Source: Clostridia bacterium (GTDB taxonomy: Bacteria; Bacillota; Clostridia; Oscillospirales; Acutalibacteraceae). Taken from it: 64,000 nucleotides of DNA. A program made the position numbers and the translations under genes. This document shows positions 1 to 64,000 of this stretch, one piece after another. The stretch covers positions 16,300 to 80,299 of the forward strand of contig JALENG010000033.1 of assembly GCA_022767925.1 (NCBI GenBank). Direction: 5' to 3'. The notes under the pieces are model-generated. The model saw only the letters and a list, made by a program, of their open reading frames with translations, had not been told where the DNA came from and ran no database searches. Every line of letters starts with the position of its first letter. Position 1 is the stretch's first letter.

Positions 1-81
1 TTGGAGATGCTTCGCCGGATTGGCTTTTCCCACTATACGTTGTTCCGAGAGAGGGAACCGGTCCGGATCCCGATTCTGTAA
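1..81 (+). CDS. 3' end of an unidentified upstream gene (partial)
   Basis: Frame 1 is open from the window edge to TAA at 79-81. Too short to identify. Confidence 0.2.
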   Translation: MEMLRRIGFSHYTLFREREPVRIPIL

Positions 82-116
82 ATTGGGGAGCAAGTTTTAT
101 GATAGGAGAGATTGTC

Positions 117-590
117 ATGGAGAGAACTTTACAGCTTTTACAGGAAAATGCCCGGCTGAGCAATGAGCAGATCGCCGTGATGCTGGGAAAAACCACCGAA
201 GAAGTGGCGGCTACACTGGATGCCTACGAGAAAGCGGGGGTCATCTGCGGGTATAAGCCCCTGATCAATTATGAGAAAGCGCAGGTAGCGCGCGCGTCTG
301 CCCTGATCGAATTGCGTGTTACTCCGCGCAAGGATACCGGTTTTGATGCAATTGCCGAACACATCATGGCCTTTGACGAGGTGGAAAGCCTGTATCTGAT
401 GAGTGGTTCCTATGATCTGGCGGTGACGGTCAATGCCAAAACCATGCAGGATATCGCTGTGTTTGTGGCGCGGCGTCTGGCCCCGATTGACGGAGTACTC
501 TCTACGGCGACCCATTTTATCCTGCATCGCTATAAGGAAGCGGGCGTTTCCCTGCAGGGAGAAGAAGTTGACGAGAGAGAGGGACAGTAA
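117..590 (+). CDS. Lrp/AsnC family transcriptional regulator
   Basis: N-terminal HTH (LSNEQIAVMLGKTTEEV) plus a C-terminal AsnC-type ligand domain. AGGAG at 104-108 favours ATG 117 over the ORF-track start at 99. Confidence 0.85.
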   Translation: MERTLQLLQENARLSNEQIAVMLGKTTEEVAATLDAYEKAGVICGYKPLINYEKAQVARASALIELRVTPRKDTGFDAIAEHIMAFDEVESLYLMSGSYDLAVTVNAKTMQDIAVFVARRLAPIDGVLSTATHFILHRYKEAGVSLQGEEVDEREGQ

Positions 591-592
591 CG

Positions 593-1771
593 GTGATCGA
601 CTATCAGTCCCGTCTCAACCGGGAAATTCAAATTATTAAGCCTTCGCCCATACGCAAATTTTTTGATATCGCCAATGAAATGGAGGATGTCATCTCGCTG
701 AGCATTGGGGAACCGGATTTTTCCACCCCCTGGCATATCCGCCAGGAGGGAATCCGCCAGCTGGACAAGGGACGCACACACTATTCCCCCAACCGTGGTT
801 TTTTGGATCTGCGCAAAGAATTATGCGCCTGGTTTCTGCGCCATTATGGGGTGGAGTACAACCCGGAGAAAGAATGTCTGGTGACCGTGGGTGGATCGGA
901 AGCCATTGATCTGTGCATTCGCACCCTGATCAATCCCGGTGACGAGGTCCTGATCCCCGAGCCGAGTTACGTCTGTTATGTACCCATGACAGAAATGGCC
1001 GAGGGGATTCCGGTTATCATTGAAACAAAGGCGGAAAATCACTTTCGCCTGACAGCCGATGAGCTGCTTCGGAAAATCACACCGAAAACCAAGCTTCTGA
1101 TTCTTCCTTATCCCAACAATCCCACCGGCGGTGTGATGCGCCGGGAACATCTGGAAGAGATTGCGAAGGTGATTATTGAGAACGATCTGCTGGTTCTCAG
1201 CGATGAGATTTACGGGGAACTAACTTATGGGAAAGCTGGTCACTGCTCTTTGGCCAGCATTCCCGGAATGCGGGAGAGGACCATTGTTGTAAACGGCTTT
1301 TCCAAAGCGTTCGCCATGACCGGATGGCGGCTGGGATATGCCATGGGGCCCGCTGAAATTCTGGCGGCCATGACAAAGCTGCACCAGTATGTGATTATGA
1401 GTGCCCCGACCCCGGCCCAATATGCGGCCATCGAGGCGCTGCGCAACGGCGACCCGGATATCACCTATATGCGGGAACAGTATGATATGCGCCGCCGTCT
1501 GATTGTGAGCGAGCTGAACCGGATGGGACTGACTTGCTTTGATCCCGAAGGGGCTTTTTATGTTTTCCCCAGCATTCAGAAAACAGGGCTGACTTCCGAT
1601 GATTTCTGTGAAAAACTGATTTACGAGGAACACGTAGCCGTCGTGCCGGGAACGGCCTTTGGCGCCTGCGGTGAAGGTTTTGTCCGGATTTCCTATTCCT
1701 ATTCCATTAAGCATATTACGGAGGCTCTGCGCCGAATTGAGCGCTTTGTGAAAAAGTATGAAAAATTGTGA
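593..1771 (+). CDS. PLP-dependent aminotransferase, class I/II (aspartate/aromatic type)
   Basis: 392 aa. Carries the PLP-lysine motif NGFSKAFAMTGWRLGY and PNNPTG. GTG start lies 2 nt after the regulator stop. Confidence 0.9.
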   Translation: MIDYQSRLNREIQIIKPSPIRKFFDIANEMEDVISLSIGEPDFSTPWHIRQEGIRQLDKGRTHYSPNRGFLDLRKELCAWFLRHYGVEYNPEKECLVTVGGSEAIDLCIRTLINPGDEVLIPEPSYVCYVPMTEMAEGIPVIIETKAENHFRLTADELLRKITPKTKLLILPYPNNPTGGVMRREHLEEIAKVIIENDLLVLSDEIYGELTYGKAGHCSLASIPGMRERTIVVNGFSKAFAMTGWRLGYAMGPAEILAAMTKLHQYVIMSAPTPAQYAAIEALRNGDPDITYMREQYDMRRRLIVSELNRMGLTCFDPEGAFYVFPSIQKTGLTSDDFCEKLIYEEHVAVVPGTAFGACGEGFVRISYSYSIKHITEALRRIERFVKKYEKL

Positions 1772-2900
1772 TACGCTGGTGGCGTTAAACCGGTGTGAAG
1801 GGTACCGGTATGATAAAATTCGGGCAGTGATTGATCAGCAGTTTTCCGCCATAAAGGCAGAAGAGCTTCTCCACCCGGGGATCAAAGTGGCAGTAAAACC
1901 CAACCTGGTGGTACGGGCGGATGGAACCAGCGGTGTATGTACCCATCCGCTGGTCACCGCAGCCGTATGCACCTGGCTGATGGAACGGGGGGCCGAGGTG
2001 GTGGTAGCCGAGAGCCCGGGAGGACCCTACACACCGGCGCTGCTCCGATCCCTGTATCAGGGCTGCGGTTACCGTGAGATGGCCGAAACCTATGGCGTCA
2101 CACTCAACGAGGACTGTTCCCATCAGTCCGTTTCCTATCCCCAGGGGGAGCGCTGCCGACTGTTCGATGTGATTACCCCCATTCTGCAGGCCGATCTGAT
2201 TGTGGATATTGCCAAGCTGAAATCCCACTGCATGATGATGTTCAGCGGATGCAGCAAGAATCTTTTCGGGGTGATTCCGGGATTGATGAAACCCGAAATG
2301 CACTGCCGCTTTCCGCAGAAGGAAGAGTTTGCCGCCATGTTGGTGGATTTGTGCGAATATGTCCGCCCAGCCATCTGCGTGATGGATGGCATTCTCGCCA
2401 TGGAGGGAAACGGACCGACCGGCGGCTCCCCGAAGCCCATGGGAGTACTGGCCGCATCCCGGAACCCCTATGCCATTGATACGGTTTGCTGTGAACTGGC
2501 CGGCATGAAACAGCAGGAGGTATGGCTGCTGCGGGAAGCCGTGAGAAGGGGGCTGTGCCCTGGGAGTCTGGAAGAGATCCCCGTGGAGGGGGATTCCTTT
2601 TTCTCTCTGGCCGTATCGGATTTCTGCATGCCCGAATCAAAATCCAGTGATTTTATCGACCGGCTTCCGGCTTTTCTCCGTCCCTTGGCTCAAAAAATTA
2701 CCACGCCCTATCCCAAGATTCGGGAAAAGGACTGTGTTGGCTGCGGAAAGTGCGCCCAGAGCTGCCCCCAGCACACTATATCCCTGAAGAATCGAAAGGC
2801 ACAGATTCACTATCAAAACTGTATTCACTGTTTTTGCTGTCACGAGATGTGTCCGCAGCATGTGATTGATATCCGCCGTTTTTCACTGTTCCGTTTTTAA
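1758..2900 (+). CDS. DUF362 domain protein with C-terminal 2x[4Fe-4S] ferredoxin motifs
   Basis: 380 aa. Two ferredoxin motifs: CVGCGKCAQSCP and CIHCFCCHEMCP. Overlaps the aminotransferase by 14 nt. Confidence 0.7.
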   Translation: MKNCDTLVALNRCEGYRYDKIRAVIDQQFSAIKAEELLHPGIKVAVKPNLVVRADGTSGVCTHPLVTAAVCTWLMERGAEVVVAESPGGPYTPALLRSLYQGCGYREMAETYGVTLNEDCSHQSVSYPQGERCRLFDVITPILQADLIVDIAKLKSHCMMMFSGCSKNLFGVIPGLMKPEMHCRFPQKEEFAAMLVDLCEYVRPAICVMDGILAMEGNGPTGGSPKPMGVLAASRNPYAIDTVCCELAGMKQQEVWLLREAVRRGLCPGSLEEIPVEGDSFFSLAVSDFCMPESKSSDFIDRLPAFLRPLAQKITTPYPKIREKDCVGCGKCAQSCPQHTISLKNRKAQIHYQNCIHCFCCHEMCPQHVIDIRRFSLFRF

Positions 2901-2917
2901 AAGGAAGGGAGGGCCTT

Positions 2918-3802
2918 ATGAAGAAACTGACGCAGGAATATGCCTATGGAAAAATCAATCTGGCCCTTGATATCGAGGGGAAAAGGGAAGACGGCTATCA
3001 TCTGCTGAAAATGGTCATGCAGTCGGTTTCCCTTCATGATACATTGGAGGGAACCTATACCCGGGATGGGAAAGTAACGTTGAAAATTGAGGGAAGTGAA
3101 CTGGCAGCTGACGAAAACAACCTGTGTGTAAAGGCTGCCCGCATGTTTTTAAGGAGTACAAACGACAAGCAAAACGGCTTTACAATGAAGCTTGTAAAGA
3201 AAATTCCTTCACAGGCTGGCATGGGCGGAGGAAGCAGCGATGCCGCTGCCGTTCTCCGCTTAATGAACCGCCTGCGTGGATTTCCCTTTTCCGAGGAGGA
3301 GCTGTGCCGCATGGGGCTGCCCCTGGGGGCGGATGTACCCTTCTGTGTCCGCGGCGGCACCCAGCGAGCCGAGGGAATCGGGGAGATTTTGACCCCGCTG
3401 CCCGCCATGCCGGACTGTATGCTTCTGCTCTGCAAGCCGCCGATCGGGATTTCCACCCCCCAGGCATTCCGGCAAGCGGATGCCTGTACGGCTCCAGCAA
3501 TCCCCTTTGTTCCCGCAGTGGAAGCTGCCCTTTATCAAAAGAGCGTGAATGATTTGGGAAAAGCTATCGGAAACCGGTTTGACGACGTGCTACAGCTCGC
3601 CCAGATCCGCGAAATCCGGCAGGCGATGTTGCGGGAAGGGGCAGTGGGGGCCTGCATGACCGGGAGCGGTTCGGTGGTATTTGGAATTTTTTCGCGGGAT
3701 CAGGACGCTTTTTCCGCCCGGAGGGCTCTTCGGGCGTATGGGCAGTGCTACCTGTGCCGTCCGGTTTCGCCGTTTCCGGATTTTTCCATTTCCCCGGTAT
3801 AA
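2918..3802 (+). CDS. ispE: 4-diphosphocytidyl-2-C-methyl-D-erythritol kinase
   Basis: GHMP kinase motif KKIPSQAGMGGGSSDAAAVL. N-terminal YGKINLAL is typical of IspE. Confidence 0.92.
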   Translation: MKKLTQEYAYGKINLALDIEGKREDGYHLLKMVMQSVSLHDTLEGTYTRDGKVTLKIEGSELAADENNLCVKAARMFLRSTNDKQNGFTMKLVKKIPSQAGMGGGSSDAAAVLRLMNRLRGFPFSEEELCRMGLPLGADVPFCVRGGTQRAEGIGEILTPLPAMPDCMLLLCKPPIGISTPQAFRQADACTAPAIPFVPAVEAALYQKSVNDLGKAIGNRFDDVLQLAQIREIRQAMLREGAVGACMTGSGSVVFGIFSRDQDAFSARRALRAYGQCYLCRPVSPFPDFSISPV

Positions 3803-3830
3803 TTCGGAAAACAAGGCCCATCCTCTCTGT

Positions 3831-4496
3831 ATGAAAAAGACAGAGAGGATGTTTTTATTGAAGAAATTTGCTTTATGGGAACGAAAAAGAGGAATCCGGG
3901 CTATCGCCCTTGCCTTTTTCCTTTTGTTTTGCGGACAGTTTCTCTCGTTTGGTGTCCGGTCGGAAAACCTCAGTGAAAAAGTGCTGCGGTTTCACATTCT
4001 GGCAAACTCCGATACGAAAGAGGACCAGGCGATAAAGCTCCAGGTACGGGACCGGATTCTGCAGGAGGCCGCCGGGCTGCTGGATTCGGTGGATTCCCCC
4101 TTACAGGCTGAGGAGATTTTGCGGGAAAAGCTCCCCTCGCTTCTGCAAAGCGCCCGGGAGACGGTTCAAAACTGCGGGAAAGAGCAGGAGATAAGCGGAG
4201 GGTTCTGCACCGAGTATTTTCCCACCCGCACCTACACCGACAGGGAGGGAAAGACCTATACGCTGCCGGCGGGGACTTACCGCTCTTTAACCATACGGAT
4301 CGGTGAAGCAGAGGGGCACAACTGGTGGTGTGTGATGTTCCCGTCCCTGTGCCTCCCGGCAGTGAGCGAGAATGTGGAATCCTCTTTCACCCAGGAGGAA
4401 AACGATCTGATTCAGACGGACGAAACGGACTACCGTTTCCGCGTATGGGAGTGGACGCAGCAAGCGATTCAATGGGTACAGGAATGGCAATGGTAA
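3831..4496 (+). CDS. spoIIR: stage II sporulation protein R
   Basis: Signal-anchor followed by VLRFHILANSDTKEDQAIKLQVRDRIL. The ORF-track 5' extension overlaps ispE, so ATG 3831 is preferred. Confidence 0.85.
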   Translation: MKKTERMFLLKKFALWERKRGIRAIALAFFLLFCGQFLSFGVRSENLSEKVLRFHILANSDTKEDQAIKLQVRDRILQEAAGLLDSVDSPLQAEEILREKLPSLLQSARETVQNCGKEQEISGGFCTEYFPTRTYTDREGKTYTLPAGTYRSLTIRIGEAEGHNWWCVMFPSLCLPAVSENVESSFTQEENDLIQTDETDYRFRVWEWTQQAIQWVQEWQW

Positions 4497-4563
4497 AAAA
4501 GGACAGGGCTTTTCCTGTCGGGAAAAATCTGCTATGATTAACAAAAAGAAAGGAAGGCGCCCC

Positions 4564-7500
4564 ATGCTGCACTTTATTCTGGGCCCCGCGGGAAGCGGAA
4601 AAACGGCCATTGCCCGCCGGCTTTTGGCGAAAAAAAGAGAAGAAGGGCAGGATGTTATGCTCCTTGTTCCGGAACAGTACTCCTATGAAACAGAGAGGGC
4701 GGTTTTGGAGCAATACGGTGAGGCCTTTTTTGCCGGCATCCAGATTACCAGTTTTGCGCGGCTCCCCGATGCCGTGTTCCGTCGTTATGGTTCAAAAAAC
4801 GGGAGCCGGCTGGATGATACCGGGCGTCATATTCTGATGAGCATGGCGCTGGATGATACACAGGATTATCAGCAGATGCTGGGCGGCCACGCGGCCGGCG
4901 GTGAGCTGATCCGCCGGCTTCTGCTGGTGGAAAAAGAGATGAAAACCTGCTCGCTGCAACCCCATGACCTGTCCCAGGCGGGGAAAAGCTGCGCGTCCTC
5001 CGCCCTGCGGGAAAAAGCGGAGGAAACCGCGCTGATTCTCTCGGCCTTTGAGGCCTATGTGCAGCAGAGCTACCTGGATCCCCAGGACGACCTGATGCGT
5101 CTATGTGAGAGCCTGACGGAACATCCGGAGTGTTTTTCCGGAATCACTCTGATTCTGGACTCTTTTCACGGCTTTACGGAACAGGAGTACCAGGTCCTGC
5201 AGATTCTGATGCGCCGCTGTAAAGATCTGTACATAACGCTGTGCACAGACCGAATGGGATTGCTGCCGGGGGATGATTCGCTGTTTGCCCCCGTGTGCCA
5301 CACCCTTGCGGTGCTGAAAAATATGGCCTCTCAGAATGGGATCCCCATCGCCGTCCCGCAGTATCTGACCGATAAGCCCCGCTATCAAAACAGCGAGCTC
5401 GCTTTTTTGGCGGACCGCTTTTTCCGCACGGGTCCACAGGAATATGAGGGTATTCCTGAACACATTCATTTGCTTCGTGCCGCCGGACGGTACGAGGAAT
5501 GTATGGCGGTTGGCGCCTTGATTCGCCGCTGTGTGCAGGAAAAGGGATACCGCTATCGGGATATCACCGTCATTGTGCGGGATGAAAACGAGTATCAAAA
5601 TGCTCTTCAGGCCGCTTTTGATCAGTATGAAATTCCCGTTTTTCTGGATCGCCCCGCTTCGGTGGAGAGCGAACCGCTGATCCGTCTGATTCTGGCTGCC
5701 TTTGATTGCGTACAGTATGGCTTTCGCACCGATGATGTGATGGCTGTATTAAAGTGCGGCCTGATTCCCATGTCCCTGGAGGAAATCGCCGGTATGGAGA
5801 ACTACGTCTTTCTATGGAATTTGCGCAGCGGCGATTGGAAAACCGAATGGACGAAAAATCCGGCGGGGTTCGTACAGGATTTTTCGGAAAAGCAGAAACA
5901 GGAGCTCGCCCATCTGGAAGGCCTGCGCCGGCAGCTGATAGAACCGTTGATCCATTTCGCGGAAAAAGGAAAAGATCCTACCGGAAAAGAGATCGCCGCG
6001 GCGGTATATTCACTTTTGCAGGAGTATCAGATTGAAACCACCCTGCCCCAATTGGCCGAACAGCTGCGCCTCAGCGGCAGGCTGGAGGATGCCCGCCTGC
6101 AGGAACGCCTGTGGGAGATGCTGATGCAGATTCTGGACCAGACGGCGATGACGTTGGCAGAGAGGAAAATTCCGTTGCTCCGCTATCATTATCTTCTCCG
6201 CCAGATTTTCCGGGTGCAGCGGCTTTCCAGTATTCCGCAGCACATGGATGAAGTGACGGTATCAGTGGCCGGGCGCATGCGGGCCGGGCAGCCGAAGGTG
6301 GTCTTCCTCTTGGGGGCTGTACTGGGAAAATTCCCGCGGATCGTCGGGGAATCGGATGGGATGTTCAGTGAAAACGAGAGAAAGGAATTGATTCGCTGCG
6401 GGCTGAATCTGCACGATACTCTGGAAGAACGGATTGACCAGGAGCGCTTTTCCGCGTATACATCGGTTTGCTCCGCATCCGAGGAAGTGGTGGTTTCCTA
6501 TCCGCTTTGGGATGGAAAGGAAGAAAATACGCCTTCGGAAATCATCACACAAATCCTCGCTCTTTTTCCCCGTTGCCCGATGGAAAACGCCCGGGATTTG
6601 CCGCTTTGTGTGACAGCCTCGTCTGCCGAGACCCTTCTGGCCCAATTTGCCCTGCGTCACCGGGATCATTCGGCCGTTGCGGCCTCGGTGCGGACAGCGG
6701 CTCAGCGTCTTCCCGATATTCAGTCGAGCGTGCAGGCCGTTTATGCGGCCTCCAATGGGGTGGAGGGGAAGATCCGGGATTCCCGTACCGCCCGAAAGCT
6801 CTTTATGGAGCAGAAAATCTCCGCTACCCAGATCGAAACCTACTATAAATGCCCGTTCCGCTATTTTTGCCGGTATGGGCTGCGCATAAAAGAACCCTTG
6901 CGCGCCGAGCTCAATGCGCTGCAATACGGCAATCTGGCCCATTATGTCCTGGAGCATATGCTTCCCCAGCTGGCAGAGAATCCATCGATTCAGGGTGATT
7001 CCCTGCAGGAAAAAGTGGATCAGTGGATGGACCGGTACGCGCAGGAGACGCTGGGGGGCCTGTCCTCCCAAACCGCCCGCTTCCAGGCGATGTTCCGCCA
7101 CTATCGGGAGGTTATCGGTGCGGTAGTGCGCTATGCCGCGGATGAAATGCGCGCAACGGATTTTACCCCGGCGTATTTTGAACAGGAATTGGGGCAGGCG
7201 CCGGTGGATACGCTGAAAATTACGCTCCCCGACGGGGAATCCGTGGAAGTCGGCGGGAAGATCGACCGAATAGATCTGTGCCGGATCGGGGAGAAAACCT
7301 ATGTGCGTATCATTGATTACAAAACGGGAAAGAAGGATTTCGAGCTCTCCCGCATGCTGTCCGGCATGGATCTGCAGATGATGCTGTACCTCTGTGCGGT
7401 TCTGGAGAATCATCTTTTTTCTCCGGCCGGAATTTTGTATATGCCGGTGCGGACAGATGGAAACGGGAAAATTGCGGACCGTATGAGCGGAATGGTGGTG

Positions 7501-7902
7501 GAGAATGATTCCGTTCTCACCAAAATGGACCACACCTACCGCGATGAGGGGAAGGGCGCATTTATCCCGGTGGGGAAGACAAAAGCCGGCGCCTTTGCCC
7601 GGGGAAGCCGCGTGATCAGTGAGAGCGGCATGAAAACAGCTCTCTCCTATACCCGCAGCCGGGTGGAGATTATGGCCAAAGAACTGTGCAAGGGGAATAT
7701 TCAGGCGCGGCCCCTTCTGGTTCAGGAGCACGGTTGTTCCTACTGCCCGTATTACGCTGTTTGCGGAAAAGAGTATCAGAGATTCCCGGTGGAAAAGAAC
7801 AAACAAAGCCCGGAGGAAACACTCAGACAGATGCAGGAAGAGATGAAAGAAGGTATGGCGGATGGCAACAGCATGGACCCCGGCCCAGAAGCTGGCTATT
7901 GA
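4564..7902 (+). CDS. addB: helicase-exonuclease AddAB, subunit AddB
   Basis: Walker A GPAGSGKT. C-terminal PD-(D/E)XK nuclease with an Fe-S cysteine cluster (CSYCPYYAVC). SD AAGGAAGG at 4550-4557. Confidence 0.9.
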   Translation: MLHFILGPAGSGKTAIARRLLAKKREEGQDVMLLVPEQYSYETERAVLEQYGEAFFAGIQITSFARLPDAVFRRYGSKNGSRLDDTGRHILMSMALDDTQDYQQMLGGHAAGGELIRRLLLVEKEMKTCSLQPHDLSQAGKSCASSALREKAEETALILSAFEAYVQQSYLDPQDDLMRLCESLTEHPECFSGITLILDSFHGFTEQEYQVLQILMRRCKDLYITLCTDRMGLLPGDDSLFAPVCHTLAVLKNMASQNGIPIAVPQYLTDKPRYQNSELAFLADRFFRTGPQEYEGIPEHIHLLRAAGRYEECMAVGALIRRCVQEKGYRYRDITVIVRDENEYQNALQAAFDQYEIPVFLDRPASVESEPLIRLILAAFDCVQYGFRTDDVMAVLKCGLIPMSLEEIAGMENYVFLWNLRSGDWKTEWTKNPAGFVQDFSEKQKQELAHLEGLRRQLIEPLIHFAEKGKDPTGKEIAAAVYSLLQEYQIETTLPQLAEQLRLSGRLEDARLQERLWEMLMQILDQTAMTLAERKIPLLRYHYLLRQIFRVQRLSSIPQHMDEVTVSVAGRMRAGQPKVVFLLGAVLGKFPRIVGESDGMFSENERKELIRCGLNLHDTLEERIDQERFSAYTSVCSASEEVVVSYPLWDGKEENTPSEIITQILALFPRCPMENARDLPLCVTASSAETLLAQFALRHRDHSAVAASVRTAAQRLPDIQSSVQAVYAASNGVEGKIRDSRTARKLFMEQKISATQIETYYKCPFRYFCRYGLRIKEPLRAELNALQYGNLAHYVLEHMLPQLAENPSIQGDSLQEKVDQWMDRYAQETLGGLSSQTARFQAMFRHYREVIGAVVRYAADEMRATDFTPAYFEQELGQAPVDTLKITLPDGESVEVGGKIDRIDLCRIGEKTYVRIIDYKTGKKDFELSRMLSGMDLQMMLYLCAVLENHLFSPAGILYMPVRTDGNGKIADRMSGMVVENDSVLTKMDHTYRDEGKGAFIPVGKTKAGAFARGSRVISESGMKTALSYTRSRVEIMAKELCKGNIQARPLLVQEHGCSYCPYYAVCGKEYQRFPVEKNKQSPEETLRQMQEEMKEGMADGNSMDPGPEAGY

Positions 7903-10900
7903 CCGGCGGGAAGGTACGGTTCTGGTATCGGCCGCAGCCGGAAGCGGAAAGACAGCGGTGCTGGTTCAGCGGATGATCGAGCGGATCACCGACCCGGAGA
8001 ATCCGGGCAATGTAGATCGGATTTTGATGGTGACCTTTTCCAAAAAGGCAGCGGCGGAAATGCGGGCCCGTGTACAAAAAGCGTTATCCGACCTCTTACT
8101 GCAGGATCCTGAAAATGGTCATCTGAAACAGCAGCTGCTGCGACTGCCGCAGGCAAAAATCAGCACCGTTCACAGCTTTTGCAACGACCTGGTTCGAGAG
8201 TTTTCCTCCTTGCTGCCCATTTCCTCCGATTTCCGCATTGCCGATGAGAATGAACTGGCTCTTTTAAAAGCGGACGCCATGGAACAACTGCTGGAGGAGT
8301 GCTATGCGCAGCCGACCGGGGAATTCCGGTTTCTGGCCGATCTGTTCAGCACTGACCGCAGCGATACCGGTCTGGAAAAAGTGATCGATCAGGTTGATGA
8401 GTTTTTGTCCTCCCATCCCTTTCCAAAATTCTGGATGGAGAAAACCCTGCAGCTCTATGATCCCCAACTGCCTGCGGAACAGACGGTCTGGGGGTGCAGC
8501 GCCATGCAGGACGCGCTGGATATCGCTCGGTATTACCAGGAAAGCATCCCTCTCTGGCTCTCGATTCTCGAGGAGGAACCGGAAATCTATGCCGCGTATG
8601 CAGATGTTCTGCTCGCGTTGCAGCAGGATCTTTCCCGAATTCCTGCGGACATCGACGGAATTTCCTGGGGGGAATTCCGGGAGAAAATGAGCGGCCTGAC
8701 GGTGGGAAGCCCCAAAGCCTTCCGCGGCTCCATGGCAAAAAAGTATCCGACCGATCATCCCCTTCGCGTTATGATGAAGGGCCTGCTCGATCAGATGAAA
8801 AAGGATTTTCAGAAAATCGGTCAGGAAAGCGGTCAGGAAAGTGGGGATTCTCTCTGCCCGGCGGAAGAGGATCTGCGGGAAAGTGTGGCCACTTCGCGGA
8901 AAACCGCCGGGGAAATTTTCCGCATGGTGCTTCGCTATCGTGAGATCTTTTCCGGGCTGAAAGCGGAACAAAACGTGGCCGATTACGATGATCTGGAGCA
9001 TTGGGCTCTTGCAATTCTGTGTATTCCGCAGCCGGATGGCTCCTTTTCCCGAACCGAGGCTGCCAAAGCCGTGGCCGCCCGGTTTGACGAAATTATGGTG
9101 GATGAGTACCAGGATACCAACGAGACCCAGGATACGATTTTCCGCGCCATTTCCCGACAGGAGGGCAATCTCTTTTTTGTGGGGGATGTAAAACAGAGCA
9201 TCTACAGTTTCCGGCAGGCCATGCCGCAGATCTTTCTTCATTATCGAAAAGAGTTCCCAGCGATGACGGAGGAAACGGATTTGTACCCGGGAAGCATCAC
9301 CCTGGACCGAAATTTTCGCTCCCGAAAAAGCGTGACGGATTTTGTCAACTTCACCTTTTCCCAGATTATGAGCGAGCATCTGGGGGATGTGTCCTATTCC
9401 GGTCAGGACCGCCTTGTCTGCGGAGCCGACTATTATCCGGACGGGGAAGGCTATGACCCGGAGTTCTGGCTGATCGACCGGGAACGCGCCGGTATGCCAA
9501 CGGAGGAAGAGGATGCCGTTCTGGAAGGAAGGCTGATTGCGGAAAAGATCCATGAAATGCTGGATTCGGGTTTGATGATTACGGATAAGGCCGGTCAGCG
9601 CCGGGTGCGGGAGGGGGATTTTTGCATCCTTCTGCGCACCGTCAGCCAGCAGGCTTCGGTATATGCCCGAGAACTGAACCGCGCCGGCCTTCATGCCTCA
9701 GCCGGAAGTGAAGAGGATTTTTTCCAAACCCCCGAGATCTCTCTGATTTTGAATCTTCTCCGTGTGATCGACAACCCCACCCGGGAAATCCCCCTGCTGG
9801 GCGTGATGATGAGTGCCCTGTACGGAGTTTCCCCGGATGAAATTTCGCAGATGCGCCTGGAACACCCCGGGGTCAATCTCTATACCGTTCTCGTCCAAAG
9901 CCGGAAAAAATATCCCAAGGCCGATTTACTGCTGCAGGATCTGGAGGCCTATCGGGCAGCCGCGGCGGTTATGCGTGCGGATGAGCTGCTTCTTTATCTC
10001 TTCCGTACCACACGGATTCTCCCTCTGATGCAGGCGCTGCCGCAGGGGGAGGAGCGCAGCGCGCGGCTGTATCAGCTTTTGGATTTTGCCAGCCATTTTG
10101 AGGAAGGAAACCGCACCGGCCTGTCGGTTTTTCTGCGCTATATCAGCCGGCTGGAGAAAAACCGGACCGTGTCCCCGGAAAAAGCGGCGCCGGATTCGGA
10201 AAAAGGGGTTACGATCCTCAGCGTACACAAATCAAAGGGGCTGGAGTTTCCCATTGTAATTCTGGCAGGATGCGGCCATCGTTTTCACAATGAAACGGCG
10301 CCCGTAACTCTTCACGCAGATATGGGGCTGGGGGTTTTTGCAAAGGAAAAGGGCTGTTCTTTTGTCCGGAATATGATTTTGCAGAGAAAGCGGCAGGAGC
10401 AGTATTCGGAGGAAATGCGGATTCTGTATGTGGCCATGACCCGCGCCAAGGAAAAGCTGATCATGGTAATGACCGCCGATAAAGGAGAGGAAACTCTCCG
10501 GCGGATTTACACGCACAGCGGAATGGGGAAAACCCTTCCGTTTGTGGCCCTTCGGAATTGCCGCTGCCTGGGGGATTGGCTGCTTGCGTGTGTTCTGCGT
10601 CACCCGGATTCGGCCGGATGGCGCAGGGAACTGCATCTGGATAAGGGATATGTCCGCACGGAAGACGCGGGTTCAATGAAATTGTGCCTGCTGGCTCCTT
10701 TTGCGGAAAAAGAGGAAGTAAAGGGCGAGGAGATATCCGATGCGGAGCCGGTGGCGGAGGATGTGGAAAAAATCGTTGAAAAGGTTCGGTACCGCTATCC
10801 CTATCAGGAAATGACGGGAACAGAGACAAAAGTGACCGCCTCTGAAATTGCGGCCCGGGATCAAAAGGAGAGGGAACCGGTCTTTCTCCGCCCGCTGTTC

Positions 10901-11452
10901 CTCGCAAGGGAGAAAGGAACCGGTGCCGAGGCCGGAACAGCTGCCCATACCTATATGCAGTTTGTCGATTATCACGCGGCAGCGGAAGATCCGGTGGCAG
11001 AGGGAACTCGATTAGTCGAGCAGGGGTTTCTGACAAATGAACAATTTACCCTGCTGGATTTTTCCTCGATCCGCGGATTTTTCGAAAGCCCCTTGGGAAA
11101 ACGGATGTTGAGGGCCGGAAAACTGTGGCGTGAGTACCGGTTTGCGGCCCGCATCCCGGCCTCGCTGATTCATCCGGAGTTGTTGAGGGAAGAGGCAAAA
11201 TCCAGCCAGATCCTGCTGCAGGGGGCCGTTGACTGCCTGTTTGAGGAGGAGGACGGGTTGGTTCTGGTCGATTACAAAACCGATCACCATGTTACACCGC
11301 AGCAACTCTGGGAACGGTACCAAAAGCAGATTCAGCTGTATACCATCGCCCTGGAAAAAATCTTTGGCAAAAAGGTAAAAGAGAGGATGCTGTATTCCTT
11401 TTCCCTGCAGCGGCCCGTGTGGGATCCCGAAGAAATACCGGAAAATCGGTGA
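7862..11452 (+). CDS. addA: helicase-exonuclease AddAB, subunit AddA (UvrD-like helicase plus nuclease)
   Basis: Motifs AAAGSGKT, VDEYQDTN and C-terminal GAVDCLFEE..LVDYKTD. Overlaps addB by 41 nt. Confidence 0.93.
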   Translation: MATAWTPAQKLAIDRREGTVLVSAAAGSGKTAVLVQRMIERITDPENPGNVDRILMVTFSKKAAAEMRARVQKALSDLLLQDPENGHLKQQLLRLPQAKISTVHSFCNDLVREFSSLLPISSDFRIADENELALLKADAMEQLLEECYAQPTGEFRFLADLFSTDRSDTGLEKVIDQVDEFLSSHPFPKFWMEKTLQLYDPQLPAEQTVWGCSAMQDALDIARYYQESIPLWLSILEEEPEIYAAYADVLLALQQDLSRIPADIDGISWGEFREKMSGLTVGSPKAFRGSMAKKYPTDHPLRVMMKGLLDQMKKDFQKIGQESGQESGDSLCPAEEDLRESVATSRKTAGEIFRMVLRYREIFSGLKAEQNVADYDDLEHWALAILCIPQPDGSFSRTEAAKAVAARFDEIMVDEYQDTNETQDTIFRAISRQEGNLFFVGDVKQSIYSFRQAMPQIFLHYRKEFPAMTEETDLYPGSITLDRNFRSRKSVTDFVNFTFSQIMSEHLGDVSYSGQDRLVCGADYYPDGEGYDPEFWLIDRERAGMPTEEEDAVLEGRLIAEKIHEMLDSGLMITDKAGQRRVREGDFCILLRTVSQQASVYARELNRAGLHASAGSEEDFFQTPEISLILNLLRVIDNPTREIPLLGVMMSALYGVSPDEISQMRLEHPGVNLYTVLVQSRKKYPKADLLLQDLEAYRAAAAVMRADELLLYLFRTTRILPLMQALPQGEERSARLYQLLDFASHFEEGNRTGLSVFLRYISRLEKNRTVSPEKAAPDSEKGVTILSVHKSKGLEFPIVILAGCGHRFHNETAPVTLHADMGLGVFAKEKGCSFVRNMILQRKRQEQYSEEMRILYVAMTRAKEKLIMVMTADKGEETLRRIYTHSGMGKTLPFVALRNCRCLGDWLLACVLRHPDSAGWRRELHLDKGYVRTEDAGSMKLCLLAPFAEKEEVKGEEISDAEPVAEDVEKIVEKVRYRYPYQEMTGTETKVTASEIAARDQKEREPVFLRPLFLAREKGTGAEAGTAAHTYMQFVDYHAAAEDPVAEGTRLVEQGFLTNEQFTLLDFSSIRGFFESPLGKRMLRAGKLWREYRFAARIPASLIHPELLREEAKSSQILLQGAVDCLFEEEDGLVLVDYKTDHHVTPQQLWERYQKQIQLYTIALEKIFGKKVKERMLYSFSLQRPVWDPEEIPENR

Positions 11453-11472
11453 AAATTTTCCTTGTCCTGGTA

Positions 11473-11501
11473 TTGACTTTCCGGAAGAACGCGCGTATAA
11501 T
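11473..11501 (+). promoter_or_regulatory. sigma-A type promoter of the infC-rpmI-rplT operon
   Basis: TTGACT (11473-11478), 17-nt spacer, TATAAT (11496-11501). Confidence 0.65.
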
Positions 11502-11507
11502 CATTTA

Positions 11508-11692
11508 GGAAAACAAAGAAGGGCGAAATTCTCTCGTCCTCACCTGTGCAGTTCTGTCTGACACGGGTCAATAAAAAAGATCCTTTTCCTTTATGGGGAA
11601 AGAGTGTTCTTTTGCATTGACACGCGGGCAGAAACTGTCCGCGTTTTGTTTTTCTGTCAAGTAACAGAAACGTGTTTTGGAGGTGTTTGACC
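11508..11692 (+). promoter_or_regulatory. 5' leader of infC operon, candidate L20-responsive ribosomal-protein leader
   Basis: About 185-nt structured leader between the promoter and infC, containing an intrinsic terminator. Its position matches the Firmicute L20 leader. Not checked with a covariance model. Confidence 0.5.
11622..11655 (+). terminator. intrinsic terminator (attenuator) inside the infC leader
   Basis: ACGCGGGCAG / CTGTCCGCGT stem (one G-U pair), AAA loop, then TTTGTTTTT. Confidence 0.6.
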
Positions 11693-12211
11693 ATTAGCAC
11701 AAAGGAACTGCAGATCAATGAAGAGATCCGCGATAAAGAGGTGCGAGTGATTGATTCCGATGGCTCTCAGCTGGGCATTATGCCGGCCTCGCAGGCCCGC
11801 GAAAAAGCCTACGCCCGGAACCTGGATCTGGTAAAAATCGCGCCGCAGGCGCAGCCCCCGGTCTGCAAAATCATCGATTACGGCAAGTATCGTTTCGAAC
11901 AGGCAAAACGGGAAAAGGAAGCGAAGAAGAACCAGAAGGTTGTCGAGATTAAGGAGATCCGTCTGTCGCTGAATATTGGCGAAAACGATTTCCAGACCAA
12001 GCTCAATCAGGCCATGAAGTTCCTGAAGAGCGGCAACAAGGTGAAGGCTTCCATCCGGTTCCGCGGCCGTGAGATGGGCCATCAGGATCAGGGCCATGTC
12101 ATTATGACCCGCTTTGCAGAATCCTGTGCGGAAATTGCCAATGTGGAAAAGCCCGCAAAGCTGGAGGGACGAAACATGCTGATGTTCCTGGCCCCGAAAC
12201 CCGTCAAATAA
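11693..12211 (+). CDS. infC: translation initiation factor IF-3
   Basis: ISTKELQINEEIRDKEVRVIDSDG is a typical IF-3 N-terminus. GGAGG at 11679-11683 sits 9 nt before ATT 11693. The ORF-track GTG at 11672 lies upstream of that SD, so it has no SD of its own. Confidence 0.9.
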   Translation: MSTKELQINEEIRDKEVRVIDSDGSQLGIMPASQAREKAYARNLDLVKIAPQAQPPVCKIIDYGKYRFEQAKREKEAKKNQKVVEIKEIRLSLNIGENDFQTKLNQAMKFLKSGNKVKASIRFRGREMGHQDQGHVIMTRFAESCAEIANVEKPAKLEGRNMLMFLAPKPVK

Positions 12212-12230
12212 TTATTAAGGAGGAGCAGTC

Positions 12231-12434
12231 ATGCCCAAGATTAAATCGCACAGCGGCGCCAAAAAGCGCTTCAAGCTTTCGAAAAACGGTAAGGTGATGC
12301 GCGCCCACACCAACAAGCGCCATAAACTGAACAGCGCCATCAAGTCCACCAAGCGCAAGAGAAACCTGCGCAAGAACACGGTTGCCGATAAGACCAATGT
12401 CAAGGCAATCAAGATGATGATTCCCTACAAATAA
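12231..12434 (+). CDS. rpmI: 50S ribosomal protein L35
   Basis: MPKIKSHSGAKKRFK. 67 aa, basic. Confidence 0.95.
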   Translation: MPKIKSHSGAKKRFKLSKNGKVMRAHTNKRHKLNSAIKSTKRKRNLRKNTVADKTNVKAIKMMIPYK

Positions 12435-12478
12435 GGGACAGTTTCGTAAAGTACGCTACGATTTGGAGGTAACATAGA

Positions 12479-12832
12479 ATGGCACGTGTAAAAGGCGCAT
12501 TAAGCACCCGTAAAAGAAGAAAAAAGATTTTGAAGCTGGCCAAGGGCTATTTTGGTTCCAAGAGCAAGCATTTTAAAATGGCCAAACAGGCCGTTATGAA
12601 GAGCGGCAACTATGCTTTCATCGGCCGTAAAGCGAAGAAGAGAGATTTCCGCCGTTTGTGGATTACCCGTATTTCTGCTGCTTGCAAGGCCAATGACATC
12701 AACTACTCCACTTTCATGAATGGCCTGAAGAAAGCCGGCATTACGCTGAACCGCAAAATGCTCTCCGAAATCGCAATTGCTGATTCCAAGGCATTTGCTG
12801 CGCTGGTTGAACAGGCGAAGGCTGCTCTGTAA
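12479..12832 (+). CDS. rplT: 50S ribosomal protein L20
   Basis: [26 protein letters not shown]. 117 aa. Confidence 0.95.
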
Positions 12833-12921
12833 GGATTGTTTTGCGCTCGGGGTGTATGAAACGCTCCGGGCGTTAACTTTTTGCCGGGCATTTGGCCAAG
12901 CACTGCAGTAGGAGCGAATCC

Positions 12922-13755
12922 ATGCCAGAAACCACGTATATTACCAGCCGAAAAAACGAATGGATCAAAGAGATATCCGGGCTCGTGCGCTCCGCGGAAA
13001 AGCGGCATGCACAGGGCCTTTTCGTCGTGGAAGGAGCCCGGCTGTGTCTGGATGCCGCCCGCAGCCAGGTGCCGGTGCTGGCTCTGCTTTTTACTGAACA
13101 GGCTGAGGAAAAATACCGCACCTATGTACAACAAATCCGGGAAAAGGCGCAGCAGATCTGCTGTATTTCCCCTTCGGTGGCCGAGCTGATCAGCGATACG
13201 CGCTCTCCGCAGGGGATTTTCTGCCTGTGCCGGATGCCGACAGGGGAAGAGCGGAACACCCCAAAAATGCCGGATTGTCCGGGAAAATACCTGGCTGTGG
13301 AGAACATGCAGGATCCGGCCAATCTGGGGACGGTGTGCCGCACCGCAGAGGCGCTGGGAATTGCCGGTGTCATTTTATTGGGGGAGTGCTGTGATTTTTA
13401 CAGCCCCAAGGCGCTGCGTGCCGGGATGGGGGCGGCTTTCCGTCTGCCCGTTTTCTTTTCTTCCTCCTTTGCCGCCGCCAAGCCGGAATGGGAAAAAGGG
13501 GGATTTGTCACCTTTGCCGCCGTGCCCGCCCGCGACGCACAGCCGGTCACCCATCTTTCTTTTCCCGAAAAAAGCATTATGGTGATCGGGAATGAGGGGA
13601 ACGGTCTTCTCACCGAAACGATCGCCGGGTGTGAAAAGCGCGTGACTATTCCCATGCTGGGGCGGGCCGAGTCCCTCAACGCGGCGGCCTCCGCCTCTAT
13701 TCTGATGTGGGAAATGATGCGCACGGCCGTACAGGAGGACGAAAATGATGGATGA
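12922..13755 (+). CDS. TrmH/SpoU family RNA 2'-O-methyltransferase
   Basis: SpoU motifs DPANLGT, VIGNEGNGL and ESLNAAASASI. AGGAG lies 7 nt before ATG 12922. Confidence 0.85.
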   Translation: MPETTYITSRKNEWIKEISGLVRSAEKRHAQGLFVVEGARLCLDAARSQVPVLALLFTEQAEEKYRTYVQQIREKAQQICCISPSVAELISDTRSPQGIFCLCRMPTGEERNTPKMPDCPGKYLAVENMQDPANLGTVCRTAEALGIAGVILLGECCDFYSPKALRAGMGAAFRLPVFFSSSFAAAKPEWEKGGFVTFAAVPARDAQPVTHLSFPEKSIMVIGNEGNGLLTETIAGCEKRVTIPMLGRAESLNAAASASILMWEMMRTAVQEDENDG

Positions 13756-14872
13756 ACGCTGTCTGTGGATTTGTGCCCAGAAGGCTTTTGGAGCAGGAAG
13801 CCGCAAGCCCTCTCTGTTGTGCCGCCGGTTTGGCTCGCTTTCCGCTTTTTTTGCAGCGGGTCCCGCCGTGTGGAGTGAGATGACCTTTCTCTCTGAAAAA
13901 GAGATCGCGGTTCTGCGCTATTCCAATGAACAGCAGGCTACGGCACTGTTGCAGTATGCCCAATCGGTGGGGCAGCAGGTTCTCACACCGGCCGATGAGG
14001 ATTACCCGCCGGCATTGCGCCCCTTTGAGGATGCTCCGGCGGTCCTGTTTGCACAGGGAGATCCGTCCCTTTTGCACGCCGAACTATCCATTGCGATTGT
14101 GGGCACCCGGAAAGCCAGCGAAGAGGGGAAGCAGACGGCGAAAATGCTCGCCTCCCAGTTGTGCCGGCAGGGGGCTGTGGTTATCAGCGGAGGAGCCCTG
14201 GGCATTGATGCGGCTGCCCATTACGGTGCCCTGGAGGCCAGGGGGAGAACCATCTGTATTCTTGGCTGTGGGATTGGATATCCTTATCTTGTTCAAAATG
14301 AAAAAATGCGCCGGGAAATTGTCCGGCGGGGTGGGCTTCTTCTTTCGGAGTACCCGCCCGACGGCGGCGTGCAGCGCGGAAATTTTCCCGTGCGGAATCG
14401 GTTGATCTCCGGTCTGTCCCGCGGTGTTCTGGTTATTGAGGCGGGCAGCAAAAGCGGTTCTTTGATCACGGCGCGATTGGCAGCCGAACAGGGGAAAGAT
14501 GTATTTGCAGTGCCGGCGGGGATTCTGAATCCCAATGGTGCCGGTGTGAATGCGCTGATTAAGGACGGTGCCAAACCGGTGACGTGCGCCGAAGATATTT
14601 TGGAGGAATACCGGGGGATTACCCGGCCGGTTTTCACGACCCCGGAAAAACCCGCACCGGCTGCACAATCCAGCGAGGAAAAACCGGCCCTGAATGGCTT
14701 TTCAAAGGAAGCTATTCTCTTCTATTATGCATTATCCACAGAACCCCGCCATATCACAGAGATATGTGCAGAAACATCCCTCTCGATCCAGCAGGCCCTT
14801 TCCGCTGCGACCGAACTGGAGCTGATGGGGTTTATTCAGTCTTTTTCAGGAAGACGCTATGCAAAGGAATAG
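13745..14872 (+). CDS. dprA: DNA-processing protein DprA
   Basis: Rossmann-like core: IVGTRKAS..SGGALGIDAAAH..FPVRNRLISGL. Confidence 0.88.
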   Translation: MMDERCLWICAQKAFGAGSRKPSLLCRRFGSLSAFFAAGPAVWSEMTFLSEKEIAVLRYSNEQQATALLQYAQSVGQQVLTPADEDYPPALRPFEDAPAVLFAQGDPSLLHAELSIAIVGTRKASEEGKQTAKMLASQLCRQGAVVISGGALGIDAAAHYGALEARGRTICILGCGIGYPYLVQNEKMRREIVRRGGLLLSEYPPDGGVQRGNFPVRNRLISGLSRGVLVIEAGSKSGSLITARLAAEQGKDVFAVPAGILNPNGAGVNALIKDGAKPVTCAEDILEEYRGITRPVFTTPEKPAPAAQSSEEKPALNGFSKEAILFYYALSTEPRHITEICAETSLSIQQALSAATELELMGFIQSFSGRRYAKE

Positions 14873-14974
14873 AAACATAAGTCTTCTGAAAGCCTTTTTT
14901 AGGAAAAGAGAAGAAGGTTTTCAAAAAACCTATTGTAACTGTTTCTGTAATTCAATGATAAGGTGGTTATCAGA

Positions 14975-17062
14975 GTGTCGAATCTTGTAATTGTGGAATC
15001 GCCCAGCAAGGCGAAGACCATAAAAAAATATTTGGGACCCGGTTATGATGTTGTTGCTTCCATGGGTCATGTACGCGATCTGCCGGAAAACCGGCTGAGC
15101 GTGGATGTAAAGCATGATTTTAAGCCCAAATACACCGTAATCAAGGGAAAAGAAAAACTGGTTGATGAACTGAAAAAAACGGCGGCCAACAGTGATAAAG
15201 TATGGCTGGCTACGGACCCGGACCGTGAAGGGGAGGCTATTTCGTGGCACCTCGCCTATCTGCTGGGGTTGGATACCCATGATGTGAACCGTGTTACGTT
15301 TAACGAAATCACAAAGAATGGGATTCGGGAGGGAATGGCTGCCCCCCGGTGCATTGATCAGGATCTGGTCGATGCCCAGCAGGCCCGCCGGATTCTGGAC
15401 CGGTTGGTTGGCTATAAGCTCAGTCCCTTTCTGGCGAAGGTCATCCGTCGCGGACTGTCGGCCGGCCGTGTACAGTCAGTAGCGGTGCGGCTGATTGTGG
15501 ACCGTGAAGAGGAGATCCGCGCTTTTGTTCCTCAGGAATACTGGACCATTGACGGAAAATTCCTTGCGAAAGGGGAGAGAAAGCAGTTTTCCGCCTCTCT
15601 CTACGGACTGGCAGACGGTACGAAAATAGAAATTTCCAATCAGGAGGAAGCCGATCGGATTCTTGCTGCCCTGGATGGGGCGGAATTCCGCGTGGAAAGT
15701 GTAAAAAAGGGACAGCGCCGCCGTTCCCCGGCCCCGCCCTTTACCACCTCCACCCTCCAGCAGGAGGCCAGCCGGAAGCTGGGATTTCAGGCCCGTCGCA
15801 CCATGAAGGTAGCCCAGGAGCTGTATGAAGGCGTGGAAATTGCCGGAATGGGCGCCGTAGGTTTGATCACCTATATGCGTACGGATTCGCTGCGCATTTC
15901 AGAGGACGCGATTCGCGAAGTACGGGAGTATATTGATAATCAGTTTGGCGGCAAATATGTTCCGGATAAAGAACGTCACTTTAAAACCCGGGCCAACGCC
16001 CAGGACGGCCATGAAGCCATCCGTCCCACCTCGGTCGGGCTGCAGCCGGAGGAGATCAAGGGCAGTTTGACCAGTGACCAGTATAAATTGTATTCGCTGA
16101 TCTGGAAGCGCTTTGTGGCCTGCCAGATGAGTAACTGCCTGATGAATACCACCCAGGCCAATATTCTGGCCGGGGATTACCTCTTTAAAGCCTCCGGCTC
16201 TCAGGTTACCTTCGACGGTTTTACGGTGCTGTATGAAGAGAGTACGGAAAAAGGCGGAGAAACCGCTTCCTATCTGCCGGTCATGGAGCCCGGAACACCC
16301 ATTCGAGCAAAGGAATTGACGGGAAATCAGCACTTTACACAGCCCCCTGCTCATTATACGGAGGCCTCGCTGATTAAGGCACTGGAGGAAAATGGAATCG
16401 GCCGGCCATCCACCTATGCGGTAACCATCTCGACGATTACCGCGCGGGAATATGTCCGCCGGGAGGGAAAAAACCTGATCCCGACGGAACTGGGGGAAGT
16501 CTCCACAAAGGTGATGAAAGAGCATTTCCCCAAGATTGTGAACGTCCGTTTTACGGCGCAGATTGAAAACGAATTGGATGCCGTACAGCGTGGAGAAGAA
16601 AACTGGGTACAGACCCTGCACAATTTTTACGGGGACTTTGACAAAACACTGCAAAAGGCCAAAGCGGATATGGATGGCGTAAAGATTACGCTGAAAGAGG
16701 ATCAGACGGATATTATCTGTGAGAAATGCGGCCGCCAGATGGTGGTTAAAATGGGCCGTTACGGAAAGTTTATCGCCTGCCCCGGATATCCCGAGTGCAA
16801 AAATATCAAAAAGTATGTAAATTACACCGGCGCGCTGTGCCCCAAGTGCGGCGGCCGGGTGGTTTTGAAGCGTTCGAAAAAAGGGCGCATCTTCTATGGA
16901 TGTGAAAACTATCCCAACTGTGATTTTGTTTCCTGGGATGAACCCAGCCGGGAAACGTGCCCGCGCTGCGGAAAAACCCTACTGATCAAAAAAGGAAAGA
17001 ATCCGAAGCTGTATTGTATCACACCCGACTGCGGTTTTGAAAAAACCGGGGAGGACGAATGA
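14975..17062 (+). CDS. topA: DNA topoisomerase I
   Basis: Toprim N-terminus NLVIVESPSKAKTIKKYLG. C-terminal zinc ribbons (CEKCG..CPGYPEC, CPKCGG, CPRCG). GTG 14975 lies behind AAGGTGG. Confidence 0.93.
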   Translation: MSNLVIVESPSKAKTIKKYLGPGYDVVASMGHVRDLPENRLSVDVKHDFKPKYTVIKGKEKLVDELKKTAANSDKVWLATDPDREGEAISWHLAYLLGLDTHDVNRVTFNEITKNGIREGMAAPRCIDQDLVDAQQARRILDRLVGYKLSPFLAKVIRRGLSAGRVQSVAVRLIVDREEEIRAFVPQEYWTIDGKFLAKGERKQFSASLYGLADGTKIEISNQEEADRILAALDGAEFRVESVKKGQRRRSPAPPFTTSTLQQEASRKLGFQARRTMKVAQELYEGVEIAGMGAVGLITYMRTDSLRISEDAIREVREYIDNQFGGKYVPDKERHFKTRANAQDGHEAIRPTSVGLQPEEIKGSLTSDQYKLYSLIWKRFVACQMSNCLMNTTQANILAGDYLFKASGSQVTFDGFTVLYEESTEKGGETASYLPVMEPGTPIRAKELTGNQHFTQPPAHYTEASLIKALEENGIGRPSTYAVTISTITAREYVRREGKNLIPTELGEVSTKVMKEHFPKIVNVRFTAQIENELDAVQRGEENWVQTLHNFYGDFDKTLQKAKADMDGVKITLKEDQTDIICEKCGRQMVVKMGRYGKFIACPGYPECKNIKKYVNYTGALCPKCGGRVVLKRSKKGRIFYGCENYPNCDFVSWDEPSRETCPRCGKTLLIKKGKNPKLYCITPDCGFEKTGEDE

Positions 17063-18390
17063 TGGGCCCGGTAACCGTAATTGGTGCCGGTCTGGCGGGC
17101 TGCGAGGCCGCCTGGCAGGTTGCCGAAAACGGGTTTCCGGTAGAACTGGTGGAAATGAAGCCGAAAAAGTTCAGCCCGGCCCATCAGTCCGAGTTCTTTG
17201 CCGAGCTGATCTGCTCCAATTCCCTGAAGGCAGCCCGGGTGGAAAGCGCTGCGGGACTGCTGAAAGAGGAAATGCGGCGTTTGGGATCTCTGTTGGTGCC
17301 GTGTGCCGATGCCTGCCGTGTCCCCGCCGGCGGTGCTTTAGCGGTGGACCGTCAGCGGTTCTCGCAGATGGTCACGGAAAAAATCCGCTCGCATCCCAAT
17401 ATCACCGTCCGGCAGGAGGAGGTACAGCATATCCCCGAAGAGGGGATTGTCATCATCGCGACAGGCCCTCTCACCGAGGGGCCCCTGGCAGAGGAGATCT
17501 TCTCCCTCTGCGGGGGAAAGCTCAGTTTTTTTGATGCGGCTGCTCCGATCGTCACCGCAGAGAGCCTGGATCGCTCCTGCTGTTTTGCCGCCAGCCGTTA
17601 TGATCACGGGGAGGACAGCGCGTATCTGAACTGCCCCATGAATAAAGAGGAATACGAGATCTTTTTGGATGCCTTGATTCACGCAGAACGGGCACCGGTT
17701 CATGATTTTGATGTACAGAATCCCAAAGTTTACGAGGGATGTATGCCGGTAGAGGTGATGGGGCAGCGTGGAAAGGATACCCTGCGTTATGGCCCGCTGA
17801 AACCCGTCGGTCTGCGGGATCCTCGCACCGGCCATCGTCCGTGGGCGGTTGTGCAGCTGCGCCGTGAAGATCAGGAGGGAACACTCTATAATCTCGTAGG
17901 ATTTCAGACCAATCTCCGTTTTCCCGAGCAAAAGCGTGTTTTCGGGCTGATTCCCGGCCTGGCCCATGCGGAATTTGTCCGGTATGGGGTGATGCACCGC
18001 AATACTTTTCTAAATTCCCCGGGCTTTTTGGGAACGGATTATGCCGTTCTTTCCCGTCCCAATCTCTTCTTTGCCGGGCAAATTACCGGGGTGGAGGGGT
18101 ATATGGAATCGGCCTCTTCCGGGTTACTTGCCGGGAAAAATGCGGTATGCCGGCTAAAGGGACTTCCCTCTGTCACCTTACCGCGGGAGACCATGATGGG
18201 GGCCTTGTCCTGTCATGTGGCCGAGAGCGCCAGCAAGGATTTTCAGCCCATGGGGGCCAATTTTGGTGTGATGCCGCCGCTGGCAGAACCCAAACGGGAT
18301 AAGTTGGAGCGCTATGCCGCTTTGGCACATCGAGGATTACAGGCTTTGGAGCCTATTCGAACTATGTTGGAGGAGGAAGGAATACGATGA
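17059..18390 (+). CDS. trmFO: methylenetetrahydrofolate--tRNA-(uracil54-C5)-methyltransferase
   Basis: FAD motif VIGAGLAGCEAAWQ. 443 aa. ATGA overlap with topA. Confidence 0.92.
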   Translation: MMGPVTVIGAGLAGCEAAWQVAENGFPVELVEMKPKKFSPAHQSEFFAELICSNSLKAARVESAAGLLKEEMRRLGSLLVPCADACRVPAGGALAVDRQRFSQMVTEKIRSHPNITVRQEEVQHIPEEGIVIIATGPLTEGPLAEEIFSLCGGKLSFFDAAAPIVTAESLDRSCCFAASRYDHGEDSAYLNCPMNKEEYEIFLDALIHAERAPVHDFDVQNPKVYEGCMPVEVMGQRGKDTLRYGPLKPVGLRDPRTGHRPWAVVQLRREDQEGTLYNLVGFQTNLRFPEQKRVFGLIPGLAHAEFVRYGVMHRNTFLNSPGFLGTDYAVLSRPNLFFAGQITGVEGYMESASSGLLAGKNAVCRLKGLPSVTLPRETMMGALSCHVAESASKDFQPMGANFGVMPPLAEPKRDKLERYAALAHRGLQALEPIRTMLEEEGIR

Positions 18391-19403
18391 AAATTGTGGT
18401 AGATGCATTTGGCGGAGATCACGCCCCTCTGGAAATTTTGCGCGGCTGTCGGATGGCCATTGACGAGTATGATGTGGACATCCTCCTGACCGGAAGCGAA
18501 ATGGTGATCCGGGAGACGGCGGAAAAGGACGGAATCTCGCTTGCACGTATGGAGATTTTTGACGCGCCGGAGGTAATTGCAACGGATGAGTCACCCAAAT
18601 CCATCATGCGGGAAAAGAAAAACTGCTCGATGGCCGCCGGCCTCCGGCTCTTGGCCGAGGGGAAGGGCGATGCCTTCATTTCGGCGGGCAACAGCGGTGC
18701 ACTGGTCTTTGGCGCCAATATGATCGTTCATCGAATCCCGGGGATTAAGCGTATTGCTTTTGCTCCGGTTATGCCCAAGCACGATGGCTTTTTCATGCTG
18801 TGCGACGGCGGTGCCAATGTGGAGTGCCGGTCGGACATGCTGCTGCAGTTCGGAATTATGGGATCGGCCTATCTGGATAAAGTGATGGGCGTCCCGAATC
18901 CCCGCGTGGGTCTTGCCAATGTGGGAACCGAGGATCACAAGGGCGGTACCCTGCAGCATGAAGCGTTTGAACTGCTGCAGAAAAGCGGCCTGAATTTCGT
19001 GGGGAACATTGAGGCCCGTGATATTCCTGCCGATGCCGCCGATGTGGTTGTGGCCGATGGTTTTACGGGAAATGTGATCCTGAAGCTCTATGAGGGTGTT
19101 GCCATCGAGCTGTTTGGCATGATTAAGGAGCTGTTCCAGAAAAATCTGAAGACAAAGCTGGCCGCTGCGCTGGTACTCAAGGATATGCGCGGCATGAAAA
19201 AGCGCCTGGATTACAATGAATATGGCGGAGCGCCCATCATCGGTGCCGCCAAGCCGGTGTTCAAGGCCCACGGCAGCGCAAAAGCCAAGACATTTAAAAA
19301 TGCGATCCGCCTGACAAAAGCATACGTAGAGGGGCATGTGATTGAAGAGATCTCGGAGGCAATCGCATGCTTTGAAAAGGAGCATGGGGGACAGGTAGAA
19401 TGA
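18387..19403 (+). CDS. plsX: phosphate acyltransferase PlsX
   Basis: MKIVVDAFGGDHAP and GNVILK motifs. ATGA overlap with trmFO. Confidence 0.93.
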   Translation: MKIVVDAFGGDHAPLEILRGCRMAIDEYDVDILLTGSEMVIRETAEKDGISLARMEIFDAPEVIATDESPKSIMREKKNCSMAAGLRLLAEGKGDAFISAGNSGALVFGANMIVHRIPGIKRIAFAPVMPKHDGFFMLCDGGANVECRSDMLLQFGIMGSAYLDKVMGVPNPRVGLANVGTEDHKGGTLQHEAFELLQKSGLNFVGNIEARDIPADAADVVVADGFTGNVILKLYEGVAIELFGMIKELFQKNLKTKLAAALVLKDMRGMKKRLDYNEYGGAPIIGAAKPVFKAHGSAKAKTFKNAIRLTKAYVEGHVIEEISEAIACFEKEHGGQVE

Positions 19404-20083
19404 GAGATCTTGCGGAACTGGAAAAAAAGCTGCAGTACACTTTTCGCGATAAGGAGCTGCTCCGCACCGCTTTAACTCACTCTTCCTATGCCAATGAACA
19501 TAAGGGAAAGGCAGTTTGCAACGAGCGCCTGGAATTTTTGGGCGATGCGGTACTGGGCGTCGTGGTAGCGGATTATCTGTATCTCCATTTCCCCGATATG
19601 CCCGAAGGGGAACTGACCAAAAAAAGAGCGGCTCTGGTTTGTGAAAAAGCGCTGTCTGGCTTTTCCCGGCAGCTGGGGCTGGGAGAATATCTGCGGTTAA
19701 GCCGCGGGGAACAGCATTCCGGCGGAAAGGACCGCAGCAGCATCCTCTGTGATGTGTTCGAGGCGGTTATCGCTGCGATTTATCTGGATGCCGGTATGGA
19801 GCGTGCCCGCGAGCACATTCTCCGGTTTGTCCTCCCGCAGATTAAGCAGGCGGGTACCCGCCCCTTTAAGGACTATAAAACCACCCTGCAGGAGATCATC
19901 CAGCAGAATCCGGAGGAAGAACTGCGTTATGTTCTGACCGGAGAAAGCGGCCCGGATCACGATAAGCATTTTACGGTCGAGGTCCATCTGAACAGCAATG
20001 TCATCGGAAAGGGCGGCGGGCGCAGCAAAAAGGAAGCTGAACAGCAGGCCGCACGGGAAGCCCTGGAATTGATGGGATATTGA
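19400..20083 (+). CDS. rnc: ribonuclease III
   Basis: Signature NERLEFLGDAVL plus a C-terminal dsRBD (GGGRSKKEAEQQAAREAL). Confidence 0.94.
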   Translation: MRDLAELEKKLQYTFRDKELLRTALTHSSYANEHKGKAVCNERLEFLGDAVLGVVVADYLYLHFPDMPEGELTKKRAALVCEKALSGFSRQLGLGEYLRLSRGEQHSGGKDRSSILCDVFEAVIAAIYLDAGMERAREHILRFVLPQIKQAGTRPFKDYKTTLQEIIQQNPEEELRYVLTGESGPDHDKHFTVEVHLNSNVIGKGGGRSKKEAEQQAAREALELMGY

Positions 20084-21084
20084 TGAAAAGCGGAAATCTT
20101 GCTTTTTTTGTTCCACATTTGGGCTGCCCCTATCACTGTTCTTTTTGCGACCAGACCTGCATTACGGGGAACCGGAGAATGGTTTCAGCGGATGAGGTCA
20201 TCCGCACGGCCCGGGAGCAGGCCCAGGGCCCGGAAAACCGGGCAGCCCATACGGAAATTGCCTTTTTCGGCGGCAGCTTTACGCTGATTCCCCGGCCGGT
20301 CATGACAGAGTTGCTGGCAGCAGGTGCCTACTGTGTGCAGAATTTGGGGTATAAAGGGATTCGCCTTTCCACCCGTCCAGACGGAATTTCCCCGGAAATT
20401 ATCAAAACACTCCTTTCTTTCGGTGTAACCGCAGTAGAACTGGGTGCGCAGAGCATGGAGGATGAAGTGCTGCGAAAAAATGGCCGCGGCCATACGGCGC
20501 AGGATGTGGTGGATGCGGCAGGACAGATCCGCAGCGCTGGGATCGAGCTGGGGCTGCAGATGATGACCGGGCTGCCGGGGGATACGGCAGAGGGCGCGCT
20601 GAAAACAGCTGACAAGCTGTTGCGCTTGTCACCAGCTACCGTGCGGATTTATCCGACTATTGTGCTGCCGGGAACCCTCCTGGCGGATTGGTACCGGCAG
20701 GGAGCCTATACCCCTCAATCCTTAGAGGAAGCGGTTTCTCTGTGCGCCAGGCTGATTCCCCACTTTGAGGAAAACGGATGCCGGGTAATCCGGGTCGGCC
20801 TGCATGACGAGACCGGTGTCCGGGATCATCATCTGGCGGGGCCGTATCATCCCGCTTTCGGGGAGCTGTGCCGCAGCCGGATCTATCGAAACCGGATGGA
20901 AAAACTGCTTTTCTCCTTTTATCCCGCTGGTTCTTATACCGTTTTTGTGTCATGTCAAGATCTTTCGATCGCACTGGGGCAGAAAAAAGAGAATCTTGCG
21001 TATTGGAAAGATTTCCATTATAATTTGCATGTTGTTCCGGATACGGCTCTGCCGCGCGGAGAGTTTCGCATTTGTTCGATTTAA
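20080..21084 (+). CDS. radical SAM protein (Elp3-like core without an acetyltransferase domain), function unknown
   Basis: CxxxCxxC motif CPYHCSFC at residues 16-23. 334 aa. ATGA overlap with rnc. Confidence 0.75.
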   Translation: MMKSGNLAFFVPHLGCPYHCSFCDQTCITGNRRMVSADEVIRTAREQAQGPENRAAHTEIAFFGGSFTLIPRPVMTELLAAGAYCVQNLGYKGIRLSTRPDGISPEIIKTLLSFGVTAVELGAQSMEDEVLRKNGRGHTAQDVVDAAGQIRSAGIELGLQMMTGLPGDTAEGALKTADKLLRLSPATVRIYPTIVLPGTLLADWYRQGAYTPQSLEEAVSLCARLIPHFEENGCRVIRVGLHDETGVRDHHLAGPYHPAFGELCRSRIYRNRMEKLLFSFYPAGSYTVFVSCQDLSIALGQKKENLAYWKDFHYNLHVVPDTALPRGEFRICSI

Positions 21085-21108
21085 AAAAACAGAAGGGAGG
21101 GGCACGCC

Positions 21109-24100
21109 ATTTTTCTTACATCACTCGAGTTACAGGGATTTAAAACGTTTCCCGATAAAACCGTGCTGAATTTTGAAAAGGGGATTACCGCGGTCGTTGG
21201 CCCGAATGGAAGTGGAAAAAGCAATATCAGTGATGCCATTCGCTGGGTTTTGGGTGAACAGTCGGTGAAGACGCTGCGCTGTTCCCGCATGGAAGACGTA
21301 ATTTTTGGCGGCACCCCCGGACGGCGGGCGCAGGGATATGCGCAGGTTGTTCTGAATATTGAAAACAAGGACCGCGCACTGGCTTTTGACAGCGACATAG
21401 TCTCGATCACACGCCGGTATTATCGTTCCGGCGACAGCGAATACCTGATTAACGGGGCCAGTGTGCGCCTGCGGGACATCAACGAACTATTCATGGATAC
21501 CGGTTTGGGCCGTGATGGGTATTCCATGATTGGACAAGGGAAAATTGACAGTATTGTTTCCGCCCATTCTCAGGAACGCAGGGAAATTTTTGAAGAGGCC
21601 GCGGGGATTTCCCGCTTCCGTTATCGGAAAGAGGAATCCGAGCGCCGTTTGCAGAAGGCGGAGGAGAACCTTTTGCGCCTGGAGGATATCGCTTCGGAAT
21701 TGGAAAGCCGTGTCGGTCCTCTGCAGGAGCAATCCAAAAAGGCCGAGGAGTTTTTGGCGCTCTCGGATGAAAAACGGACTTTGGAAATCGGTGTGTGGCT
21801 TTCCACGCTCAATCAATCAGGCCGTGTTCTCCGCGAACAGACAGACCGCATCACCGCTATCCAGATGGATTACGAAGCGGCACAAAAAGAAGTGGAATCC
21901 ATGGCGGCTGCTCAGGAAGAGTGTTACCGTCAGATGAACCAGTGTACCTCTTTGGCTGAGCAGTACCGGCAAAAGGCTGCAGAGGCAGAAGAGGACGCCA
22001 CCCGCTCGCAGGCTACCGTTCATGTGTGGCAGAATGACATTGCCCATAACGAGGAGAATATCGCTCGCATGGATGCGGATATCCGGCAGGCGATGTTCCA
22101 CCGCGATGATATTGAAAAGGAGATCGCCGCAAAACTGGAGAGTGTGGAGGAAAAAACGCGGCGCCTGGAAGAGGAACGTACCCTGCAGTCCAATCTTTAT
22201 GCCGAGCTGGAGGAGATTCGCCGGCACATGGACGAATCTTCTGCGCAAAATCTGGATCTCACCCGTGCGATTTCCGATCTGCGCGTGGCATGCGAAGAAG
22301 AACGCACTCGCCAGGCCTCGGCAGAATCTGCCATTCGGGAGATTCAGGAGCGCCGTGGATCGACAAAAGAGGCGGTTCGCGTCCGCAGAGAAAGAGCGAA
22401 AGAACTGGAAGAGGAGTACCGGGATCACTGCCAGATGATAAAAGACACCCGCGACCACATCCAGGCCCTGCAAAATGCGGTGGACGGATATGAACTGCGG
22501 ATTGCTTCGCGCCGTGAGAAAGCTGAAGCAGCCAAAAAGGAGGCGGACCAGTTCTCTCTGGATGTGCAAGCCATGGAACGCCGGGTTCGCATGCTGGAGG
22601 ACATGGAGAAAAACCTGGAAGGGCTTAACCAAAGCGTAAAGGGGATTCTCCGTGAAGCACAGCGCGGAACACTGACCGGCATTCACGGTACGGTTTCCCA
22701 GCTTGTGCATGTGCAAAAGGTATACGCAGCCGCGCTGGAAACCGCCCTTGGTCCCGCCCTGCAGAATATCGTGACGGAAAATGAGCAGGATGCCAAACGG
22801 GCCATTTATTTTTTGAAACAGAAAAATGCGGGGCGTGCAACCTTTCTGCCCTTGTCTACCATTCATGGGAACGAGCTTCATGAACCCGGGCTGGAGGAAT
22901 GCCCCGGCTTTATCGGGATTGCCAGCGTATTGTGCGACTGCGATCCCATGTATAAAGAGGTTCTTCGCTCCCTTCTCGGCCGTGTGGCGGTAGCAGAAGA
23001 TCTGGACAGTGCAACCGCCATTGCCCGGCGTTTTCGGTACCGGTTCCGCATTGTCACCCTGGATGGACAGGTCATCAACACCGGCGGTTCTATGACCGGC
23101 GGTTCTATGGTGCGCAGTGCTGGTTTGCTCAGCCGCCGGTCTGAAATTGAACAGGCAGAAAAACAGGTGCACACGCTGAAAGCAAAAGCGGACCTGGCCG
23201 CCGCCCGGGCAGCGGAATGCCAGAAATCCTTTGCACAGGCAGAGGCGGACCTGCTCTCTGCCAAGAGTGAATACAATATGGCGCGCGAGGAACTGTTGCT
23301 GATTGAAGGAGAGCAAAAGCGCAATCAAACGGAATCCGAGAGCATCCAGCAGCAGATTCAGGAACTGGAACAAGAGCAGCTGTCCGGGGATTCCCGCATT
23401 CAGATGCTGGAAGAGCAGAAGGAGGAAGCACAGGCCCGCCTTCTCTCCCTGACCGAAAAAATGAACCAGCACCAGGACAAACTTCAAAGCCTAACCAAAA
23501 GCCGCGACGCCCTGAGTCTTTCCGGAGAAGAACTGAATGCGAAGCTGCAAAACAGCCGTATGACGATTTTTACCATTGAGAAGGACCGGGAGACCTGCAG
23601 GGAAGAGGTACAGCGCAATCGGGAGCTGCTGAAAGATCAGGCGCAGCGTCGTTCTGATTTGGAAAAAGACAAGCTCGCCCGCGAAAAGCAGATTCAGGAA
23701 CTGCGGGAAAAGATTGATGCCATGCATCATCATGTGGAGGATCTGCGCGCCGCCGCAGAAAAAAGCAGGGAAGACGCGCAGCATTCTCTGGAAGAGCGCT
23801 CAGCGGTTGAACAGAAAGCCGCCCAGCTGCGTGTACAGGAGCGCGCCATAAACGAAAAGAAGGAATCCATTGGCCATGAGTTGACCAAACTGACCGAGCG
23901 CAAAGAAACCCTGCAGAAGCAGTATGACGATATCATCAAAAAATTGTGGGATGAGTACGAGCTGACCCGCCGTGAAGCGGAGCAGATGGATATTCACATA
24001 GAAGATCCCAATGCGGCACAAAAACGGCTGCAACTTCTGCGCAGCAAAATCCGGACCCTGGGCACGGTAAATGTTGCCGCCATTGAAGAGTACAAAGAGG

Positions 24101-24678
24101 TCAGCGAGCGGTACCACTTCCTCACGGAGCAGATGGATGATATCCGCCGGTCCCGGGAGGAGCTGCTCCATTTGATCCGGGATCTGACAGGAAAAATGAA
24201 GGAGATTTTCGTTCAGCAATTCGCGCAGATCCGTCGGAATTTCTCCGAGATTTTCCAAAGCCTTTTTGGCGGCGGTTCCGCCGAGCTCTTCCTGAGTGAT
24301 CCCGAAAACGTGCTGGAATGCGGCATTGAAATTACCGCCCAACCGCCGGGGAAAATTGTGGCCCACATCGAGTCGCTCTCCGGTGGGGAAAAGGCGCTGA
24401 CAGCCATCTGCATTTACTTTGCCATTATGAAGGTAAATCCCCCGCCGTTCTGCATGCTCGACGAGATTGAAGCCGCCCTGGATGACGTCAACGTGGACCG
24501 CTTTGCTGCGTATCTTCGCCGCATGGCGGACCGCACACAGTTTATCGTGGTCACCCATCGCCGCGGCACCATGGAGGAAGCCGATACCCTGTACGGGGTG
24601 ACCATGCAGGACGAGGGAATTTCCAAGCTCTTGCAGCTGCAGCTGCATGACGCAGACCGCTATATTTCAAATCCGTAA
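21109..24678 (+). CDS. smc: chromosome segregation protein SMC
   Basis: Walker A GPNGSGKSN, long coiled coils, signature LSGGEKALTA, Walker B FCMLDEIEAALD. The conserved N-terminus LELQGFKTF lies upstream of the ORF-track GTG 21163. The only start-like codon behind the SD is ATT 21109. Confidence 0.9.
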   Translation: MFLTSLELQGFKTFPDKTVLNFEKGITAVVGPNGSGKSNISDAIRWVLGEQSVKTLRCSRMEDVIFGGTPGRRAQGYAQVVLNIENKDRALAFDSDIVSITRRYYRSGDSEYLINGASVRLRDINELFMDTGLGRDGYSMIGQGKIDSIVSAHSQERREIFEEAAGISRFRYRKEESERRLQKAEENLLRLEDIASELESRVGPLQEQSKKAEEFLALSDEKRTLEIGVWLSTLNQSGRVLREQTDRITAIQMDYEAAQKEVESMAAAQEECYRQMNQCTSLAEQYRQKAAEAEEDATRSQATVHVWQNDIAHNEENIARMDADIRQAMFHRDDIEKEIAAKLESVEEKTRRLEEERTLQSNLYAELEEIRRHMDESSAQNLDLTRAISDLRVACEEERTRQASAESAIREIQERRGSTKEAVRVRRERAKELEEEYRDHCQMIKDTRDHIQALQNAVDGYELRIASRREKAEAAKKEADQFSLDVQAMERRVRMLEDMEKNLEGLNQSVKGILREAQRGTLTGIHGTVSQLVHVQKVYAAALETALGPALQNIVTENEQDAKRAIYFLKQKNAGRATFLPLSTIHGNELHEPGLEECPGFIGIASVLCDCDPMYKEVLRSLLGRVAVAEDLDSATAIARRFRYRFRIVTLDGQVINTGGSMTGGSMVRSAGLLSRRSEIEQAEKQVHTLKAKADLAAARAAECQKSFAQAEADLLSAKSEYNMAREELLLIEGEQKRNQTESESIQQQIQELEQEQLSGDSRIQMLEEQKEEAQARLLSLTEKMNQHQDKLQSLTKSRDALSLSGEELNAKLQNSRMTIFTIEKDRETCREEVQRNRELLKDQAQRRSDLEKDKLAREKQIQELREKIDAMHHHVEDLRAAAEKSREDAQHSLEERSAVEQKAAQLRVQERAINEKKESIGHELTKLTERKETLQKQYDDIIKKLWDEYELTRREAEQMDIHIEDPNAAQKRLQLLRSKIRTLGTVNVAAIEEYKEVSERYHFLTEQMDDIRRSREELLHLIRDLTGKMKEIFVQQFAQIRRNFSEIFQSLFGGGSAELFLSDPENVLECGIEITAQPPGKIVAHIESLSGGEKALTAICIYFAIMKVNPPPFCMLDEIEAALDDVNVDRFAAYLRRMADRTQFIVVTHRRGTMEEADTLYGVTMQDEGISKLLQLQLHDADRYISNP

Positions 24679-24699
24679 TGCAATTGAAGGAGGTTGCTC

Positions 24700-25617
24700 A
24701 TGGGATTTTTTTCTAAAATTCGCGATGGCCTGAAAAAGACAAGAGAGAATATCAGCAACCAGATCAGCCAGATGCTCCATTCCTTTACCAAAATTGACGA
24801 TGATCTTTTTGAAGAGCTGGAAGAACTGCTGATTATGGGGGATGTGGGCATGAACAGTGCCGAACACATCTGTGAAAGCGTAAAAAAAAGGGTAAAGGAA
24901 ACCGGTGAGAAAGATCCCCAGGCAATTATGGGGCTGCTGCAGGAGACCGTTTCTGAGATGATCAGTGGAAACCAGGAACTGCAGATTGGAACAACCCCCT
25001 CGATTCTTTTGGTTATCGGAGTAAACGGTGTTGGAAAAACAACAACCATCGGAAAGCTGGCTTTCCGGCTGAAGCAGGAGGGAAAAAGCGTAATTCTGGG
25101 GGCAGCGGATACTTTCCGGGCCGCTGCGATTGAGCAGCTGCAGGTATGGAGCGAGCGGGCCGGTGTCCCCATGGTGGCGCACAGCGAAGGGGCCGACCCC
25201 GCCGCTGTGGTATTTGACACCATCGCCGCCGCAAAGGCACGCCATTGCGATGTGATTATCTGTGATACTGCTGGACGGCTGCACAATAAGAAGAACCTGA
25301 TGGATGAGCTGAGCAAAATCAACCGAATCATTGACCGAGAACTTCCAAACTGCGATAAAGAAGTACTGCTTGTGCTTGATGCGGCCACCGGACAGAATGC
25401 GGTCAATCAGGCCCGCGAATTTCAGAAAGCGGCGGGAATCACCGGAATCATCCTCACAAAGCTCGATGGCACTGCAAAGGGCGGTGTGGTCATTCCGATC
25501 CGGGAGGAACTGGGGCTCCCTGTGAAGTTTATCGGCGTAGGGGAGCAGGTGGATGACCTGCAGCCTTTCGACGCGGATGACTTTGCACGGGCACTGTTTG
25601 AGCGGCCGCAGGCATAA
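24700..25617 (+). CDS. ftsY: signal recognition particle receptor FtsY
   Basis: GVNGVGKTTTIGKLA, DTAGRL and TKLDGTAKGG motifs. GAAGGAGG lies 6 nt before ATG 24700. Confidence 0.93.
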   Translation: MGFFSKIRDGLKKTRENISNQISQMLHSFTKIDDDLFEELEELLIMGDVGMNSAEHICESVKKRVKETGEKDPQAIMGLLQETVSEMISGNQELQIGTTPSILLVIGVNGVGKTTTIGKLAFRLKQEGKSVILGAADTFRAAAIEQLQVWSERAGVPMVAHSEGADPAAVVFDTIAAAKARHCDVIICDTAGRLHNKKNLMDELSKINRIIDRELPNCDKEVLLVLDAATGQNAVNQAREFQKAAGITGIILTKLDGTAKGGVVIPIREELGLPVKFIGVGEQVDDLQPFDADDFARALFERPQA

Positions 25618-25630
25618 AAGGAGAAAAGAT

Positions 25631-26227
25631 ATGGAATATCGTACTTTTGTCATTGCCACGCATAACCAAAACAAAGTGAGAGAATTTCAAAGGATTCTGG
25701 CACCGCTGGGAATTACCGTGACAACCCCTGATCTTACCGAAGCGGAAGAAACCGGAACCACCTTTGCGGAAAATGCCCGGATCAAAGCGGACAGTGCCTG
25801 CAGGGAAACCGGACTGCCCGCCGTTGCCGACGACTCCGGATTGACCGTGGATGCGCTGAATGGCCGTCCGGGGGTTTATTCGGCCCGGTATGGCGGCCCC
25901 GGGGCCAGCGACGAGGACCGTGTTCAAATGATCCTGAAAGAGATGAGAGATGTTCCCGCCGGAAAACGGGGGGCCGCATTTGTCAGTGCCATTTGCTGCA
26001 CCTTCCCCGATGGGAGCCGCATTGAGGTGGAAGGAGAGTGCCATGGGCAGATTTCCGATTCTCCTGCCGGAACCGACGGTTTTGGATATGATCCGATTTT
26101 CCTGTTCGGCACGAGAACCTTTGCACAAATGAACGGAGAAGAAAAAGATGCCCACAGCCACCGGGGAGCCGCCCTGCGAAAATTCGCATGCGCTCTGGAG
26201 GCAAAAAGTAAATCCGAGGAGAACTGA
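25631..26227 (+). CDS. rdgB: non-canonical purine NTP pyrophosphatase (RdgB/HAM1 family)
   Basis: VIATHNQNKVREF and GFGYDPIF motifs. The ORF-track 5' extension overlaps ftsY. Confidence 0.88.
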   Translation: MEYRTFVIATHNQNKVREFQRILAPLGITVTTPDLTEAEETGTTFAENARIKADSACRETGLPAVADDSGLTVDALNGRPGVYSARYGGPGASDEDRVQMILKEMRDVPAGKRGAAFVSAICCTFPDGSRIEVEGECHGQISDSPAGTDGFGYDPIFLFGTRTFAQMNGEEKDAHSHRGAALRKFACALEAKSKSEEN

Positions 26228-26239
26228 AGGAGAAAAAGC

Positions 26240-26560
26240 ATGACAGTAACCAGTAAACAGCGCGCCTATCTGCGGTCTCTGGCCGCCAATATCGACACCA
26301 TCCTGATGGTCGGGAAAGCCGGCATCGGCGATGACCTGATGAAGCAGGCTGCAGACGCCCTGACAAAGCGCGAAATTATTAAAGGAAAAGTATTGGAAAC
26401 CGCTCCTGTCTCCCCGCGGGAGGCTGCCGAACAGATTGCGGTGGGAACGGAAAGCCTGGTGGTGCAGGTGATTGGCACAAAATTTGTTCTGTACAAGAAG
26501 AACGAGAAAGAGCCGAAAATTGTACTGCCCCGCGCTCCGAAAGGCGCTGAGCAGGCATGA
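26240..26560 (+). CDS. yhbY: ribosome assembly RNA-binding protein YhbY (CRM domain)
   Basis: 106 aa. LTSKQRAYLRSLA..ILMVGKAGI..REIIKGKV. Confidence 0.85.
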   Translation: MTVTSKQRAYLRSLAANIDTILMVGKAGIGDDLMKQAADALTKREIIKGKVLETAPVSPREAAEQIAVGTESLVVQVIGTKFVLYKKNEKEPKIVLPRAPKGAEQA

Positions 26561-27162
26561 GCCGACGCATCGGTGTTTACGGGGGTTCTTTCAATCCGAT
26601 CCACAATGGTCATATTCACATTCTGCGGCAGTTTATTGCGCAATTGGGACTGGATCAGGTCCTTGTCATTCCGGATCGGACGCCGCCCCATAAGCCGGCG
26701 CCCGATCTGGCACCGGGTGAGGATCGCTTTCATATGTGCAGATTGGCCACTGCGGATATTCCGGGGGTCATGGTATCAGATATGGAACTAAACCGTACCG
26801 GAAAGAGTTATACCGCCGATACCCTGCTGGAACTGAAAAAACAATATCCCGCCGACCGGTTGATCCTGCTGATGGGAGAGGATATGTTCTGTACGGTGGA
26901 TCACTGGTATCACCCGGAGGTTCTTTTTTCCTGCGCGGCCCTGGCCGCCGCACCCCGGGAAGAGAGTATGAGCGAGGAGATTCAAAACCAGCTGTATTCT
27001 CTCCAGCAGCGGGGGGTCGAGTCATATATTTGTCCAATTCCGTTTCTGCCAGTGTCCTCCACCCAAATTCGCGATTTGTGCCGGGAGGGAGCCGATATTT
27101 CCGGCCTCGTTCCCCCGGCAGTGGAAGCCTATATGCGTGAAAAACATCTATATGGTCTATAA
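26557..27162 (+). CDS. nadD: nicotinate-nucleotide adenylyltransferase
   Basis: GGSFNPIHNGH and SSTQIR motifs. Confidence 0.92.
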   Translation: MSRRIGVYGGSFNPIHNGHIHILRQFIAQLGLDQVLVIPDRTPPHKPAPDLAPGEDRFHMCRLATADIPGVMVSDMELNRTGKSYTADTLLELKKQYPADRLILLMGEDMFCTVDHWYHPEVLFSCAALAAAPREESMSEEIQNQLYSLQQRGVESYICPIPFLPVSSTQIRDLCREGADISGLVPPAVEAYMREKHLYGL

Positions 27163-27181
27163 AACAGAGAAAGAGGGGACA

Positions 27182-27787
27182 ATGATGACCAAAAAAGAGA
27201 TCATCGCAAAATACACCCCCATAATCCGCCCTCATCTTTCTGAAAAGCGGTTTCAGCATTCGGTGAATGTGGCAAAAGAGGCCGGAAAGCTGGCGCAAAA
27301 ATATGGGGCCGATGTGGAAAAAGCGGTGACGGCGGGCATCCTCCACGATATTATGAAGGATACGCCCCCAGAGGAACAGTTGAAATTTATGGAGCAGTGG
27401 GGTATAATACTAACCGATGTGGAAAGGAATGCCCCGAAGCTCTATCATGCGATAAGTGCGGCCGGTTATCTGCAGTATGAACTGAATATAGAGGATCCGG
27501 AAATTCTGCACGCTGTGCGCTATCATACTACAGCGCGGGCGAATATGACACTGGTGGAAACCATCGTGTTTTTGGCTGATTTTATCAGTGCGGACCGCAC
27601 CTATTCCGGTGTGGAGCACATGCGGGAAAAGGCATACCGGGATCTGTACGATGCGGTTGTGGAGGGTCTCGCTTTTACCATTGCGGATCTGGCCAGCCAC
27701 CGTGCCCCTGTGCATCCGGATACCGTTGCGGCATTCAATCAAATTCTGCTGCAGCATGGTTCACACAAGAAAGGAAAATCATTATGA
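27182..27787 (+). CDS. yqeK: HD-domain protein YqeK (bis(5'-nucleosyl)-tetraphosphatase type)
   Basis: RFQHSVNV..HDIMKD HD motif. Conserved position after nadD. Start 27182 or 27185. Confidence 0.85.
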   Translation: MMTKKEIIAKYTPIIRPHLSEKRFQHSVNVAKEAGKLAQKYGADVEKAVTAGILHDIMKDTPPEEQLKFMEQWGIILTDVERNAPKLYHAISAAGYLQYELNIEDPEILHAVRYHTTARANMTLVETIVFLADFISADRTYSGVEHMREKAYRDLYDAVVEGLAFTIADLASHRAPVHPDTVAAFNQILLQHGSHKKGKSL

Positions 27788-28149
27788 CCCCCTGGGAAAT
27801 GACAAAATGGTGCGTGACCCTTTTGAATGAGAAAAAGGCGCACAATATTAAAGCGATTCACATCGAAGATATTTCTTCATTGGCGGACTACTTTGTTTTT
27901 GCCAACGGTACCAGCACCACACAGGTAAAAGCGCTGGCCGACCAAATCGAGATGAAAGGCATCGAAATGGGAGTAAAACCCCATCACATTGAGGGATACC
28001 AGTCAAACTCGTGGATCCTTTTGGATTACGGAACCGTTGTTATCCACATTTTTACGGAACAGGCCCGCTCTTTTTATGACCTGGACCGGCTATGGCAGGA
28101 CGGCGAAATTGTTTCGCTCGATTTCCTGCAGCATACGGATGTAGACTAA
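27784..28149 (+). CDS. rsfS: ribosome silencing factor RsfS
   Basis: 121 aa. [34 protein letters not shown]. Confidence 0.9.
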
Positions 28150-28168
28150 AGAGGAGGGCTCTTTGAAT

Positions 28169-30583
28169 ATGATCGAAAAATATGAACCGAAACGAATCGA
28201 ACCCTATTGGCAAAAACGGTGGGAAGAAACCGGTGCTTTTCACGCGGTAAACGGTTCCGACAAACCGAAATTCTTTGCTATGATTGAATTTCCCTACCCG
28301 TCGGGACAGGGGCTGCATGTAGGACATCCCCGTTCCTACACGGCTATTGACATTGTGGCCCGTAAGCGCCGTATGCAGGGGTACAATGTGCTGTATCCCA
28401 TCGGATGGGACGCTTTTGGCCTGCCCACCGAGAATTTTGCCATCAAAAACCATGTGCATCCGGCAGCTATCACCGCACAGAATATCGCGCACTTCAAGGC
28501 GCAGCTGCAAAGCCTGGGTTTCAGCTTCGACTGGTCCCGTGAGATTAACACCACGGATCCCGAATACTATAAATGGACCCAGTGGATTTTCCTGCAGCTT
28601 TTCAAGAAGGGCCTGGCCTATAAAAGCAAAACGACGGTAAACTGGTGCACCAGCTGCAAATGTGTACTGGCCAACGAGGAAGTCGTCAACGGCAAGTGTG
28701 AGCGCTGCGGCAGTGATGTGGTACAGAGAGAAAAAAGCCAGTGGATGCTGAAGATTACCGCTTATGCGGATCGTCTGATCGATGATCTGGATCTGGTGGA
28801 TTACCCGGAGCGCGTGAAAACACAGCAGCGCAACTGGATTGGACGTTCTCATGGTGCCGAAGTTGATTTCCCCACCACGGCGGGGGACAAGCTGACCGTC
28901 TATACCACCCGTCCGGATACCCTGTACGGCGTTACCTATATGGTTATGTCGCCGGAGCATCCTTACCTGAAGAATTGGGCCGACAAAATTGAAAATCTGG
29001 AGGAAGTCCGCGCTTATCAGGAAGAGGCCGCGAAAAAGTCTGATCTGGAGCGCACAGCGGATACCTCCAAAGAAAAGACCGGCGTATGTCTGCAGGGCGT
29101 TACCGCCATCAATCCGGTAAACGGAAAAGAAATCCCGATTTTTATCTCGGACTATGTTCTGATTTCTTACGGTACCGGTGCCATCATGGCCGTGCCGGCA
29201 CATGATACCCGTGACTGGGCTTTCGCCAAAAAGTTCAATCTGCCCATCATCGAGGTGGTAAAGGGCGGAAACGTGCAGGAAGAAGCCTTTACCGATTGCG
29301 CCACCGGGATCATGGTGAACTCCGGCATTCTGGACGGCCTGTCGGTGGAAGATGCCAAAGTACGTATTAAAGAATATCTGACGGAAAAGGGAATCGGGCG
29401 CGATAAGGTCAACTTCAAGCTGCGCGACTGGGTCTTTTCCCGCCAGCGCTATTGGGGCGAGCCCATTCCGATTGTGCACTGCGATACCTGCGGTTATGTA
29501 GCCATGCCCGAAGAGGAGCTGCCGCTGCGGCTGCCCGAAGTGGAATCCTATGAAACGACGGATTCCGGGGAATCTCCTCTTGCCAATATGCTGGATTGGC
29601 GGAATACCAAGTGCCCATGCTGCGGCGGACCGGCTCTGCGCGAGACCGATACAATGCCCCAGTGGGCTGGATCTTCCTGGTATTTCCTGCGTTATACGGA
29701 TCCGCACAACACGGAGGCACTGGCCAGCAGAGAAGCTCTGGACTACTGGACCCCTGTGGATTGGTACAATGGCGGCATGGAGCATACCACTCTGCACCTG
29801 CTGTACAGCCGTTTCTGGCACAAGTTCCTCTATGATATCGGAGTGGTTCCCACTCCGGAACCCTATGCGAAGCGCACCAGTCATGGGATGATTCTGGGAT
29901 CGAATCACGAAAAAATGAGCAAATCCCGCGGCAATGTGGTCAATCCGGATGCCATCGTGGACGAATACGGCGCCGACACTATGCGTCTGTACGAGATGTT
30001 CATCGGTGATTTTGAAAAAGCAGCTCCCTGGAGCGATGAGGGCATTAAGGGCTGCCGCCGGTTTATCGACCGTTTCTATAATCTGCAGAACATCCTGCAG
30101 GAGGGAGGACTCCGCCCTGAGCTGGAGACCATCTTCCATCAGACCATCAAAAAAGTGGGCGAGGATATTGAAACGCTGAAGTACAATACGGCTATCGCGG
30201 CGATGATGACGCTGATGAACGCCGTTTATGACAGCGGATCGATCACCCGCGAGGAAATGAAGATTTTCACCCTGCTGCTGTGTCCCTTTGCCCCGCATGT
30301 CTGTGAAGAGGTGTGGTCCGTTCACCATCTGGGTGATGGGCTTTGCTCTCTGGCGACCTGGCCGGAATACGATGAAGAAAAGTGCCAGGAGGCCATGGTT
30401 GAGATTGTCGTGCAGGTAAACGGTAAGCTGCGCGGCCGCATGAAGGTGAGCGCGGACATTTCCAAAGAGGAGGCCCTCGAAGCTGCCAAGAAGGAAGAGA
30501 AGGTGGCGGCGGAGATCAGCGGAAAGAGAATTGTAAAAGAAATCTACGTTCCGAAAAAGCTGGTCAATATCGTGGCAAAATAA
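28169..30583 (+). CDS. leuS: leucine--tRNA ligase
   Basis: HIGH-type motif GLHVGHP and KMSKSRGN. About 804 aa. Alternative TTG start at 28163. Confidence 0.95.
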
Positions 30584-30600
30584 GTCCGCTTCAGAATTGA

Positions 30601-30640
30601 AAAGAGGTTTGTCTCCATACAGGAGGCAAACCTCTTTTTT
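30601..30640 (+). terminator. intrinsic terminator after leuS
   Basis: 13-bp stem GAGGTTTGTCTCC/GGAGGCAAACCTC, 5-nt loop, TTTTTT. Confidence 0.8.
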
Positions 30641-30670
30641 GTGCCCCAATTTGGTATTTGGAAAGCATTT

Positions 30671-30709
30671 AAAAAAGATCCTGTGGGGAATTTCCCCACA
30701 GGATCTTTT
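30671..30709. terminator. bidirectional hairpin terminator (serves the minus-strand dap operon)
   Basis: AAAAGATCCTGTGGGG / CCCCACAGGATCTTTT perfect 16-bp arms, flanked by an A-run and a T-run. Confidence 0.75.
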
Positions 30710-30730
30710 CATCTTTTAGTCAATAGAAAA

Positions 30731-31183
30731 TTACAGACCGGCACTCTCCAGGGCACTCAGTGTTGTCTCAAAATCCGCTTCAGTAACCAGAAGGGAAATC
30801 TCCACTTCCGAGGTAGTAATAATGCGCAGATCGGCATTTGCCTTGGCCGCAGCAGAGAATACCGCAGACGCAACACCGGGGGTATTCTTCATGCAGGGAT
30901 CACTGACGGTAATCTTGCAGTTTCCGCTGCTGACGATGGTATGAATGTCCGACTCTTCATGGACCTTTTTTGTAAATCCGAGAATCTTCACCAGATCCGC
31001 ATCGGAAATGGTAAATGACAGATCCGTATGGGCACCATGGGCAGGGGCCATGGAGATCATATCCACGTTCACACCCAGCTGGGCGATCTGATCAAATATT
31101 TTCTCAATTTCCGCCATATTGGCCGAGCAGCGCTGCAGGGTGACCAGTGTAATTTCCTGTGCTGTGTAGATCGTTGCGCTCAT
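30731..31183 (-). CDS. stand-alone tandem ACT-domain protein (aspartokinase regulatory-domain-like)
   Basis: 150 aa. Resembles the C-terminal ACT pair of aspartate kinase (VTLVTL..NVDMIS..; ITTSEVEISLLV). GGAGG before ATG 31183. Confidence 0.7.
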   Translation of the reverse strand: MSATIYTAQEITLVTLQRCSANMAEIEKIFDQIAQLGVNVDMISMAPAHGAHTDLSFTISDADLVKILGFTKKVHEESDIHTIVSSGNCKITVSDPCMKNTPGVASAVFSAAAKANADLRIITTSEVEISLLVTEADFETTLSALESAGL

Positions 31184-31199
31184 AGAAAATCCTCCTTTT

Positions 31200-31952
31200 T
31201 TACACCATTGCGGACATATCGTACAAACCGGCCGGTTTTTCTGCCAGGAAAAGGGCGGCATTTACCGCACCGCTGGCGAAAACCTCTTTGGACTGCGCGG
31301 AATGGGAGAGACGGATTACCTCGTTATTTCCTGCAAAGATTACCTCATGTTCCCCTACGATGGTACCGCCGCGAATCGAATGAATTCCAATCTCATTCTT
31401 CTCGCGTTTTTTCCGTTGCGAATGGCGGTCATACATATAGGAGACCGGAGAATCCAGACTGTCACGGATGGCATCCGCAATCATCAGAGCCGTACCGCTG
31501 GGGGCATCAATTTTCTGATTATGGTGCTCCTCGACGATCTCGATATCAAAATCGCTGCCCAATACCTGAGCCGCTTTTTTTGATAACTCAATCAACAAAT
31601 TGATTCCAATGGACATATTGCGGGAATAGAAAACTGCGGTTTGCTGAGAAGCTTCTTTCAGTTCTTCCACCTGTTCAGCGGTATAGCCGGTGGTACACAG
31701 AACAATGGGTACCCGATGTTCTTTTGCATAAGCCAGCAGGGAAGAGAGGAGAGAGGGGTGGGAAAAGTCAATGATAACATCCACCGTTTCCTCTACATGG
31801 TCCACCGAGGAGTAAACCGGAAACGCTCCGGTTTCCCGGTCTTCCTGAAGATCCACGCCGGCCACAATCAGGCAGTCGTCCCGTTCCCCAACCAGCCGGG
31901 TGATTACACGGCCCATTTTTCCACAGCAGCCGCAAAGAAGAATCCTTTTCAT
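31200..31952 (-). CDS. dapB: 4-hydroxy-tetrahydrodipicolinate reductase
   Basis: GCCGKMGR NAD(P) motif and EEHHNQKIDAPSGTA signature. Confidence 0.93.
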   Translation of the reverse strand: MKRILLCGCCGKMGRVITRLVGERDDCLIVAGVDLQEDRETGAFPVYSSVDHVEETVDVIIDFSHPSLLSSLLAYAKEHRVPIVLCTTGYTAEQVEELKEASQQTAVFYSRNMSIGINLLIELSKKAAQVLGSDFDIEIVEEHHNQKIDAPSGTALMIADAIRDSLDSPVSYMYDRHSQRKKREKNEIGIHSIRGGTIVGEHEVIFAGNNEVIRLSHSAQSKEVFASGAVNAALFLAEKPAGLYDMSAMV

Positions 31953-31991
31953 TGTTTCACCTGAACCTTTTCTTTATCCTTGGAGTATCCT

Positions 31992-32879
31992 TTACAGCAG
32001 ATGATGCCGTTTCATAACGGAGATTAGCCGCTCACGGGCCGATTCTTCCATTTCGATTAAGGGAAGACGGCAGGGGCCGGCTTTCATCCCCATCAGATTC
32101 ATAGCTTCCTTGATCGGAATAGGATTCACATCATAGAAGAAAGCATCCATCAGGTCCACATATTCCAGCATAATCTCCCGGGCCGAAACCACATCATTTT
32201 TCAGCATATACGCACACAACTCGTGCATGGGGCGGGGGAGAGCGTTGGCAAAAACAGAGATAACCCCTTTTCCGCCCAAAGCCATCATGGCAAGCGTCTG
32301 ATTATCTTCGCCGGAATAAATCGCCAGATCATCCCCGCACAGCGAATGCGTATAGGCCATAGCCGAAATGTTCCCGTTGGCCTCTTTGCATCCGGCGATA
32401 TTCGGATGCTTGCTCAGCTCCAGATAGGTTTTCGGCTGAATATTCATGCCGGTGCGGGAAGGAACATTATAGAGAATACTGGGAATACTCACGCTGTCTG
32501 CAATGGCTGTAAAATGGCGGATCAGACCGGCCTGTGACGTCTTGTTGTAATAGGGGGTCACCTGCAAAAGCCCATCGGCCCCAATGGACTCGGCATAGCG
32601 CGACAGCTCAATTGCCTTGGCCGTGTTATTGCCGCCGCAGTTGCAGATTACCGGAATACGGCGATTCACATGATCCACCGTGAATTTCATCACACGCTTG
32701 TGCTCCTCCACCGTCATGGTAGAGGCTTCACCCGTGGTGCCGCAGGAAATAATGGCATCCGTGCCGTTTTCTACCTGGAACTCGATGAGTTTGGCCAGTG
32801 CATCATAATTGATCGCACCATCTTTGTGCATGGGAGTAACAATAGCAACGCCGCACCCCTCAAAGATTGTCTTCTTCAT
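31992..32879 (-). CDS. dapA: 4-hydroxy-tetrahydrodipicolinate synthase
   Basis: GTTGEAST and YNVPSRTG motifs. About 295 aa. Confidence 0.93.
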   Translation of the reverse strand: MKKTIFEGCGVAIVTPMHKDGAINYDALAKLIEFQVENGTDAIISCGTTGEASTMTVEEHKRVMKFTVDHVNRRIPVICNCGGNNTAKAIELSRYAESIGADGLLQVTPYYNKTSQAGLIRHFTAIADSVSIPSILYNVPSRTGMNIQPKTYLELSKHPNIAGCKEANGNISAMAYTHSLCGDDLAIYSGEDNQTLAMMALGGKGVISVFANALPRPMHELCAYMLKNDVVSAREIMLEYVDLMDAFFYDVNPIPIKEAMNLMGMKAGPCRLPLIEMEESARERLISVMKRHHLL

Positions 32880-32915
32880 ACTGCACATACCTTCTTTCTG
32901 TTTGCCAGATCGGTT

Positions 32916-33998
32916 TTAGTCAAGGTAACCCTTGACAGCGAGCAACTCGGCCATCAGTACGGCACCGCCGGCCGCCCCGCGCAGGGTATTGTGGGAAAGC
33001 GAGACAAATTTGATATCATACTGGGTATCCGGACGCAAACGTCCCACCGATACGGCCATGCCGTTCTCCAGGTTGCGGTCCAGCTTCGCCTGAGGACGGT
33101 CAGACTCGGTGAAATAATGGAGGAACTGCCTGGGTGCGCTGGGTAGATTCAGCTTCTGGGGTTCACCCACATAACTCTCCCAACGATGAATAATTTCCTC
33201 CAGGGAGACCTTCTTTTCAAAAGAGGCAAAAACAGCGGCCGTATGACCATCGGAAACCGGTACCCGCAGGCACTGGGCCGTAATGCTGGGAGAATCCGCA
33301 TTGACAATGCGGCCGTTTTCTACATGCCCCCAGATTTTCAGCGGCTCCTGTTCCGATTTTTCCTCTTCACCACCAATATAGGGAATGACGTTATCGAGAA
33401 TATCCGGGAACGTCTCAAAGGTTTTTCCAGCGCCGGAAATAGCCTGATATGTGCAGGCCAGCACCTTGGTCACACCCAGATCGCGCAGGGCGTTGACTGC
33501 CGGCACATAGCTCTGCAGGGAACAGTTGGATTTTACGGCGATAAATCCGCGCCGGGTACCCAGACGCTGCCGCTGGGAGGGAATGACCTCGGCGTGCTCC
33601 GGGTTAATCTCCGGAATGATCATGGGGACATCCGGCGTACCGCGGTGGGCCGAGTTATTGCTCATCACCGGACATTCTGCCTTTGCGTATTTTTCCTCCA
33701 GCGCGCGGATTTCCTCTTTTTTCATGTTAACCGCACAGAAAACGAAATCGACCATAGAGGCGATTTTTTCCACATCCTGCTCGGCATCCAGCAGCACCAT
33801 GTTCTCCATCGTGGCGGGCATGGGGGTTGCCATGGCCCAGCGGTTCCCCACGGCCTCTTTATAGGTTTTTCCCGCAGAACGAGAAGAGGCCGCCAAGACC
33901 TTGACATGAAACCAGGGATGATTTTCCAGCAGCGTTGTAAACCGCTGGCCGACCATTCCTGTCGCACCGATAATGCCGACATTATACTGTTTATCCAT
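32916..33998 (-). CDS. asd: aspartate-semialdehyde dehydrogenase
   Basis: GIIGATGMVGQ motif and active-site region KSNCSLQ. GGAGG lies 8 nt before ATG 33998. Confidence 0.92.
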   Translation of the reverse strand: MDKQYNVGIIGATGMVGQRFTTLLENHPWFHVKVLAASSRSAGKTYKEAVGNRWAMATPMPATMENMVLLDAEQDVEKIASMVDFVFCAVNMKKEEIRALEEKYAKAECPVMSNNSAHRGTPDVPMIIPEINPEHAEVIPSQRQRLGTRRGFIAVKSNCSLQSYVPAVNALRDLGVTKVLACTYQAISGAGKTFETFPDILDNVIPYIGGEEEKSEQEPLKIWGHVENGRIVNADSPSITAQCLRVPVSDGHTAAVFASFEKKVSLEEIIHRWESYVGEPQKLNLPSAPRQFLHYFTESDRPQAKLDRNLENGMAVSVGRLRPDTQYDIKFVSLSHNTLRGAAGGAVLMAELLAVKGYLD

Positions 33999-34245
33999 CT
34001 TCTTTTCCTCCAACCTCAGGCAAAGATTCCAAAATCGACGGGGAAACTTGTGTTTATGAAAAAAACCGGTTGAAAACCGGTCATCAATTCCATATAATAG
34101 TACTGAGCGTTCTGAAAAAGGGAATCCCCCTTTTGAAAACAGAAAAGAACCATTCCATGGATCTGATGGACAGAAATGTAACTTTTCTCATAAAAAAGTC
34201 TGCCACCGCCCGCTTCCTTCCTCATAGGCAGAATATTTCATTAGT
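33999..34245 (-). promoter_or_regulatory. about 245-nt 5' leader of the asd-dapA-dapB-ACT operon (unclassified attenuator candidate)
   Basis: Lies between a good promoter and asd. Contains two hairpins followed by U-runs. No L-box or T-box signature recognised by eye. Confidence 0.5.
34059..34081 (-). terminator. intrinsic terminator within the asd leader
   Basis: Minus strand reads ACCGGTT-TTC-AACCGGT followed by TTTTTTT, about 60 nt before the asd start. Confidence 0.65.
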
Positions 34246-34251
34246 AATTGT

Positions 34252-34280
34252 ATCATACCATGACACCTTTTTCTTGTCAA
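34252..34280 (-). promoter_or_regulatory. sigma-A type promoter of the asd operon
   Basis: Minus strand: TTGACA (34280-34275), 17-nt spacer, TATGAT (34257-34252). Confidence 0.65.
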
Positions 34281-34418
34281 TTCCCTACCGAATTACGGAT
34301 CACAAATAATCGGTCAAATTTGCCGGAAATTTCCGTTTGTCCTTCACCTGTCTTCATCCATCGGAATTGAGAAAGATATAAATTTATGCAGAAAGAATGG
34401 ATTGTTTTGCAAAAAGAA

Positions 34419-36654
<2,236 letters not shown>

Positions 36655-36659
36655 TTTTC

Positions 36660-36688
36660 TTGCAATCTCCTATTTTCCTTGTTATAAT
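36660..36688 (+). promoter_or_regulatory. sigma-A type promoter upstream of yajC
   Basis: TTGCAA (36660-36665), 17-nt spacer, TATAAT (36683-36688). Confidence 0.55.
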
Positions 36689-36728
36689 CAACGTGTTGCT
36701 TGAATACTAATTTGGAGGTAACTCAGAC

Positions 36729-37058
36729 ATGATGAATTTTCTTCCCCTTGAAGAAGCTGCCGCAACTGATGGCGGCTCGATGTGGATCATGATTGTGATC
36801 TATGCCGTCTTTATCGGTGCCCTGTATCTGATCTTCTTCCGTCCGCAGAGCAAACGGAAAAAGAAAGAGGAGCAAATGCGGAAAAACGCTCAGATCGGCG
36901 ATGAAATCACAACCATTGGCGGCATCTGCGGCCGTATTGTAGCCATTAAAGAGGATACTGATACGCTGATTATCGAGACCGGTTCCGATCGCAGTAAACT
37001 GCGTGTGAAGCGCTGGGCGATTGGCAGCGTGGATACCATCCATGATGACGCCGAGTAA
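36729..37058 (+). CDS. yajC: preprotein translocase subunit YajC
   Basis: 109 aa. One TM segment, then RPQSKRKKKEEQMRKNAQIGDEITTIGGICGRIV. Confidence 0.9.
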   Translation: MMNFLPLEEAAATDGGSMWIMIVIYAVFIGALYLIFFRPQSKRKKKEEQMRKNAQIGDEITTIGGICGRIVAIKEDTDTLIIETGSDRSKLRVKRWAIGSVDTIHDDAE

Positions 37059-37174
37059 TTCCTGACGGGTTCCTTTTTCTTTTATACACCGGATGGCATG
37101 GACTTCTCTTTTCCGGCATATATACAGAATAGATTCAGGTTCTGTATACATGTTGGAAAAGGGAGGTTTTTCTT

Positions 37175-37570
37175 TTGCTGCAAAACGGATGGAAACAGAA
37201 TATCAGGACCCTTCTGTTCGGATGGATTTTTGCCATTCTGATTTCGGCCCTGCTTTTAGGAATTGCCGCTGCCATTTTGGCTGCCGCTGGTACTTTGCCA
37301 TCGTCTCTTTTTTCCCCGATTGTTGTCATTTGCACCAGCGCCGGCGCTCTGCTGTCGGGATTCTGGGCGGGCAAGAGAAACCGCTCCCGCGGGATTCTGT
37401 GGGGACTGCTCTGTGGCTTTCTCATGCTGCTGACGGAAGTTCTGATCGGCGTGTGGCTGATGGTTCCCTCCTATCAGGATGGGCAAGCCGTCACGAAGGC
37501 TGCCGCCATGCTGATCAGCGGTGCCATCGGCGGAATTCTCGGTGCAAACCATACAGAAAAAATCAAATAA
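37175..37570 (+). CDS. small polytopic membrane protein (resembles the TIGR04086 family from memory)
   Basis: 131 aa with 3-4 hydrophobic segments. TTG start 8 nt after GGGAGG. Confidence 0.6.
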   Translation: MLQNGWKQNIRTLLFGWIFAILISALLLGIAAAILAAAGTLPSSLFSPIVVICTSAGALLSGFWAGKRNRSRGILWGLLCGFLMLLTEVLIGVWLMVPSYQDGQAVTKAAAMLISGAIGGILGANHTEKIK

Positions 37571-37594
37571 GGGCTTTTCTTCCTTGGGGCAGTG

Positions 37595-37603
37595 TGCTAT
37601 AAT
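37595..37603 (+). promoter_or_regulatory. extended -10 promoter element upstream of the SCIFF peptide gene
   Basis: TGcTATAAT at 37595-37603. No good -35 seen. Confidence 0.4.
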
Positions 37604-37647
37604 AAAGACAGCGTATTTATTGTTTAGTTGAAACGGAGGGATTCTTT

Positions 37648-37794
37648 GTGAAACAGATTAAAACTCTGAATCAGGCCAATCTGAAGGAAAGCGCCGTAAA
37701 GGGTGGCTGCGGCGAATGCCAGGCATCCTGCCAGTCCGCTTGCAAAACTTCTTGCACGGTTGCCAACCAGAAGTGCGAACACGCTGATAAATAA
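37648..37794 (+). CDS. six-cysteine peptide SCIFF (RiPP precursor), 48 aa
   Basis: Not in the ORF track. GTG start 7 nt after GGAGGG. Translation: MKQIKTLNQANLKESAVKGGCGECQASCQSACKTSCTVANQKCEHADK. Six Cys with the GGCGECQxSCQSACKTSC core typical of SCIFF. Confidence 0.88.
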   Translation: MKQIKTLNQANLKESAVKGGCGECQASCQSACKTSCTVANQKCEHADK

Positions 37795-37822
37795 TCGGTT
37801 TTCGTACCAAATATCAGGGCGC

Positions 37823-37849
37823 TAAGGGACAGCTTTGTACTGTCCCTTA
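37823..37849 (+). terminator. stem-loop between precursor and maturase (partial terminator or processing site)
   Basis: TAAGGGACAG / CTGTCCCTTA 10-bp stem, 7-nt loop, followed by AATTTT. Confidence 0.55.
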
Positions 37850-37876
37850 AATTTTGTGTAAATGGAGAAATTTTCT

Positions 37877-39244
37877 ATGATACATATGTATGAGCAGAAC
37901 GGGTACCGCATTGTGCTGGATACCAATTCCGGTGCCGTTCATGTAATGGATGAAATTCCCTACAAGCTCCTCTCTTATTTTCCGGACCGCATTCCCGAGC
38001 AGCTTCCGGAGGAGATCCGCTGCGCCATGGCTGCGGTTTATCCTGCGGAGCAGGTAGAGGAGGCTTTTTGCGAACTGCAGGAGCTGCAGAGAGAGAATAT
38101 GCTGTTTTCGGCCGATGAGTATGCAAAATTTGCCGATATGATGCAGGCGGCCCCCATCAAGTCCATGTGCCTGAATGTAGCCCACGACTGCAATCTGCGC
38201 TGTGAGTACTGCTTTGCCAGTAAAGGGGATTTCGGCGGAGAGCGGATGCTGATGCCCCTGGAAGTGGGGAAGAAGGCCATTGATTTTCTGATTGCCCATT
38301 CCGGCAGCCGCCACAATCTGGAAATGGATTTCTTTGGCGGAGAACCGCTGATGAACTTTGATGTGGTAAAGGAACTGGTTGCCTATGCCCGCAGCAAAGA
38401 AAAGGAATACAACAAGAATTTCCGGTTTACCATTACCACAAACGGACTGCTGCTGGATGACGAAAAAATTGAATTTATCAACCGTGAGATGTCCAACTGC
38501 GTTTTGTCGCTGGATGGCCGGAAAGAAGTGAATGACCGGCTGCGCGTCCGTGTAAACGGGGCGGGCTGCTATGACCGCATTGTGCCCCAGTTCCAAAAGC
38601 TGGTGGCCACCCGCAATGGCAAGGATTACTATGCCCGCGGAACCTTCACGAAATATAATCTCGATTTTACCGAGGATGTTCTGCATATGGCCGATCTGGG
38701 ATTTGACCAAATCAGCGTAGAACCGGTTGTTTCAGATGAAAAACTGGATTACTCCATTAAAGAAGAGGATCTGCCGCGCGTGTTTGAAGAATACGACCGT
38801 CTGGCAGAAACGATTGTGCGCGACCGCAGGAACGGCAAATACTACAACTTTTTCCATTTTGCCATCGACCTGAATCAGGGACCCTGTGCCATCAAGCGGC
38901 TTCGGGGATGCAGCTGCGGCAATGAATATGTGGCGATCACCCCGGAGGGCGATATCTATCCCTGCCATCAATTTGTGGGAAATGAAGAGTGGAAAATGGG
39001 GAACGTGATGGATGGTTCCCTGGACGTTGAAATGAAAAAGCGCTTTGCCAAAGCAAATGTATACGCCAAGGAAAAGTGCCAGAACTGCTGGGCTCGTTTT
39101 TACTGCAGCGGCGGCTGCAACGCCAACAACTGGGAATATGAGGGGGATATTCTGAAGGCTCATGATATTTCCTGCCAGTTGGAGAAAAAGCGAGTGGAAT
39201 GCGCGATTATGATTCAGGCAGCCCTGGCGGATCAGGAAGACTGA
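37877..39244 (+). CDS. radical SAM/SPASM peptide maturase (SCIFF maturase type)
   Basis: CNLRCEYCF radical SAM motif. C-terminal SPASM cysteines (CSCGNEY..CHQF; CQNCWARFYCSGGC). GGAG lies 9 nt before ATG 37877. The ORF-track start at 37862 lacks an SD. Confidence 0.88.
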   Translation: MIHMYEQNGYRIVLDTNSGAVHVMDEIPYKLLSYFPDRIPEQLPEEIRCAMAAVYPAEQVEEAFCELQELQRENMLFSADEYAKFADMMQAAPIKSMCLNVAHDCNLRCEYCFASKGDFGGERMLMPLEVGKKAIDFLIAHSGSRHNLEMDFFGGEPLMNFDVVKELVAYARSKEKEYNKNFRFTITTNGLLLDDEKIEFINREMSNCVLSLDGRKEVNDRLRVRVNGAGCYDRIVPQFQKLVATRNGKDYYARGTFTKYNLDFTEDVLHMADLGFDQISVEPVVSDEKLDYSIKEEDLPRVFEEYDRLAETIVRDRRNGKYYNFFHFAIDLNQGPCAIKRLRGCSCGNEYVAITPEGDIYPCHQFVGNEEWKMGNVMDGSLDVEMKKRFAKANVYAKEKCQNCWARFYCSGGCNANNWEYEGDILKAHDISCQLEKKRVECAIMIQAALADQED

Positions 39245-39473
39245 GTTTTCCCTGCACAGTTGTGTCTGCCCGAAAGAAGAACAGTTTGTAAACAGAATAT
39301 AAATTTTTCATTTCTTGTTCTTTTTGTGCAAGAATTTCCTTGCATGCTTCTGATTTTTCGGCTATTATATGGTAGTACCGAGGAAAAATAGAGGGGCATA
39401 TTCCGTCTCCCCGACGCATAAGGATGAAGAGAGCTGCTGACAGACAGCAGGATTCTTACGAAATTGCGGGGCG

Positions 39474-40121
39474 ATGGACATGCTGAAAATTACCGGATAC
39501 CACAATCGGGCATTTCCCAAAAAAGGAGCGATTCGGGGGGCTGTTTCCCGCCGATTAGCATGGATGCAGCACCATAAGGTCTTTGTTCTTTTCTTTTTCG
39601 GATACCTGGCTGCTTTTTGCTGCGGCACATTTTTCCATGAGGAAGGAGAGAGCTTTTCTCCTTTACTGCAGACCAATTTCCTTTCCCGTATGCAGCAGCC
39701 ATTTTGGATGGGTTTCTTGTCTTTCTTTGCCATTGTTTTTCTCTGGGAGATTGGCTGCTTCCTCTTTGGACTATCCCTGTGGGGATGGCTGTTTTCGCCG
39801 TGGATGCTCTTTTTCCGCGGCTACGGCGCCGGCGTAGTGGCGGGAAGCATGGTGACCTGTTATGGTTTGGGCGGGGTTTTCGGTTTTCTTCTGATTTTTC
39901 TTCCTGGTATGGCGGTAGAGGCATTCGCCTTTCTTCTGGAAACAGTGGAGAGTACATTCTGCTCTTTCTCGTTCTTTCGGAATCATAGTGACCGATCCTT
40001 TCTCCGCCGGTTTATCCGCCGAACCCTTATTACGACACTGATTTTGCTGATTTCTTCTCTTTTGCAGTTTTTGGGGTGCCTTTGGTTCGGTTCATGGTTT
40101 TTATCACAGTTCGTTCTGTAA
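39474..40121 (+). CDS. polytopic membrane protein, SpoIIM-like (tentative)
   Basis: 215 aa. Its layout loosely parallels SpoIIM/DUF95 (FFRGYGAGVVAG..FLPGMAVEAFAFLL). Confidence 0.4.
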   Translation: MDMLKITGYHNRAFPKKGAIRGAVSRRLAWMQHHKVFVLFFFGYLAAFCCGTFFHEEGESFSPLLQTNFLSRMQQPFWMGFLSFFAIVFLWEIGCFLFGLSLWGWLFSPWMLFFRGYGAGVVAGSMVTCYGLGGVFGFLLIFLPGMAVEAFAFLLETVESTFCSFSFFRNHSDRSFLRRFIRRTLITTLILLISSLLQFLGCLWFGSWFLSQFVL

Positions 40122-40227
40122 TCTCTGCCGGTTTGATCGGCATTGGGCTATGTCTCGGTGTGGATTTGACCGGTTAAGAGTGAGAAGAATATGTCCTTTC
40201 ATTTCTTTGTTTAGGAGCTGATTTCCC

Positions 40228-41262
40228 TTGTCTATTTTCAGTGCCCGTTTTACCAGACCCGGTCCAGGTGTCAGTAAGGATGAACCGGAGAGCCCTGCGA
40301 TTGTACGGTTCTTTCAGATTTTGGGGCGCAAGTTCTCAAAATTTATCCAGTTGAATTTGCTTTTTCTGATTCCCGCTGTTATTACAGCCGCGCTTTGCAT
40401 CGGTCTGCTTTTGCTACCGGGCGTTCCGCGTCTGGCGCTCTCTCTGAATCTTTCCGGGGGCGAACCTTTTATTTTGAATCTTTACGAGATGTACCTGGTG
40501 CCGCTGCCGCTGGTTCTTCTGTATCCGTTTACCGCCGGACTTACTTACGTAACCCGGAATTTTGTCCGGGAGGAGCACGCTTTCATCTTCTCCGATTCTG
40601 TGGAGCAGATCAAGAAGAATTTTAAACAGTTCTTCCTCAATGGGCTTTTGCTCTATGCTTTCTATGTGATTTTCTCCTTTGCTGCCCTTTACTATTCCCA
40701 AACCTTAAGCAGCTGGTATTCGTGCATTCCGCTGGGCCTGTGCTTATTGATGTTTGTTGTCATGATCTTCGCCCAGTACTATATGCCGGTTATGCTGGTT
40801 ACCTTTGAATTAACACTAAAGCAGGCCTATAAAAATGCGTTTATCTTTGCACTGGTTGGTCTGGGCAGGAATTTTCTGATCACCATTGTCTTCCTGATCC
40901 TCGCTTTCCTCTTCTATATGAGCGATATTATGGGGCTTACTGCTCTGCTTACCATTTTCTTTGTGCTGTTGCTGTTCTTTTCCTTCTGTTCGTATGTGGT
41001 CAATTTTGCCGTGTATCCGGTTATCGAGCGGTATTTGATCGAACCCTACTACAATCAGGGCAAAAAGAAAGCAGCACCAGCAGAAGCGAGCACACCGGCC
41101 GAATTGGAAGACAACGAATTCCTTCGCGATGAACTCGACGAGGAGTACGAAGAAAAGAAACCGGAATTCGTCTACATTAACGGAAAACTGGTAAAAAGAG
41201 AAGTGGCAGAAGCGGAGCAACTATTTATGGATGCTGGCCGCGAGCGCGAGAATAAAAAGTGA
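40228..41262 (+). CDS. DUF624 (YesL-like) membrane protein with a charged C-terminal tail
   Basis: N-terminus FTRPGPGVSKDEPE..VRFFQILGRKF..LNLLFLIP, then multiple TM segments. The last ~70 aa are rich in E, K and D. Confidence 0.55.
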   Translation: MSIFSARFTRPGPGVSKDEPESPAIVRFFQILGRKFSKFIQLNLLFLIPAVITAALCIGLLLLPGVPRLALSLNLSGGEPFILNLYEMYLVPLPLVLLYPFTAGLTYVTRNFVREEHAFIFSDSVEQIKKNFKQFFLNGLLLYAFYVIFSFAALYYSQTLSSWYSCIPLGLCLLMFVVMIFAQYYMPVMLVTFELTLKQAYKNAFIFALVGLGRNFLITIVFLILAFLFYMSDIMGLTALLTIFFVLLLFFSFCSYVVNFAVYPVIERYLIEPYYNQGKKKAAPAEASTPAELEDNEFLRDELDEEYEEKKPEFVYINGKLVKREVAEAEQLFMDAGRERENKK

Positions 41263-41266
41263 GAAG

Positions 41267-41298
41267 AATCCGCCTGATTTTTCAGGCGGATTTTTTTC
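41267..41298 (+). terminator. intrinsic terminator
   Basis: AATCCGCCTG / CAGGCGGATT stem followed by TTTTT. Confidence 0.8.
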
Positions 41299-41440
41299 GC
41301 CCTTTTTGCAGAATCTTTGCAGAAAGAAAGAAAAATAATATTGAAGGACTCAAATAAAACATGTATACTATGGATATACATAGCATTGAGGTCGGGATTA
41401 TGCCCATCTCATTATTCTTTTAGAAACCAGGTGGAGTTTT

Positions 41441-42529
41441 ATGAAACATTCTCGCAGAAATCACTATTCATCGTATCAACAAAGGAGACGGATCCGCCAT
41501 GCTGTGATTCTCTCCACAGCTGCCATACTGGTAGCTCTGGTTGTGGCCGCTGTGTCGCTTGTTTTTCGCAATCGTTCTGCCCCGATTGAGGAGGAGAGTG
41601 CATCTTCTGCCGCTTCGTCTGTCTCGTCTGAATCCAGTGTATCTGAGTCCAGTGTGATGGAATCCGGGAACTCGCTTTCCTCTGTCTCCTCCGAGAGTTC
41701 CTCCTCTCAAAGTTCCCAAGAGAGCAGTACCGGTCCTTCGTCAGAATCCTCCGTCCAACCGTCCGGAAATGATCTGCGCATCACCGACCGGCCTAAAATG
41801 AGCGTACTGGGGGATGAGGAAAAAGTTATTTACCTGACCTTTGACGATGGTCCCTGTGATACTACCCGTGAGCTGCTGGCACTGCTGGCCCAATATGATG
41901 CAAAGGCTACTTTCTTCGTTTGCTGCCAGACAGCCAATCAGGAAAAATATATCGATACCCTGAAGGACTGCTCTGACCAGGGGCATGCCGTAGCCGTTCA
42001 CACCTATTCCCACAAAATGGATGAAGTTTATTCCTCTCCGGAAGCCTATTACCAGGATTTCCTCAAAATGTATAATCTCATCGAGGAGGTAACCGGAAAA
42101 AAACCGGCCAACTTTTTCCGTTTTCCGGGCGGAAGTAAAAACAGTTATAACGAGCGTTCCCGGAAAGCGATTGTTGAAGAAATGGTGGGGCGTGGCTTTA
42201 TCTATTATGACTGGGATGGAGATTCGGGCGATGCTTCCGGAAACCATGTCCCCGCCGAAACCATCTATCAAAATGTGATGACCTCTATCCATAAGGGCTG
42301 CAATCTCATTCTTCTGCACAATACTTTTGGAAAAGAAACAACTATTGAGGCCCTGCGCCGGATTCTCCCGGAAGCAAAGGCAGAGGGGTACACCTTCAAG
42401 GCTCTCGATGGCACGCTGGATCCCACGCATTACTATATTTTTACCGCAGATCTCTTTATTGATGCGGCACTGGACAATTCGGATCTGCAGCTGAGCGACT
42501 GGAGAATGGCAAAACTGGAAAACCAGTGA
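41441..42529 (+). CDS. polysaccharide deacetylase (NodB homology) with TM anchor and Ser-rich linker
   Basis: YLTFDDGP and HTYSH motifs. N-terminal TM segment, then about 65 aa of Ser/Glu-rich sequence. Confidence 0.85.
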   Translation: MKHSRRNHYSSYQQRRRIRHAVILSTAAILVALVVAAVSLVFRNRSAPIEEESASSAASSVSSESSVSESSVMESGNSLSSVSSESSSSQSSQESSTGPSSESSVQPSGNDLRITDRPKMSVLGDEEKVIYLTFDDGPCDTTRELLALLAQYDAKATFFVCCQTANQEKYIDTLKDCSDQGHAVAVHTYSHKMDEVYSSPEAYYQDFLKMYNLIEEVTGKKPANFFRFPGGSKNSYNERSRKAIVEEMVGRGFIYYDWDGDSGDASGNHVPAETIYQNVMTSIHKGCNLILLHNTFGKETTIEALRRILPEAKAEGYTFKALDGTLDPTHYYIFTADLFIDAALDNSDLQLSDWRMAKLENQ

Positions 42530-42591
42530 ACACCGTCCCATTGCGCCAGGTTCATGAAACAGGCAAAATTCTATCGCAAAATACACCAATC

Positions 42592-42641
42592 AAAAAGAAC
42601 CTGTATTCTCCCCATAAACGGAGGCATACAGGTTCTTTTTA
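42592..42641. terminator. bidirectional terminator between convergent genes
   Basis: AAAAGAACCTGTA ... TACAGGTTCTTTTT. Confidence 0.7.
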
Positions 42642-42670
42642 TTTGGGATCATTGGGAAAACAGAGAATTC

Positions 42671-43372
42671 TTATTCCTCATCGCTTTCCTTTGACTCGGG
42701 ATAAACAGAAGTGTAGGCCAGAATATCCATATCCCCATCGTAGACTTCCACATCAATCGGTGTTTTTTCCAGCCCGGCAAATTCATCGTACAGACACACC
42801 AGATTCCAAACAGCCTTGCAGATCACTTCATCGTTCCCACTGCCATAGGAGATGCTCTCGGCGTAAATGGTCAGAACGGTTAATTCTTCATTGATGGACA
42901 GGGAATAGACCGAATCAAAATCATCGTCATCATTCAGCTTTTCCACCGATTTCCGAACATTCGCCTTCAGATTTTTCAAAAAGACTTCGTAGTCACTTTT
43001 ATAAAACGTATACAGATACGTTTTATCCCCGGTTTTCTCCACGGAGATGGCCCCATATTTTTCGGCGTCTTCCTCTATTTCCGAAAATTCGGTGTCTCCA
43101 AAATAACTGACACTGACTTCCACCTGGACTTTTTCTTCCTCTGTCTGTGAAGAAAGGTCAGAAGAGGATTCCGAAGAGGATTCTTCTGAAGAATTTTCCT
43201 CCGGCAAGCTAGGAGAAGGATCCGGAGTGGGGGTGGGGGGGATACTCTCCACCTCTTCCGATTGTTCAGATAGAGAAGATTCCCCGGAGCTCTCCTCGGC
43301 ACTTTGGCAAGCGGTAAAAATCAGCATAGAACTCAGCAGCAACGCAAAGAATAATGCAAATCGTTGTTTCAT
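42671..43372 (-). CDS. hypothetical lipoprotein with Ser/Glu/Pro-rich linker
   Basis: Signal peptide and lipobox (LLLSSMLIFTAC) when started at ATG 43372. No family recognised. Confidence 0.6.
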   Translation of the reverse strand: MKQRFALFFALLLSSMLIFTACQSAEESSGESSLSEQSEEVESIPPTPTPDPSPSLPEENSSEESSSESSSDLSSQTEEEKVQVEVSVSYFGDTEFSEIEEDAEKYGAISVEKTGDKTYLYTFYKSDYEVFLKNLKANVRKSVEKLNDDDDFDSVYSLSINEELTVLTIYAESISYGSGNDEVICKAVWNLVCLYDEFAGLEKTPIDVEVYDGDMDILAYTSVYPESKESDEE

Positions 43373-43559
43373 AAATGGTAATTCACTCTCCTCTTTCAAA
43401 ACAAAATGGGGAAGGGCACATCTTTTTGCGGCCATATCTATATACTGAGTATACCGCAAACGGCAAAAATGGGCAAGTTTTTTTCAAAATCGCTATGGTA
43501 AACAACAGGAAAATCATGTATACTGAGAAATATAAGCGAGAAAAAGGGAGAAGTTTCAA

Positions 43560-44369
43560 ATGTATGGTGCTATTTTGGGGGATATTGCCGGCTCACGCTT
43601 TGAATTCAGTCACCCGCAGGGATTTTGCGCCAAAAAAGAAGTTCTTTTTGCCCCTTCCAGCCGCTATACAGATGATACGGTTATGACTATTGCAACCAAA
43701 TACGCTGTGCTGACCGGTACTTCGTATGCAAAAGCCTATGGCTCTTTTGGACGCCGCTATAAAAAAGCGGGATACGGCCCTTTATTCCTGACATGGCTTG
43801 ATAACCGCAGCGAGAAGGGTTATAACAGCTACGGAAACGGGGCCGCCATGCGTGTCAGTTTTTTGGGACACTACTATAACAGCCTGAGGGAAGTGGAAAG
43901 GGAAGCAAAGAAAAGTGCAGAATGCACCCATAACCATCCGGAGGGAATTAAAGGGGCTGTCTGCGTGGCCGGTTGCGTGTTTCTGGCCGAACACGGGGCA
44001 ACAAAAAAACAAATTCTGCACTATGCAAAAGAATTTGGATATCATAAATTGTACCCTTTATGGGTACGGCGACCTTTTGAAAAATTCGATCTGACCTGTC
44101 AGCACTCAGTTCCTCTTGCACTGCGCTGCTTTCTGGAGAGCAACAGCTGGGAGGAATGCATCCGCAATGTGTACAGCGTCCACTGTGATACCGATACTAT
44201 AGCAGCTATTGCCGGTGGAATTGCCGACTCTTTTTTCCACGGCACTGGTTTTGAAGAAGAACGCCTGCTCCGCCATTATTTAGTGAAACCCACCGCCCAG
44301 GGAACCACTGATACTTTTTTGTATGATTGGGCCGTAAAGGAATGGAGGAATCCGACTTATGATCGTTGA
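43560..44369 (+). CDS. ADP-ribosylglycohydrolase family protein
   Basis: GDIAGSRFEF, YTDDTVMT and CDTDTIAAIAGGIA metal-site motifs are all present. 269 aa. Confidence 0.85.
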   Translation: MYGAILGDIAGSRFEFSHPQGFCAKKEVLFAPSSRYTDDTVMTIATKYAVLTGTSYAKAYGSFGRRYKKAGYGPLFLTWLDNRSEKGYNSYGNGAAMRVSFLGHYYNSLREVEREAKKSAECTHNHPEGIKGAVCVAGCVFLAEHGATKKQILHYAKEFGYHKLYPLWVRRPFEKFDLTCQHSVPLALRCFLESNSWEECIRNVYSVHCDTDTIAAIAGGIADSFFHGTGFEEERLLRHYLVKPTAQGTTDTFLYDWAVKEWRNPTYDR

Positions 44370-44871
44370 AACATATCAGTCCCCGGTTGTCAAAAAGACA
44401 CTGGATGAAGGGAAAACCTATTACGCTTTGCCGAGCATCAATCTGGATAAAGCCTACCGCTGTTTAATTGATATGCTTCATCTGGACTGCCAATGCCCGA
44501 TTTTCGGCGTTCTTCGCGGATACAAGCAATGCACAAATGGGGCAGGGACCAGCAGCATTAAGCTGATTCTGGATGTGCCGGATGAAGAAATCCACCTCAC
44601 CGAATATGATGATTGGGCCGAGTTTCTGCACAATATGAAATATATCAATCCGGTGAATTACCGCTCGGTAAATCCCACGTATCTGGAATCACTGCCGCAA
44701 AAGCATCTGGATGAAATTATCGAATCGCTGACAACTCCCCGGCCTCCGAAAAAATATAAAATTCCACAGGTTGTGCTTGAGCGAATTGATCCTGCTTGGG
44801 TGATCGGTTCAGAAGTACCCGCCGCCGATAATTCATTAGTGGATAAAATCAAGGACCTTTTTCAGCGATAA
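44359..44871 (+). CDS. hypothetical protein, translationally coupled to the ADP-ribosylglycohydrolase (possibly DUF3841-like)
   Basis: 170 aa. Its ATG lies inside the last codons of the ARH gene (11-nt overlap), with GGAGG 10 nt upstream. The block LILDVPDEEIHLTEYDDWAEFL resembles DUF3841 from memory only. Confidence 0.6.
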   Translation: MIVETYQSPVVKKTLDEGKTYYALPSINLDKAYRCLIDMLHLDCQCPIFGVLRGYKQCTNGAGTSSIKLILDVPDEEIHLTEYDDWAEFLHNMKYINPVNYRSVNPTYLESLPQKHLDEIIESLTTPRPPKKYKIPQVVLERIDPAWVIGSEVPAADNSLVDKIKDLFQR

Positions 44872-44883
44872 ATTAATAGAAGT

Positions 44884-44920
44884 AAAAAGCAGGATTTTCC
44901 ATAGAGAATCCTGCTTTTTC
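44884..44920. terminator. bidirectional terminator
   Basis: AGCAGGATT / AATCCTGCT stem, flanked by AAAAA and TTTTT. Confidence 0.75.
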
Positions 44921-44942
44921 ATTTGGGCATCCATTTTTGGTA

Positions 44943-45953
44943 TTATGATTTTTTCTTTTTGACAGAAAAATTTGCCAGCGGATTGGAATTTGCCGCCTTT
45001 TTCATTTGATCATCGGACAAGTGGGTATAGATTTCTGTCGTTCCAAGATTTTCATGCCCCAAAATGTCTTTCAGCACACGAATATCCACATTCCCGTGCT
45101 GATACATCAGGGTGGCCGCCGTATGCCGCAGTTTGTGTACCGAGTATCCGGCGGACATCTCGATCCGATCCAGATATTTTTTCACAATGTATTGCACGGT
45201 TTTGGGGCTGATCCGCTTTTTCAAACGGCTCAAAAACAGGGCGTCTTTGTCCTGCACTCCATCTTTGGGACGGACGGCAATATACTGATCAATTGCGTCT
45301 AAACAGGCCTGATTCAGGTAGACAATCCGTTCTTTGTTTCCTTTTCCAAGAATACGGACGGTCTGACTGTGATGGCGGATATCCGAGAGATTGATGCCTA
45401 CCAGTTCCGATAACCGCATGCCACAGTTTAAAAATAAAGTTAAAATACATCGGTCACGCTCGGCATCCGGGCCATCCACCGATTGGATCAGCTCCATACT
45501 TTGCTCTAATGTCAGGTATTTGGGAAGGGATTTTGCCCGCTTGGGTGATTCGAGGGCTTCCAAGGGATTGGCCTGCAAAAGACCCTTCTGATCGGTCAAA
45601 AATTGATAGAAACGCCGCAAACTGGAAGTTTTCCGCAGCCGTGTATTGGCCGTATTTTGGCGATCAATGACAAGATAATTCATATAAGACAAAACCGTTT
45701 GAAAATCGACCGCCAATACCTGATCGTTGGATACCGCAGCGGCATCAATTTCCTCAAACGGAAGATCGGATGGCACATCATGCAGACATTCTTTGCGATA
45801 ATAGCGAAAAAAGGTGCGCAAATCCACGCCGTATTCCCAAACCGTTTTCGGCGAGCGGCCGCGTACGGTAAGCTGGTACTGCAAAAATTCCGCCGCCAAA
45901 GCGGGAATTTGTAGAAGTATATTTCGGTCAAATGTACGAAGATCTGTAGGCAT
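44943..45953 (-). CDS. tyrosine recombinase (XerC/XerD-like integrase family)
   Basis: C-terminal catalytic region with HKLRHTAAT and LGHENLGTTEIYTH. N-terminal SAM-like core-binding domain. 336 aa. Confidence 0.88.
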   Translation of the reverse strand: MPTDLRTFDRNILLQIPALAAEFLQYQLTVRGRSPKTVWEYGVDLRTFFRYYRKECLHDVPSDLPFEEIDAAAVSNDQVLAVDFQTVLSYMNYLVIDRQNTANTRLRKTSSLRRFYQFLTDQKGLLQANPLEALESPKRAKSLPKYLTLEQSMELIQSVDGPDAERDRCILTLFLNCGMRLSELVGINLSDIRHHSQTVRILGKGNKERIVYLNQACLDAIDQYIAVRPKDGVQDKDALFLSRLKKRISPKTVQYIVKKYLDRIEMSAGYSVHKLRHTAATLMYQHGNVDIRVLKDILGHENLGTTEIYTHLSDDQMKKAANSNPLANFSVKKKKS

Positions 45954-46041
45954 ATTGGAAATTCATCCGAATAGCCGGCCGGTCGTAAACTGTGCGGCAA
46001 AACCCGATAATCCATTTAGTCAAATGTTTCCATACGGGTGT

Positions 46042-46059
46042 ATTATCACAATTATCACA
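46042..46059. repeat. tandem 9-nt repeat ATTATCACA x2
   Basis: Exact duplication. The minus strand reads TGTGATAAT twice (extended -10-like), about 90-105 nt upstream of the recombinase ATG. Confidence 0.7.
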
Positions 46060-46097
46060 TAGGATGCAGATCCAGCCGAATTCGTTTTTCCTCCCTC

Positions 46098-46133
46098 CTG
46101 AATTATACAAAATTTTAATTTTGTATAATTCAG
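46098..46133. repeat. 36-bp near-perfect palindrome upstream of the recombinase gene
   Basis: CTGAATTATACAAAATTTTAATTTTGTATAATTCAG. 17-bp arms with one central mismatch. Confidence 0.85.
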
Positions 46134-46274
46134 TATATCAAAAACCGGGAGCGAAGTCAATCCTCTCTCCCGATTATTCTATTTGGCTTATGGGCAGTAG
46201 CTGGATCGGCCACAATAAACCTGGCATAGACAAAAATGCAGATCTACTTTTTATGGGCCCGGTAAAATTGGGAT

Positions 46275-46907
46275 TTAGGCTTTTATGGCAAACCGTAACC
46301 ACGAAATGATATTCTCGTTATTACCCTTTTTCAGTATCCAGTTTACTACATCCAGTTTGGACGACACTTTGGCTGTCATCGCAGGATTCAATTTCTCAAG
46401 CAGCTCCACCATTTCCACCTGGGACTCTTTTCGTATTTTTTTGAGCAATTCTGTATCCTTCAGTTTTCTTTCGGCTTCTTCTCTGGGATATCCCTGCCCA
46501 AAAGGTTCAGAAAACAGCGCTTGAATGGTTGCTTTGCAATTTTCGGTTCCCTTCCAGGTATAATCTTCTCCCAAGGGCAATGAAATCGCATTGCCGTTAT
46601 TGATCTGCGCAAACAGATAAGCATCTCGGGGTGACGGTGCATATCCACAGATAACCCCCGGCATGCTGTTGCAGGCAAGCATCATCCCCTGGCCTGAGGA
46701 ACACCCGGTAATAACAAAATCAATGGATCCGCTTGCCAGCAAAAGACCTATGGCAACAGATATTTCCATGTATGAATAATTAACTTGCTCATTTAAGTAG
46801 CAGCCAAAATTTATAACCTCATGTCCTTTGGCACATTCGCACGTTGTTTCATACAGAAGGTGATTCTTCTCCTTTTGGGAACTTGCCTGTATAATTCCGA
46901 TTCTCAT
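46275..46907 (-). CDS. RpiB/LacA/LacB family sugar-phosphate isomerase (long form)
   Basis: ITGCSSGQGMMLACNSMPGVICGY parallels the RpiB active-site loop. GGAGG precedes the ATG. Confidence 0.65.
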   Translation of the reverse strand: MRIGIIQASSQKEKNHLLYETTCECAKGHEVINFGCYLNEQVNYSYMEISVAIGLLLASGSIDFVITGCSSGQGMMLACNSMPGVICGYAPSPRDAYLFAQINNGNAISLPLGEDYTWKGTENCKATIQALFSEPFGQGYPREEAERKLKDTELLKKIRKESQVEMVELLEKLNPAMTAKVSSKLDVVNWILKKGNNENIISWLRFAIKA

Positions 46908-47140
46908 TTTTTCCTCCAGGCGTAAATTATGCGCTGCCGAACTGTGCCAAAATTATAGCATACCGGGAAAGCGGTTTCAAATCTCTTTCGATGATTTTCT
47001 AAAAAGGAATCCCGGCTGGCAGCTTTAAAGCCAGGAAACTGCCAAGAATCCGGGTCTTCGGTATTCTTGACAGCTTCCCGCTCTCAGCACTTTTCGATGA
47101 CCAAAAGGGACTTTTATTCTCCCGCTTTTTTGACTAACGA

Positions 47141-47174
47141 TTCTGTGGGCTTCTATTCTGTTCTGTGGGCTTCT
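47141..47174. repeat. direct repeat TTCTGTGGGCTTCT x2 at exactly 20-nt spacing
   Basis: Copies at 47141-47154 and 47161-47174, in the 305-nt gap upstream of the RpiB-like gene. Confidence 0.75.
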
Positions 47175-47212
47175 GTAGTGAAATTTCCCTTAACAAACGC
47201 TCTCCTGATGCG

Positions 47213-48394
47213 TTATTCCTGGCGCAGTGCATCCACCGGGCGCATATCCGCGGCCCGTTTTGCCGGCCATAGACTGAACAATACGGCACTTATAATGGAC
47301 AGGAAAACCGCACTGATCACAATTTCCGTGCGGATGTGCACGGTAATCCCAAAGGAAACCGCCAGAATTCCGCACACTAAAAGTCCCACGGCAATTCCTG
47401 CAGCGGATCCCACTCCGGAGAGCAGCAGCGCTTCTGATAAAAAGTCCAGCATGATCCGGCCTTTTCCTGCTCCCAAGGCCTTTTTAATTCCAATTTCCTG
47501 TTTCCGCTCCTGAATGGAGATAAACATGATCGTCATAATGCTCAACGAGGCTACCAGCAGAGAAATTCCGCCCACCGCACTAAAAACCAGCGTACATAGG
47601 TTCAGAATATTTTTTAAAGATTCTTTTTGTCCCGCCAGATTCCCCGCACTGTATCCATCCACTCCAACGACCCGGTTCAATTCCTCTACCACTTCTTCTC
47701 CGATCCAATCAGCCGAAACACCGTCTTCCGTTTTGACGGCAATCTGATCAAAATTGGAACGTCCGCTGTACAGCTGCATGGTCGTATACGGAAGATAGAT
47801 AAAACTGGGAATATAGCCGCTTAACAGATTTTGCAGCAGACCGGTTCCCGTTTTTACCACTCCCGCCACAGTAAACGTGTACGATTCATTCCCAATCTCT
47901 ATTTGAAGCTGTTTTCCCACCGAATCAATGGTATCGAAGGCCTGCTTGGATAATGACTCGTCGATCAGGCAGACATCGCGGTACTGCATACAGTCACTGG
48001 CATTGAATACCCGGCCGGCCACAATCTGCAGCGAAATGATATGATCTGCACGGTAGCTGACCCCCCACAGCATCGACTCACATTCCACATCCCCGGCCGC
48101 TACTTCTCCCGTCTGCATAAGGACCGGAGAAGTGTCGGCCACCCCTTCCATGGAATTGATCCGGAAGAGTTCTTCCTCGCCCAGGGGATCAAAACGGGTG
48201 TCTTCCGATGTGATCATCAGGCTGCTCAGTCCCAGGCTCTCCATTTCATTGCCCAGCATATCAGTTCCATACTGGGAGATGACGCCAATCAGAATCACCG
48301 AAGCGACACCGATCAGAATTCCCAGCATGGTGAGAAAAGAGCGGAGTGGTTTTCGAAAAAGCACACGAATGGCTTCTCCCATCGAATCAATCAT
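47213..48394 (-). CDS. ABC transporter permease, FtsX/MacB-type
   Basis: 393 aa. N-terminal TM segment, large extracytoplasmic domain, C-terminal FtsX TM bundle (IGIKKALGAGKGRI). Confidence 0.85.
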   Translation of the reverse strand: MIDSMGEAIRVLFRKPLRSFLTMLGILIGVASVILIGVISQYGTDMLGNEMESLGLSSLMITSEDTRFDPLGEEELFRINSMEGVADTSPVLMQTGEVAAGDVECESMLWGVSYRADHIISLQIVAGRVFNASDCMQYRDVCLIDESLSKQAFDTIDSVGKQLQIEIGNESYTFTVAGVVKTGTGLLQNLLSGYIPSFIYLPYTTMQLYSGRSNFDQIAVKTEDGVSADWIGEEVVEELNRVVGVDGYSAGNLAGQKESLKNILNLCTLVFSAVGGISLLVASLSIMTIMFISIQERKQEIGIKKALGAGKGRIMLDFLSEALLLSGVGSAAGIAVGLLVCGILAVSFGITVHIRTEIVISAVFLSIISAVLFSLWPAKRAADMRPVDALRQE

Positions 48395-49395
48395 GCCGTT
48401 GTCTTCTCCTCTTTTACGCAGTACACCGGGGAACCGGACCGACAGTTTTCCGGCTCTAAAATGATCCGTTCCCCGTCCAGCAATCCGCCGGTAATCTCCA
48501 TTCCCTCTTTGTACTCCTCTCCCGTTTCCACATCTCTGCGAACGGCTGTCTGATTGTTCTCGGCGACGAAGACATACGAAGTTCCCTCCTCATCCTGACA
48601 GAGCGCCTCCATCGGAATGACCAGGCAATTCTCCTTTTCTGCCGTTATAATCTCTGCACGGGCACCGTATCCGGGTTTCAGCACCTGATCAGGGTCCTCC
48701 GGTATCAATATGACCTCGAATACCGAGTCTTTTCCGGCCGTAGAGGCCTGTGTAACGGCACTCGAGCTGATACGGGAGACATTGGCCGATAGTGTGGTAT
48801 CACGAAATGCCTCTCCGGACAGCAGCGCATACTGTCCGCAGAATACCGCGGCTATCTTTTTCTCACTGATGGAAACACGCACTACCAGATTCTCATTATC
48901 GGCAAGTGAGCAGACCTTCTCCCCTTCGTTCAGGATATCACTCTCCTCTGCACAGACGTCTGTCACCGTGCCGTTCATCGGGGACAGAATGGTGGTGCGC
49001 TCTTCCAGGGCCATGAATTTATACCAGGTTTGGCTTTTATCCAGATGAATCCTTCCGGCTGTCATCAGGGCAGAACGCAGGGTATCCCCGTAATCCCCCA
49101 TTTCGGCGATCCTGTCCTCTCCCACCATCACAACCTGGCAAAGGGGTTCCCCCTTTGCCACCTCATCCCCCTTTTCCACATACCATTTCTCAATCCACAG
49201 GATTTCTTCCGCTTTGACCGTCTCTGATCCATTTCTCTCCACCTCACCCATACAGTATACCGTTTGGTGTGCGGTCTGTGGATGAAGCACCATCGTTTTC
49301 ACTTCCGGAATCGAGGATGAATACCAATATCCGCCAGCCATGATCCCCAAAATTACAAGCACCGTGCCCAAAAGTAAAACACCATATTTTTTCAT
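48391..49395 (-). CDS. HlyD-family periplasmic adaptor / membrane fusion protein
   Basis: 334 aa. Signal anchor plus barrel-sandwich hybrid and beta-barrel regions. ATGA overlap with the permease. Confidence 0.8.
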   Translation of the reverse strand: MKKYGVLLLGTVLVILGIMAGGYWYSSSIPEVKTMVLHPQTAHQTVYCMGEVERNGSETVKAEEILWIEKWYVEKGDEVAKGEPLCQVVMVGEDRIAEMGDYGDTLRSALMTAGRIHLDKSQTWYKFMALEERTTILSPMNGTVTDVCAEESDILNEGEKVCSLADNENLVVRVSISEKKIAAVFCGQYALLSGEAFRDTTLSANVSRISSSAVTQASTAGKDSVFEVILIPEDPDQVLKPGYGARAEIITAEKENCLVIPMEALCQDEEGTSYVFVAENNQTAVRRDVETGEEYKEGMEITGGLLDGERIILEPENCRSGSPVYCVKEEKTTA

Positions 49396-49458
49396 CGATC
49401 TCTCCTCCTGCCTTTCTATTGTGGCAGAAGAACCGGAAAAAATACGGTGTTTTTTCTT

Positions 49459-50829
49459 TTATACACAGGCAGCGGAAACAGCCTCTCGAACAGAACGGAT
49501 CCCTATCAGTTCCATGTTCTCCGGTACCGAGCGCAGCCCTTTTAAATTGTGCTGGGGCAGAATACAGCGGGTAAAGCCGAGGCGGGCAGCCTCCATAATC
49601 CGAGCCTGTGCCTGCGAAACCGCCCGCAATTCCCCGGCCAGTCCGATCTCTCCAAAGACAATCGTATCCTCCCGAATGGGTGTATCCTTCAGGCTGGATA
49701 CTAACGCCAGGGCCACCGCCAGATCGGAAGAAGGCTCGTCCAGGCGCAGCCCACCAATCACATTCAAATAGGCGTCCAGATTGGAAAAATAGTAACCGCC
49801 GCGCTTTTCCAGAACCGCAAGCAGAAGATTCATCCGGTTATAGTCAAAGCCCGTGGACATTCTGCGCGGATTTCCAAAACCTGTTGTCGTGGCCAGGCCC
49901 TGAATCTCTGCCAGAATCGGACGGGACCCTTCGATCACACAGGTCACACAGGTACCGGAAACATGAAGGGGCCGGCCGGCCAGCATTGCTTCCGACGGGT
50001 TTTCCACCTGGTGAAGTCCATCCTCATTCATATCAAACACGCCGATTTCATTGGTGGAGCCATACCGGTTTTTGACAGCCCGCAGGATCCGGAAGGACAT
50101 TTGGCGGTCGCCCTCAAAGTACAGCACCGCATCCACAATATGCTCCAAAACCTTGGGCCCCGCCACTGCGCCGTCCTTATTGACATGACCGACCAAAAAA
50201 ACGGGAATATCCAGCGTTTTGCAGCAGCGCAGCAGGAAATTTGTGCATTCGCGTACCTGTGTGACACTTCCCGGTGAAGAATTCAGCTCGGTGAGATTCA
50301 TCGTCTGAATCGAGTCAATAATGACCAGATCCGGCTTTTCCGTATGGATTTGCTCGGTCACGATCTGTACATCGGTCTCCGTCAGGATCAAAAGGTTTTC
50401 GCTGTCCACTCCCAACCGCAGTGCCCGAAGCTTAATCTGCCGGGCGGATTCCTCGCCGGATACATATAAAACTTTTCTCTCTTTTCCGAGACTCTGGCAG
50501 ATCTGCAGCAGCAGCGTGGATTTTCCAATACCGGGATCTCCGCTGAGAAGATTGAGGGATCCTTTCACAATTCCCCCGCCGAGTACACGGTCCAGTTCCG
50601 AAAAACCGGTTTTGTACCGCTCTTCTTCCGATGTGCTGATCTGGGAAATCGGCATGACCCGATTCATCCGGTGAGAAGATGGCTTTCCGGCAGAAACAGG
50701 GGCCGCAGAAGAAGCCAATTCTTCTTCCAGAGTGTTCCACTCGCCGCATCCGGGGCATTTCCCGTACCATTTTGCTGTGGAAAACCCGCACTGGGAACAT
50801 ACATACATGGTTTTATTCTTTCCTGCCAT
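49459..50829 (-). CDS. radA: DNA repair protein RadA
   Basis: Zinc finger CSQCG..CPGCGEW, Walker A GDPGIGKST, KNRYG motif, Lon-like C-terminal domain. Confidence 0.94.
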   Translation of the reverse strand: MAGKNKTMYVCSQCGFSTAKWYGKCPGCGEWNTLEEELASSAAPVSAGKPSSHRMNRVMPISQISTSEEERYKTGFSELDRVLGGGIVKGSLNLLSGDPGIGKSTLLLQICQSLGKERKVLYVSGEESARQIKLRALRLGVDSENLLILTETDVQIVTEQIHTEKPDLVIIDSIQTMNLTELNSSPGSVTQVRECTNFLLRCCKTLDIPVFLVGHVNKDGAVAGPKVLEHIVDAVLYFEGDRQMSFRILRAVKNRYGSTNEIGVFDMNEDGLHQVENPSEAMLAGRPLHVSGTCVTCVIEGSRPILAEIQGLATTTGFGNPRRMSTGFDYNRMNLLLAVLEKRGGYYFSNLDAYLNVIGGLRLDEPSSDLAVALALVSSLKDTPIREDTIVFGEIGLAGELRAVSQAQARIMEAARLGFTRCILPQHNLKGLRSVPENMELIGIRSVREAVSAACV

Positions 50830-51620
50830 AGTTCTTCTGTCTCTCCTGTCTGCATGATAGTTTCATCATACCACGATACAGAGGGGATTACAACGCCGTT
50901 TTCCCGAAGAAAATCGACCAGCCCGCTCATAATACAGGCGGCCGCTTTTTGCTGATACACCGGATTTTTCAAGTTGGATAAATCCTCTTCGTTCGAGAGA
51001 AACCCGCATTCCACCAGAACGGCCGGTACTTCCGCATGGGTCAACAGGTAAATGGAGGAATCGGCTTCTTTGCACTGGCGTGTATTTTCAGGCTGCAGAT
51101 GCTCGATAAAAGCTTTTTGAATGCACTGCGCCAGGGCTTCACTGTCCGCATGATTGGGAGAATAAAAAACCTGGGCGCCCCCATAGCGGCTGTCTGAAAA
51201 GTGGTTTTGGTGGATACTGATGAAAAGGCACGGCGCATTTTCTTCAATCATTGCAAAGCGGCGATAGATATCATCTGCTTTCCTTTCGCGCAGAGTCTTT
51301 AGCGAGTCATCCCCCAAATCCACATCCGCCTCTCTGGTCATCACCACGCGAAACCCGGCGGCTTGCAAATAGCGCCGCAAATACAGGGCGATTTGCAGAT
51401 TGATATCCTTTTCCATGGTACCATCGGATGCCTGCGTCCCGCCGTCCTCCCCGCCATGTCCCGGATCAATCAGAATCACTTTGGGATTTTCGGCGAGAGA
51501 ATCCGCCTGGCTGGACAAGCTCTGCATGGATTGGAGGCTCTGATAACAAAACAGGGCGAGAGCCCCTAAAAAGAGAAAGAAAAGAAAAGTATCAGAAATG
51601 GAGTGCTTTCTTTCCTGCAT
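50664..51620 (-). CDS. N-acetylmuramoyl-L-alanine amidase (Amidase_3, CwlD-like) with an unusual 3' extension
   Basis: LIDPGHGGEDGG, SIHQN and VECGFLSN motifs. The reading frame continues 166 nt into radA. Confidence 0.8.
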   Translation of the reverse strand: MQERKHSISDTFLFFLFLGALALFCYQSLQSMQSLSSQADSLAENPKVILIDPGHGGEDGGTQASDGTMEKDINLQIALYLRRYLQAAGFRVVMTREADVDLGDDSLKTLRERKADDIYRRFAMIEENAPCLFISIHQNHFSDSRYGGAQVFYSPNHADSEALAQCIQKAFIEHLQPENTRQCKEADSSIYLLTHAEVPAVLVECGFLSNEEDLSNLKNPVYQQKAAACIMSGLVDFLRENGVVIPSVSWYDETIMQTGETEELWQERIKPCMYVPSAGFPQQNGTGNAPDAASGTLWKKNWLLLRPLFLPESHLLTG

Positions 51621-51652
51621 AATTCCCTCCCTGACCAGCTGCGTGCTTATGC

Positions 51653-51681
51653 TTGCGAGATGAGACTGAGTCTGCTATAAT
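51653..51681 (+). promoter_or_regulatory. sigma-A type promoter upstream of metF
   Basis: TTGCGA (51653-51658), 17-nt spacer, TATAAT (51676-51681). Confidence 0.5.
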
Positions 51682-51738
51682 ATATATAATACATAGTTAT
51701 ATAGTATGATTTTAAAATAACAGAGTGAGGCTTATCAA

Positions 51739-52608
51739 ATGAAAATTAATGAACTTTTTGCCAGCAAGAAAGTTACCTTTTCTTGCGAAATCTTTCCTCC
51801 CAAAATTGGGATGGATATTCATCAGATTGATCATGTCATTGATGAGATTGCCCCGATTCACCCTGATTTCATTAGTGTGACCTGTGGGGCCGGCGGCAGT
51901 ACAAAGGGGCACACCAATCAGATCGCCGCGCAGATTCAGGAAAAATACGGAATTCCCACCCTGGCACATTTAACCTGTGTCTCCAGCACACAGGAGGAAA
52001 TTTCCGGAGAGCTGCAGGATTTGCAGCAACGGGGGATCCACAATATCCTCGCTTTGCGCGGGGATCTTCCCAAGGACGGCCAGTTTCCGGCCGGGAATCA
52101 CTATCACTATGCCAGTGAATTGATCACTGAAATCCGCAAAAGTGGAATCGACTTCTGCATTGGCGCTGCCTGTTACCCGGACGGCCATGTGGAGTGCGCC
52201 AGCCGGGAGACCGATATCGACTATTTGAAGGAAAAAGTTGCCTGTGGCTGCGATTTTCTGACCACCCAGATGTTTTTTGACAACAATGTCCTCTATAATT
52301 TCCTATACCGTACCCTCGCGAAGGGGATCCATGTTCCGATTATCGCGGGTGTGATGCCCGTCACCAATTATAAGCAGATTGATCGCTCCTGTAAGCTGTC
52401 TGGTACTACTCTTCCCACCCGTTTCCGTCGTTTGGCCGAGCGTTTTGGCGATGATCCTGCCTCGATGAAGCAGGCCGGAATTGCGTATGCAACCGAGCAG
52501 ATCATTGATCTGCTCGCAAATGGTGTGAACCACATTCATCTATACACCATGAATAAACCGGAAATCGCCCGGAAGATCAAAGAAAATCTGTCGAGCATCC
52601 TGGGATAA
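51739..52608 (+). CDS. metF: methylenetetrahydrofolate reductase
   Basis: 289 aa. FSCEIFPPK..ISVTCGAGGST..LTCV..LALRGD. Confidence 0.9.
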   Translation: MKINELFASKKVTFSCEIFPPKIGMDIHQIDHVIDEIAPIHPDFISVTCGAGGSTKGHTNQIAAQIQEKYGIPTLAHLTCVSSTQEEISGELQDLQQRGIHNILALRGDLPKDGQFPAGNHYHYASELITEIRKSGIDFCIGAACYPDGHVECASRETDIDYLKEKVACGCDFLTTQMFFDNNVLYNFLYRTLAKGIHVPIIAGVMPVTNYKQIDRSCKLSGTTLPTRFRRLAERFGDDPASMKQAGIAYATEQIIDLLANGVNHIHLYTMNKPEIARKIKENLSSILG

Positions 52609-52612
52609 AGGT

Positions 52613-53266
52613 ATGGATAAGCTGAAAATTCGAAGAGAAGAGGTTTGGCGGTACCTGGGGGCCGCTTCTCTTCCCCACGACTCCGCTCTCGCCCGGAAAA
52701 TTGAAGAGGCCTGTGAAAAGCTCGATCAGATCGCAGCACCGCGGTGGACCTCTCTGCGACTGCCCCTCTCCTTTGAGAAAGACGGCGTCCTTTTCATCGG
52801 AGAACAGCGGTATATCAGCCACGACTTAACCCGTCATCTACATCACTGCCGGGAGGTTTTTCTTTTTGCTGCTACGCTGGGAATCGGGGTGGATCAGTGG
52901 ATTCGCCGCAGTGAGATTACCGATATGTCCATGGCCGTGATTTTGCAGGCCTGTGCCGCTGAAGCGATCGAGAGTTGGTGTGACCGCTGTGAAGAATCCC
53001 TTCTGCAGGAGGCCCGAAAAAATGACCTGTATCTGCGCCCCCGGTACAGCCCCGGGTATGGGGATTTTTCCATCGAATACCAAAGCCAGCTGCTCCGCAC
53101 CCTGCAGGCTGAGAAGAAAATCGGATTGACGGTTACGGAAAGCTGCCTGATGCTCCCCATGAAATCCGTTTCCGCTGTCATCGGCCTTACCTCCAACCAG
53201 GAAAGCTGCCATATTCACAAATGCGCAGCTTGTTCCAATACTACTTGCCCTTTCAGAAAGGTATGA
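52613..53266 (+). CDS. stand-alone methionine synthase activation-domain protein (Met_synt_B12-like)
   Basis: RYSPGYGDF..LTVTESCLMLPMKSVSAVIGL. C-terminal Cys cluster CHIHKCAACSNTTC. Confidence 0.8.
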   Translation: MDKLKIRREEVWRYLGAASLPHDSALARKIEEACEKLDQIAAPRWTSLRLPLSFEKDGVLFIGEQRYISHDLTRHLHHCREVFLFAATLGIGVDQWIRRSEITDMSMAVILQACAAEAIESWCDRCEESLLQEARKNDLYLRPRYSPGYGDFSIEYQSQLLRTLQAEKKIGLTVTESCLMLPMKSVSAVIGLTSNQESCHIHKCAACSNTTCPFRKV

Positions 53267-53272
53267 TTTTTC

Positions 53273-55672
53273 ATGATTCAGACATCGGCCCATCCTTTGT
53301 GGGAAAAATTGGGGAAAGTGCCCCTGTTTATTGACGGGGCAATGGGAACCCTGCTTCAGGAAAACGGACTGGGCGCTGGGGATATCCCGGAACTGTGGAA
53401 TCTCTCTCGTCCGGAGGTCCTTTATCAAATTCACTCGGACTATCTTAAAGCCGGGTGCGATATTCTGGAAGCGAATACATTTGGCGCCAATCGGATTAAG
53501 CTGCACGGTATGGCGGATACCGAAGAAGTGATCCGTGCTGCCATATCCATTGCCAAAAAAGCCGCCTCCGACTGTGGCCGCCCGGCCCTTGTTGCCATGG
53601 ACATCGGCCCCACCGGGAAACTGCTGAAACCCATGGGAGAGCTGCCGTTTGATGAAGCGGCCGCTGCTTTTGGAGAAGCGGCCCGGATCGGTCAGGAGAG
53701 CGGGGCGGATCTCATCCTGATCGAAACCATGAGCGATACACTGGAGATGAAAGCAGCCGTTATCGGCTGCAAGGAAAACAGCACCCTTCCTGTTTTCGCC
53801 AGCATGATTTTCGACGAAAAAGGGAAACTGCTGACCGGCGGTGACATCGCCGCCGCCGCTGCCCTGCTGACCCAATTGGGTGTGGATGCCATCGGCATCA
53901 ATTGCGGCCTCGGCCCGGAACAGATGGTCAAACTGCTCCCCACCCTGCGCGCCCACACGGACCTGCCCCTTTTCGTCAACCCCAATGCCGGCCTTCCCAG
54001 ACGGATGGGTGGAAAAACGGTGTATGACGTATTTCCACCGCGCTTTGCCGCCTGTATGGCGGATTTGATCCGGGAAGGCGCCTGGGTTGTGGGCGGCTGC
54101 TGCGGTACCACACCGGCCCATATTCGTGAAATGGTTCGTGTTTGCTCCTCCCTCCCCCTCTCCCCGCTGCCCCAAAACAATGAAACCATTGTTTCCTCGT
54201 ATGCCAAAACGGTCTCTTTTGGTGCAGTTCCCCTGCTGATCGGTGAGCGAATTAACCCCACCGGAAAAAAGAAGCTGAAACAGGCGCTGCGCGATCACGA
54301 TATCGACTATCTTTTGCGCGAGGCGGTCACCCAGCAGGAAAACGGTGCGGACATTCTGGATGTCAATGTGGGGTTGCCCGAAATTGATGAAAAAGCCACG
54401 ATGTGCGAGGTGATCGATCAGCTGCAAAGCGTGACGGATCTGCCCCTGCAGATTGATACTTCCAGTCCCGAGGTCATGGAGGCCGCTTTGCGCCGGTATA
54501 ACGGGGTAGCACTGGTGAACTCGGTAAATGGCAAGGAAGAGGTTATGCACGCCATCTTCCCCCTGGTCAAAAAGTACGGCGGCGTTGTGATTGCCCTTAC
54601 CTTAGATGAAGAGGGCATTCCGGAAACCGCAGAAGGGCGCCTGCGCATTGCAGAAAAAATTCTGAAAACGGCGGATTCCTACGGCATTCCCCGGAAAAAC
54701 CTGGTGGTAGACGCCCTGACCATGACCATCAGCACGGGAAAAGAGGCGGCCAATGTCACATTGGAGACCATTTCCCGGCTGCACAAACAGGGCATTTATA
54801 CCTCTCTGGGCGTTTCCAACGTGTCCTTCGGTCTTCCGCAGCGGGAAATTATCAATTCCATGTTTTTCACAATGGCCCTGCAGAATGGGCTGTCCGCAGC
54901 CATTATGAACCCGAACTCCGCCGGAATGATGAATGCCTATCGCTCTTATCTGGCATTAACCGGGCTGGATGAAAACTGCAGCCGGTACATCGCCCACTAC
55001 TCGGCGGTTCCCACTGCGGCCCCGGCGCCGGCCAATGCTCCGGGGAAAGAGATCTCCCTTGCCCAATCCATTATCCGCGGTTTGAAGGAGAGCGCCTATG
55101 CGGCAGCGGCTGCTGATGTAAAGGAAAAGCCCGCACTGGATGTGATTCGTGAGGAACTGGTTCCGGCTTTGGACACGGTGGGAAAGGATTATGAGACCGG
55201 AAAGCTCTATCTGCCCCAGTTGCTGATGAGTGCCGAGGCCGCCAAGGCTGCTTTTGAGGCCCTGAAAAATGCCATGCAGGCTTCCGGCGATACGGCGCAG
55301 GTGGAAAAAGGAACCATTGTGCTGGCTACGGTCCAGGGAGATATTCACGATATCGGAAAGAATATTGTAAAGGTCCTGCTGCAGAATTACAGTTTTCATG
55401 TATTGGACCTGGGAAAGGACGTCCCTCCCCAAACGGTTGTGGATGCGGTGGTGCAGAACCATGTTCAGCTCTGCGGTCTCAGTGCCCTGATGACCACAAC
55501 GGTGGAGAATATGGCCCGCACCATTGAACTGCTGCATGAACAGGCCCCCTGGTGCAAAATTGTGGTGGGCGGCGCGGTTTTGAATGCAGAATATGCGGCC
55601 ATGATTCACGCGGATCACTATGCCAAAGATGCCATGGAAACCGTGCGATATGCCGAGACCATTTTTTCCTGA
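53273..55672 (+). CDS. metH: methionine synthase core (Hcy S-methyltransferase, pterin-binding and B12-binding domains)
   Basis: GGCCGTTP zinc-site region, pterin-binding domain, cobalamin motif GDIHDIGKN. 799 aa, with no C-terminal activation domain. Confidence 0.9.
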   Translation: MIQTSAHPLWEKLGKVPLFIDGAMGTLLQENGLGAGDIPELWNLSRPEVLYQIHSDYLKAGCDILEANTFGANRIKLHGMADTEEVIRAAISIAKKAASDCGRPALVAMDIGPTGKLLKPMGELPFDEAAAAFGEAARIGQESGADLILIETMSDTLEMKAAVIGCKENSTLPVFASMIFDEKGKLLTGGDIAAAAALLTQLGVDAIGINCGLGPEQMVKLLPTLRAHTDLPLFVNPNAGLPRRMGGKTVYDVFPPRFAACMADLIREGAWVVGGCCGTTPAHIREMVRVCSSLPLSPLPQNNETIVSSYAKTVSFGAVPLLIGERINPTGKKKLKQALRDHDIDYLLREAVTQQENGADILDVNVGLPEIDEKATMCEVIDQLQSVTDLPLQIDTSSPEVMEAALRRYNGVALVNSVNGKEEVMHAIFPLVKKYGGVVIALTLDEEGIPETAEGRLRIAEKILKTADSYGIPRKNLVVDALTMTISTGKEAANVTLETISRLHKQGIYTSLGVSNVSFGLPQREIINSMFFTMALQNGLSAAIMNPNSAGMMNAYRSYLALTGLDENCSRYIAHYSAVPTAAPAPANAPGKEISLAQSIIRGLKESAYAAAAADVKEKPALDVIREELVPALDTVGKDYETGKLYLPQLLMSAEAAKAAFEALKNAMQASGDTAQVEKGTIVLATVQGDIHDIGKNIVKVLLQNYSFHVLDLGKDVPPQTVVDAVVQNHVQLCGLSALMTTTVENMARTIELLHEQAPWCKIVVGGAVLNAEYAAMIHADHYAKDAMETVRYAETIFS

Positions 55673-55683
55673 GGGAATTTCAC

Positions 55684-55727
55684 AAAAAGCCACCCGAATC
55701 CTTTTAAAAGGATTCGGGTGGCTTTTT
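55684..55727. terminator. bidirectional terminator
   Basis: Perfect 18-bp arms AGCCACCCGAATCCTTTT/AAAAGGATTCGGGTGGCT, flanked by an A-run and a T-run. Confidence 0.85.
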
Positions 55728-55764
55728 ATCGAAAGAAGAGAAGGAAATTATACCATTTGATTCA

Positions 55765-57261
55765 TCAGGATTCCTGCCGCTTTTCCTCGATTTTCTTTTC
55801 AATTGCGTGGACCACCGTTTCCAAAACCTTTACGCGTGCGTAATACTTGTCATTTCCTTCGACAATAATCCACGGAGCATAGGTCGTCGACGTGCGAAGC
55901 AGCATCTCATTCACCGCTACCTCATACTGATCCCACTTTTCCCGGTTGCGCCAGTCCTCGTCTGTAATCTTCCACTGCTTTTCCGGTGTGTTCATGCGCT
56001 CGGTAAAGCGGCGCTCCTGCTCATCCTTATCAATCTGCATCCAGAACTTGAGGACAACCGCCCCCGAATTGGTCAGATGATGCTCCATCTCATTGATCTC
56101 GCGATAAGCGCGGCGCCATTCCTCTTCTGTGCAGAATCCCTCGATCCGTTCCACCATCACGCGGCCGTACCAGGTACGGTCAAAAATCGTGATATGGCCG
56201 TCCTTGGGCATATCCTTCCAGAAGCGCCACAAATAGTGGTACTGCCTCTCGGTCGCATTGGGAGAAGCGGTGGGATGCACCAGATATCCCCGGGGATCCA
56301 GGTGGCTGGTCAGCCGTTTAATGGCGCCACCCTTCCCACCGGCATCCCATCCTTCAAATCCCAGTACCACCGGGATACGCAGCCGGTACAGCTCATTATG
56401 CAGAAAACTCAACCGATTCTGCAGGGCTTCCAGCCGTTTTTTGTACTCCTCGCGGGTCAGCTTTTTCGATAAATCCACCCCAGAGAGCGCCCCGGAGCGG
56501 AACTGCTCGGTATCGGCCGGCTTCTCTTTTTCCACAGCAGCCTTTTGCTGGCGGCGGTCCAGCTCGTATTGCAGGCGGTCCGCTACTATGCTAATGATCT
56601 TTGCCGCCGCATAATCCCGGTGTTCGGCTTCCACGATCGTCCAGGGAGCGTAGTCCGTATCCGTTTTCTGCAGCATCTCCTCGTTCATGGCGAGGTATTC
56701 CTTGTATCGCTTATTCCGCTGCAAATCCTGGGGGGAAACACGCCAGGCCGTCTCCTCATTTTTCAACAACTTTTGGAAGCGCTTTTTCTGCTCTTCCCGG
56801 CTGATATACAAAAACAGCTTAATAATCACATAGCCACCGCTGGTCAGCTGCTCCTCAAAGCTGCGGATATCCTCGAAGGCCTGCGGCAATGCCTTTTCCG
56901 GCGTGCGCTTTTCAAAGCGATCTGTCAATACCGTACGATACCAGCTGCGGTCGAAAACGGCAATCTGCCCATTGGGCGGAATTTTCGTCCAGAAGCGCCA
57001 CAAAAACGGGTGCATGGCCTCTTCTTCGCTCTCTTTATTGACCGCATGTACCACAAAGCCACGCGGATCCAACGCCTGAATCAACCGGTTAATCTGGGTC
57101 CCCTTCCCCGAAGCACCCAGACCCTCGAAAACAATCATAACCGGGATGCCGGCCGCTTTACAGGCCCGCTGCAGCACGGCCAGCCGTGCACTTTCCCGCT
57201 CGTAGACCTGTTTTTCCTTCTTTTTATCCATCTTTTTCGATAAATCAATTTTTTCCAGCAT
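55765..57261 (-). CDS. two-domain polyphosphate kinase 2 family protein (polyphosphate:nucleotide phosphotransferase)
   Basis: Two PPK2 repeats with P-loops FEGLGASGKG and FEGWDAGGKGG. Start at MLEKIDL. Confidence 0.88.
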   Translation of the reverse strand: MLEKIDLSKKMDKKKEKQVYERESARLAVLQRACKAAGIPVMIVFEGLGASGKGTQINRLIQALDPRGFVVHAVNKESEEEAMHPFLWRFWTKIPPNGQIAVFDRSWYRTVLTDRFEKRTPEKALPQAFEDIRSFEEQLTSGGYVIIKLFLYISREEQKKRFQKLLKNEETAWRVSPQDLQRNKRYKEYLAMNEEMLQKTDTDYAPWTIVEAEHRDYAAAKIISIVADRLQYELDRRQQKAAVEKEKPADTEQFRSGALSGVDLSKKLTREEYKKRLEALQNRLSFLHNELYRLRIPVVLGFEGWDAGGKGGAIKRLTSHLDPRGYLVHPTASPNATERQYHYLWRFWKDMPKDGHITIFDRTWYGRVMVERIEGFCTEEEWRRAYREINEMEHHLTNSGAVVLKFWMQIDKDEQERRFTERMNTPEKQWKITDEDWRNREKWDQYEVAVNEMLLRTSTTYAPWIIVEGNDKYYARVKVLETVVHAIEKKIEEKRQES

Positions 57262-57376
57262 GGTCTCTCTGCCTTTCAAATGCCTGCTTTTCAAAACAGA
57301 CTTTTTCTAATTATAGCATACTTCCTGAAAAAGTCGATAGTTTCATAAAAAAATCATTCAAAATACTTACATCGCT

Positions 57377-57404
57377 ATATTTTCCAAGGAATATTTTCCA
57401 AGGA
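57377..57404. repeat. tandem 14-nt duplication ATATTTTCCAAGGA x2
   Basis: Exact tandem copies in the divergent PPK2 / cellobiose phosphorylase intergenic region. Confidence 0.75.
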
Positions 57405-57441
57405 ATCTTTCACCATTTTTTTGGGAATCCTCGGTTTCCAG

Positions 57442-57470
57442 TTGAAAAAGTTCCATATTTGCTGTATGAT
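57442..57470 (+). promoter_or_regulatory. sigma-A type promoter of the cellobiose phosphorylase gene
   Basis: TTGAAA (57442-57447), 17-nt spacer, TATGAT (57465-57470). Confidence 0.55.
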
Positions 57471-57532
57471 AAGTATGGACAACTTTCACAAGATTGCTTG
57501 TCCTTAATCTCTAGTACTGGGAGGAAATTTCC

Positions 57533-59965
57533 ATGCGTTTTGGTCATTTTGATGATGCTGCCCGGGAGTATGTGATTACCCGCCCGGACACCCCTTACCC
57601 CTGGATTAACTATCTGGGAAGCGAAGATTTCTTTGGCCTGTTCTCCAATACATCGGGTGGATACTGTTTTTATAAAGACGCCCGTATGCTTCGCTTAACA
57701 CGTTACCGTTACAACAATGTGCCCACGGATGCGGGCGGACGGTATTTCTATGTGAAAGACGGCGACAGCGTTTGGACCCCCGGCTGGCTTCCGGTAAAGG
57801 CAAAGCTGGATTCGTATGAATGCCGTCATGGTATGGGGTACTCGGTGATTTCCTCGAAAAAAGACAATCTGTCTGTAAAACAGACCTCCTTCGTCCCCCT
57901 GCACCACACCTGTGAGGTCCACCGGGTTACGCTGAAAAACGAGGGAACCTCGGAAAAGACGATTCAGCTTTTCTCTTTCATCGAGTTCTGCCTGTGGAAC
58001 GCTTTTGACGATATGACCAATTTCCAGCGCAATTATAATATCGGCGAAGTGGAAGTGATCGGAAGCACCATTTACCACAAAACCGAATACCGGGAACGTC
58101 GGAATCACTATGCTGTTTTTTCCGTGAATGCAGAGGTAGACGGCTTTGATACGGACCGTGAGACCTTTATGGGCCTTTATAACGGTTTTGATCATCCGGA
58201 CGCCGTTTTCGAGGGAAAGAGCCGCAACAGCATTGCCCATGGCTGGGCACCGATTGGGTCCCACAGCCTTTCCTGCACCCTGCAGCCCGGCGAGGAAAAG
58301 AGCTACATTTTTGTGATCGGGTACTGTGAAAATCCGAAGGATCAGAAATGGGAAAGCCTGGGGGTTATCAATAAGGCCCCGGCCAATGAACTGCTGTCCC
58401 ATTTCCAGACGGATGAACAGGTCGATTCCGCCCTGCAGGAGCTGCACGATTACTGGGATGATCTGCTGTCGAACTACCATGTGCAGAGCAGCGACGAAAA
58501 GCTGGACCGGATGGTAAACATCTGGAACCAGTACCAGTGCATGGTTACCTTTAATATGTCCCGTTCTGCCTCTTATTTCGAATCCGGTATTGGCCGCGGC
58601 ATGGGCTTCCGGGATTCCACCCAGGATCTGTTGGGCTTTGTGCATCTGATCCCCTCCCGCGCCCGCGAGCGGATTATGGATATCGCCGCCACCCAGTTCG
58701 AGGACGGCAGCTGCTACCATCAGTATCAGCCCCTGACCAAAAAAGGCAACATGGATGTGGGCAGCGGCTTTAACGATGACCCCCTGTGGCTGATTTTCGG
58801 GGTGGCTGCCTATATCAAGGAAACCGGTGACTGGACGATTCTGAACGAAATGGTTCCCTTTGACTGCGATGCCAGCAAAGCACAGACGATGATGGTTCAC
58901 CTGAAGCGCTCGTTCGACCACGTTGTTAATCACAAGGGTCCCCACGGTCTGCCGCTGATCGGCCGGGCCGACTGGAATGACTGCCTGAATCTGAATTGCT
59001 TCTCGGATACCCCCGGTGAGTCATTCCAGACCTGTTCGAACTTTGAGAGTGGTGTGGCCGAATCGGTGTTTATCGCGGGTATGTTTGTCATGATCGGCCG
59101 CGAATATGAAGAGCTGTGCCGCCGTACCGGATTGATCGAAGAAGCGGATTATGCACAGCGTGAAATCGAAGAAATGTATAAGGCCACGCTGGATGCCGGT
59201 TGGGATGGCGCCTGGTTTGTGCGCGCCTACGATGCGTTCGGTAAGAAGATCGGTTCTCACGAGTGCGAGGAAGGAAAGATCTTTATCGAGAGCAACGGTT
59301 TCTGCGTAATGGCGGGAATCGGCGTGGAAGAAGGGCTGGCTGAAAAAGCCCTGGATTCCGTCCACGAGCTGCTCGACTGCGAATACGGCACGGTCCTGAA
59401 CTGGCCGGCTTACAAGCAATATTACCTGAATCTGGGCGAGATCTCCTCCTACCCCTGCGGTTACAAGGAGACCGGCGGTATTTTCTGCCACAACAATCCC
59501 TGGATTTCCATTGCCGAAACCGTCATCGGCCGCGGCGACAAGGCTTTTGAGGTTTACCGCAAGACCTGCCCGGCCTATCTCGAGGATATCAGTGAAATCC
59601 ACCGCACAGAGCCGTATGTATATCCCCAGATGATCGCCGGTAAGGAATCCGCCAAACCGGGCGAAGCGAAAAACAGCTGGCTGACCGGTACGGCTGCCTG
59701 GACATTCTTTAACGTCTCTCAGCACCTGTTGGGCGTAAAGCCCCAGTACGATGGGCTGATGATTGATCCCTGCATCCCGTCGGACAATGCCGGATTCACC
59801 GTTGACCGCAAATGGCGCGGCGGTGAATACACCATCCGTGTGGAAAATCCCAACGGCGTGCAGAAGGGCGTCGCCTCGGTGGTTGTGGATGGAAGGGCCG
59901 TCGAAGGAAATGTGATTCCGGATTGCGGAAAGGGTCATCATGACGTTGCGGTCGTGATGGGCTGA
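57533..59965 (+). CDS. cellobiose phosphorylase (GH94)
   Basis: 810 aa. Near-collinear with the clostridial Cbp recalled from memory: [69 protein letters not shown]. Confidence 0.92.
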
Positions 59966-60004
59966 TCGTCTGTTCTTCCCCTTATCCGGATATCGATTCT
60001 GATC

Positions 60005-60044
60005 AAAAGACCGCAGGCACCCCCAAAGGTGTCTGCGGTCTTTT
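60005..60044 (+). terminator. intrinsic terminator after the phosphorylase gene
   Basis: AAAAGACCGCAG..CTGCGGTCTTTT. Confidence 0.8.
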
Positions 60045-60150
60045 GATTGGAGAACATTTTTATAAATACGGGAGTTTTCTCTTTCCTCTGTCAAAAAGAG
60101 ATCCGGTGTGCTATAATAATCCTGCATTTTTTCTTGGAGGAAAATTTCTT

Positions 60151-61032
60151 ATGGTTTTTCCATCATCCTTTTTCTGCCGCATGATTGCCTTTGATTTGGA
60201 CGGTACCCTTCTGCAGCGGCACTCCGTTTTGTCAGAAAAGGCGCGCGCCATGCTGGAGCAGGCCGCCGGGCTAGGGATTCTCCCAGTTCCGGCCACTGGC
60301 CGTATGTTCACGTTTCTGCCGCCCTGCCTGACCGAATTGCCCTTTCTGCGTTATGCGATCACTTCAAATGGCGCGGGGGTCTATGATCTTCTGAGCGGCC
60401 GCTGCCTGTACAACAACCCCATTCCCCCGGACCGGGCCGCTGAACTAGTGCGTTTCTTTATTGCCCGGGATCTGTGGGTGGAGTGCTATATTCAGGGGCA
60501 GGCCTGGATTGACGCGGCTACGTTTGAAAAAGGGCCGGCTTATTATGGTATCCCGGAAAGCAAGCGGCTGTTTGTAACCAAATCCTATCGGATTGAAAAG
60601 GACCTGCCCGCTTTCCTGAAGAAAGAGAAAAAAGCGGTGGAAAAGATTAATCTGCCCTTCCTCCCCTTTTCCCAGCGGACGGAATTATGGGATCGGATGC
60701 GTGCCGCCGGGGATGTCACTCCGGTTTCCTCGGTGGACGACAATATGGAAATCAACCGTCTGGGCTGCCACAAGGGTGATGGCCTGCGCCATCTGTGCGA
60801 GGTACTGAGCATCCCTTTGTCCCAGGTGTTCTCGATGGGAGATAACGGAAACGATATCGAACTGCTGCAGATCGCCGGGCTCTCGGCCGCGATGAAAAAC
60901 GGCACCCCCGAGGCCAAGCGCACCGCTCATCTCGTCACCGATTTCTCTTGCGAAGAGGACGGCGCTGCGGATTGCCTGCAGCAGCTGCTCCAGCAGCAGA
61001 TGACCCGTAAGGGCTCTTACAACCTACCATAA
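60151..61032 (+). CDS. Cof-type HAD-IIB hydrolase
   Basis: FDLDGTLL motif I and GDNGNDIE motif IV. GGAGG lies 9 nt before ATG 60151. Confidence 0.85.
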   Translation: MVFPSSFFCRMIAFDLDGTLLQRHSVLSEKARAMLEQAAGLGILPVPATGRMFTFLPPCLTELPFLRYAITSNGAGVYDLLSGRCLYNNPIPPDRAAELVRFFIARDLWVECYIQGQAWIDAATFEKGPAYYGIPESKRLFVTKSYRIEKDLPAFLKKEKKAVEKINLPFLPFSQRTELWDRMRAAGDVTPVSSVDDNMEINRLGCHKGDGLRHLCEVLSIPLSQVFSMGDNGNDIELLQIAGLSAAMKNGTPEAKRTAHLVTDFSCEEDGAADCLQQLLQQQMTRKGSYNLP

Positions 61033-61047
61033 AGGAGACACATACCC

Positions 61048-62286
61048 TTGAAAACCAAAAAGAATGCCGCCGATTATTCCACCAATCAGGCCTTTCTCCG
61101 CCTGCTTATGTGGGTCATCCCGCTGGAAATTGTCACGAATATCGCCCATCCCTTTACCCCCAAGCTATTCACCTCCCTGCACATGCCGGACTACATGTTC
61201 GGTGTTTCCTTTGCCAGCATGGCACTAGCCTCCTTTCTGTTTGCCCCCTTTTGGGGAAAAACGGCCGACACCCACGGCCGCGCCCGGTGCCTGTGCGTGA
61301 TGTCGCTGGGATATGCTCTGGGCCAGCTGCTGTTTTCTCTCTCTACAACCATATGGGCGCTGGTTCCGGCCCGGTTCCTGGCCGGTTTCTTTGCCTGCGC
61401 CAATCAGGTGTGCAGCATGGCCTATGTCAGTGATATCACCACACCGGATAACCGCGCCAAATATATGTCCTATCTGGCAGCCACCATCACCGTTTCCTGT
61501 GCCACCGGATATTTGCTCGGTGGGGTGCTGGGGGATCTCTCGATTTCTCTCGCTTTCCTTGTTCAGATCATTCTCATGGTTCTGCTGGGACTGGGGATTC
61601 TTCTCTTTCTTCCGGAGAGCTATCAAGCCGATACGGACCGGCAAACACCCTACCAGCCGTTGCAAATTCTGCGGCAAAACAATCCGATACGACTGTTGTC
61701 CGGTTCCGGCAAATTTTTGAATGGGCCCGTCGCGGTCTTTCTTGCGGTAACCTTTTTGGCCAGCTTTGGTACTTATGCCTTTGATCAGGCGTTCAATTAT
61801 TATATCAAGGCGGAATTGGATTTTCCCACCACGTATAACGGTGTGATTAAAGCGAGCGTGGGGTTAATCGGGCTGCTGATGAACGTCACGGTAACGGTGT
61901 GGCTCTCCCATCATACCAACATCCGGCTGAGTGCCGTCGGTATTTTGGCGCTGTGCGGTGTTTTTGCCCTGTCGGTCGCCATGGTGGGCAATCTGAATGG
62001 CTTTTTGGGCTGCTCCATTCTGTACTATTGCATCAATGCCATGTATCTGCCGGTGCTGCAGTCTCTGGCAACCCGCTGCGGCGCCAGAGAAAACAGCTAT
62101 GGAATCCTCGCCGGTATGTTCAACTCCACCCGCAACCTGGGGATGATGGGCGGAGCCCTGTTTGCCGGATTTATCTACATGCTGGGCAGCCGCCTCCCCT
62201 TTGTCTGGACGGCAGTTGTCTTCACCCTTGCCGCCGGTTTTATGGCCATCAACTTTGTCCAGTTCCGCCGCAGGGAAGCCAAATAA
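61048..62286 (+). CDS. MFS transporter
   Basis: 412 aa, about 12 TM segments. WGKTADTHGR loop motif. TTG start after AAGGAG. Confidence 0.85.
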   Translation: MKTKKNAADYSTNQAFLRLLMWVIPLEIVTNIAHPFTPKLFTSLHMPDYMFGVSFASMALASFLFAPFWGKTADTHGRARCLCVMSLGYALGQLLFSLSTTIWALVPARFLAGFFACANQVCSMAYVSDITTPDNRAKYMSYLAATITVSCATGYLLGGVLGDLSISLAFLVQIILMVLLGLGILLFLPESYQADTDRQTPYQPLQILRQNNPIRLLSGSGKFLNGPVAVFLAVTFLASFGTYAFDQAFNYYIKAELDFPTTYNGVIKASVGLIGLLMNVTVTVWLSHHTNIRLSAVGILALCGVFALSVAMVGNLNGFLGCSILYYCINAMYLPVLQSLATRCGARENSYGILAGMFNSTRNLGMMGGALFAGFIYMLGSRLPFVWTAVVFTLAAGFMAINFVQFRRREAK

Positions 62287-62321
62287 TGGGCCGGCAATCC
62301 TTGAATTGCCTGAAATCTTAT

Positions 62322-62356
62322 AAAAGCCGTGGAAGATGCATTTTTCCACGGCTTTT
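62322..62356. terminator. bidirectional terminator
   Basis: AAAAGCCGTGGAA / TTCCACGGCTTTT. Confidence 0.75.
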
Positions 62357-62879
62357 ATCCGTTTCCCCACCAGGAAAAACAAAGACATGCCCCCACAAAT
62401 ACCGCCGCATCTCCCAAAAGCGCTGCGGGAAGGACCCCGCGGTCCGGTTTTTCCCCAATGGCCCCATAATAAACCGATAAGGCATAGAAGGTCGTCTCAC
62501 TGGATCCCATCATCACGCTGGCAATCCAACCCGCAGGGGAATCCGGCCCGCTTTGCTGTAAAATGGAGGAGGTAAGGGCGGTACTGCCCCCTCCGGAGAA
62601 AGGCCGCAGAAGAAAAAGAGGAATTACTTCCCGCGGAATTCCCAGTGACTGGAGAAACGGGGCCAGCATCGCGGTCCCCAGATCGAACAGCCCCGATACC
62701 CGACACATTTCCACAGCCGTCAGCAGCCCGATGAGGGTGGGAAGAATTCGCACACACGTCTGCATTCCCTCACGGGCTCCCTCCAGAAAGGCATCGAACA
62801 CCGGTATCCCTTTGATGATCGCCCCCAGAAGGATCAACGCCATAAACCCCGGCATCACCCATGAACCGATTTGCTCCAT
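62355..62879 (-). CDS. spmB: spore maturation protein B (nucleoside-recognition domain)
   Basis: 174 aa starting MEQIGSWVMPGF. TAATG junction with spmA. The upstream part of the 405-aa ORF is a different-frame overlap of spmA. Confidence 0.8.
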   Translation of the reverse strand: MEQIGSWVMPGFMALILLGAIIKGIPVFDAFLEGAREGMQTCVRILPTLIGLLTAVEMCRVSGLFDLGTAMLAPFLQSLGIPREVIPLFLLRPFSGGGSTALTSSILQQSGPDSPAGWIASVMMGSSETTFYALSVYYGAIGEKPDRGVLPAALLGDAAVFVGACLCFSWWGNG

Positions 62880-63460
62880 TATCCCTTTCTTCCTTTCTGT
62901 ATCAACCAAAGGGCCAGGCAGGCTGTGCACAGGGAAAAGAGGGTGGTCACCCATACCCCCGGCAGAATGCCGGCCGGATTTTTCGATCCCGCCGCCTGGC
63001 GGAGAAAAAGAACAGTGGTGGGGATGATCTGCACAGAGGCCGTGTTCAAAACAACAAACCGTGCCCTTGACCGGCACAGCCGTGTATTCTCCCCCTCTTT
63101 CGGGCTGCTGCGCATCCTTTGCATCGCCTGCAGGCCAAAGGGGGTAGCCGCATTGCCCATCCCCAACAGATTCGCAATCAAATTCATCGAAACTGCCTGC
63201 ATCCCCTTTTCCCCAATTCCCGTCAGAAAGCGGGAGAGGATGGGGCGTACCCCCTGCGCGAGCTTTCGGGTCAGCCCGCTTTGCCGTGCCACTTCCAGCA
63301 GTCCGCTCCACAGTGCCATTCCTCCCAGCAGCTGCAGGCTGAGGGTTACCGCCTGGGCGGCGCCGTTCATCATTCCACTCCCCACTTCTTCGATCCGGCC
63401 GGTTATCCCCGCACAGAGGACCGCTGCCAAAATCAGAAGGGGCCATATCCGGTTCATCAT
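62879..63460 (-). CDS. spmA: spore maturation protein A (nucleoside-recognition domain)
   Basis: 193 aa. MMNRIWPLLIL..NLLGMGNAATPFGL. Confidence 0.82.
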   Translation of the reverse strand: MMNRIWPLLILAAVLCAGITGRIEEVGSGMMNGAAQAVTLSLQLLGGMALWSGLLEVARQSGLTRKLAQGVRPILSRFLTGIGEKGMQAVSMNLIANLLGMGNAATPFGLQAMQRMRSSPKEGENTRLCRSRARFVVLNTASVQIIPTTVLFLRQAAGSKNPAGILPGVWVTTLFSLCTACLALWLIQKGRKG

Positions 63461-63610
63461 TTTTCTCCCTCCCCCCTTTACCTATATGTGTTTTTTTCTC
63501 ATTCCATTCGTGTGACATTCCTTCCCCCAATATTGACTTTTTTCGACAAAACGGGTATCCTGTGAAGAACAACTTTACTAAATAAAGTAGGATAAAGGAA
63601 GAGAAAAATT

Positions 63611-63862
63611 ATGAAAGCAACCGGTATTGTCCGCCCGATTGATCCGCTGGGACGCATTGTTCTGCCCAAAGAGCTGCGCAATCACCTTCACATTAAAGAG
63701 CGGGATTCCCTGGAAATCTTTATGGATGGAGAAAACATTGTTTTGAAGAAGTACGAACCCTGCTGCATGTTTTGCCAGAGCATGGACCATCTGGTTTCTT
63801 TCCATGGAAAGCAGGTATGTGCCGCCTGTATCCGCGAATTGGGAAATTTGCCGGAGAAATAA
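63611..63862 (+). CDS. AbrB/SpoVT-family DNA-binding protein with a Cys4 C-terminal tail
   Basis: ATGIVRPIDPLGRIVLPKELR swapped-hairpin domain. The tail reads CCMFC..(14)..CAAC. Confidence 0.85.
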   Translation: MKATGIVRPIDPLGRIVLPKELRNHLHIKERDSLEIFMDGENIVLKKYEPCCMFCQSMDHLVSFHGKQVCAACIRELGNLPEK

Positions 63863-63893
63863 GAGGAAAACAAATTTCCTCCCCGTCGAGTCA

Positions 63894-63922
63894 TTGATTT
63901 TCTTCCCTTTTTATGGTATACT
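63894..63922 (+). promoter_or_regulatory. promoter of the tRNA gene
   Basis: TTGATT, 17-nt spacer, TATACT, with TGg immediately upstream of the -10. Confidence 0.5.
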
Positions 63923-63941
63923 CTGTCTTGCCACTGAATAA

Positions 63942-64000
63942 GCCGGTGTGGCGGAATTGGCAGACGCAAGGGACTTAAAATCCCTCGATGGCGACATCGT
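63942..64000 (+). tRNA. tRNA-Leu (anticodon UAA), truncated by the window end
   Basis: GCCGGTG acceptor stem, GCGGAATTGGCAGACGC D-arm, AGGGA-CTTAAAA-TCCCT anticodon arm, and the start of a long variable arm. Confidence 0.85.

Follow-up and report, generated by a model that had tools for sequence, protein, structure and literature searches.

The scfA-scfB locus of an uncultured Candidatus Heritagella: a probable SCIFF precursor-maturase operon with a conserved hairpin in its spacer

Does a GTG-initiated frame of only 48 codons, missing from the ORF track of a 64,000 nt stretch of clostridial DNA (the window), encode a SCIFF precursor peptide, and is the radical SAM gene that follows it the matching maturase? 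An earlier note, made from the sequence alone, had proposed both, and the locus is indeed an ordinary copy of the already known SCIFF pair, correctly identified. The reading favoured here, to which we give a probability of roughly 93%, is that of a canonical scfA-scfB operon on a Candidatus Heritagella chromosome, an explanation that takes in the operon, the chemistry and the role of the product together. The maturase (ScfB) is a 100% match to a Candidatus Heritagella MAG, and the lineage (Bacillota; Clostridia) is the one expected for SCIFF membership. Comparisons were made with 86 related loci. The features of the precursor gene are as follows.

37635-37640, + strand: ribosome-binding site of scfA, GGAGGG, with a 7-nt spacer to the GTG
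37648-37794, + strand: scfA, SCIFF precursor peptide, 48 aa plus stop, GTG start
37648-37701: leader, about residues 1-18, the boundary being set by analogy with CteA (PMC8326336)
37702-37791, + strand: core, residues 19-48, with Cys21/24/28/32/36/43 and Thr34/Thr37

The frame translates as (M/V)KQIKTLNQANLKESAVKGGCGECQASCQSACKTSCTVANQKCEHADK, and its coordinates, its GTG start 7 nt after GGAGGG and the peptide agree exactly with those of the earlier note. The description of the peptide as unlisted holds for the ORF track, but the gene is listed once the ORF minimum is lowered to 30 aa, so that its absence is due to the length threshold alone. No in-frame start lies further 5′, the first residue is the same as in homologues, and homologous loci carry a GGAGG-type ribosome-binding site at the matching position. 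A GTG start is the minority form, found in 4 of 73 distinct genes.

Membership of the SCIFF family, as proposed, was borne out by profile searches. TIGR03973 matched ScfA with 80.9 bits (cut-off 50 bits) and PF13165, the Pfam SCIFF model, with 81.7 bits (cut-off 27 bits); the E-values from the two models were 4e-23 and 3e-23, and the family-HMM match spans model positions 1-43 of 43. Members are peptides of about 45 residues with six cysteines in a C-terminal core, GGCGxCQxSCQSACKTSCTVxNQxCE, a pattern that ScfA fits, and its core equals the family consensus at all positions that are invariant across 73 homologues. Homologues of ScfA fall into 2292 protein clusters, the closest of which carry the NCBI name SCIFF; many public contigs already have the exact peptide annotated as a PF13165 gene, and the same peptide and gene pair occur in Heritagella and other Oscillospiraceae. 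SCIFF genes have been described as small and overlooked by ORF callers yet 'easily recognized by TIGR03973', with adjacency (within 500 bp) to a TIGR03974 radical SAM gene as a criterion (PMC5300114). Here the TIGR03974 gene, scfB, follows on the same strand after an 82-nt spacer.

When the core codons of 73 distinct homologous genes were compared with those of the window, 785 differences were synonymous and 59 non-synonymous, which provides strong indirect evidence that scfA is translated. The unforced core positions G19, G20, Q25, Q29, K33, T37, V38, N40, Q41 and E44 were invariant, with 2-4 different codons in use at each. The variable part of the family is the leader, and the 26-residue core is near-invariant between families while ScfB identity falls to 55%. 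A short ORF with a GTG start might still be a chance or untranslated frame, or one half of a decayed pair, but this is exceedingly improbable and may be regarded as effectively refuted already: HMM E-values of about 1e-23, a substitution pattern of purifying selection on the peptide and a good ribosome-binding site stand against it, as does a full-length maturase with every cluster ligand kept.

The second gene has the following features.

37864-37867, + strand: ribosome-binding site of scfB, GGAG, 9 nt before the ATG at 37877
37877-39244, + strand: scfB, radical SAM/SPASM SCIFF maturase, 455 aa, ATG start
38189-38212, + strand: radical SAM CX3CX2C motif (CNLRCEYC), Cys105/109/112
38909-39175, + strand: SPASM ligands, AC1 Cys345/363/414 and AC2 Cys401/404/410/433

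The longest maturase ORF begins at 37862; the ATG at 37877 is almost certainly where translation begins, since the GGAG sits 9 nt upstream of it. An (A/C)GGAG is kept at the matching position in related spacers, and the 455-aa product is the gene callers' version in three of six related metagenome loci (L001-L003), the products of L004-L006 being 450-452 aa long. The MIH... start of CteB, the maturase of thermocellin, also lines up with residue 1 of the 455-aa protein.

ScfB scored 731.8 bits against TIGR03974 (cut-off 425), so that both profile checks suggested in the earlier note came out above their cut-offs, and it also matched the Radical_SAM, Fer4_12 and SPASM (PF13186) domains and TIGR04085. 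Against the 'not_ScfB' exception model NF040492 it reached 575.9 bits, under the cut-off of 855; because of this, and because a SCIFF gene adjoins, the protein was taken as a true ScfB and its assignment to that orphan paralogue family was rejected. Alignment with CteB (5WGG/5WHY) runs end to end over residues 1-448 (E=5e-185), and ten of ten cysteines that ligate the Fe-S clusters of CteB (ligand list from PMC10177961) are kept. Cys105/109/112 correspond to C104/C108/C111 of CteB, and Cys345/363/414 and Cys401/404/410/433 to C344/362/413 and C400/403/409/432. As judged by sequence, the three [4Fe-4S] sites are intact. Residues 1-100 align, apart from a single 4-residue gap on the CteB side, with the N-terminal part of CteB; in the crystal structure this part is an RRE (PMC8326336), and ScfB appears to carry a leader-binding region of the same type. 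The CNLRCEYCF motif and SPASM cysteines that had been noticed in the gene, and its end at 39244, were all found, and the pair is intact: the genes are adjacent, the spacer is 82 nt and the maturase is full-length with its ten cluster cysteines.

The arrangement is general, 80 of the 86 loci having a SCIFF gene immediately before scfB. For five scfB loci that lack scfA, six-frame searches reaching 5 kb to each side recovered no SCIFF core. These five were also considered as NF040492 orphan paralogues and rejected as such, their products giving 700-714 bits with TIGR03974 and falling below the cut-off of the exception model.

SCIFF peptides were first grouped with the sactipeptides (PMC10114670), and genome miners often label them 'sactipeptide-like'. 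The family is now placed among the ranthipeptides, with non-alpha thioethers, and not the sactipeptides (PMC8326336), because thermocellin (CteA) has an S-C(gamma) link and is without sactionine fragmentation (PMC8326336, PMC10114670). In ScfA the donor Cys32 is present, as are the two threonines proposed as acceptors, Thr34 and Thr37; which threonine is used is disputed, Thr37 being reported in vitro and Thr34 on co-expression in E. coli (PMC8326336). We infer that the ScfA product is a ranthipeptide with an S-C(beta)/S-C(gamma) thioether. By analogy with the orthologous pairs CteA/CteB and Tte1186a/Tte1186, the leader (about residues 1-18) would form a beta-strand when bound by the RRE region at the N terminus of ScfB, and the radical SAM cluster would convert SAM to a 5′-deoxyadenosyl radical that takes a hydrogen atom from the side chain of a core threonine. 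Cys32, its thiolate bound to the open iron of auxiliary cluster 1, would then trap the carbon radical, giving an S-C(gamma) thioether to Thr37 or Thr34 and a mass change of -2 Da.

That the pair encodes a sactipeptide-type antimicrobial bacteriocin with C-alpha thioethers, like subtilosin or thuricin, is very improbable. The enzyme superfamily is the same, the precursor is Cys-rich, and both the original grouping and the label used by genome miners would agree with it; against these stand the S-C(gamma) link of CteA and the reclassification that it led to, and ScfB lies far under the cut-offs of sactisynthase models, the RumMC model giving 124 bits where 720 are required, so that ScfB was not recognised as a sactipeptide-type maturase. 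Nor do immunity or ABC-exporter genes adjoin, the nearest MacB-like pair being 8 kb off on the other strand.

With the identity of the ranthipeptide-type pair in hand, its expression can be considered. Two candidate promoter elements precede scfA.

37575-37580, + strand: -35 region of scfA, weak, TTTTCT
37595-37603, + strand: candidate sigma-A promoter of scfA, extended -10, TGcTATAAT

The extended -10 was spotted by eye and then examined by comparison; the built-in promoter scan of the window, which covers sigma-70-type sites only, left it uncalled because of the weak -35. Of 74 distinct 120-nt regions preceding scfA in the related loci, 58 contained an exact TGnTATAAT, at a median position 45.5 nt before the start codon; shuffles of these regions averaged 0.8 and reached 4 at most. 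Upstream of scfB it was seen in 1 of 78 regions. The element probably acts as the scfA promoter.

A single structural element occupies the spacer between the genes.

37823-37849, + strand: terminator-like hairpin, TAAGGGACAG-CTTTGTA-CTGTCCCTTA, followed by AAUUUUGUGU, the whole element extending to 37859

The hairpin begins 28 nt past the scfA stop codon, 27 nt separate its end from the start of scfB, and it is also the centroid fold of the window's spacer (AGGGAC/GTCCCT). Folded singly, this spacer is not significantly structured (z = -1.48), and the case for the hairpin rests for this reason on comparative tests. A perfect hairpin with a T tail was found in 45 of 76 distinct scfA-scfB spacers, compared with 0.73 +/- 0.9 in dinucleotide shuffles. 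In 27 aligned spacers the AGGGAC/GTCCCT stem core was invariant and the outer pairs covaried. The window contains the motif only here (expected 0.02), and in 32 of the 86 loci it occurs exactly once, always in the scfA-scfB spacer. In the window the U-tract is interrupted. Rfam searches of the whole window at the gathering threshold, and of 37500-37950 at E<=1, assigned neither the 5′ UTR nor the spacer hairpin to an RNA family; a literature search on SCIFF, scfB and the neighbour genes yajC and TIGR04086/DUF3792 gave no account of the hairpin. It is proposed to be a leaky terminator or 3′-end stabiliser between the precursor and maturase genes, and the sequence-invariant stem may be a minor new point for SCIFF loci.

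Taken together, these elements would give the following operon. The extended -10 promoter, a strong one 45-55 nt upstream, would drive scfA; the GC-rich hairpin would end, or stabilise, most of its transcripts; and a minor fraction reading through would allow translation of scfB from its own ribosome-binding site and without its own promoter. A leaky hairpin of this kind would leave the precursor in large excess over the enzyme. Since the hairpin lies between the genes and a promoter is absent before scfB, read-through from scfA is most likely the way in which scfB is expressed. If the hairpin were a complete terminator or a structural accident, then scfB would be transcribed independently and there would be no attenuated operon. 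The insignificant fold of the window's own spacer is in keeping with this, and a promoter of another sigma factor could escape a sigma-70-type scan, but the near absence of TGnTATAAT before scfB compared with scfA, the shortness of the spacer and of the distance from hairpin to scfB start, and the frequency of the hairpin over an expectation of about 0.7 make it quite improbable, and the read-through operon is preferred.

Four genes lie upstream of scfA.

34386-35447: queA, upstream of the DUF3792 gene
35524-36654: tgt, upstream of the DUF3792 gene
36729-37058: yajC, upstream of the DUF3792 gene
37175-37570, + strand: gene for a TIGR04086/DUF3792 small membrane protein, a conserved neighbour upstream of scfA

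Synteny of yajC and DUF3792 was scored with jackhmmer on the ORFs of the loci, tblastn at 1e-5 having been too insensitive. Of 70 loci, 48 had a DUF3792 ORF immediately before scfA and 46 had yajC upstream, a linkage of Oscillospiraceae-type loci that is missing from those of Lachnospiraceae. The DUF3792 gene is predicted to be a transcription unit separate from scfA, because the putative scfA promoter lies between them, and for the same reason the linkage may be mere synteny. Nothing relevant was found in the literature on SCIFF with yajC, DUF3792 or TIGR04086. Among the neighbourhood genes checked, no protease, exporter or immunity gene was adjacent to scfA-scfB. The genes at 47213-49395 for a MacB-like permease and adaptor were considered as an exporter and judged unlinked, given the distance of 8 kb, the opposite strand and the unrelated genes between.

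The physiological role had been called unclear, and this needs some qualification. Knock-out mutants of C. beijerinckii and studies of C. ljungdahlii suggest a quorum-sensing-like or sporulation role (Chen et al. 2020 in PMC8102284, PMC8326336), so that it is not wholly obscure; further sources on the role are the table in PMC8326336 and bioRxiv 10.1101/2025.02.12.637840. The modified peptide would thus be a conserved cell-physiology signal (quorum-sensing-like; sporulation, metabolism) and not an antibiotic, which is the least certain part of the best explanation. The quorum-sensing evidence stems from distant Clostridium species. The absence of an adjacent protease or exporter fits awkwardly with a secreted signal.

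A less probable but credible possibility is that the SCIFF peptide is a constitutive intracellular or membrane housekeeping factor, for example in redox or metal handling or linked to Sec/YajC, and not a secreted signal. The consensus extended -10 promoter conserved between genera, the lack of adjacent protease, exporter or immunity genes, the near-invariance of the core beside a diverging enzyme, and yajC and the DUF3792 membrane protein upstream in about two thirds of loci are all consistent with it, and reviews regard the active form of SCIFF as not established. It is countered by the transcriptomics of the C. beijerinckii knock-out, read as quorum sensing, and by the upstream linkage being lineage-specific and cut off from scfA by the promoter.

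The stem of the spacer hairpin stays invariant across genera despite saturated synonymous sites in scfA, and it is absent elsewhere in the loci; an RNA-binding protein, an RNase or a DNA-binding regulator could be what recognises it. The invariant stem, the constitutive promoter, the missing exporter and protease and the yajC-DUF3792 linkage led to a combined reading, offered tentatively and rather doubtful, in which the stem is a specific recognition element that sets the precursor:enzyme ratio and SCIFF is a regulated intracellular or membrane housekeeping factor, not a secreted signal. The signal remains the preferred role.

SCIFF peptide/maturase pairs are present in most Clostridia, and standard annotation models already recognise both members. 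The value of the present case lies in correctly annotating a small gene of the kind that ORF tracks with a length threshold lose, and the TIGR03973/PF13165 models are worth running on short ORFs. Modest hypotheses on the precursor:enzyme ratio can be tested, from the scfA-only promoter, the conserved spacer hairpin and the occasional scfA-less scfB.

Among known systems, the NF040492 'not_ScfB' orphan maturases form a close paralogue family of ScfB. PapA/PapB (freyrasin) and QhpD/QhpC involve related radical SAM/SPASM synthases that make non-alpha (beta/gamma) thioethers, but they act on CX3D repeats and on an enzyme subunit, substrates unrelated to the SCIFF core, and ScfB scored 275 and 258 bits with the models of these two systems, under the cut-offs of 340 and 453. 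Of the SCIFF pairs, Tte1186a/Tte1186 of Caldanaerobacter subterraneus was the earliest to be characterised in vitro, with a single Cys32-Thr37 thioether (PMC8326336, PMC10177961). By its literature description, Tte1186 has three [4Fe-4S] clusters with the ligand pattern of ScfB; its host is a thermophile, unlike Heritagella. The hairpin has parallels in RiPP and bacteriocin operons such as nisA-nisB and sboA-albA, in which a small, highly expressed precursor gene and a hairpin are followed by a modification gene without its own promoter. The scfA-hairpin-scfB layout resembles these, and differs in that the stem sequence AGGGAC/GTCCCT is itself conserved across genera. CteA/CteB (thermocellin) of Clostridium (Acetivibrio) thermocellum, with CteB structures in PDB 5WGG/5WHY, has the same gene order, and CteA shares the length class of ScfA and the identical numbering of Cys21/24/28/32/36/43 and Thr34/Thr37. 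The ScfA leader differs from that of CteA at several positions, scfA starts with GTG, ScfB has an extra Cys347 beside the AC1 ligand Cys345, and the organism of the window is an uncultured gut Heritagella. Nothing in this comparison points to a chemistry different from that of CteA/CteB.

The pair and its presumed signals comprise the following features:

37595-37603, +, extended -10 element TGcTATAAT upstream of scfA, read from the sequence, candidate promoter
37635-37640, +, scfA ribosome-binding site GGAGGG, 7 nt before the GTG
37648-37794, +, scfA, GTG start, 48 residues, peptide (M)KQIKTLNQANLKESAVKGGCGECQASCQSACKTSCTVANQKCEHADK
37823-37849, stem-loop between scfA and scfB, hairpin TAAGGGACAG/CTGTCCCTTA, then AAUUUUGUGU
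37862-39244, +, longest ORF form of scfB, containing CNLRCEYCF and a Cys-rich C-terminus
37864-37867, +, scfB ribosome-binding site GGAG, 9 nt before the ATG at 37877

The GTG-initiated, 48-codon ORF described in the earlier note, with GGAGGG 7 nt upstream, was found exactly so. It is indeed missing from the ORF track, but only because of a length cut-off, and is listed at a minimum of 30 aa. The peptide has six cysteines (21, 24, 28, 32, 36 and 43) and threonines at 6, 34 and 37. Its proposed SCIFF identity was borne out by the model suggested for this check, TIGR03973 ('six-cysteine ranthipeptide SCIFF'; 80.9 bits, cut-off 50), and by Pfam PF13165 (81.7 bits, cut-off 27). A peptide search returned 2292 homologous clusters, the closest 98% identical and carrying the NCBI name 'six-cysteine ranthipeptide SCIFF', and the exact window peptide is an existing PF13165 gene call on many metagenomic contigs. 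Among 73 distinct scfA genes from the 86 related loci compared with the window (L numbers), 68 start with ATG, while GTG is used in Heritagella loci and one other, and TTG in one. The non-ATG starts are those of the window (37648), L007-L009, L054 and L060; metagenome contigs L001-L006 encode the identical peptide but with an ATG start.

Translation of scfB very probably begins with ATG 37877, because GGAG lies 9 nt upstream, because callers give a 455-aa product in three of six related metagenome contigs (L001-L003), and because Met1 of this form lines up with the MIH... that opens CteB. The product scored 731.8 bits against TIGR03974 ('thioether cross-link-forming SCIFF peptide maturase'; cut-off 425), the check proposed for the partner enzyme, and with 575.9 bits did not reach the 855 required by NF040492, the exception model for look-alikes. 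All other radical-SAM peptide-maturase equivalog models were below cut-off, and only the generic SPASM model TIGR04085 passed. CNLRCEYCF and the SPASM cysteines are both present, as had been noted. In a search of solved structures, C. thermocellum CteB (5WGG/5WHY) aligned to ScfB residues 1-448 (E=5e-185). The CteB ligands are C104/C108/C111 for the radical SAM cluster, C344/C362/C413 for auxiliary cluster 1 (AC1) and C400/C403/C409/C432 for auxiliary cluster 2 (PMC10177961), and all ten are kept in ScfB (C105/109/112, C345/363/414 and C401/404/410/433). ScfB is 100% identical to a protein of a Candidatus Heritagella MAG, class Clostridia.

In 80 of the 86 loci, scfB is immediately preceded by a SCIFF ORF in the same orientation (78 by the strict core pattern and two with the variant GGCKEC); one further locus stops at a contig end. 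Compared with the window gene, the 73 distinct scfA genes show 785 synonymous and 59 non-synonymous differences in core codons 19-44, where ten positions are fixed by the search pattern, yet a relaxed pattern was needed in only 2 of 81 usable loci. The corresponding figures for leader codons 2-18 are 494 and 348. Invariant positions outside the search pattern (G19, G20, Q25, Q29, K33, T37, V38, N40, Q41 and E44) use two to four codons each, a signature of strong purifying selection that acts on the peptide rather than the RNA. This comparison supports the small ORF as a genuine and probably translated gene. In the rare GGCKEC variant (L070 and L084, Lachnospiraceae), Gly22 is replaced by Lys.

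Five loci (L037, L049, L053, L056 and L057) carry a bona fide scfB (5001-6340) but are scfA-less: the flanking 5 kb or so on each side contain no SCIFF core in any of the frames, and the yajC/DUF3792 synteny is missing too. The three tested proteins (L037, L049 and L056) scored 700-714 bits with TIGR03974 and were below the not_ScfB cut-off. In these lineages scfA may be unlinked or lost. The scfB of L049 has on one side a gene that by eye resembles EF-Ts, and on the other an unassigned 307-aa ORF.

An exact TGnTATAAT was found in 58 of 74 distinct 120-nt regions upstream of scfA, across genera (shuffled control, mean 0.8, maximum 4), at a median distance of 45.5 nt from the start codon, and before scfB in only 1 of 78 regions. 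The 82-nt spacer of the window is, on its own, unexceptional in folding (z = -1.48). Across 76 distinct spacers, 95% gave z < -2 against mononucleotide shuffles, and 45 have a perfect stem with a T-rich tail, where dinucleotide shuffling gives 0.73 +/- 0.9. A set of 27 Oscillospiraceae-type spacers share the inner stem AGGGAC/GTCCCT unchanged; they differ in the loop and flanks, and their outer pairs show covariation (UA/AU/CG). AGGGAC-N4-14-GTCCCT occurs once in the 64-kb window (expected 0.02) and in 32 of the 86 loci, one copy each, invariably within the scfA-scfB spacer. The stem is constant over many Oscillospiraceae genera though loops, flanks and scfA synonymous sites change; in Lachnospiraceae loci its place is taken by another hairpin, which is nested. 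Rfam has no family for the spacer hairpin. At the sequence level, this invariance exceeds the needs of a generic terminator. The most economical reading is that scfA would be transcribed from a strong, probably constitutive promoter, that the hairpin would act as a leaky terminator or 3'-end stabiliser, and that scfB would be translated from read-through RNA only. Such a layout, familiar from RiPPs, would yield far more precursor than enzyme.

Upstream of scfA are queA, tgt, yajC and the gene for a small membrane protein of the TIGR04086/DUF3792 family. Downstream of scfB are a 215-aa membrane ORF, in the position where relatives have a SpoIIM-family gene, and genes for a DUF624 protein and for a polysaccharide deacetylase. 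The pair has no gene for a protease, an ABC exporter or immunity next to it. Among 70 informative loci, yajC is upstream of scfA in 46 and DUF3792 directly upstream in 48, in Oscillospiraceae-type loci only and absent from those of Lachnospiraceae. Since the linkage is lineage-restricted, and the candidate promoter separates scfA from these genes, it is treated as probable lineage-specific synteny, and not as evidence of function.

Two + strand ORFs overlap in different frames upstream of scfA (37093-37602 and 37175-37570), the shorter, TTG-initiated one (131 aa) being the DUF3792 protein. Gene calls at this position in related contigs are either a 164-aa product without a Pfam match or a 138-139-aa DUF3792 product, a sign that some public annotations may have the wrong frame or start here. 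After scfB, L001-L005 (8000-12147) carry SpoIIM-like, XerD-like recombinase, DUF624, CwlD-type amidase and RadA genes, all on the + strand. The gene order in the window (39474-51620) is unlike that of these close relatives: a Xer-like recombinase (44943-45953), RadA (49459-50829) and CwlD (50664-51620) are on the - strand, with a deacetylase, an ADP-ribosylglycohydrolase and a MacB-like permease and adaptor interposed. This indicates a probable local inversion or insertion. Elsewhere, the longest ORF of its stretch (28052-30712, -, 886 aa) has no family match and was rejected as a gene, being the shadow of leucyl-tRNA synthetase (28163-30583, +, 806 aa, TTG start in the ORF list). No Rfam match, T-box included, was found at E<=1 in the approximately 375 nt upstream of leuS (27700-28250 scanned).

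The proposed SCIFF peptide and maturase are thus supported, and because all the defining features of SCIFF and ScfB that can be tested were found and current NCBI models already name the pair, the finding is correct yet already known. SCIFF conservation in gut Clostridia is on record (PMC7738495; bioRxiv 2025.02.12.637840). The locus offers a specialist no surprise, and no fresh lever on the family's questions; the comparative checks added three mildly new points, namely an invariant hairpin in the spacer, a consensus promoter that precedes scfA alone, and five scfB genes that have no scfA within 5 kb on either side. For the physiological role of SCIFF there is a single study, Chen et al. 2020: as cited in PMC8326336, PMC8102284 and bioRxiv 2025.02.12.637840, disruption in C. 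beijerinckii lowered sporulation genes and raised agr, read as participation in quorum sensing.

Judged by its sequence, scfA-scfB of this uncultured gut clostridium is orthologous to CteA/CteB, and by analogy the scfA product would be cross-linked. The CteA leader docks as a beta-strand on the N-terminal RRE of CteB, which has an open iron on one SPASM cluster, able to bind a substrate cysteine (PMC8326336). Selenocysteine substitution in the homologues PapB and Tte1186 placed the cross-linking Cys on AC1, and the thioether reaction, a formal two-electron oxidation, is started by hydrogen abstraction by the 5'-deoxyadenosyl radical (PMC10177961). The link is S-C(gamma) (PMC8326336; PMC10114670), hence the name ranthipeptide for SCIFFs. 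A single Cys32-Thr37 thioether forms in vitro in CteA and Tte1186a (of Caldanaerobacter subterraneus), while co-expression in E. coli reportedly gave a Cys32-Thr34 link (PMC8326336). In the core variant CKVSCTV (L013, L024), Thr34 is replaced by Val, whereas Thr37 is invariant in 73 of 73 genes, a pattern that may bear on this acceptor discrepancy. The window peptide is numbered identically to CteA, and Cys32, Thr34 and Thr37 are all present.

Follow-up and report, generated by a model that had tools for sequence, protein, structure and literature searches.

Background

In the DarT-DarG systems, a small writer with the ADP-ribosyltransferase (ART) fold is paired with a hydrolase that reverses its modification enzymatically, following type-IV toxin-antitoxin logic (DarTG1/2, PMC11825919), and in 'DarHTG' the antitoxin that partners the DarT homologue is the ARH3-like 'DarG3' (PMC13069673). 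The nitrogenase system DraT-DraG and the generic ART-ARG pairs, reported as toxin-antitoxin pairs (Iyer et al. 2022, PMC9503650), also encode an ART writer together with an eraser of the ARH family. In Tre1-Tri1, an ARH-family immunity protein protects against an ART toxin of type VI secretion.

Here we analyse a window of 64,000 nucleotides from a genome of the Acutalibacteraceae, in which the gene for an ADP-ribosylhydrolase (ARH) is directly followed by the gene for a 170-aa protein that we call P170. With modest confidence, we favour the reading that the two form a writer-eraser ADP-ribosylation operon resembling a type-IV toxin-antitoxin module.

Results and discussion

The upstream gene encodes an ARH3-like hydrolase

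The ARH gene (43560..44369, + strand) encodes a predicted eraser of 269 aa belonging to the ARH/ARG family. Residues 1-222 match the Pfam model PF03747 (105.1 bits against a cutoff of 26.2, E = 7e-30), and the solved structures nearest to the protein are ARH3 enzymes (6g1p at E = 3e-12). The preliminary description had argued that the metal-binding motifs are kept and that the enzyme is probably active. We found the motifs GDIAGSRFEF, YTDDTVMT and CDTDTIAAIAGG, which align with the motifs of ARH3 and contain the binuclear-metal and catalytic residues used here to define the family, namely the Glu of GDxxGxxxE, TDD(T) and DTD(T). Positions E15, T37, D38, D39, D210, D212 and T213 are invariant across 71 orthologues, and position T40 is T in 68 of them and S in 3. 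Judged from the sequence, the active site looks intact and hence catalytically competent. The analogy with Tri1 that had been drawn earlier does not extend to family membership, given that ARH scores 14.9 bits with the Tri1 equivalog NF041672, whose cutoff is 490. Identity with the DraG equivalog TIGR02662 was rejected as well (30 bits against 337).

P170 is predicted to adopt an ART-type fold

P170 (44359..44871, + strand) is the predicted writer. Its AF2 model has a pLDDT of 90.7 and, when searched against the PDB with Foldseek, retrieves ART-superfamily chains in 41 of the top 50 positions, with matches to DarT, Tpt1/KptA, pertussis and cholera toxins, EcPltA, CteC, CARDS, RES, TreX, RhsP2, DUF952 and 6b. 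The BFVD viral library adds phage DarT (probability 0.97) and phage Tpt1. An independent model was made for the relative P0193, which is 22 % identical; ARTs hold its PDB ranks 1-27, and its ART matches include Scabin (probability 0.80), ScARP, MTX, DarT and Tpt1. For both models the PDB matches are individually weak, with E-values of 0.07-4 and TM-scores of 0.30-0.39. Taken together, the two AlphaFold models predict that P170 has the ART-type fold, a split beta-sheet with an NAD+-binding core, each single structural match being weak. The search for an ART or other NAD-using fold that had been proposed for the 170-aa protein is thus positive at the level of predicted structure.

At the sequence level, scanning P170 against Pfam, NCBIfam, PADLOC and PHROGs gave no significant family match, and no sequence or profile match links it to known ART families. 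Searches of the PDB with alignments A1 and A2 returned nothing even at E <= 10, the DUF4433/DarT models of Pfam and PADLOC do not match P170 at E <= 0.1, and an hhalign comparison of the A2 profile with the ART-PolyVal domains of the giant proteins discussed below found them unrelated (probability 0.1).

A profile search with P170 matched 131 proteins among 1.84 billion representative proteins. The preliminary description had suggested a resemblance to DUF3841 (PF12952). P170 itself falls under the gathering cutoff of that model (14.9 bits against 27, E = 0.021, residues 62-97 only), so the resemblance is distant; it is nevertheless real through profile-linked relatives, with DUF3841 matched by 34 of the 51 relatives in alignment A2 (best 2e-13) and the relative P0175 exceeding the cutoff at 28.5 bits. 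Through such intermediate sequences, transitive homology assigns P170 to the DUF3841 superfamily, within which it forms a divergent branch. Literature searches on DUF3841, PF12952 and IPR024211 returned zero papers, and we found neither a function nor a structure for DUF3841; P170 belongs to an unstudied protein family.

Conserved residues and what they suggest about activity

About 20 residues of P170 are invariant, and conservation is seen at Q7, Y21, Y33, C44, C46, P47, F49, T81, E82, W86, Q137, E141 and W147. Those conserved superfamily-wide are T5, Q7, Y21, Y33, P47, F49, W86 and Q137, of which Q7, Y21, Y33 and Q137 are polar. The ARH-linked clade adds invariant C44, T81, E82 and E141, and E82 is conserved in that clade only. 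The canonical ART constellation, H-Y-[EDQ] or R-S-E on strands 1, 2 and 5, is absent from the P170 family, which has no conserved His or Arg; family conservation thus agrees with the earlier remark that no R-S-E or H-Y-E triad is visible. Since neither canonical triad is present, P170 might be inactive, or act as an NADase or as a binder.

One possibility, which we regard as unlikely, is that P170 does not modify a macromolecule but acts as an NAD+ glycohydrolase or produces a small molecule derived from ADP-ribose. ARH would then process this product or its by-products, and the two genes would constitute a metabolic or signalling unit instead of a writer-eraser pair. The ART/NADase-like fold of P170 is compatible with this. 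The strand that usually bears the catalytic Glu carries a superfamily-invariant Gln, Q137, and the TNT NADase is characterised by a catalytic Gln, although Q137 was placed on that strand by secondary-structure order, as were all our residue-to-strand assignments, and not by model coordinates. ARH3-type enzymes, to which ARH is nearest, hydrolyse small molecules such as O-acetyl-ADP-ribose. Furthermore, in many species glpK-hisH-hisF follows the pair at a distance of at most 13 nt. The proteins structurally closest to P170, however, are transferases acting on DNA, RNA or protein, and the NADase toxins known to us are neutralised by binding immunity proteins, whereas the partner here is of a hydrolase family.

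Alternatively P170 might be an inactive ART-fold targeting subunit, regulator or decoy for ARH, for example one that helps to erase the marks of ART effectors, DUF3841-like or other, injected by mobile elements. The missing triad would fit, and overlapping reading frames, such as those of ARH and P170, are expected of subunits in one complex. Domains related to P170 do occur in injected polyvalent proteins of mobile elements, and it has been proposed that hosts use ARG systems to remove ADP-ribosylation written by viruses (PMC9503650). The roughly 20 invariant residues, however, many of them polar or aromatic and common to the mobile-element relatives, suggest that a ligand or active site has been retained, and we consider an inactive P170 distinctly unlikely.

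The two genes are tightly coupled

The preliminary description had inferred coupled synthesis from an 11-nt overlap of the two reading frames with a GGAGG in place, and the coordinates bear out both features. At the junction (44344..44369, + strand), GGAGG occupies 44344-44348, 10 nt 5' of the P170 ATG at 44359-44361; the overlap amounts to 11 nt because this ATG sits within the final codons of ARH, whose TGA lies at 44367-44369. Among 77 orthologous pairs, 36 overlap and 21 are spaced by 0-30 nt, and each of these 57 pairs has a Shine-Dalgarno-like purine run. With 57/77 pairs overlapping or at most 30 nt apart, ARH and P170 form a tightly coupled operon, and on gene spacing we count the pair as having the adjacent, co-transcribed genes with coupled expression that characterise toxin-antitoxin systems.

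Upstream, a divergent intergenic region (43373..43559) separates ARH from a lipoprotein gene on the - strand and presumably contains the promoter of ARH and the lipoprotein gene. Its single promoter-like site is on the - strand (43476..43448), and a ribosome-binding site, GGGAG, is found just 5' of 43560. Downstream, folding revealed a strong bidirectional intrinsic terminator hairpin (about 44884..44919) flanked by A and T runs and missed by a simple terminator scanner. It is common to P170 and to a convergent Xer-like recombinase gene on the - strand, and folds at -21.8 kcal/mol (z = -7.1) on the + strand and -17.5 kcal/mol (z = -5.1) on the - strand. Of the bidirectional terminators that had been thought to bracket the pair, only this downstream one stands; the region upstream of ARH, when folded, yielded no significant RNA structure (z = 0.29) and no terminator, in keeping with a divergent promoter region.

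The pair is conserved and looks vertically inherited

We compared 77 related loci, one of which has no upstream DNA, leaving 76 that are informative. In all 76 of these Acutalibacteraceae loci ARH lies directly upstream of P170 on the same strand, so that the adjacency, which had been proposed for checking in other genomes, is absolute within the P170 clade. The pairwise divergences of ARH and P170 are correlated (r = 0.85), and the pair is present in one copy per genome, one in the window. Its recurrent neighbours are MatE, the lipoprotein gene, glpK, hisH and hisF. Given the housekeeping flanks and the single copy, the pair looks vertically inherited amid housekeeping genes and does not look like a mobile island.

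It is conceivable that the adjacency is a conserved synteny without any functional link, and because both genes are inherited vertically together with their neighbours, linkage alone could persist by descent. The flanks, however, differ between genera while ARH-P170 remains unbroken in 76/76 loci, the start/stop overlap has been kept or re-created across many lineages, and it makes functional sense for an ADP-ribose hydrolase to be paired with a protein of the ART fold. We therefore regard this explanation as extremely improbable.

Another explanation, implied by the context clues given earlier, would make the pair a mobile cassette of the classical kind, for toxin-antitoxin function or abortive-infection defence, sitting beside an integrase in an integrated element. 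An antitoxin-first order with overlapping frames, an ART-fold partner and the DarTG-type precedents, one of them with an ARH-type antitoxin, would all suit such a cassette, as would the tyrosine recombinase 72 nt downstream of P170 on the opposite strand. This recombinase had been pointed out before and does adjoin the pair, but its profile is Xer-like and it is a neighbour only in the window and in the nearest relative, L001; elsewhere the flanks are housekeeping genes in conserved order. The lower-GC patch described earlier is likewise real but mild: its GC content of 0.471 lies at the 11th percentile for the window, whose mean is 0.520 +/- 0.033. The dip stretches across numerous genes between roughly 40 and 47 kb and is not specific to ARH-P170. 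The pair has no match among the PADLOC defence models, and tblastn searches of annotated phage and plasmid collections, made with P170 and with a polyvalent-type domain, found nothing. A mobile cassette is thus very unlikely in view of these points and of the single copy, and we rejected a mobile island bounded by the recombinase because the housekeeping flanks are syntenic, the recombinase has an Xer-like profile, and the GC dip is mild and non-specific. The earlier hints at mobility do not survive the comparison across the Acutalibacteraceae, where the pair is single-copy, co-diverging and set among housekeeping genes.

The patchy, mobile or island-associated distribution that is typical of toxin-antitoxin systems, though not strictly defining, is not seen for ARH-P170. 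Toxin-antitoxin and defence modules do not typically take the form of a single-copy pair that occurs family-wide and in synteny with housekeeping genes, which speaks against a toxin-antitoxin reading of the writer-eraser pair.

Distant relatives reside in mobile elements

The distant relatives of P170 are found in mobile-element gene arrays or within giant polyvalent proteins, and are unlinked to ARH, an observation that goes against the writer-eraser reading. P170-like domains occur in proteins of 900-2600 aa that also bear ART-PolyVal, Tpt1-like or Fic domains, and a scan of viral contigs with the narrower alignment A3 found only 2 loci, on contigs of 148 and 214 kb. These giant architectures fit the polyvalent effector proteins that have been described for phages and conjugative elements (Iyer, Burroughs, Aravind 2017, PMC5512222).

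Speculatively, and with considerable doubt, one could extend this to the whole superfamily: the DUF3841-like proteins may constitute an unrecognised clade of nucleic-acid-modifying ARTs, as are DarT, Scabin and Tpt1, with a non-canonical Gln/Tyr active site formed by Q7/Y21/Y33/Q137. They would act as effector modules of polyvalent proteins injected by mobile elements, and in the Acutalibacteraceae one branch and an ARH3-like eraser would have been domesticated jointly, giving these gut bacteria a core system for reversible ADP-ribosylation of nucleic acids.

A proposed writer-eraser model and its implications

About 77 species of the Acutalibacteraceae, a family of gut bacteria, have retained the pair, which therefore probably carries out a reversible addition and removal of ADP-ribose. 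In the writer-eraser operon that we favour, P170 would be a minimal ART-fold protein, the chromosomally fixed, divergent branch of a DUF3841 superfamily whose remaining members are borne by mobile elements, some as small genes standing alone and some as modules within giant 'polyvalent' effectors. With NAD+ as its substrate, P170 would attach ADP-ribose to some macromolecule of the cell; our leading guess is a nucleic acid or else an O-linked acceptor. The ARH3-like hydrolase would be made first and in step with P170, via the overlapping or near-abutting reading frames, and would strip the modification, which would keep the writer harmless or the mark reversible, like DarT-DarG (type-IV) or the regulatory DraT-DraG. 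What the analysis shows is the predicted fold, the family link, the intact ARH site, the strict adjacency and coupling, and the vertical inheritance amid housekeeping genes; we infer the transferase activity of P170, its target, its toxicity and the reversal by ARH.

If P170 is an active transferase, DUF3841, a family without function, structure or mention in the searchable literature, would gain a fold and a testable activity. The site of this ART clade would be unusual, since it lacks the His or Arg and, outside the ARH-linked clade, the Glu that are thought to define ARTs. Polyvalent modules of phages and conjugative elements would also be tied to a domesticated, eraser-controlled copy fixed across a family of gut commensals, and a further ARH-type eraser with a small ART partner would follow the recently reported DarG3. 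If P170 is inactive, the conserved coupling would still indicate a so far unexplored accessory subunit for the ARH enzymes of bacteria.

Comparison with known systems

Compared with Tre1-Tri1, the genes examined around the pair include no secretion-system genes or toxin-delivery domains, and P170 is a stand-alone 170-aa protein of cytoplasmic type. The giant polyvalent effectors share P170-like domains with our locus, while the gene in the window is solo, chromosomal and coupled to an eraser; in the part of PMC5512222 available to us, the polyvalent ART domain is of the H-Y-D Tox-ART-HYD2 clade and differs from the P170 domain. From the uncharacterised DUF3841 family (PF12952), to which P170 is profile-linked, P170 is set apart by its score below the gathering cutoff, and the ARH-linked clade by its extra invariant residues.

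With respect to DraT-DraG, P170 is unrelated in sequence to the R-S-E enzymes of the DraT type, ARH is nearer to ARH3 than to DraG (30 bits where the DraG cutoff is 337), and there are no nitrogenase genes among the neighbours examined. The fixed chromosomal site of ARH-P170 nevertheless fits a regulatory use, like that of DraT-DraG.

P170 differs from DarT in its conserved residues, and its sequence matches neither DarT/DUF4433 nor the DarT models of PADLOC. The hydrolase gene comes first in ARH-P170, unlike in DarTG; the pair is vertically inherited in housekeeping synteny instead of a defence island, and, compared with DarHTG, no helicase gene is among its recurrent neighbours. DarT is nevertheless among the best structural neighbours of both the P170 and the P0193 models, and the DarHTG eraser is ARH3-like, as is the ARH described here.

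Results

The gene pair and its local context

The predicted ADP-ribosylhydrolase gene ARH (43560..44369, + strand, 269 aa) and the ORF for the 170-aa protein P170 (44359..44871, +) overlap by 11 nt, since the P170 ATG (44359-44361, +) lies within the final ARH codons and the ARH TGA occupies 44367-44369 (+). A GGAGG (44344-44348, +) stands 10 nt ahead of this ATG, and the coordinates thus bear out the junction given in the preliminary description. Each gene is present in a single copy in the window.

The local DNA agrees with that description only in part. RNA folding identifies a hairpin with flanking A and T runs on both strands at about 44884-44919, 3' of P170 (−21.8 kcal/mol, z = −7.1 on the + strand; −17.5 kcal/mol, z = −5.1 on the − strand), and this strong folding on both strands indicates a bidirectional terminator common to P170 and the convergent recombinase gene. 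The divergent promoter region between ARH and a lipoprotein gene (intergenic, 43373-43559) folds into no significant structure (z = 0.29), and no terminator was found upstream of ARH, so that the pair is not bracketed as had been claimed. The lower-GC patch exists but is mild (GC 0.471 versus 0.520 ± 0.033, 11th percentile); it runs from about 40 to 47 kb and does not single out the pair.

The tyrosine recombinase (44943-45953, −, 336 aa) does converge on P170. It matches the XerC, XerD and XerA profiles at 225, 205 and 214 bits, strong matches that are all under the equivalog cutoffs, and outside the window it adjoins the pair solely in the nearest relative, locus L001 (85 % identical). Given this confined adjacency, the gene probably encodes a Xer paralogue of the chromosome and is unlikely to be the integrase of an element. 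An 826-bp contig yields a predicted protein of 154 aa (P0005) that aligns with two-thirds of P170 at 69 % identity and is also tagged as Phage_integrase by Pfam; it may stem from faulty gene calling or assembly where P170 and the recombinase gene converge. The gene at 46275-46907 (−), which lies between that recombinase gene and a MacB/HlyD-type ABC exporter operon, encodes a 210-aa RpiB/LacAB-family protein, an uncharacterised sugar-phosphate-isomerase-like product scoring 232 bits to the NCBIfam 'hypothetical protein' equivalog PRK09273.

ARH resembles ARH3 enzymes

ARH matches PF03747 at 105 bits (cutoff 26.2) and contains every motif previously quoted for it, while scoring far under the DraG and Tri1 equivalog cutoffs. 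The closest solved relatives are ARH3 enzymes: 6g1p (E = 3e-12), then human and mouse ARH3 and MJ1187. Across 71 orthologues E15, T37, D38, D39, D210, D212 and T213 are invariant, and position 40 is T in 68 and S in 3. Judged by its sequence, ARH most likely has hydrolase activity. More than 7,800 clusters match at E <= 1e-10, which makes the family very large; the best 120 of these are all at least 57 % identical to ARH, and the few with a named source come from Acutalibacter, Scatolibacter or unclassified Clostridiales.

P170 belongs to the DUF3841 superfamily

P170 alone scores 14.9 bits against DUF3841 (cutoff 27) and matches nothing in NCBIfam, PADLOC or PHROGs. Its close homologues form 63 clusters, all lacking functional annotation, and the few with a named source are from Acutalibacter. 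A profile of 27 of these homologues, searched exhaustively against 1.84 billion representative proteins, gave 131 matches, including stand-alone proteins of 150-200 aa as well as internal or C-terminal domains of 400-2600-aa proteins. In a wider alignment of 51 superfamily sequences, 34 match DUF3841 (best 2e-13). By this sequence relationship P170 is a divergent branch of the superfamily, and the resemblance noted in the preliminary description proved a sound lead. In the library searched, no paper was found on DUF3841, PF12952 or IPR024211.

Some relatives are giant proteins of 579-2591 aa that combine the P170/DUF3841-like domain with ART-PolyVal (P0098, P0103, P0117), Tpt1-like (P0109, weakly P0133), PARP-like or Fic (P0106) domains, so that some polypeptides hold two or three different modules of ADP-ribosyltransferase (ART) type. 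Polyvalent effector proteins, which phages and conjugative elements carry, are described in PMC5512222 as having this architecture. The domain is also encoded on two viral contigs (148 and 214 kb), on one of them within a 1125-aa ORF. On the 214-kb contig the DUF3841-like match (L085, 6001-6432) starts upstream of the sole long ORF listed (6238..8073, GTG start), an offset pointing to a frameshift, an error in sequencing or a phage that uses a non-standard genetic code.

Structural models place P170 in the ART fold

The ART link is invisible to sequence and profile methods. AlphaFold2 models P170 with confidence (pLDDT 90.7, pTM 0.81). Foldseek against the PDB returned no individually significant match (E 0.3-4, TM 0.30-0.38), yet 41 of the top 50 are ADP-ribosyltransferase-superfamily structures, among them the nucleic-acid enzymes DarT and Tpt1/KptA, the toxins pertussis S1, cholera toxin, EcPltA, CARDS, TreX and RhsP2, and CteC, Xre-RES, DUF952 and Agrobacterium 6b. 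Among viral models the best match is an unnamed 142-aa protein (E = 3e-7, TM 0.62/0.73), and phage DarT (probability 0.97) and phage Tpt1 are also found. A second model, built as an independent check, was that of P0193 (pLDDT 84.8), a relative from a mobile element that shares 22 % identity with P170. ARTs fill ranks 1-27 of its PDB matches: Scabin (probability up to 0.80), ScARP, pertussis S1, DarT, mosquitocidal toxin, Tpt1 and cholera toxin. Taken singly the scores are weak, but the predicted ART fold is a solid assignment because two independent models converge on one fold class.

The conserved residues are non-canonical: conservation analysis shows that P170 has neither an H-Y-E nor an R-S-E triad, and the preliminary description had seen no obvious one. 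In the superfamily alignment Q7 and P47 are invariant, and conservation reaches at least 90 % at T5, Y21, A23, Y33, F49, P74, W86, Q137 and W147; the clade linked to ARH further has C44, T81, Q137 and E141 without exception, and E82 in 70 of 71. From the order of secondary structures, Q7 would end strand 1 and Q137 would start the fifth core strand, positions that in known ARTs are occupied by His/Arg and by the catalytic Glu/Asp/Gln. A Gln on the presumed catalytic strand brings to mind TNT-type NADases, and P170 could accordingly be an NADase or make a small molecule; alternatively, it could have the ART fold but no activity and serve ARH as an adaptor or decoy.

P170 orthologues are mostly basic (median pI 9.4), mobile-element relatives acidic (median 4.9). 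The window P170 has a pI of 5.4, a charge switch inside one orthologous group.

The pair is fixed in Acutalibacteraceae

Scanning one genome per GTDB species yielded 77 P170 loci, from Acutalibacter, Neglectibacter/Neglecta, Heritagella, Gallacutalibacter, Anaeromassilibacillus, Hominenteromicrobium, Scatolibacter, Faecalispora, 'Ruminococcus' and otherwise unclassified Clostridia MAGs, Candidatus Heritagella caecorum being closest (73 % identity). ARH lies directly 5' of P170 on the same strand in 76 loci, and the 77th has no upstream DNA, so the adjacency is kept in every informative locus. Of the 77 pairs 36 overlap (mostly of the 4-nt ATGA type), 21 are spaced by 0-30 nt, 15 by 31-100 nt and 5 by more than 100 nt, and all have a purine-rich Shine-Dalgarno-like run. 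Two of these five are L062, where a short-chain dehydrogenase/reductase-type gene is inserted (5204-5965), and L061, with a similar gap of about 800 nt at the same site (3509-4387), filled by an antisense ORF in ORF calling. L043 likewise has a gap there, of 471 nt. Pairwise identities of the two proteins correlate (r = 0.85), ARH being the more conserved (mean 0.68 versus 0.57).

Flanks vary between genera, yet consist of housekeeping genes in recurring orders: kinase-like/GHKL/unknown genes, the pair, then glpK-hisH-hisF; or MatE/lipoprotein (−), the pair, glpK 13 nt later, then hisH-hisF and a penicillin-binding peptidase. Simple synteny might account for the adjacency, but the pair persists through this flank turnover in 76/76 loci, with overlaps maintained. 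In many Acutalibacter/Neglectibacter genomes (e.g. L088, 5001-8634) glpK begins only 13 nt past the P170 stop, followed by hisH-hisF, which may place the pair there in one transcript with the genes for glycerol kinase and histidine biosynthesis; in the window it is cut off by a strong terminator. Besides the pair itself, the gene that recurs most persistently is the lipoprotein gene (42671-43372, −, divergent from ARH), whose product has a signal peptide with an FTAC lipobox and a Ser/Glu-rich linker. Homologues hold the same position in 14 loci of several genera (e.g. L002-L008, L046, L056, L061, L062, L065, L066, L073).

None of five distant stand-alone relatives that we looked up has an ARH, and all five sit in arrays of small, unidentified genes on one strand. 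In three cases the neighbourhood contains VirB11-type ATPase, cell-wall hydrolase, methylase or HipA-like genes; the other two are on short contigs with unannotated neighbours only. Judged by these loci, linkage to ARH has no exception within the Acutalibacteraceae clade and is missing from the rest of the superfamily. The pair could still be a mobile toxin-antitoxin or defence cassette, but the genomic context speaks against this: inheritance is fixed, single-copy and embedded among housekeeping genes, which fits better with a physiological switch, or with a toxin-antitoxin pair domesticated long ago.

Discussion

The most coherent reading is that the pair forms a writer and an eraser. P170 would use NAD+ to ADP-ribosylate a cellular target, and the ARH3-like enzyme, translated first and in step with it, would remove the mark. 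An effector domain of a mobile element may have become chromosomally fixed together with, or next to, the eraser, which would keep P170 harmless or turn it into a reversible switch. A nucleic-acid or O-linked acceptor is hinted at by the prominence of DNA-/RNA-directed ARTs (DarT, Tpt1, Scabin, ScARP) among the structural neighbours, by an eraser that is ARH3-like and not DraG- or ARH1-like, and by the basic character of most orthologues, though not of the window P170. The gene pair first described for this DNA is confirmed as an observation, and its interpretation as an ADP-ribosylation module is partly supported.

What appears new is that the predicted writer falls in DUF3841, a superfamily that has gone unstudied and that the models now assign to the ART fold. 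Its non-canonical conserved residues, its polyvalent-protein relatives and the fixation of the P170 branch with a predicted eraser across a gut-bacterial family likewise appear new. Pairs of an ART and an ARH are already a known kind: comparative surveys have noted ART-ARG toxin-antitoxin pairs (PMC9503650), and a DarT homologue with an ARH3-like antitoxin, 'DarG3', was recently described (PMC13069673). DarT-DarG1 is a type-IV toxin-antitoxin system (PMC11825919), and we propose the same logic for ARH and P170.
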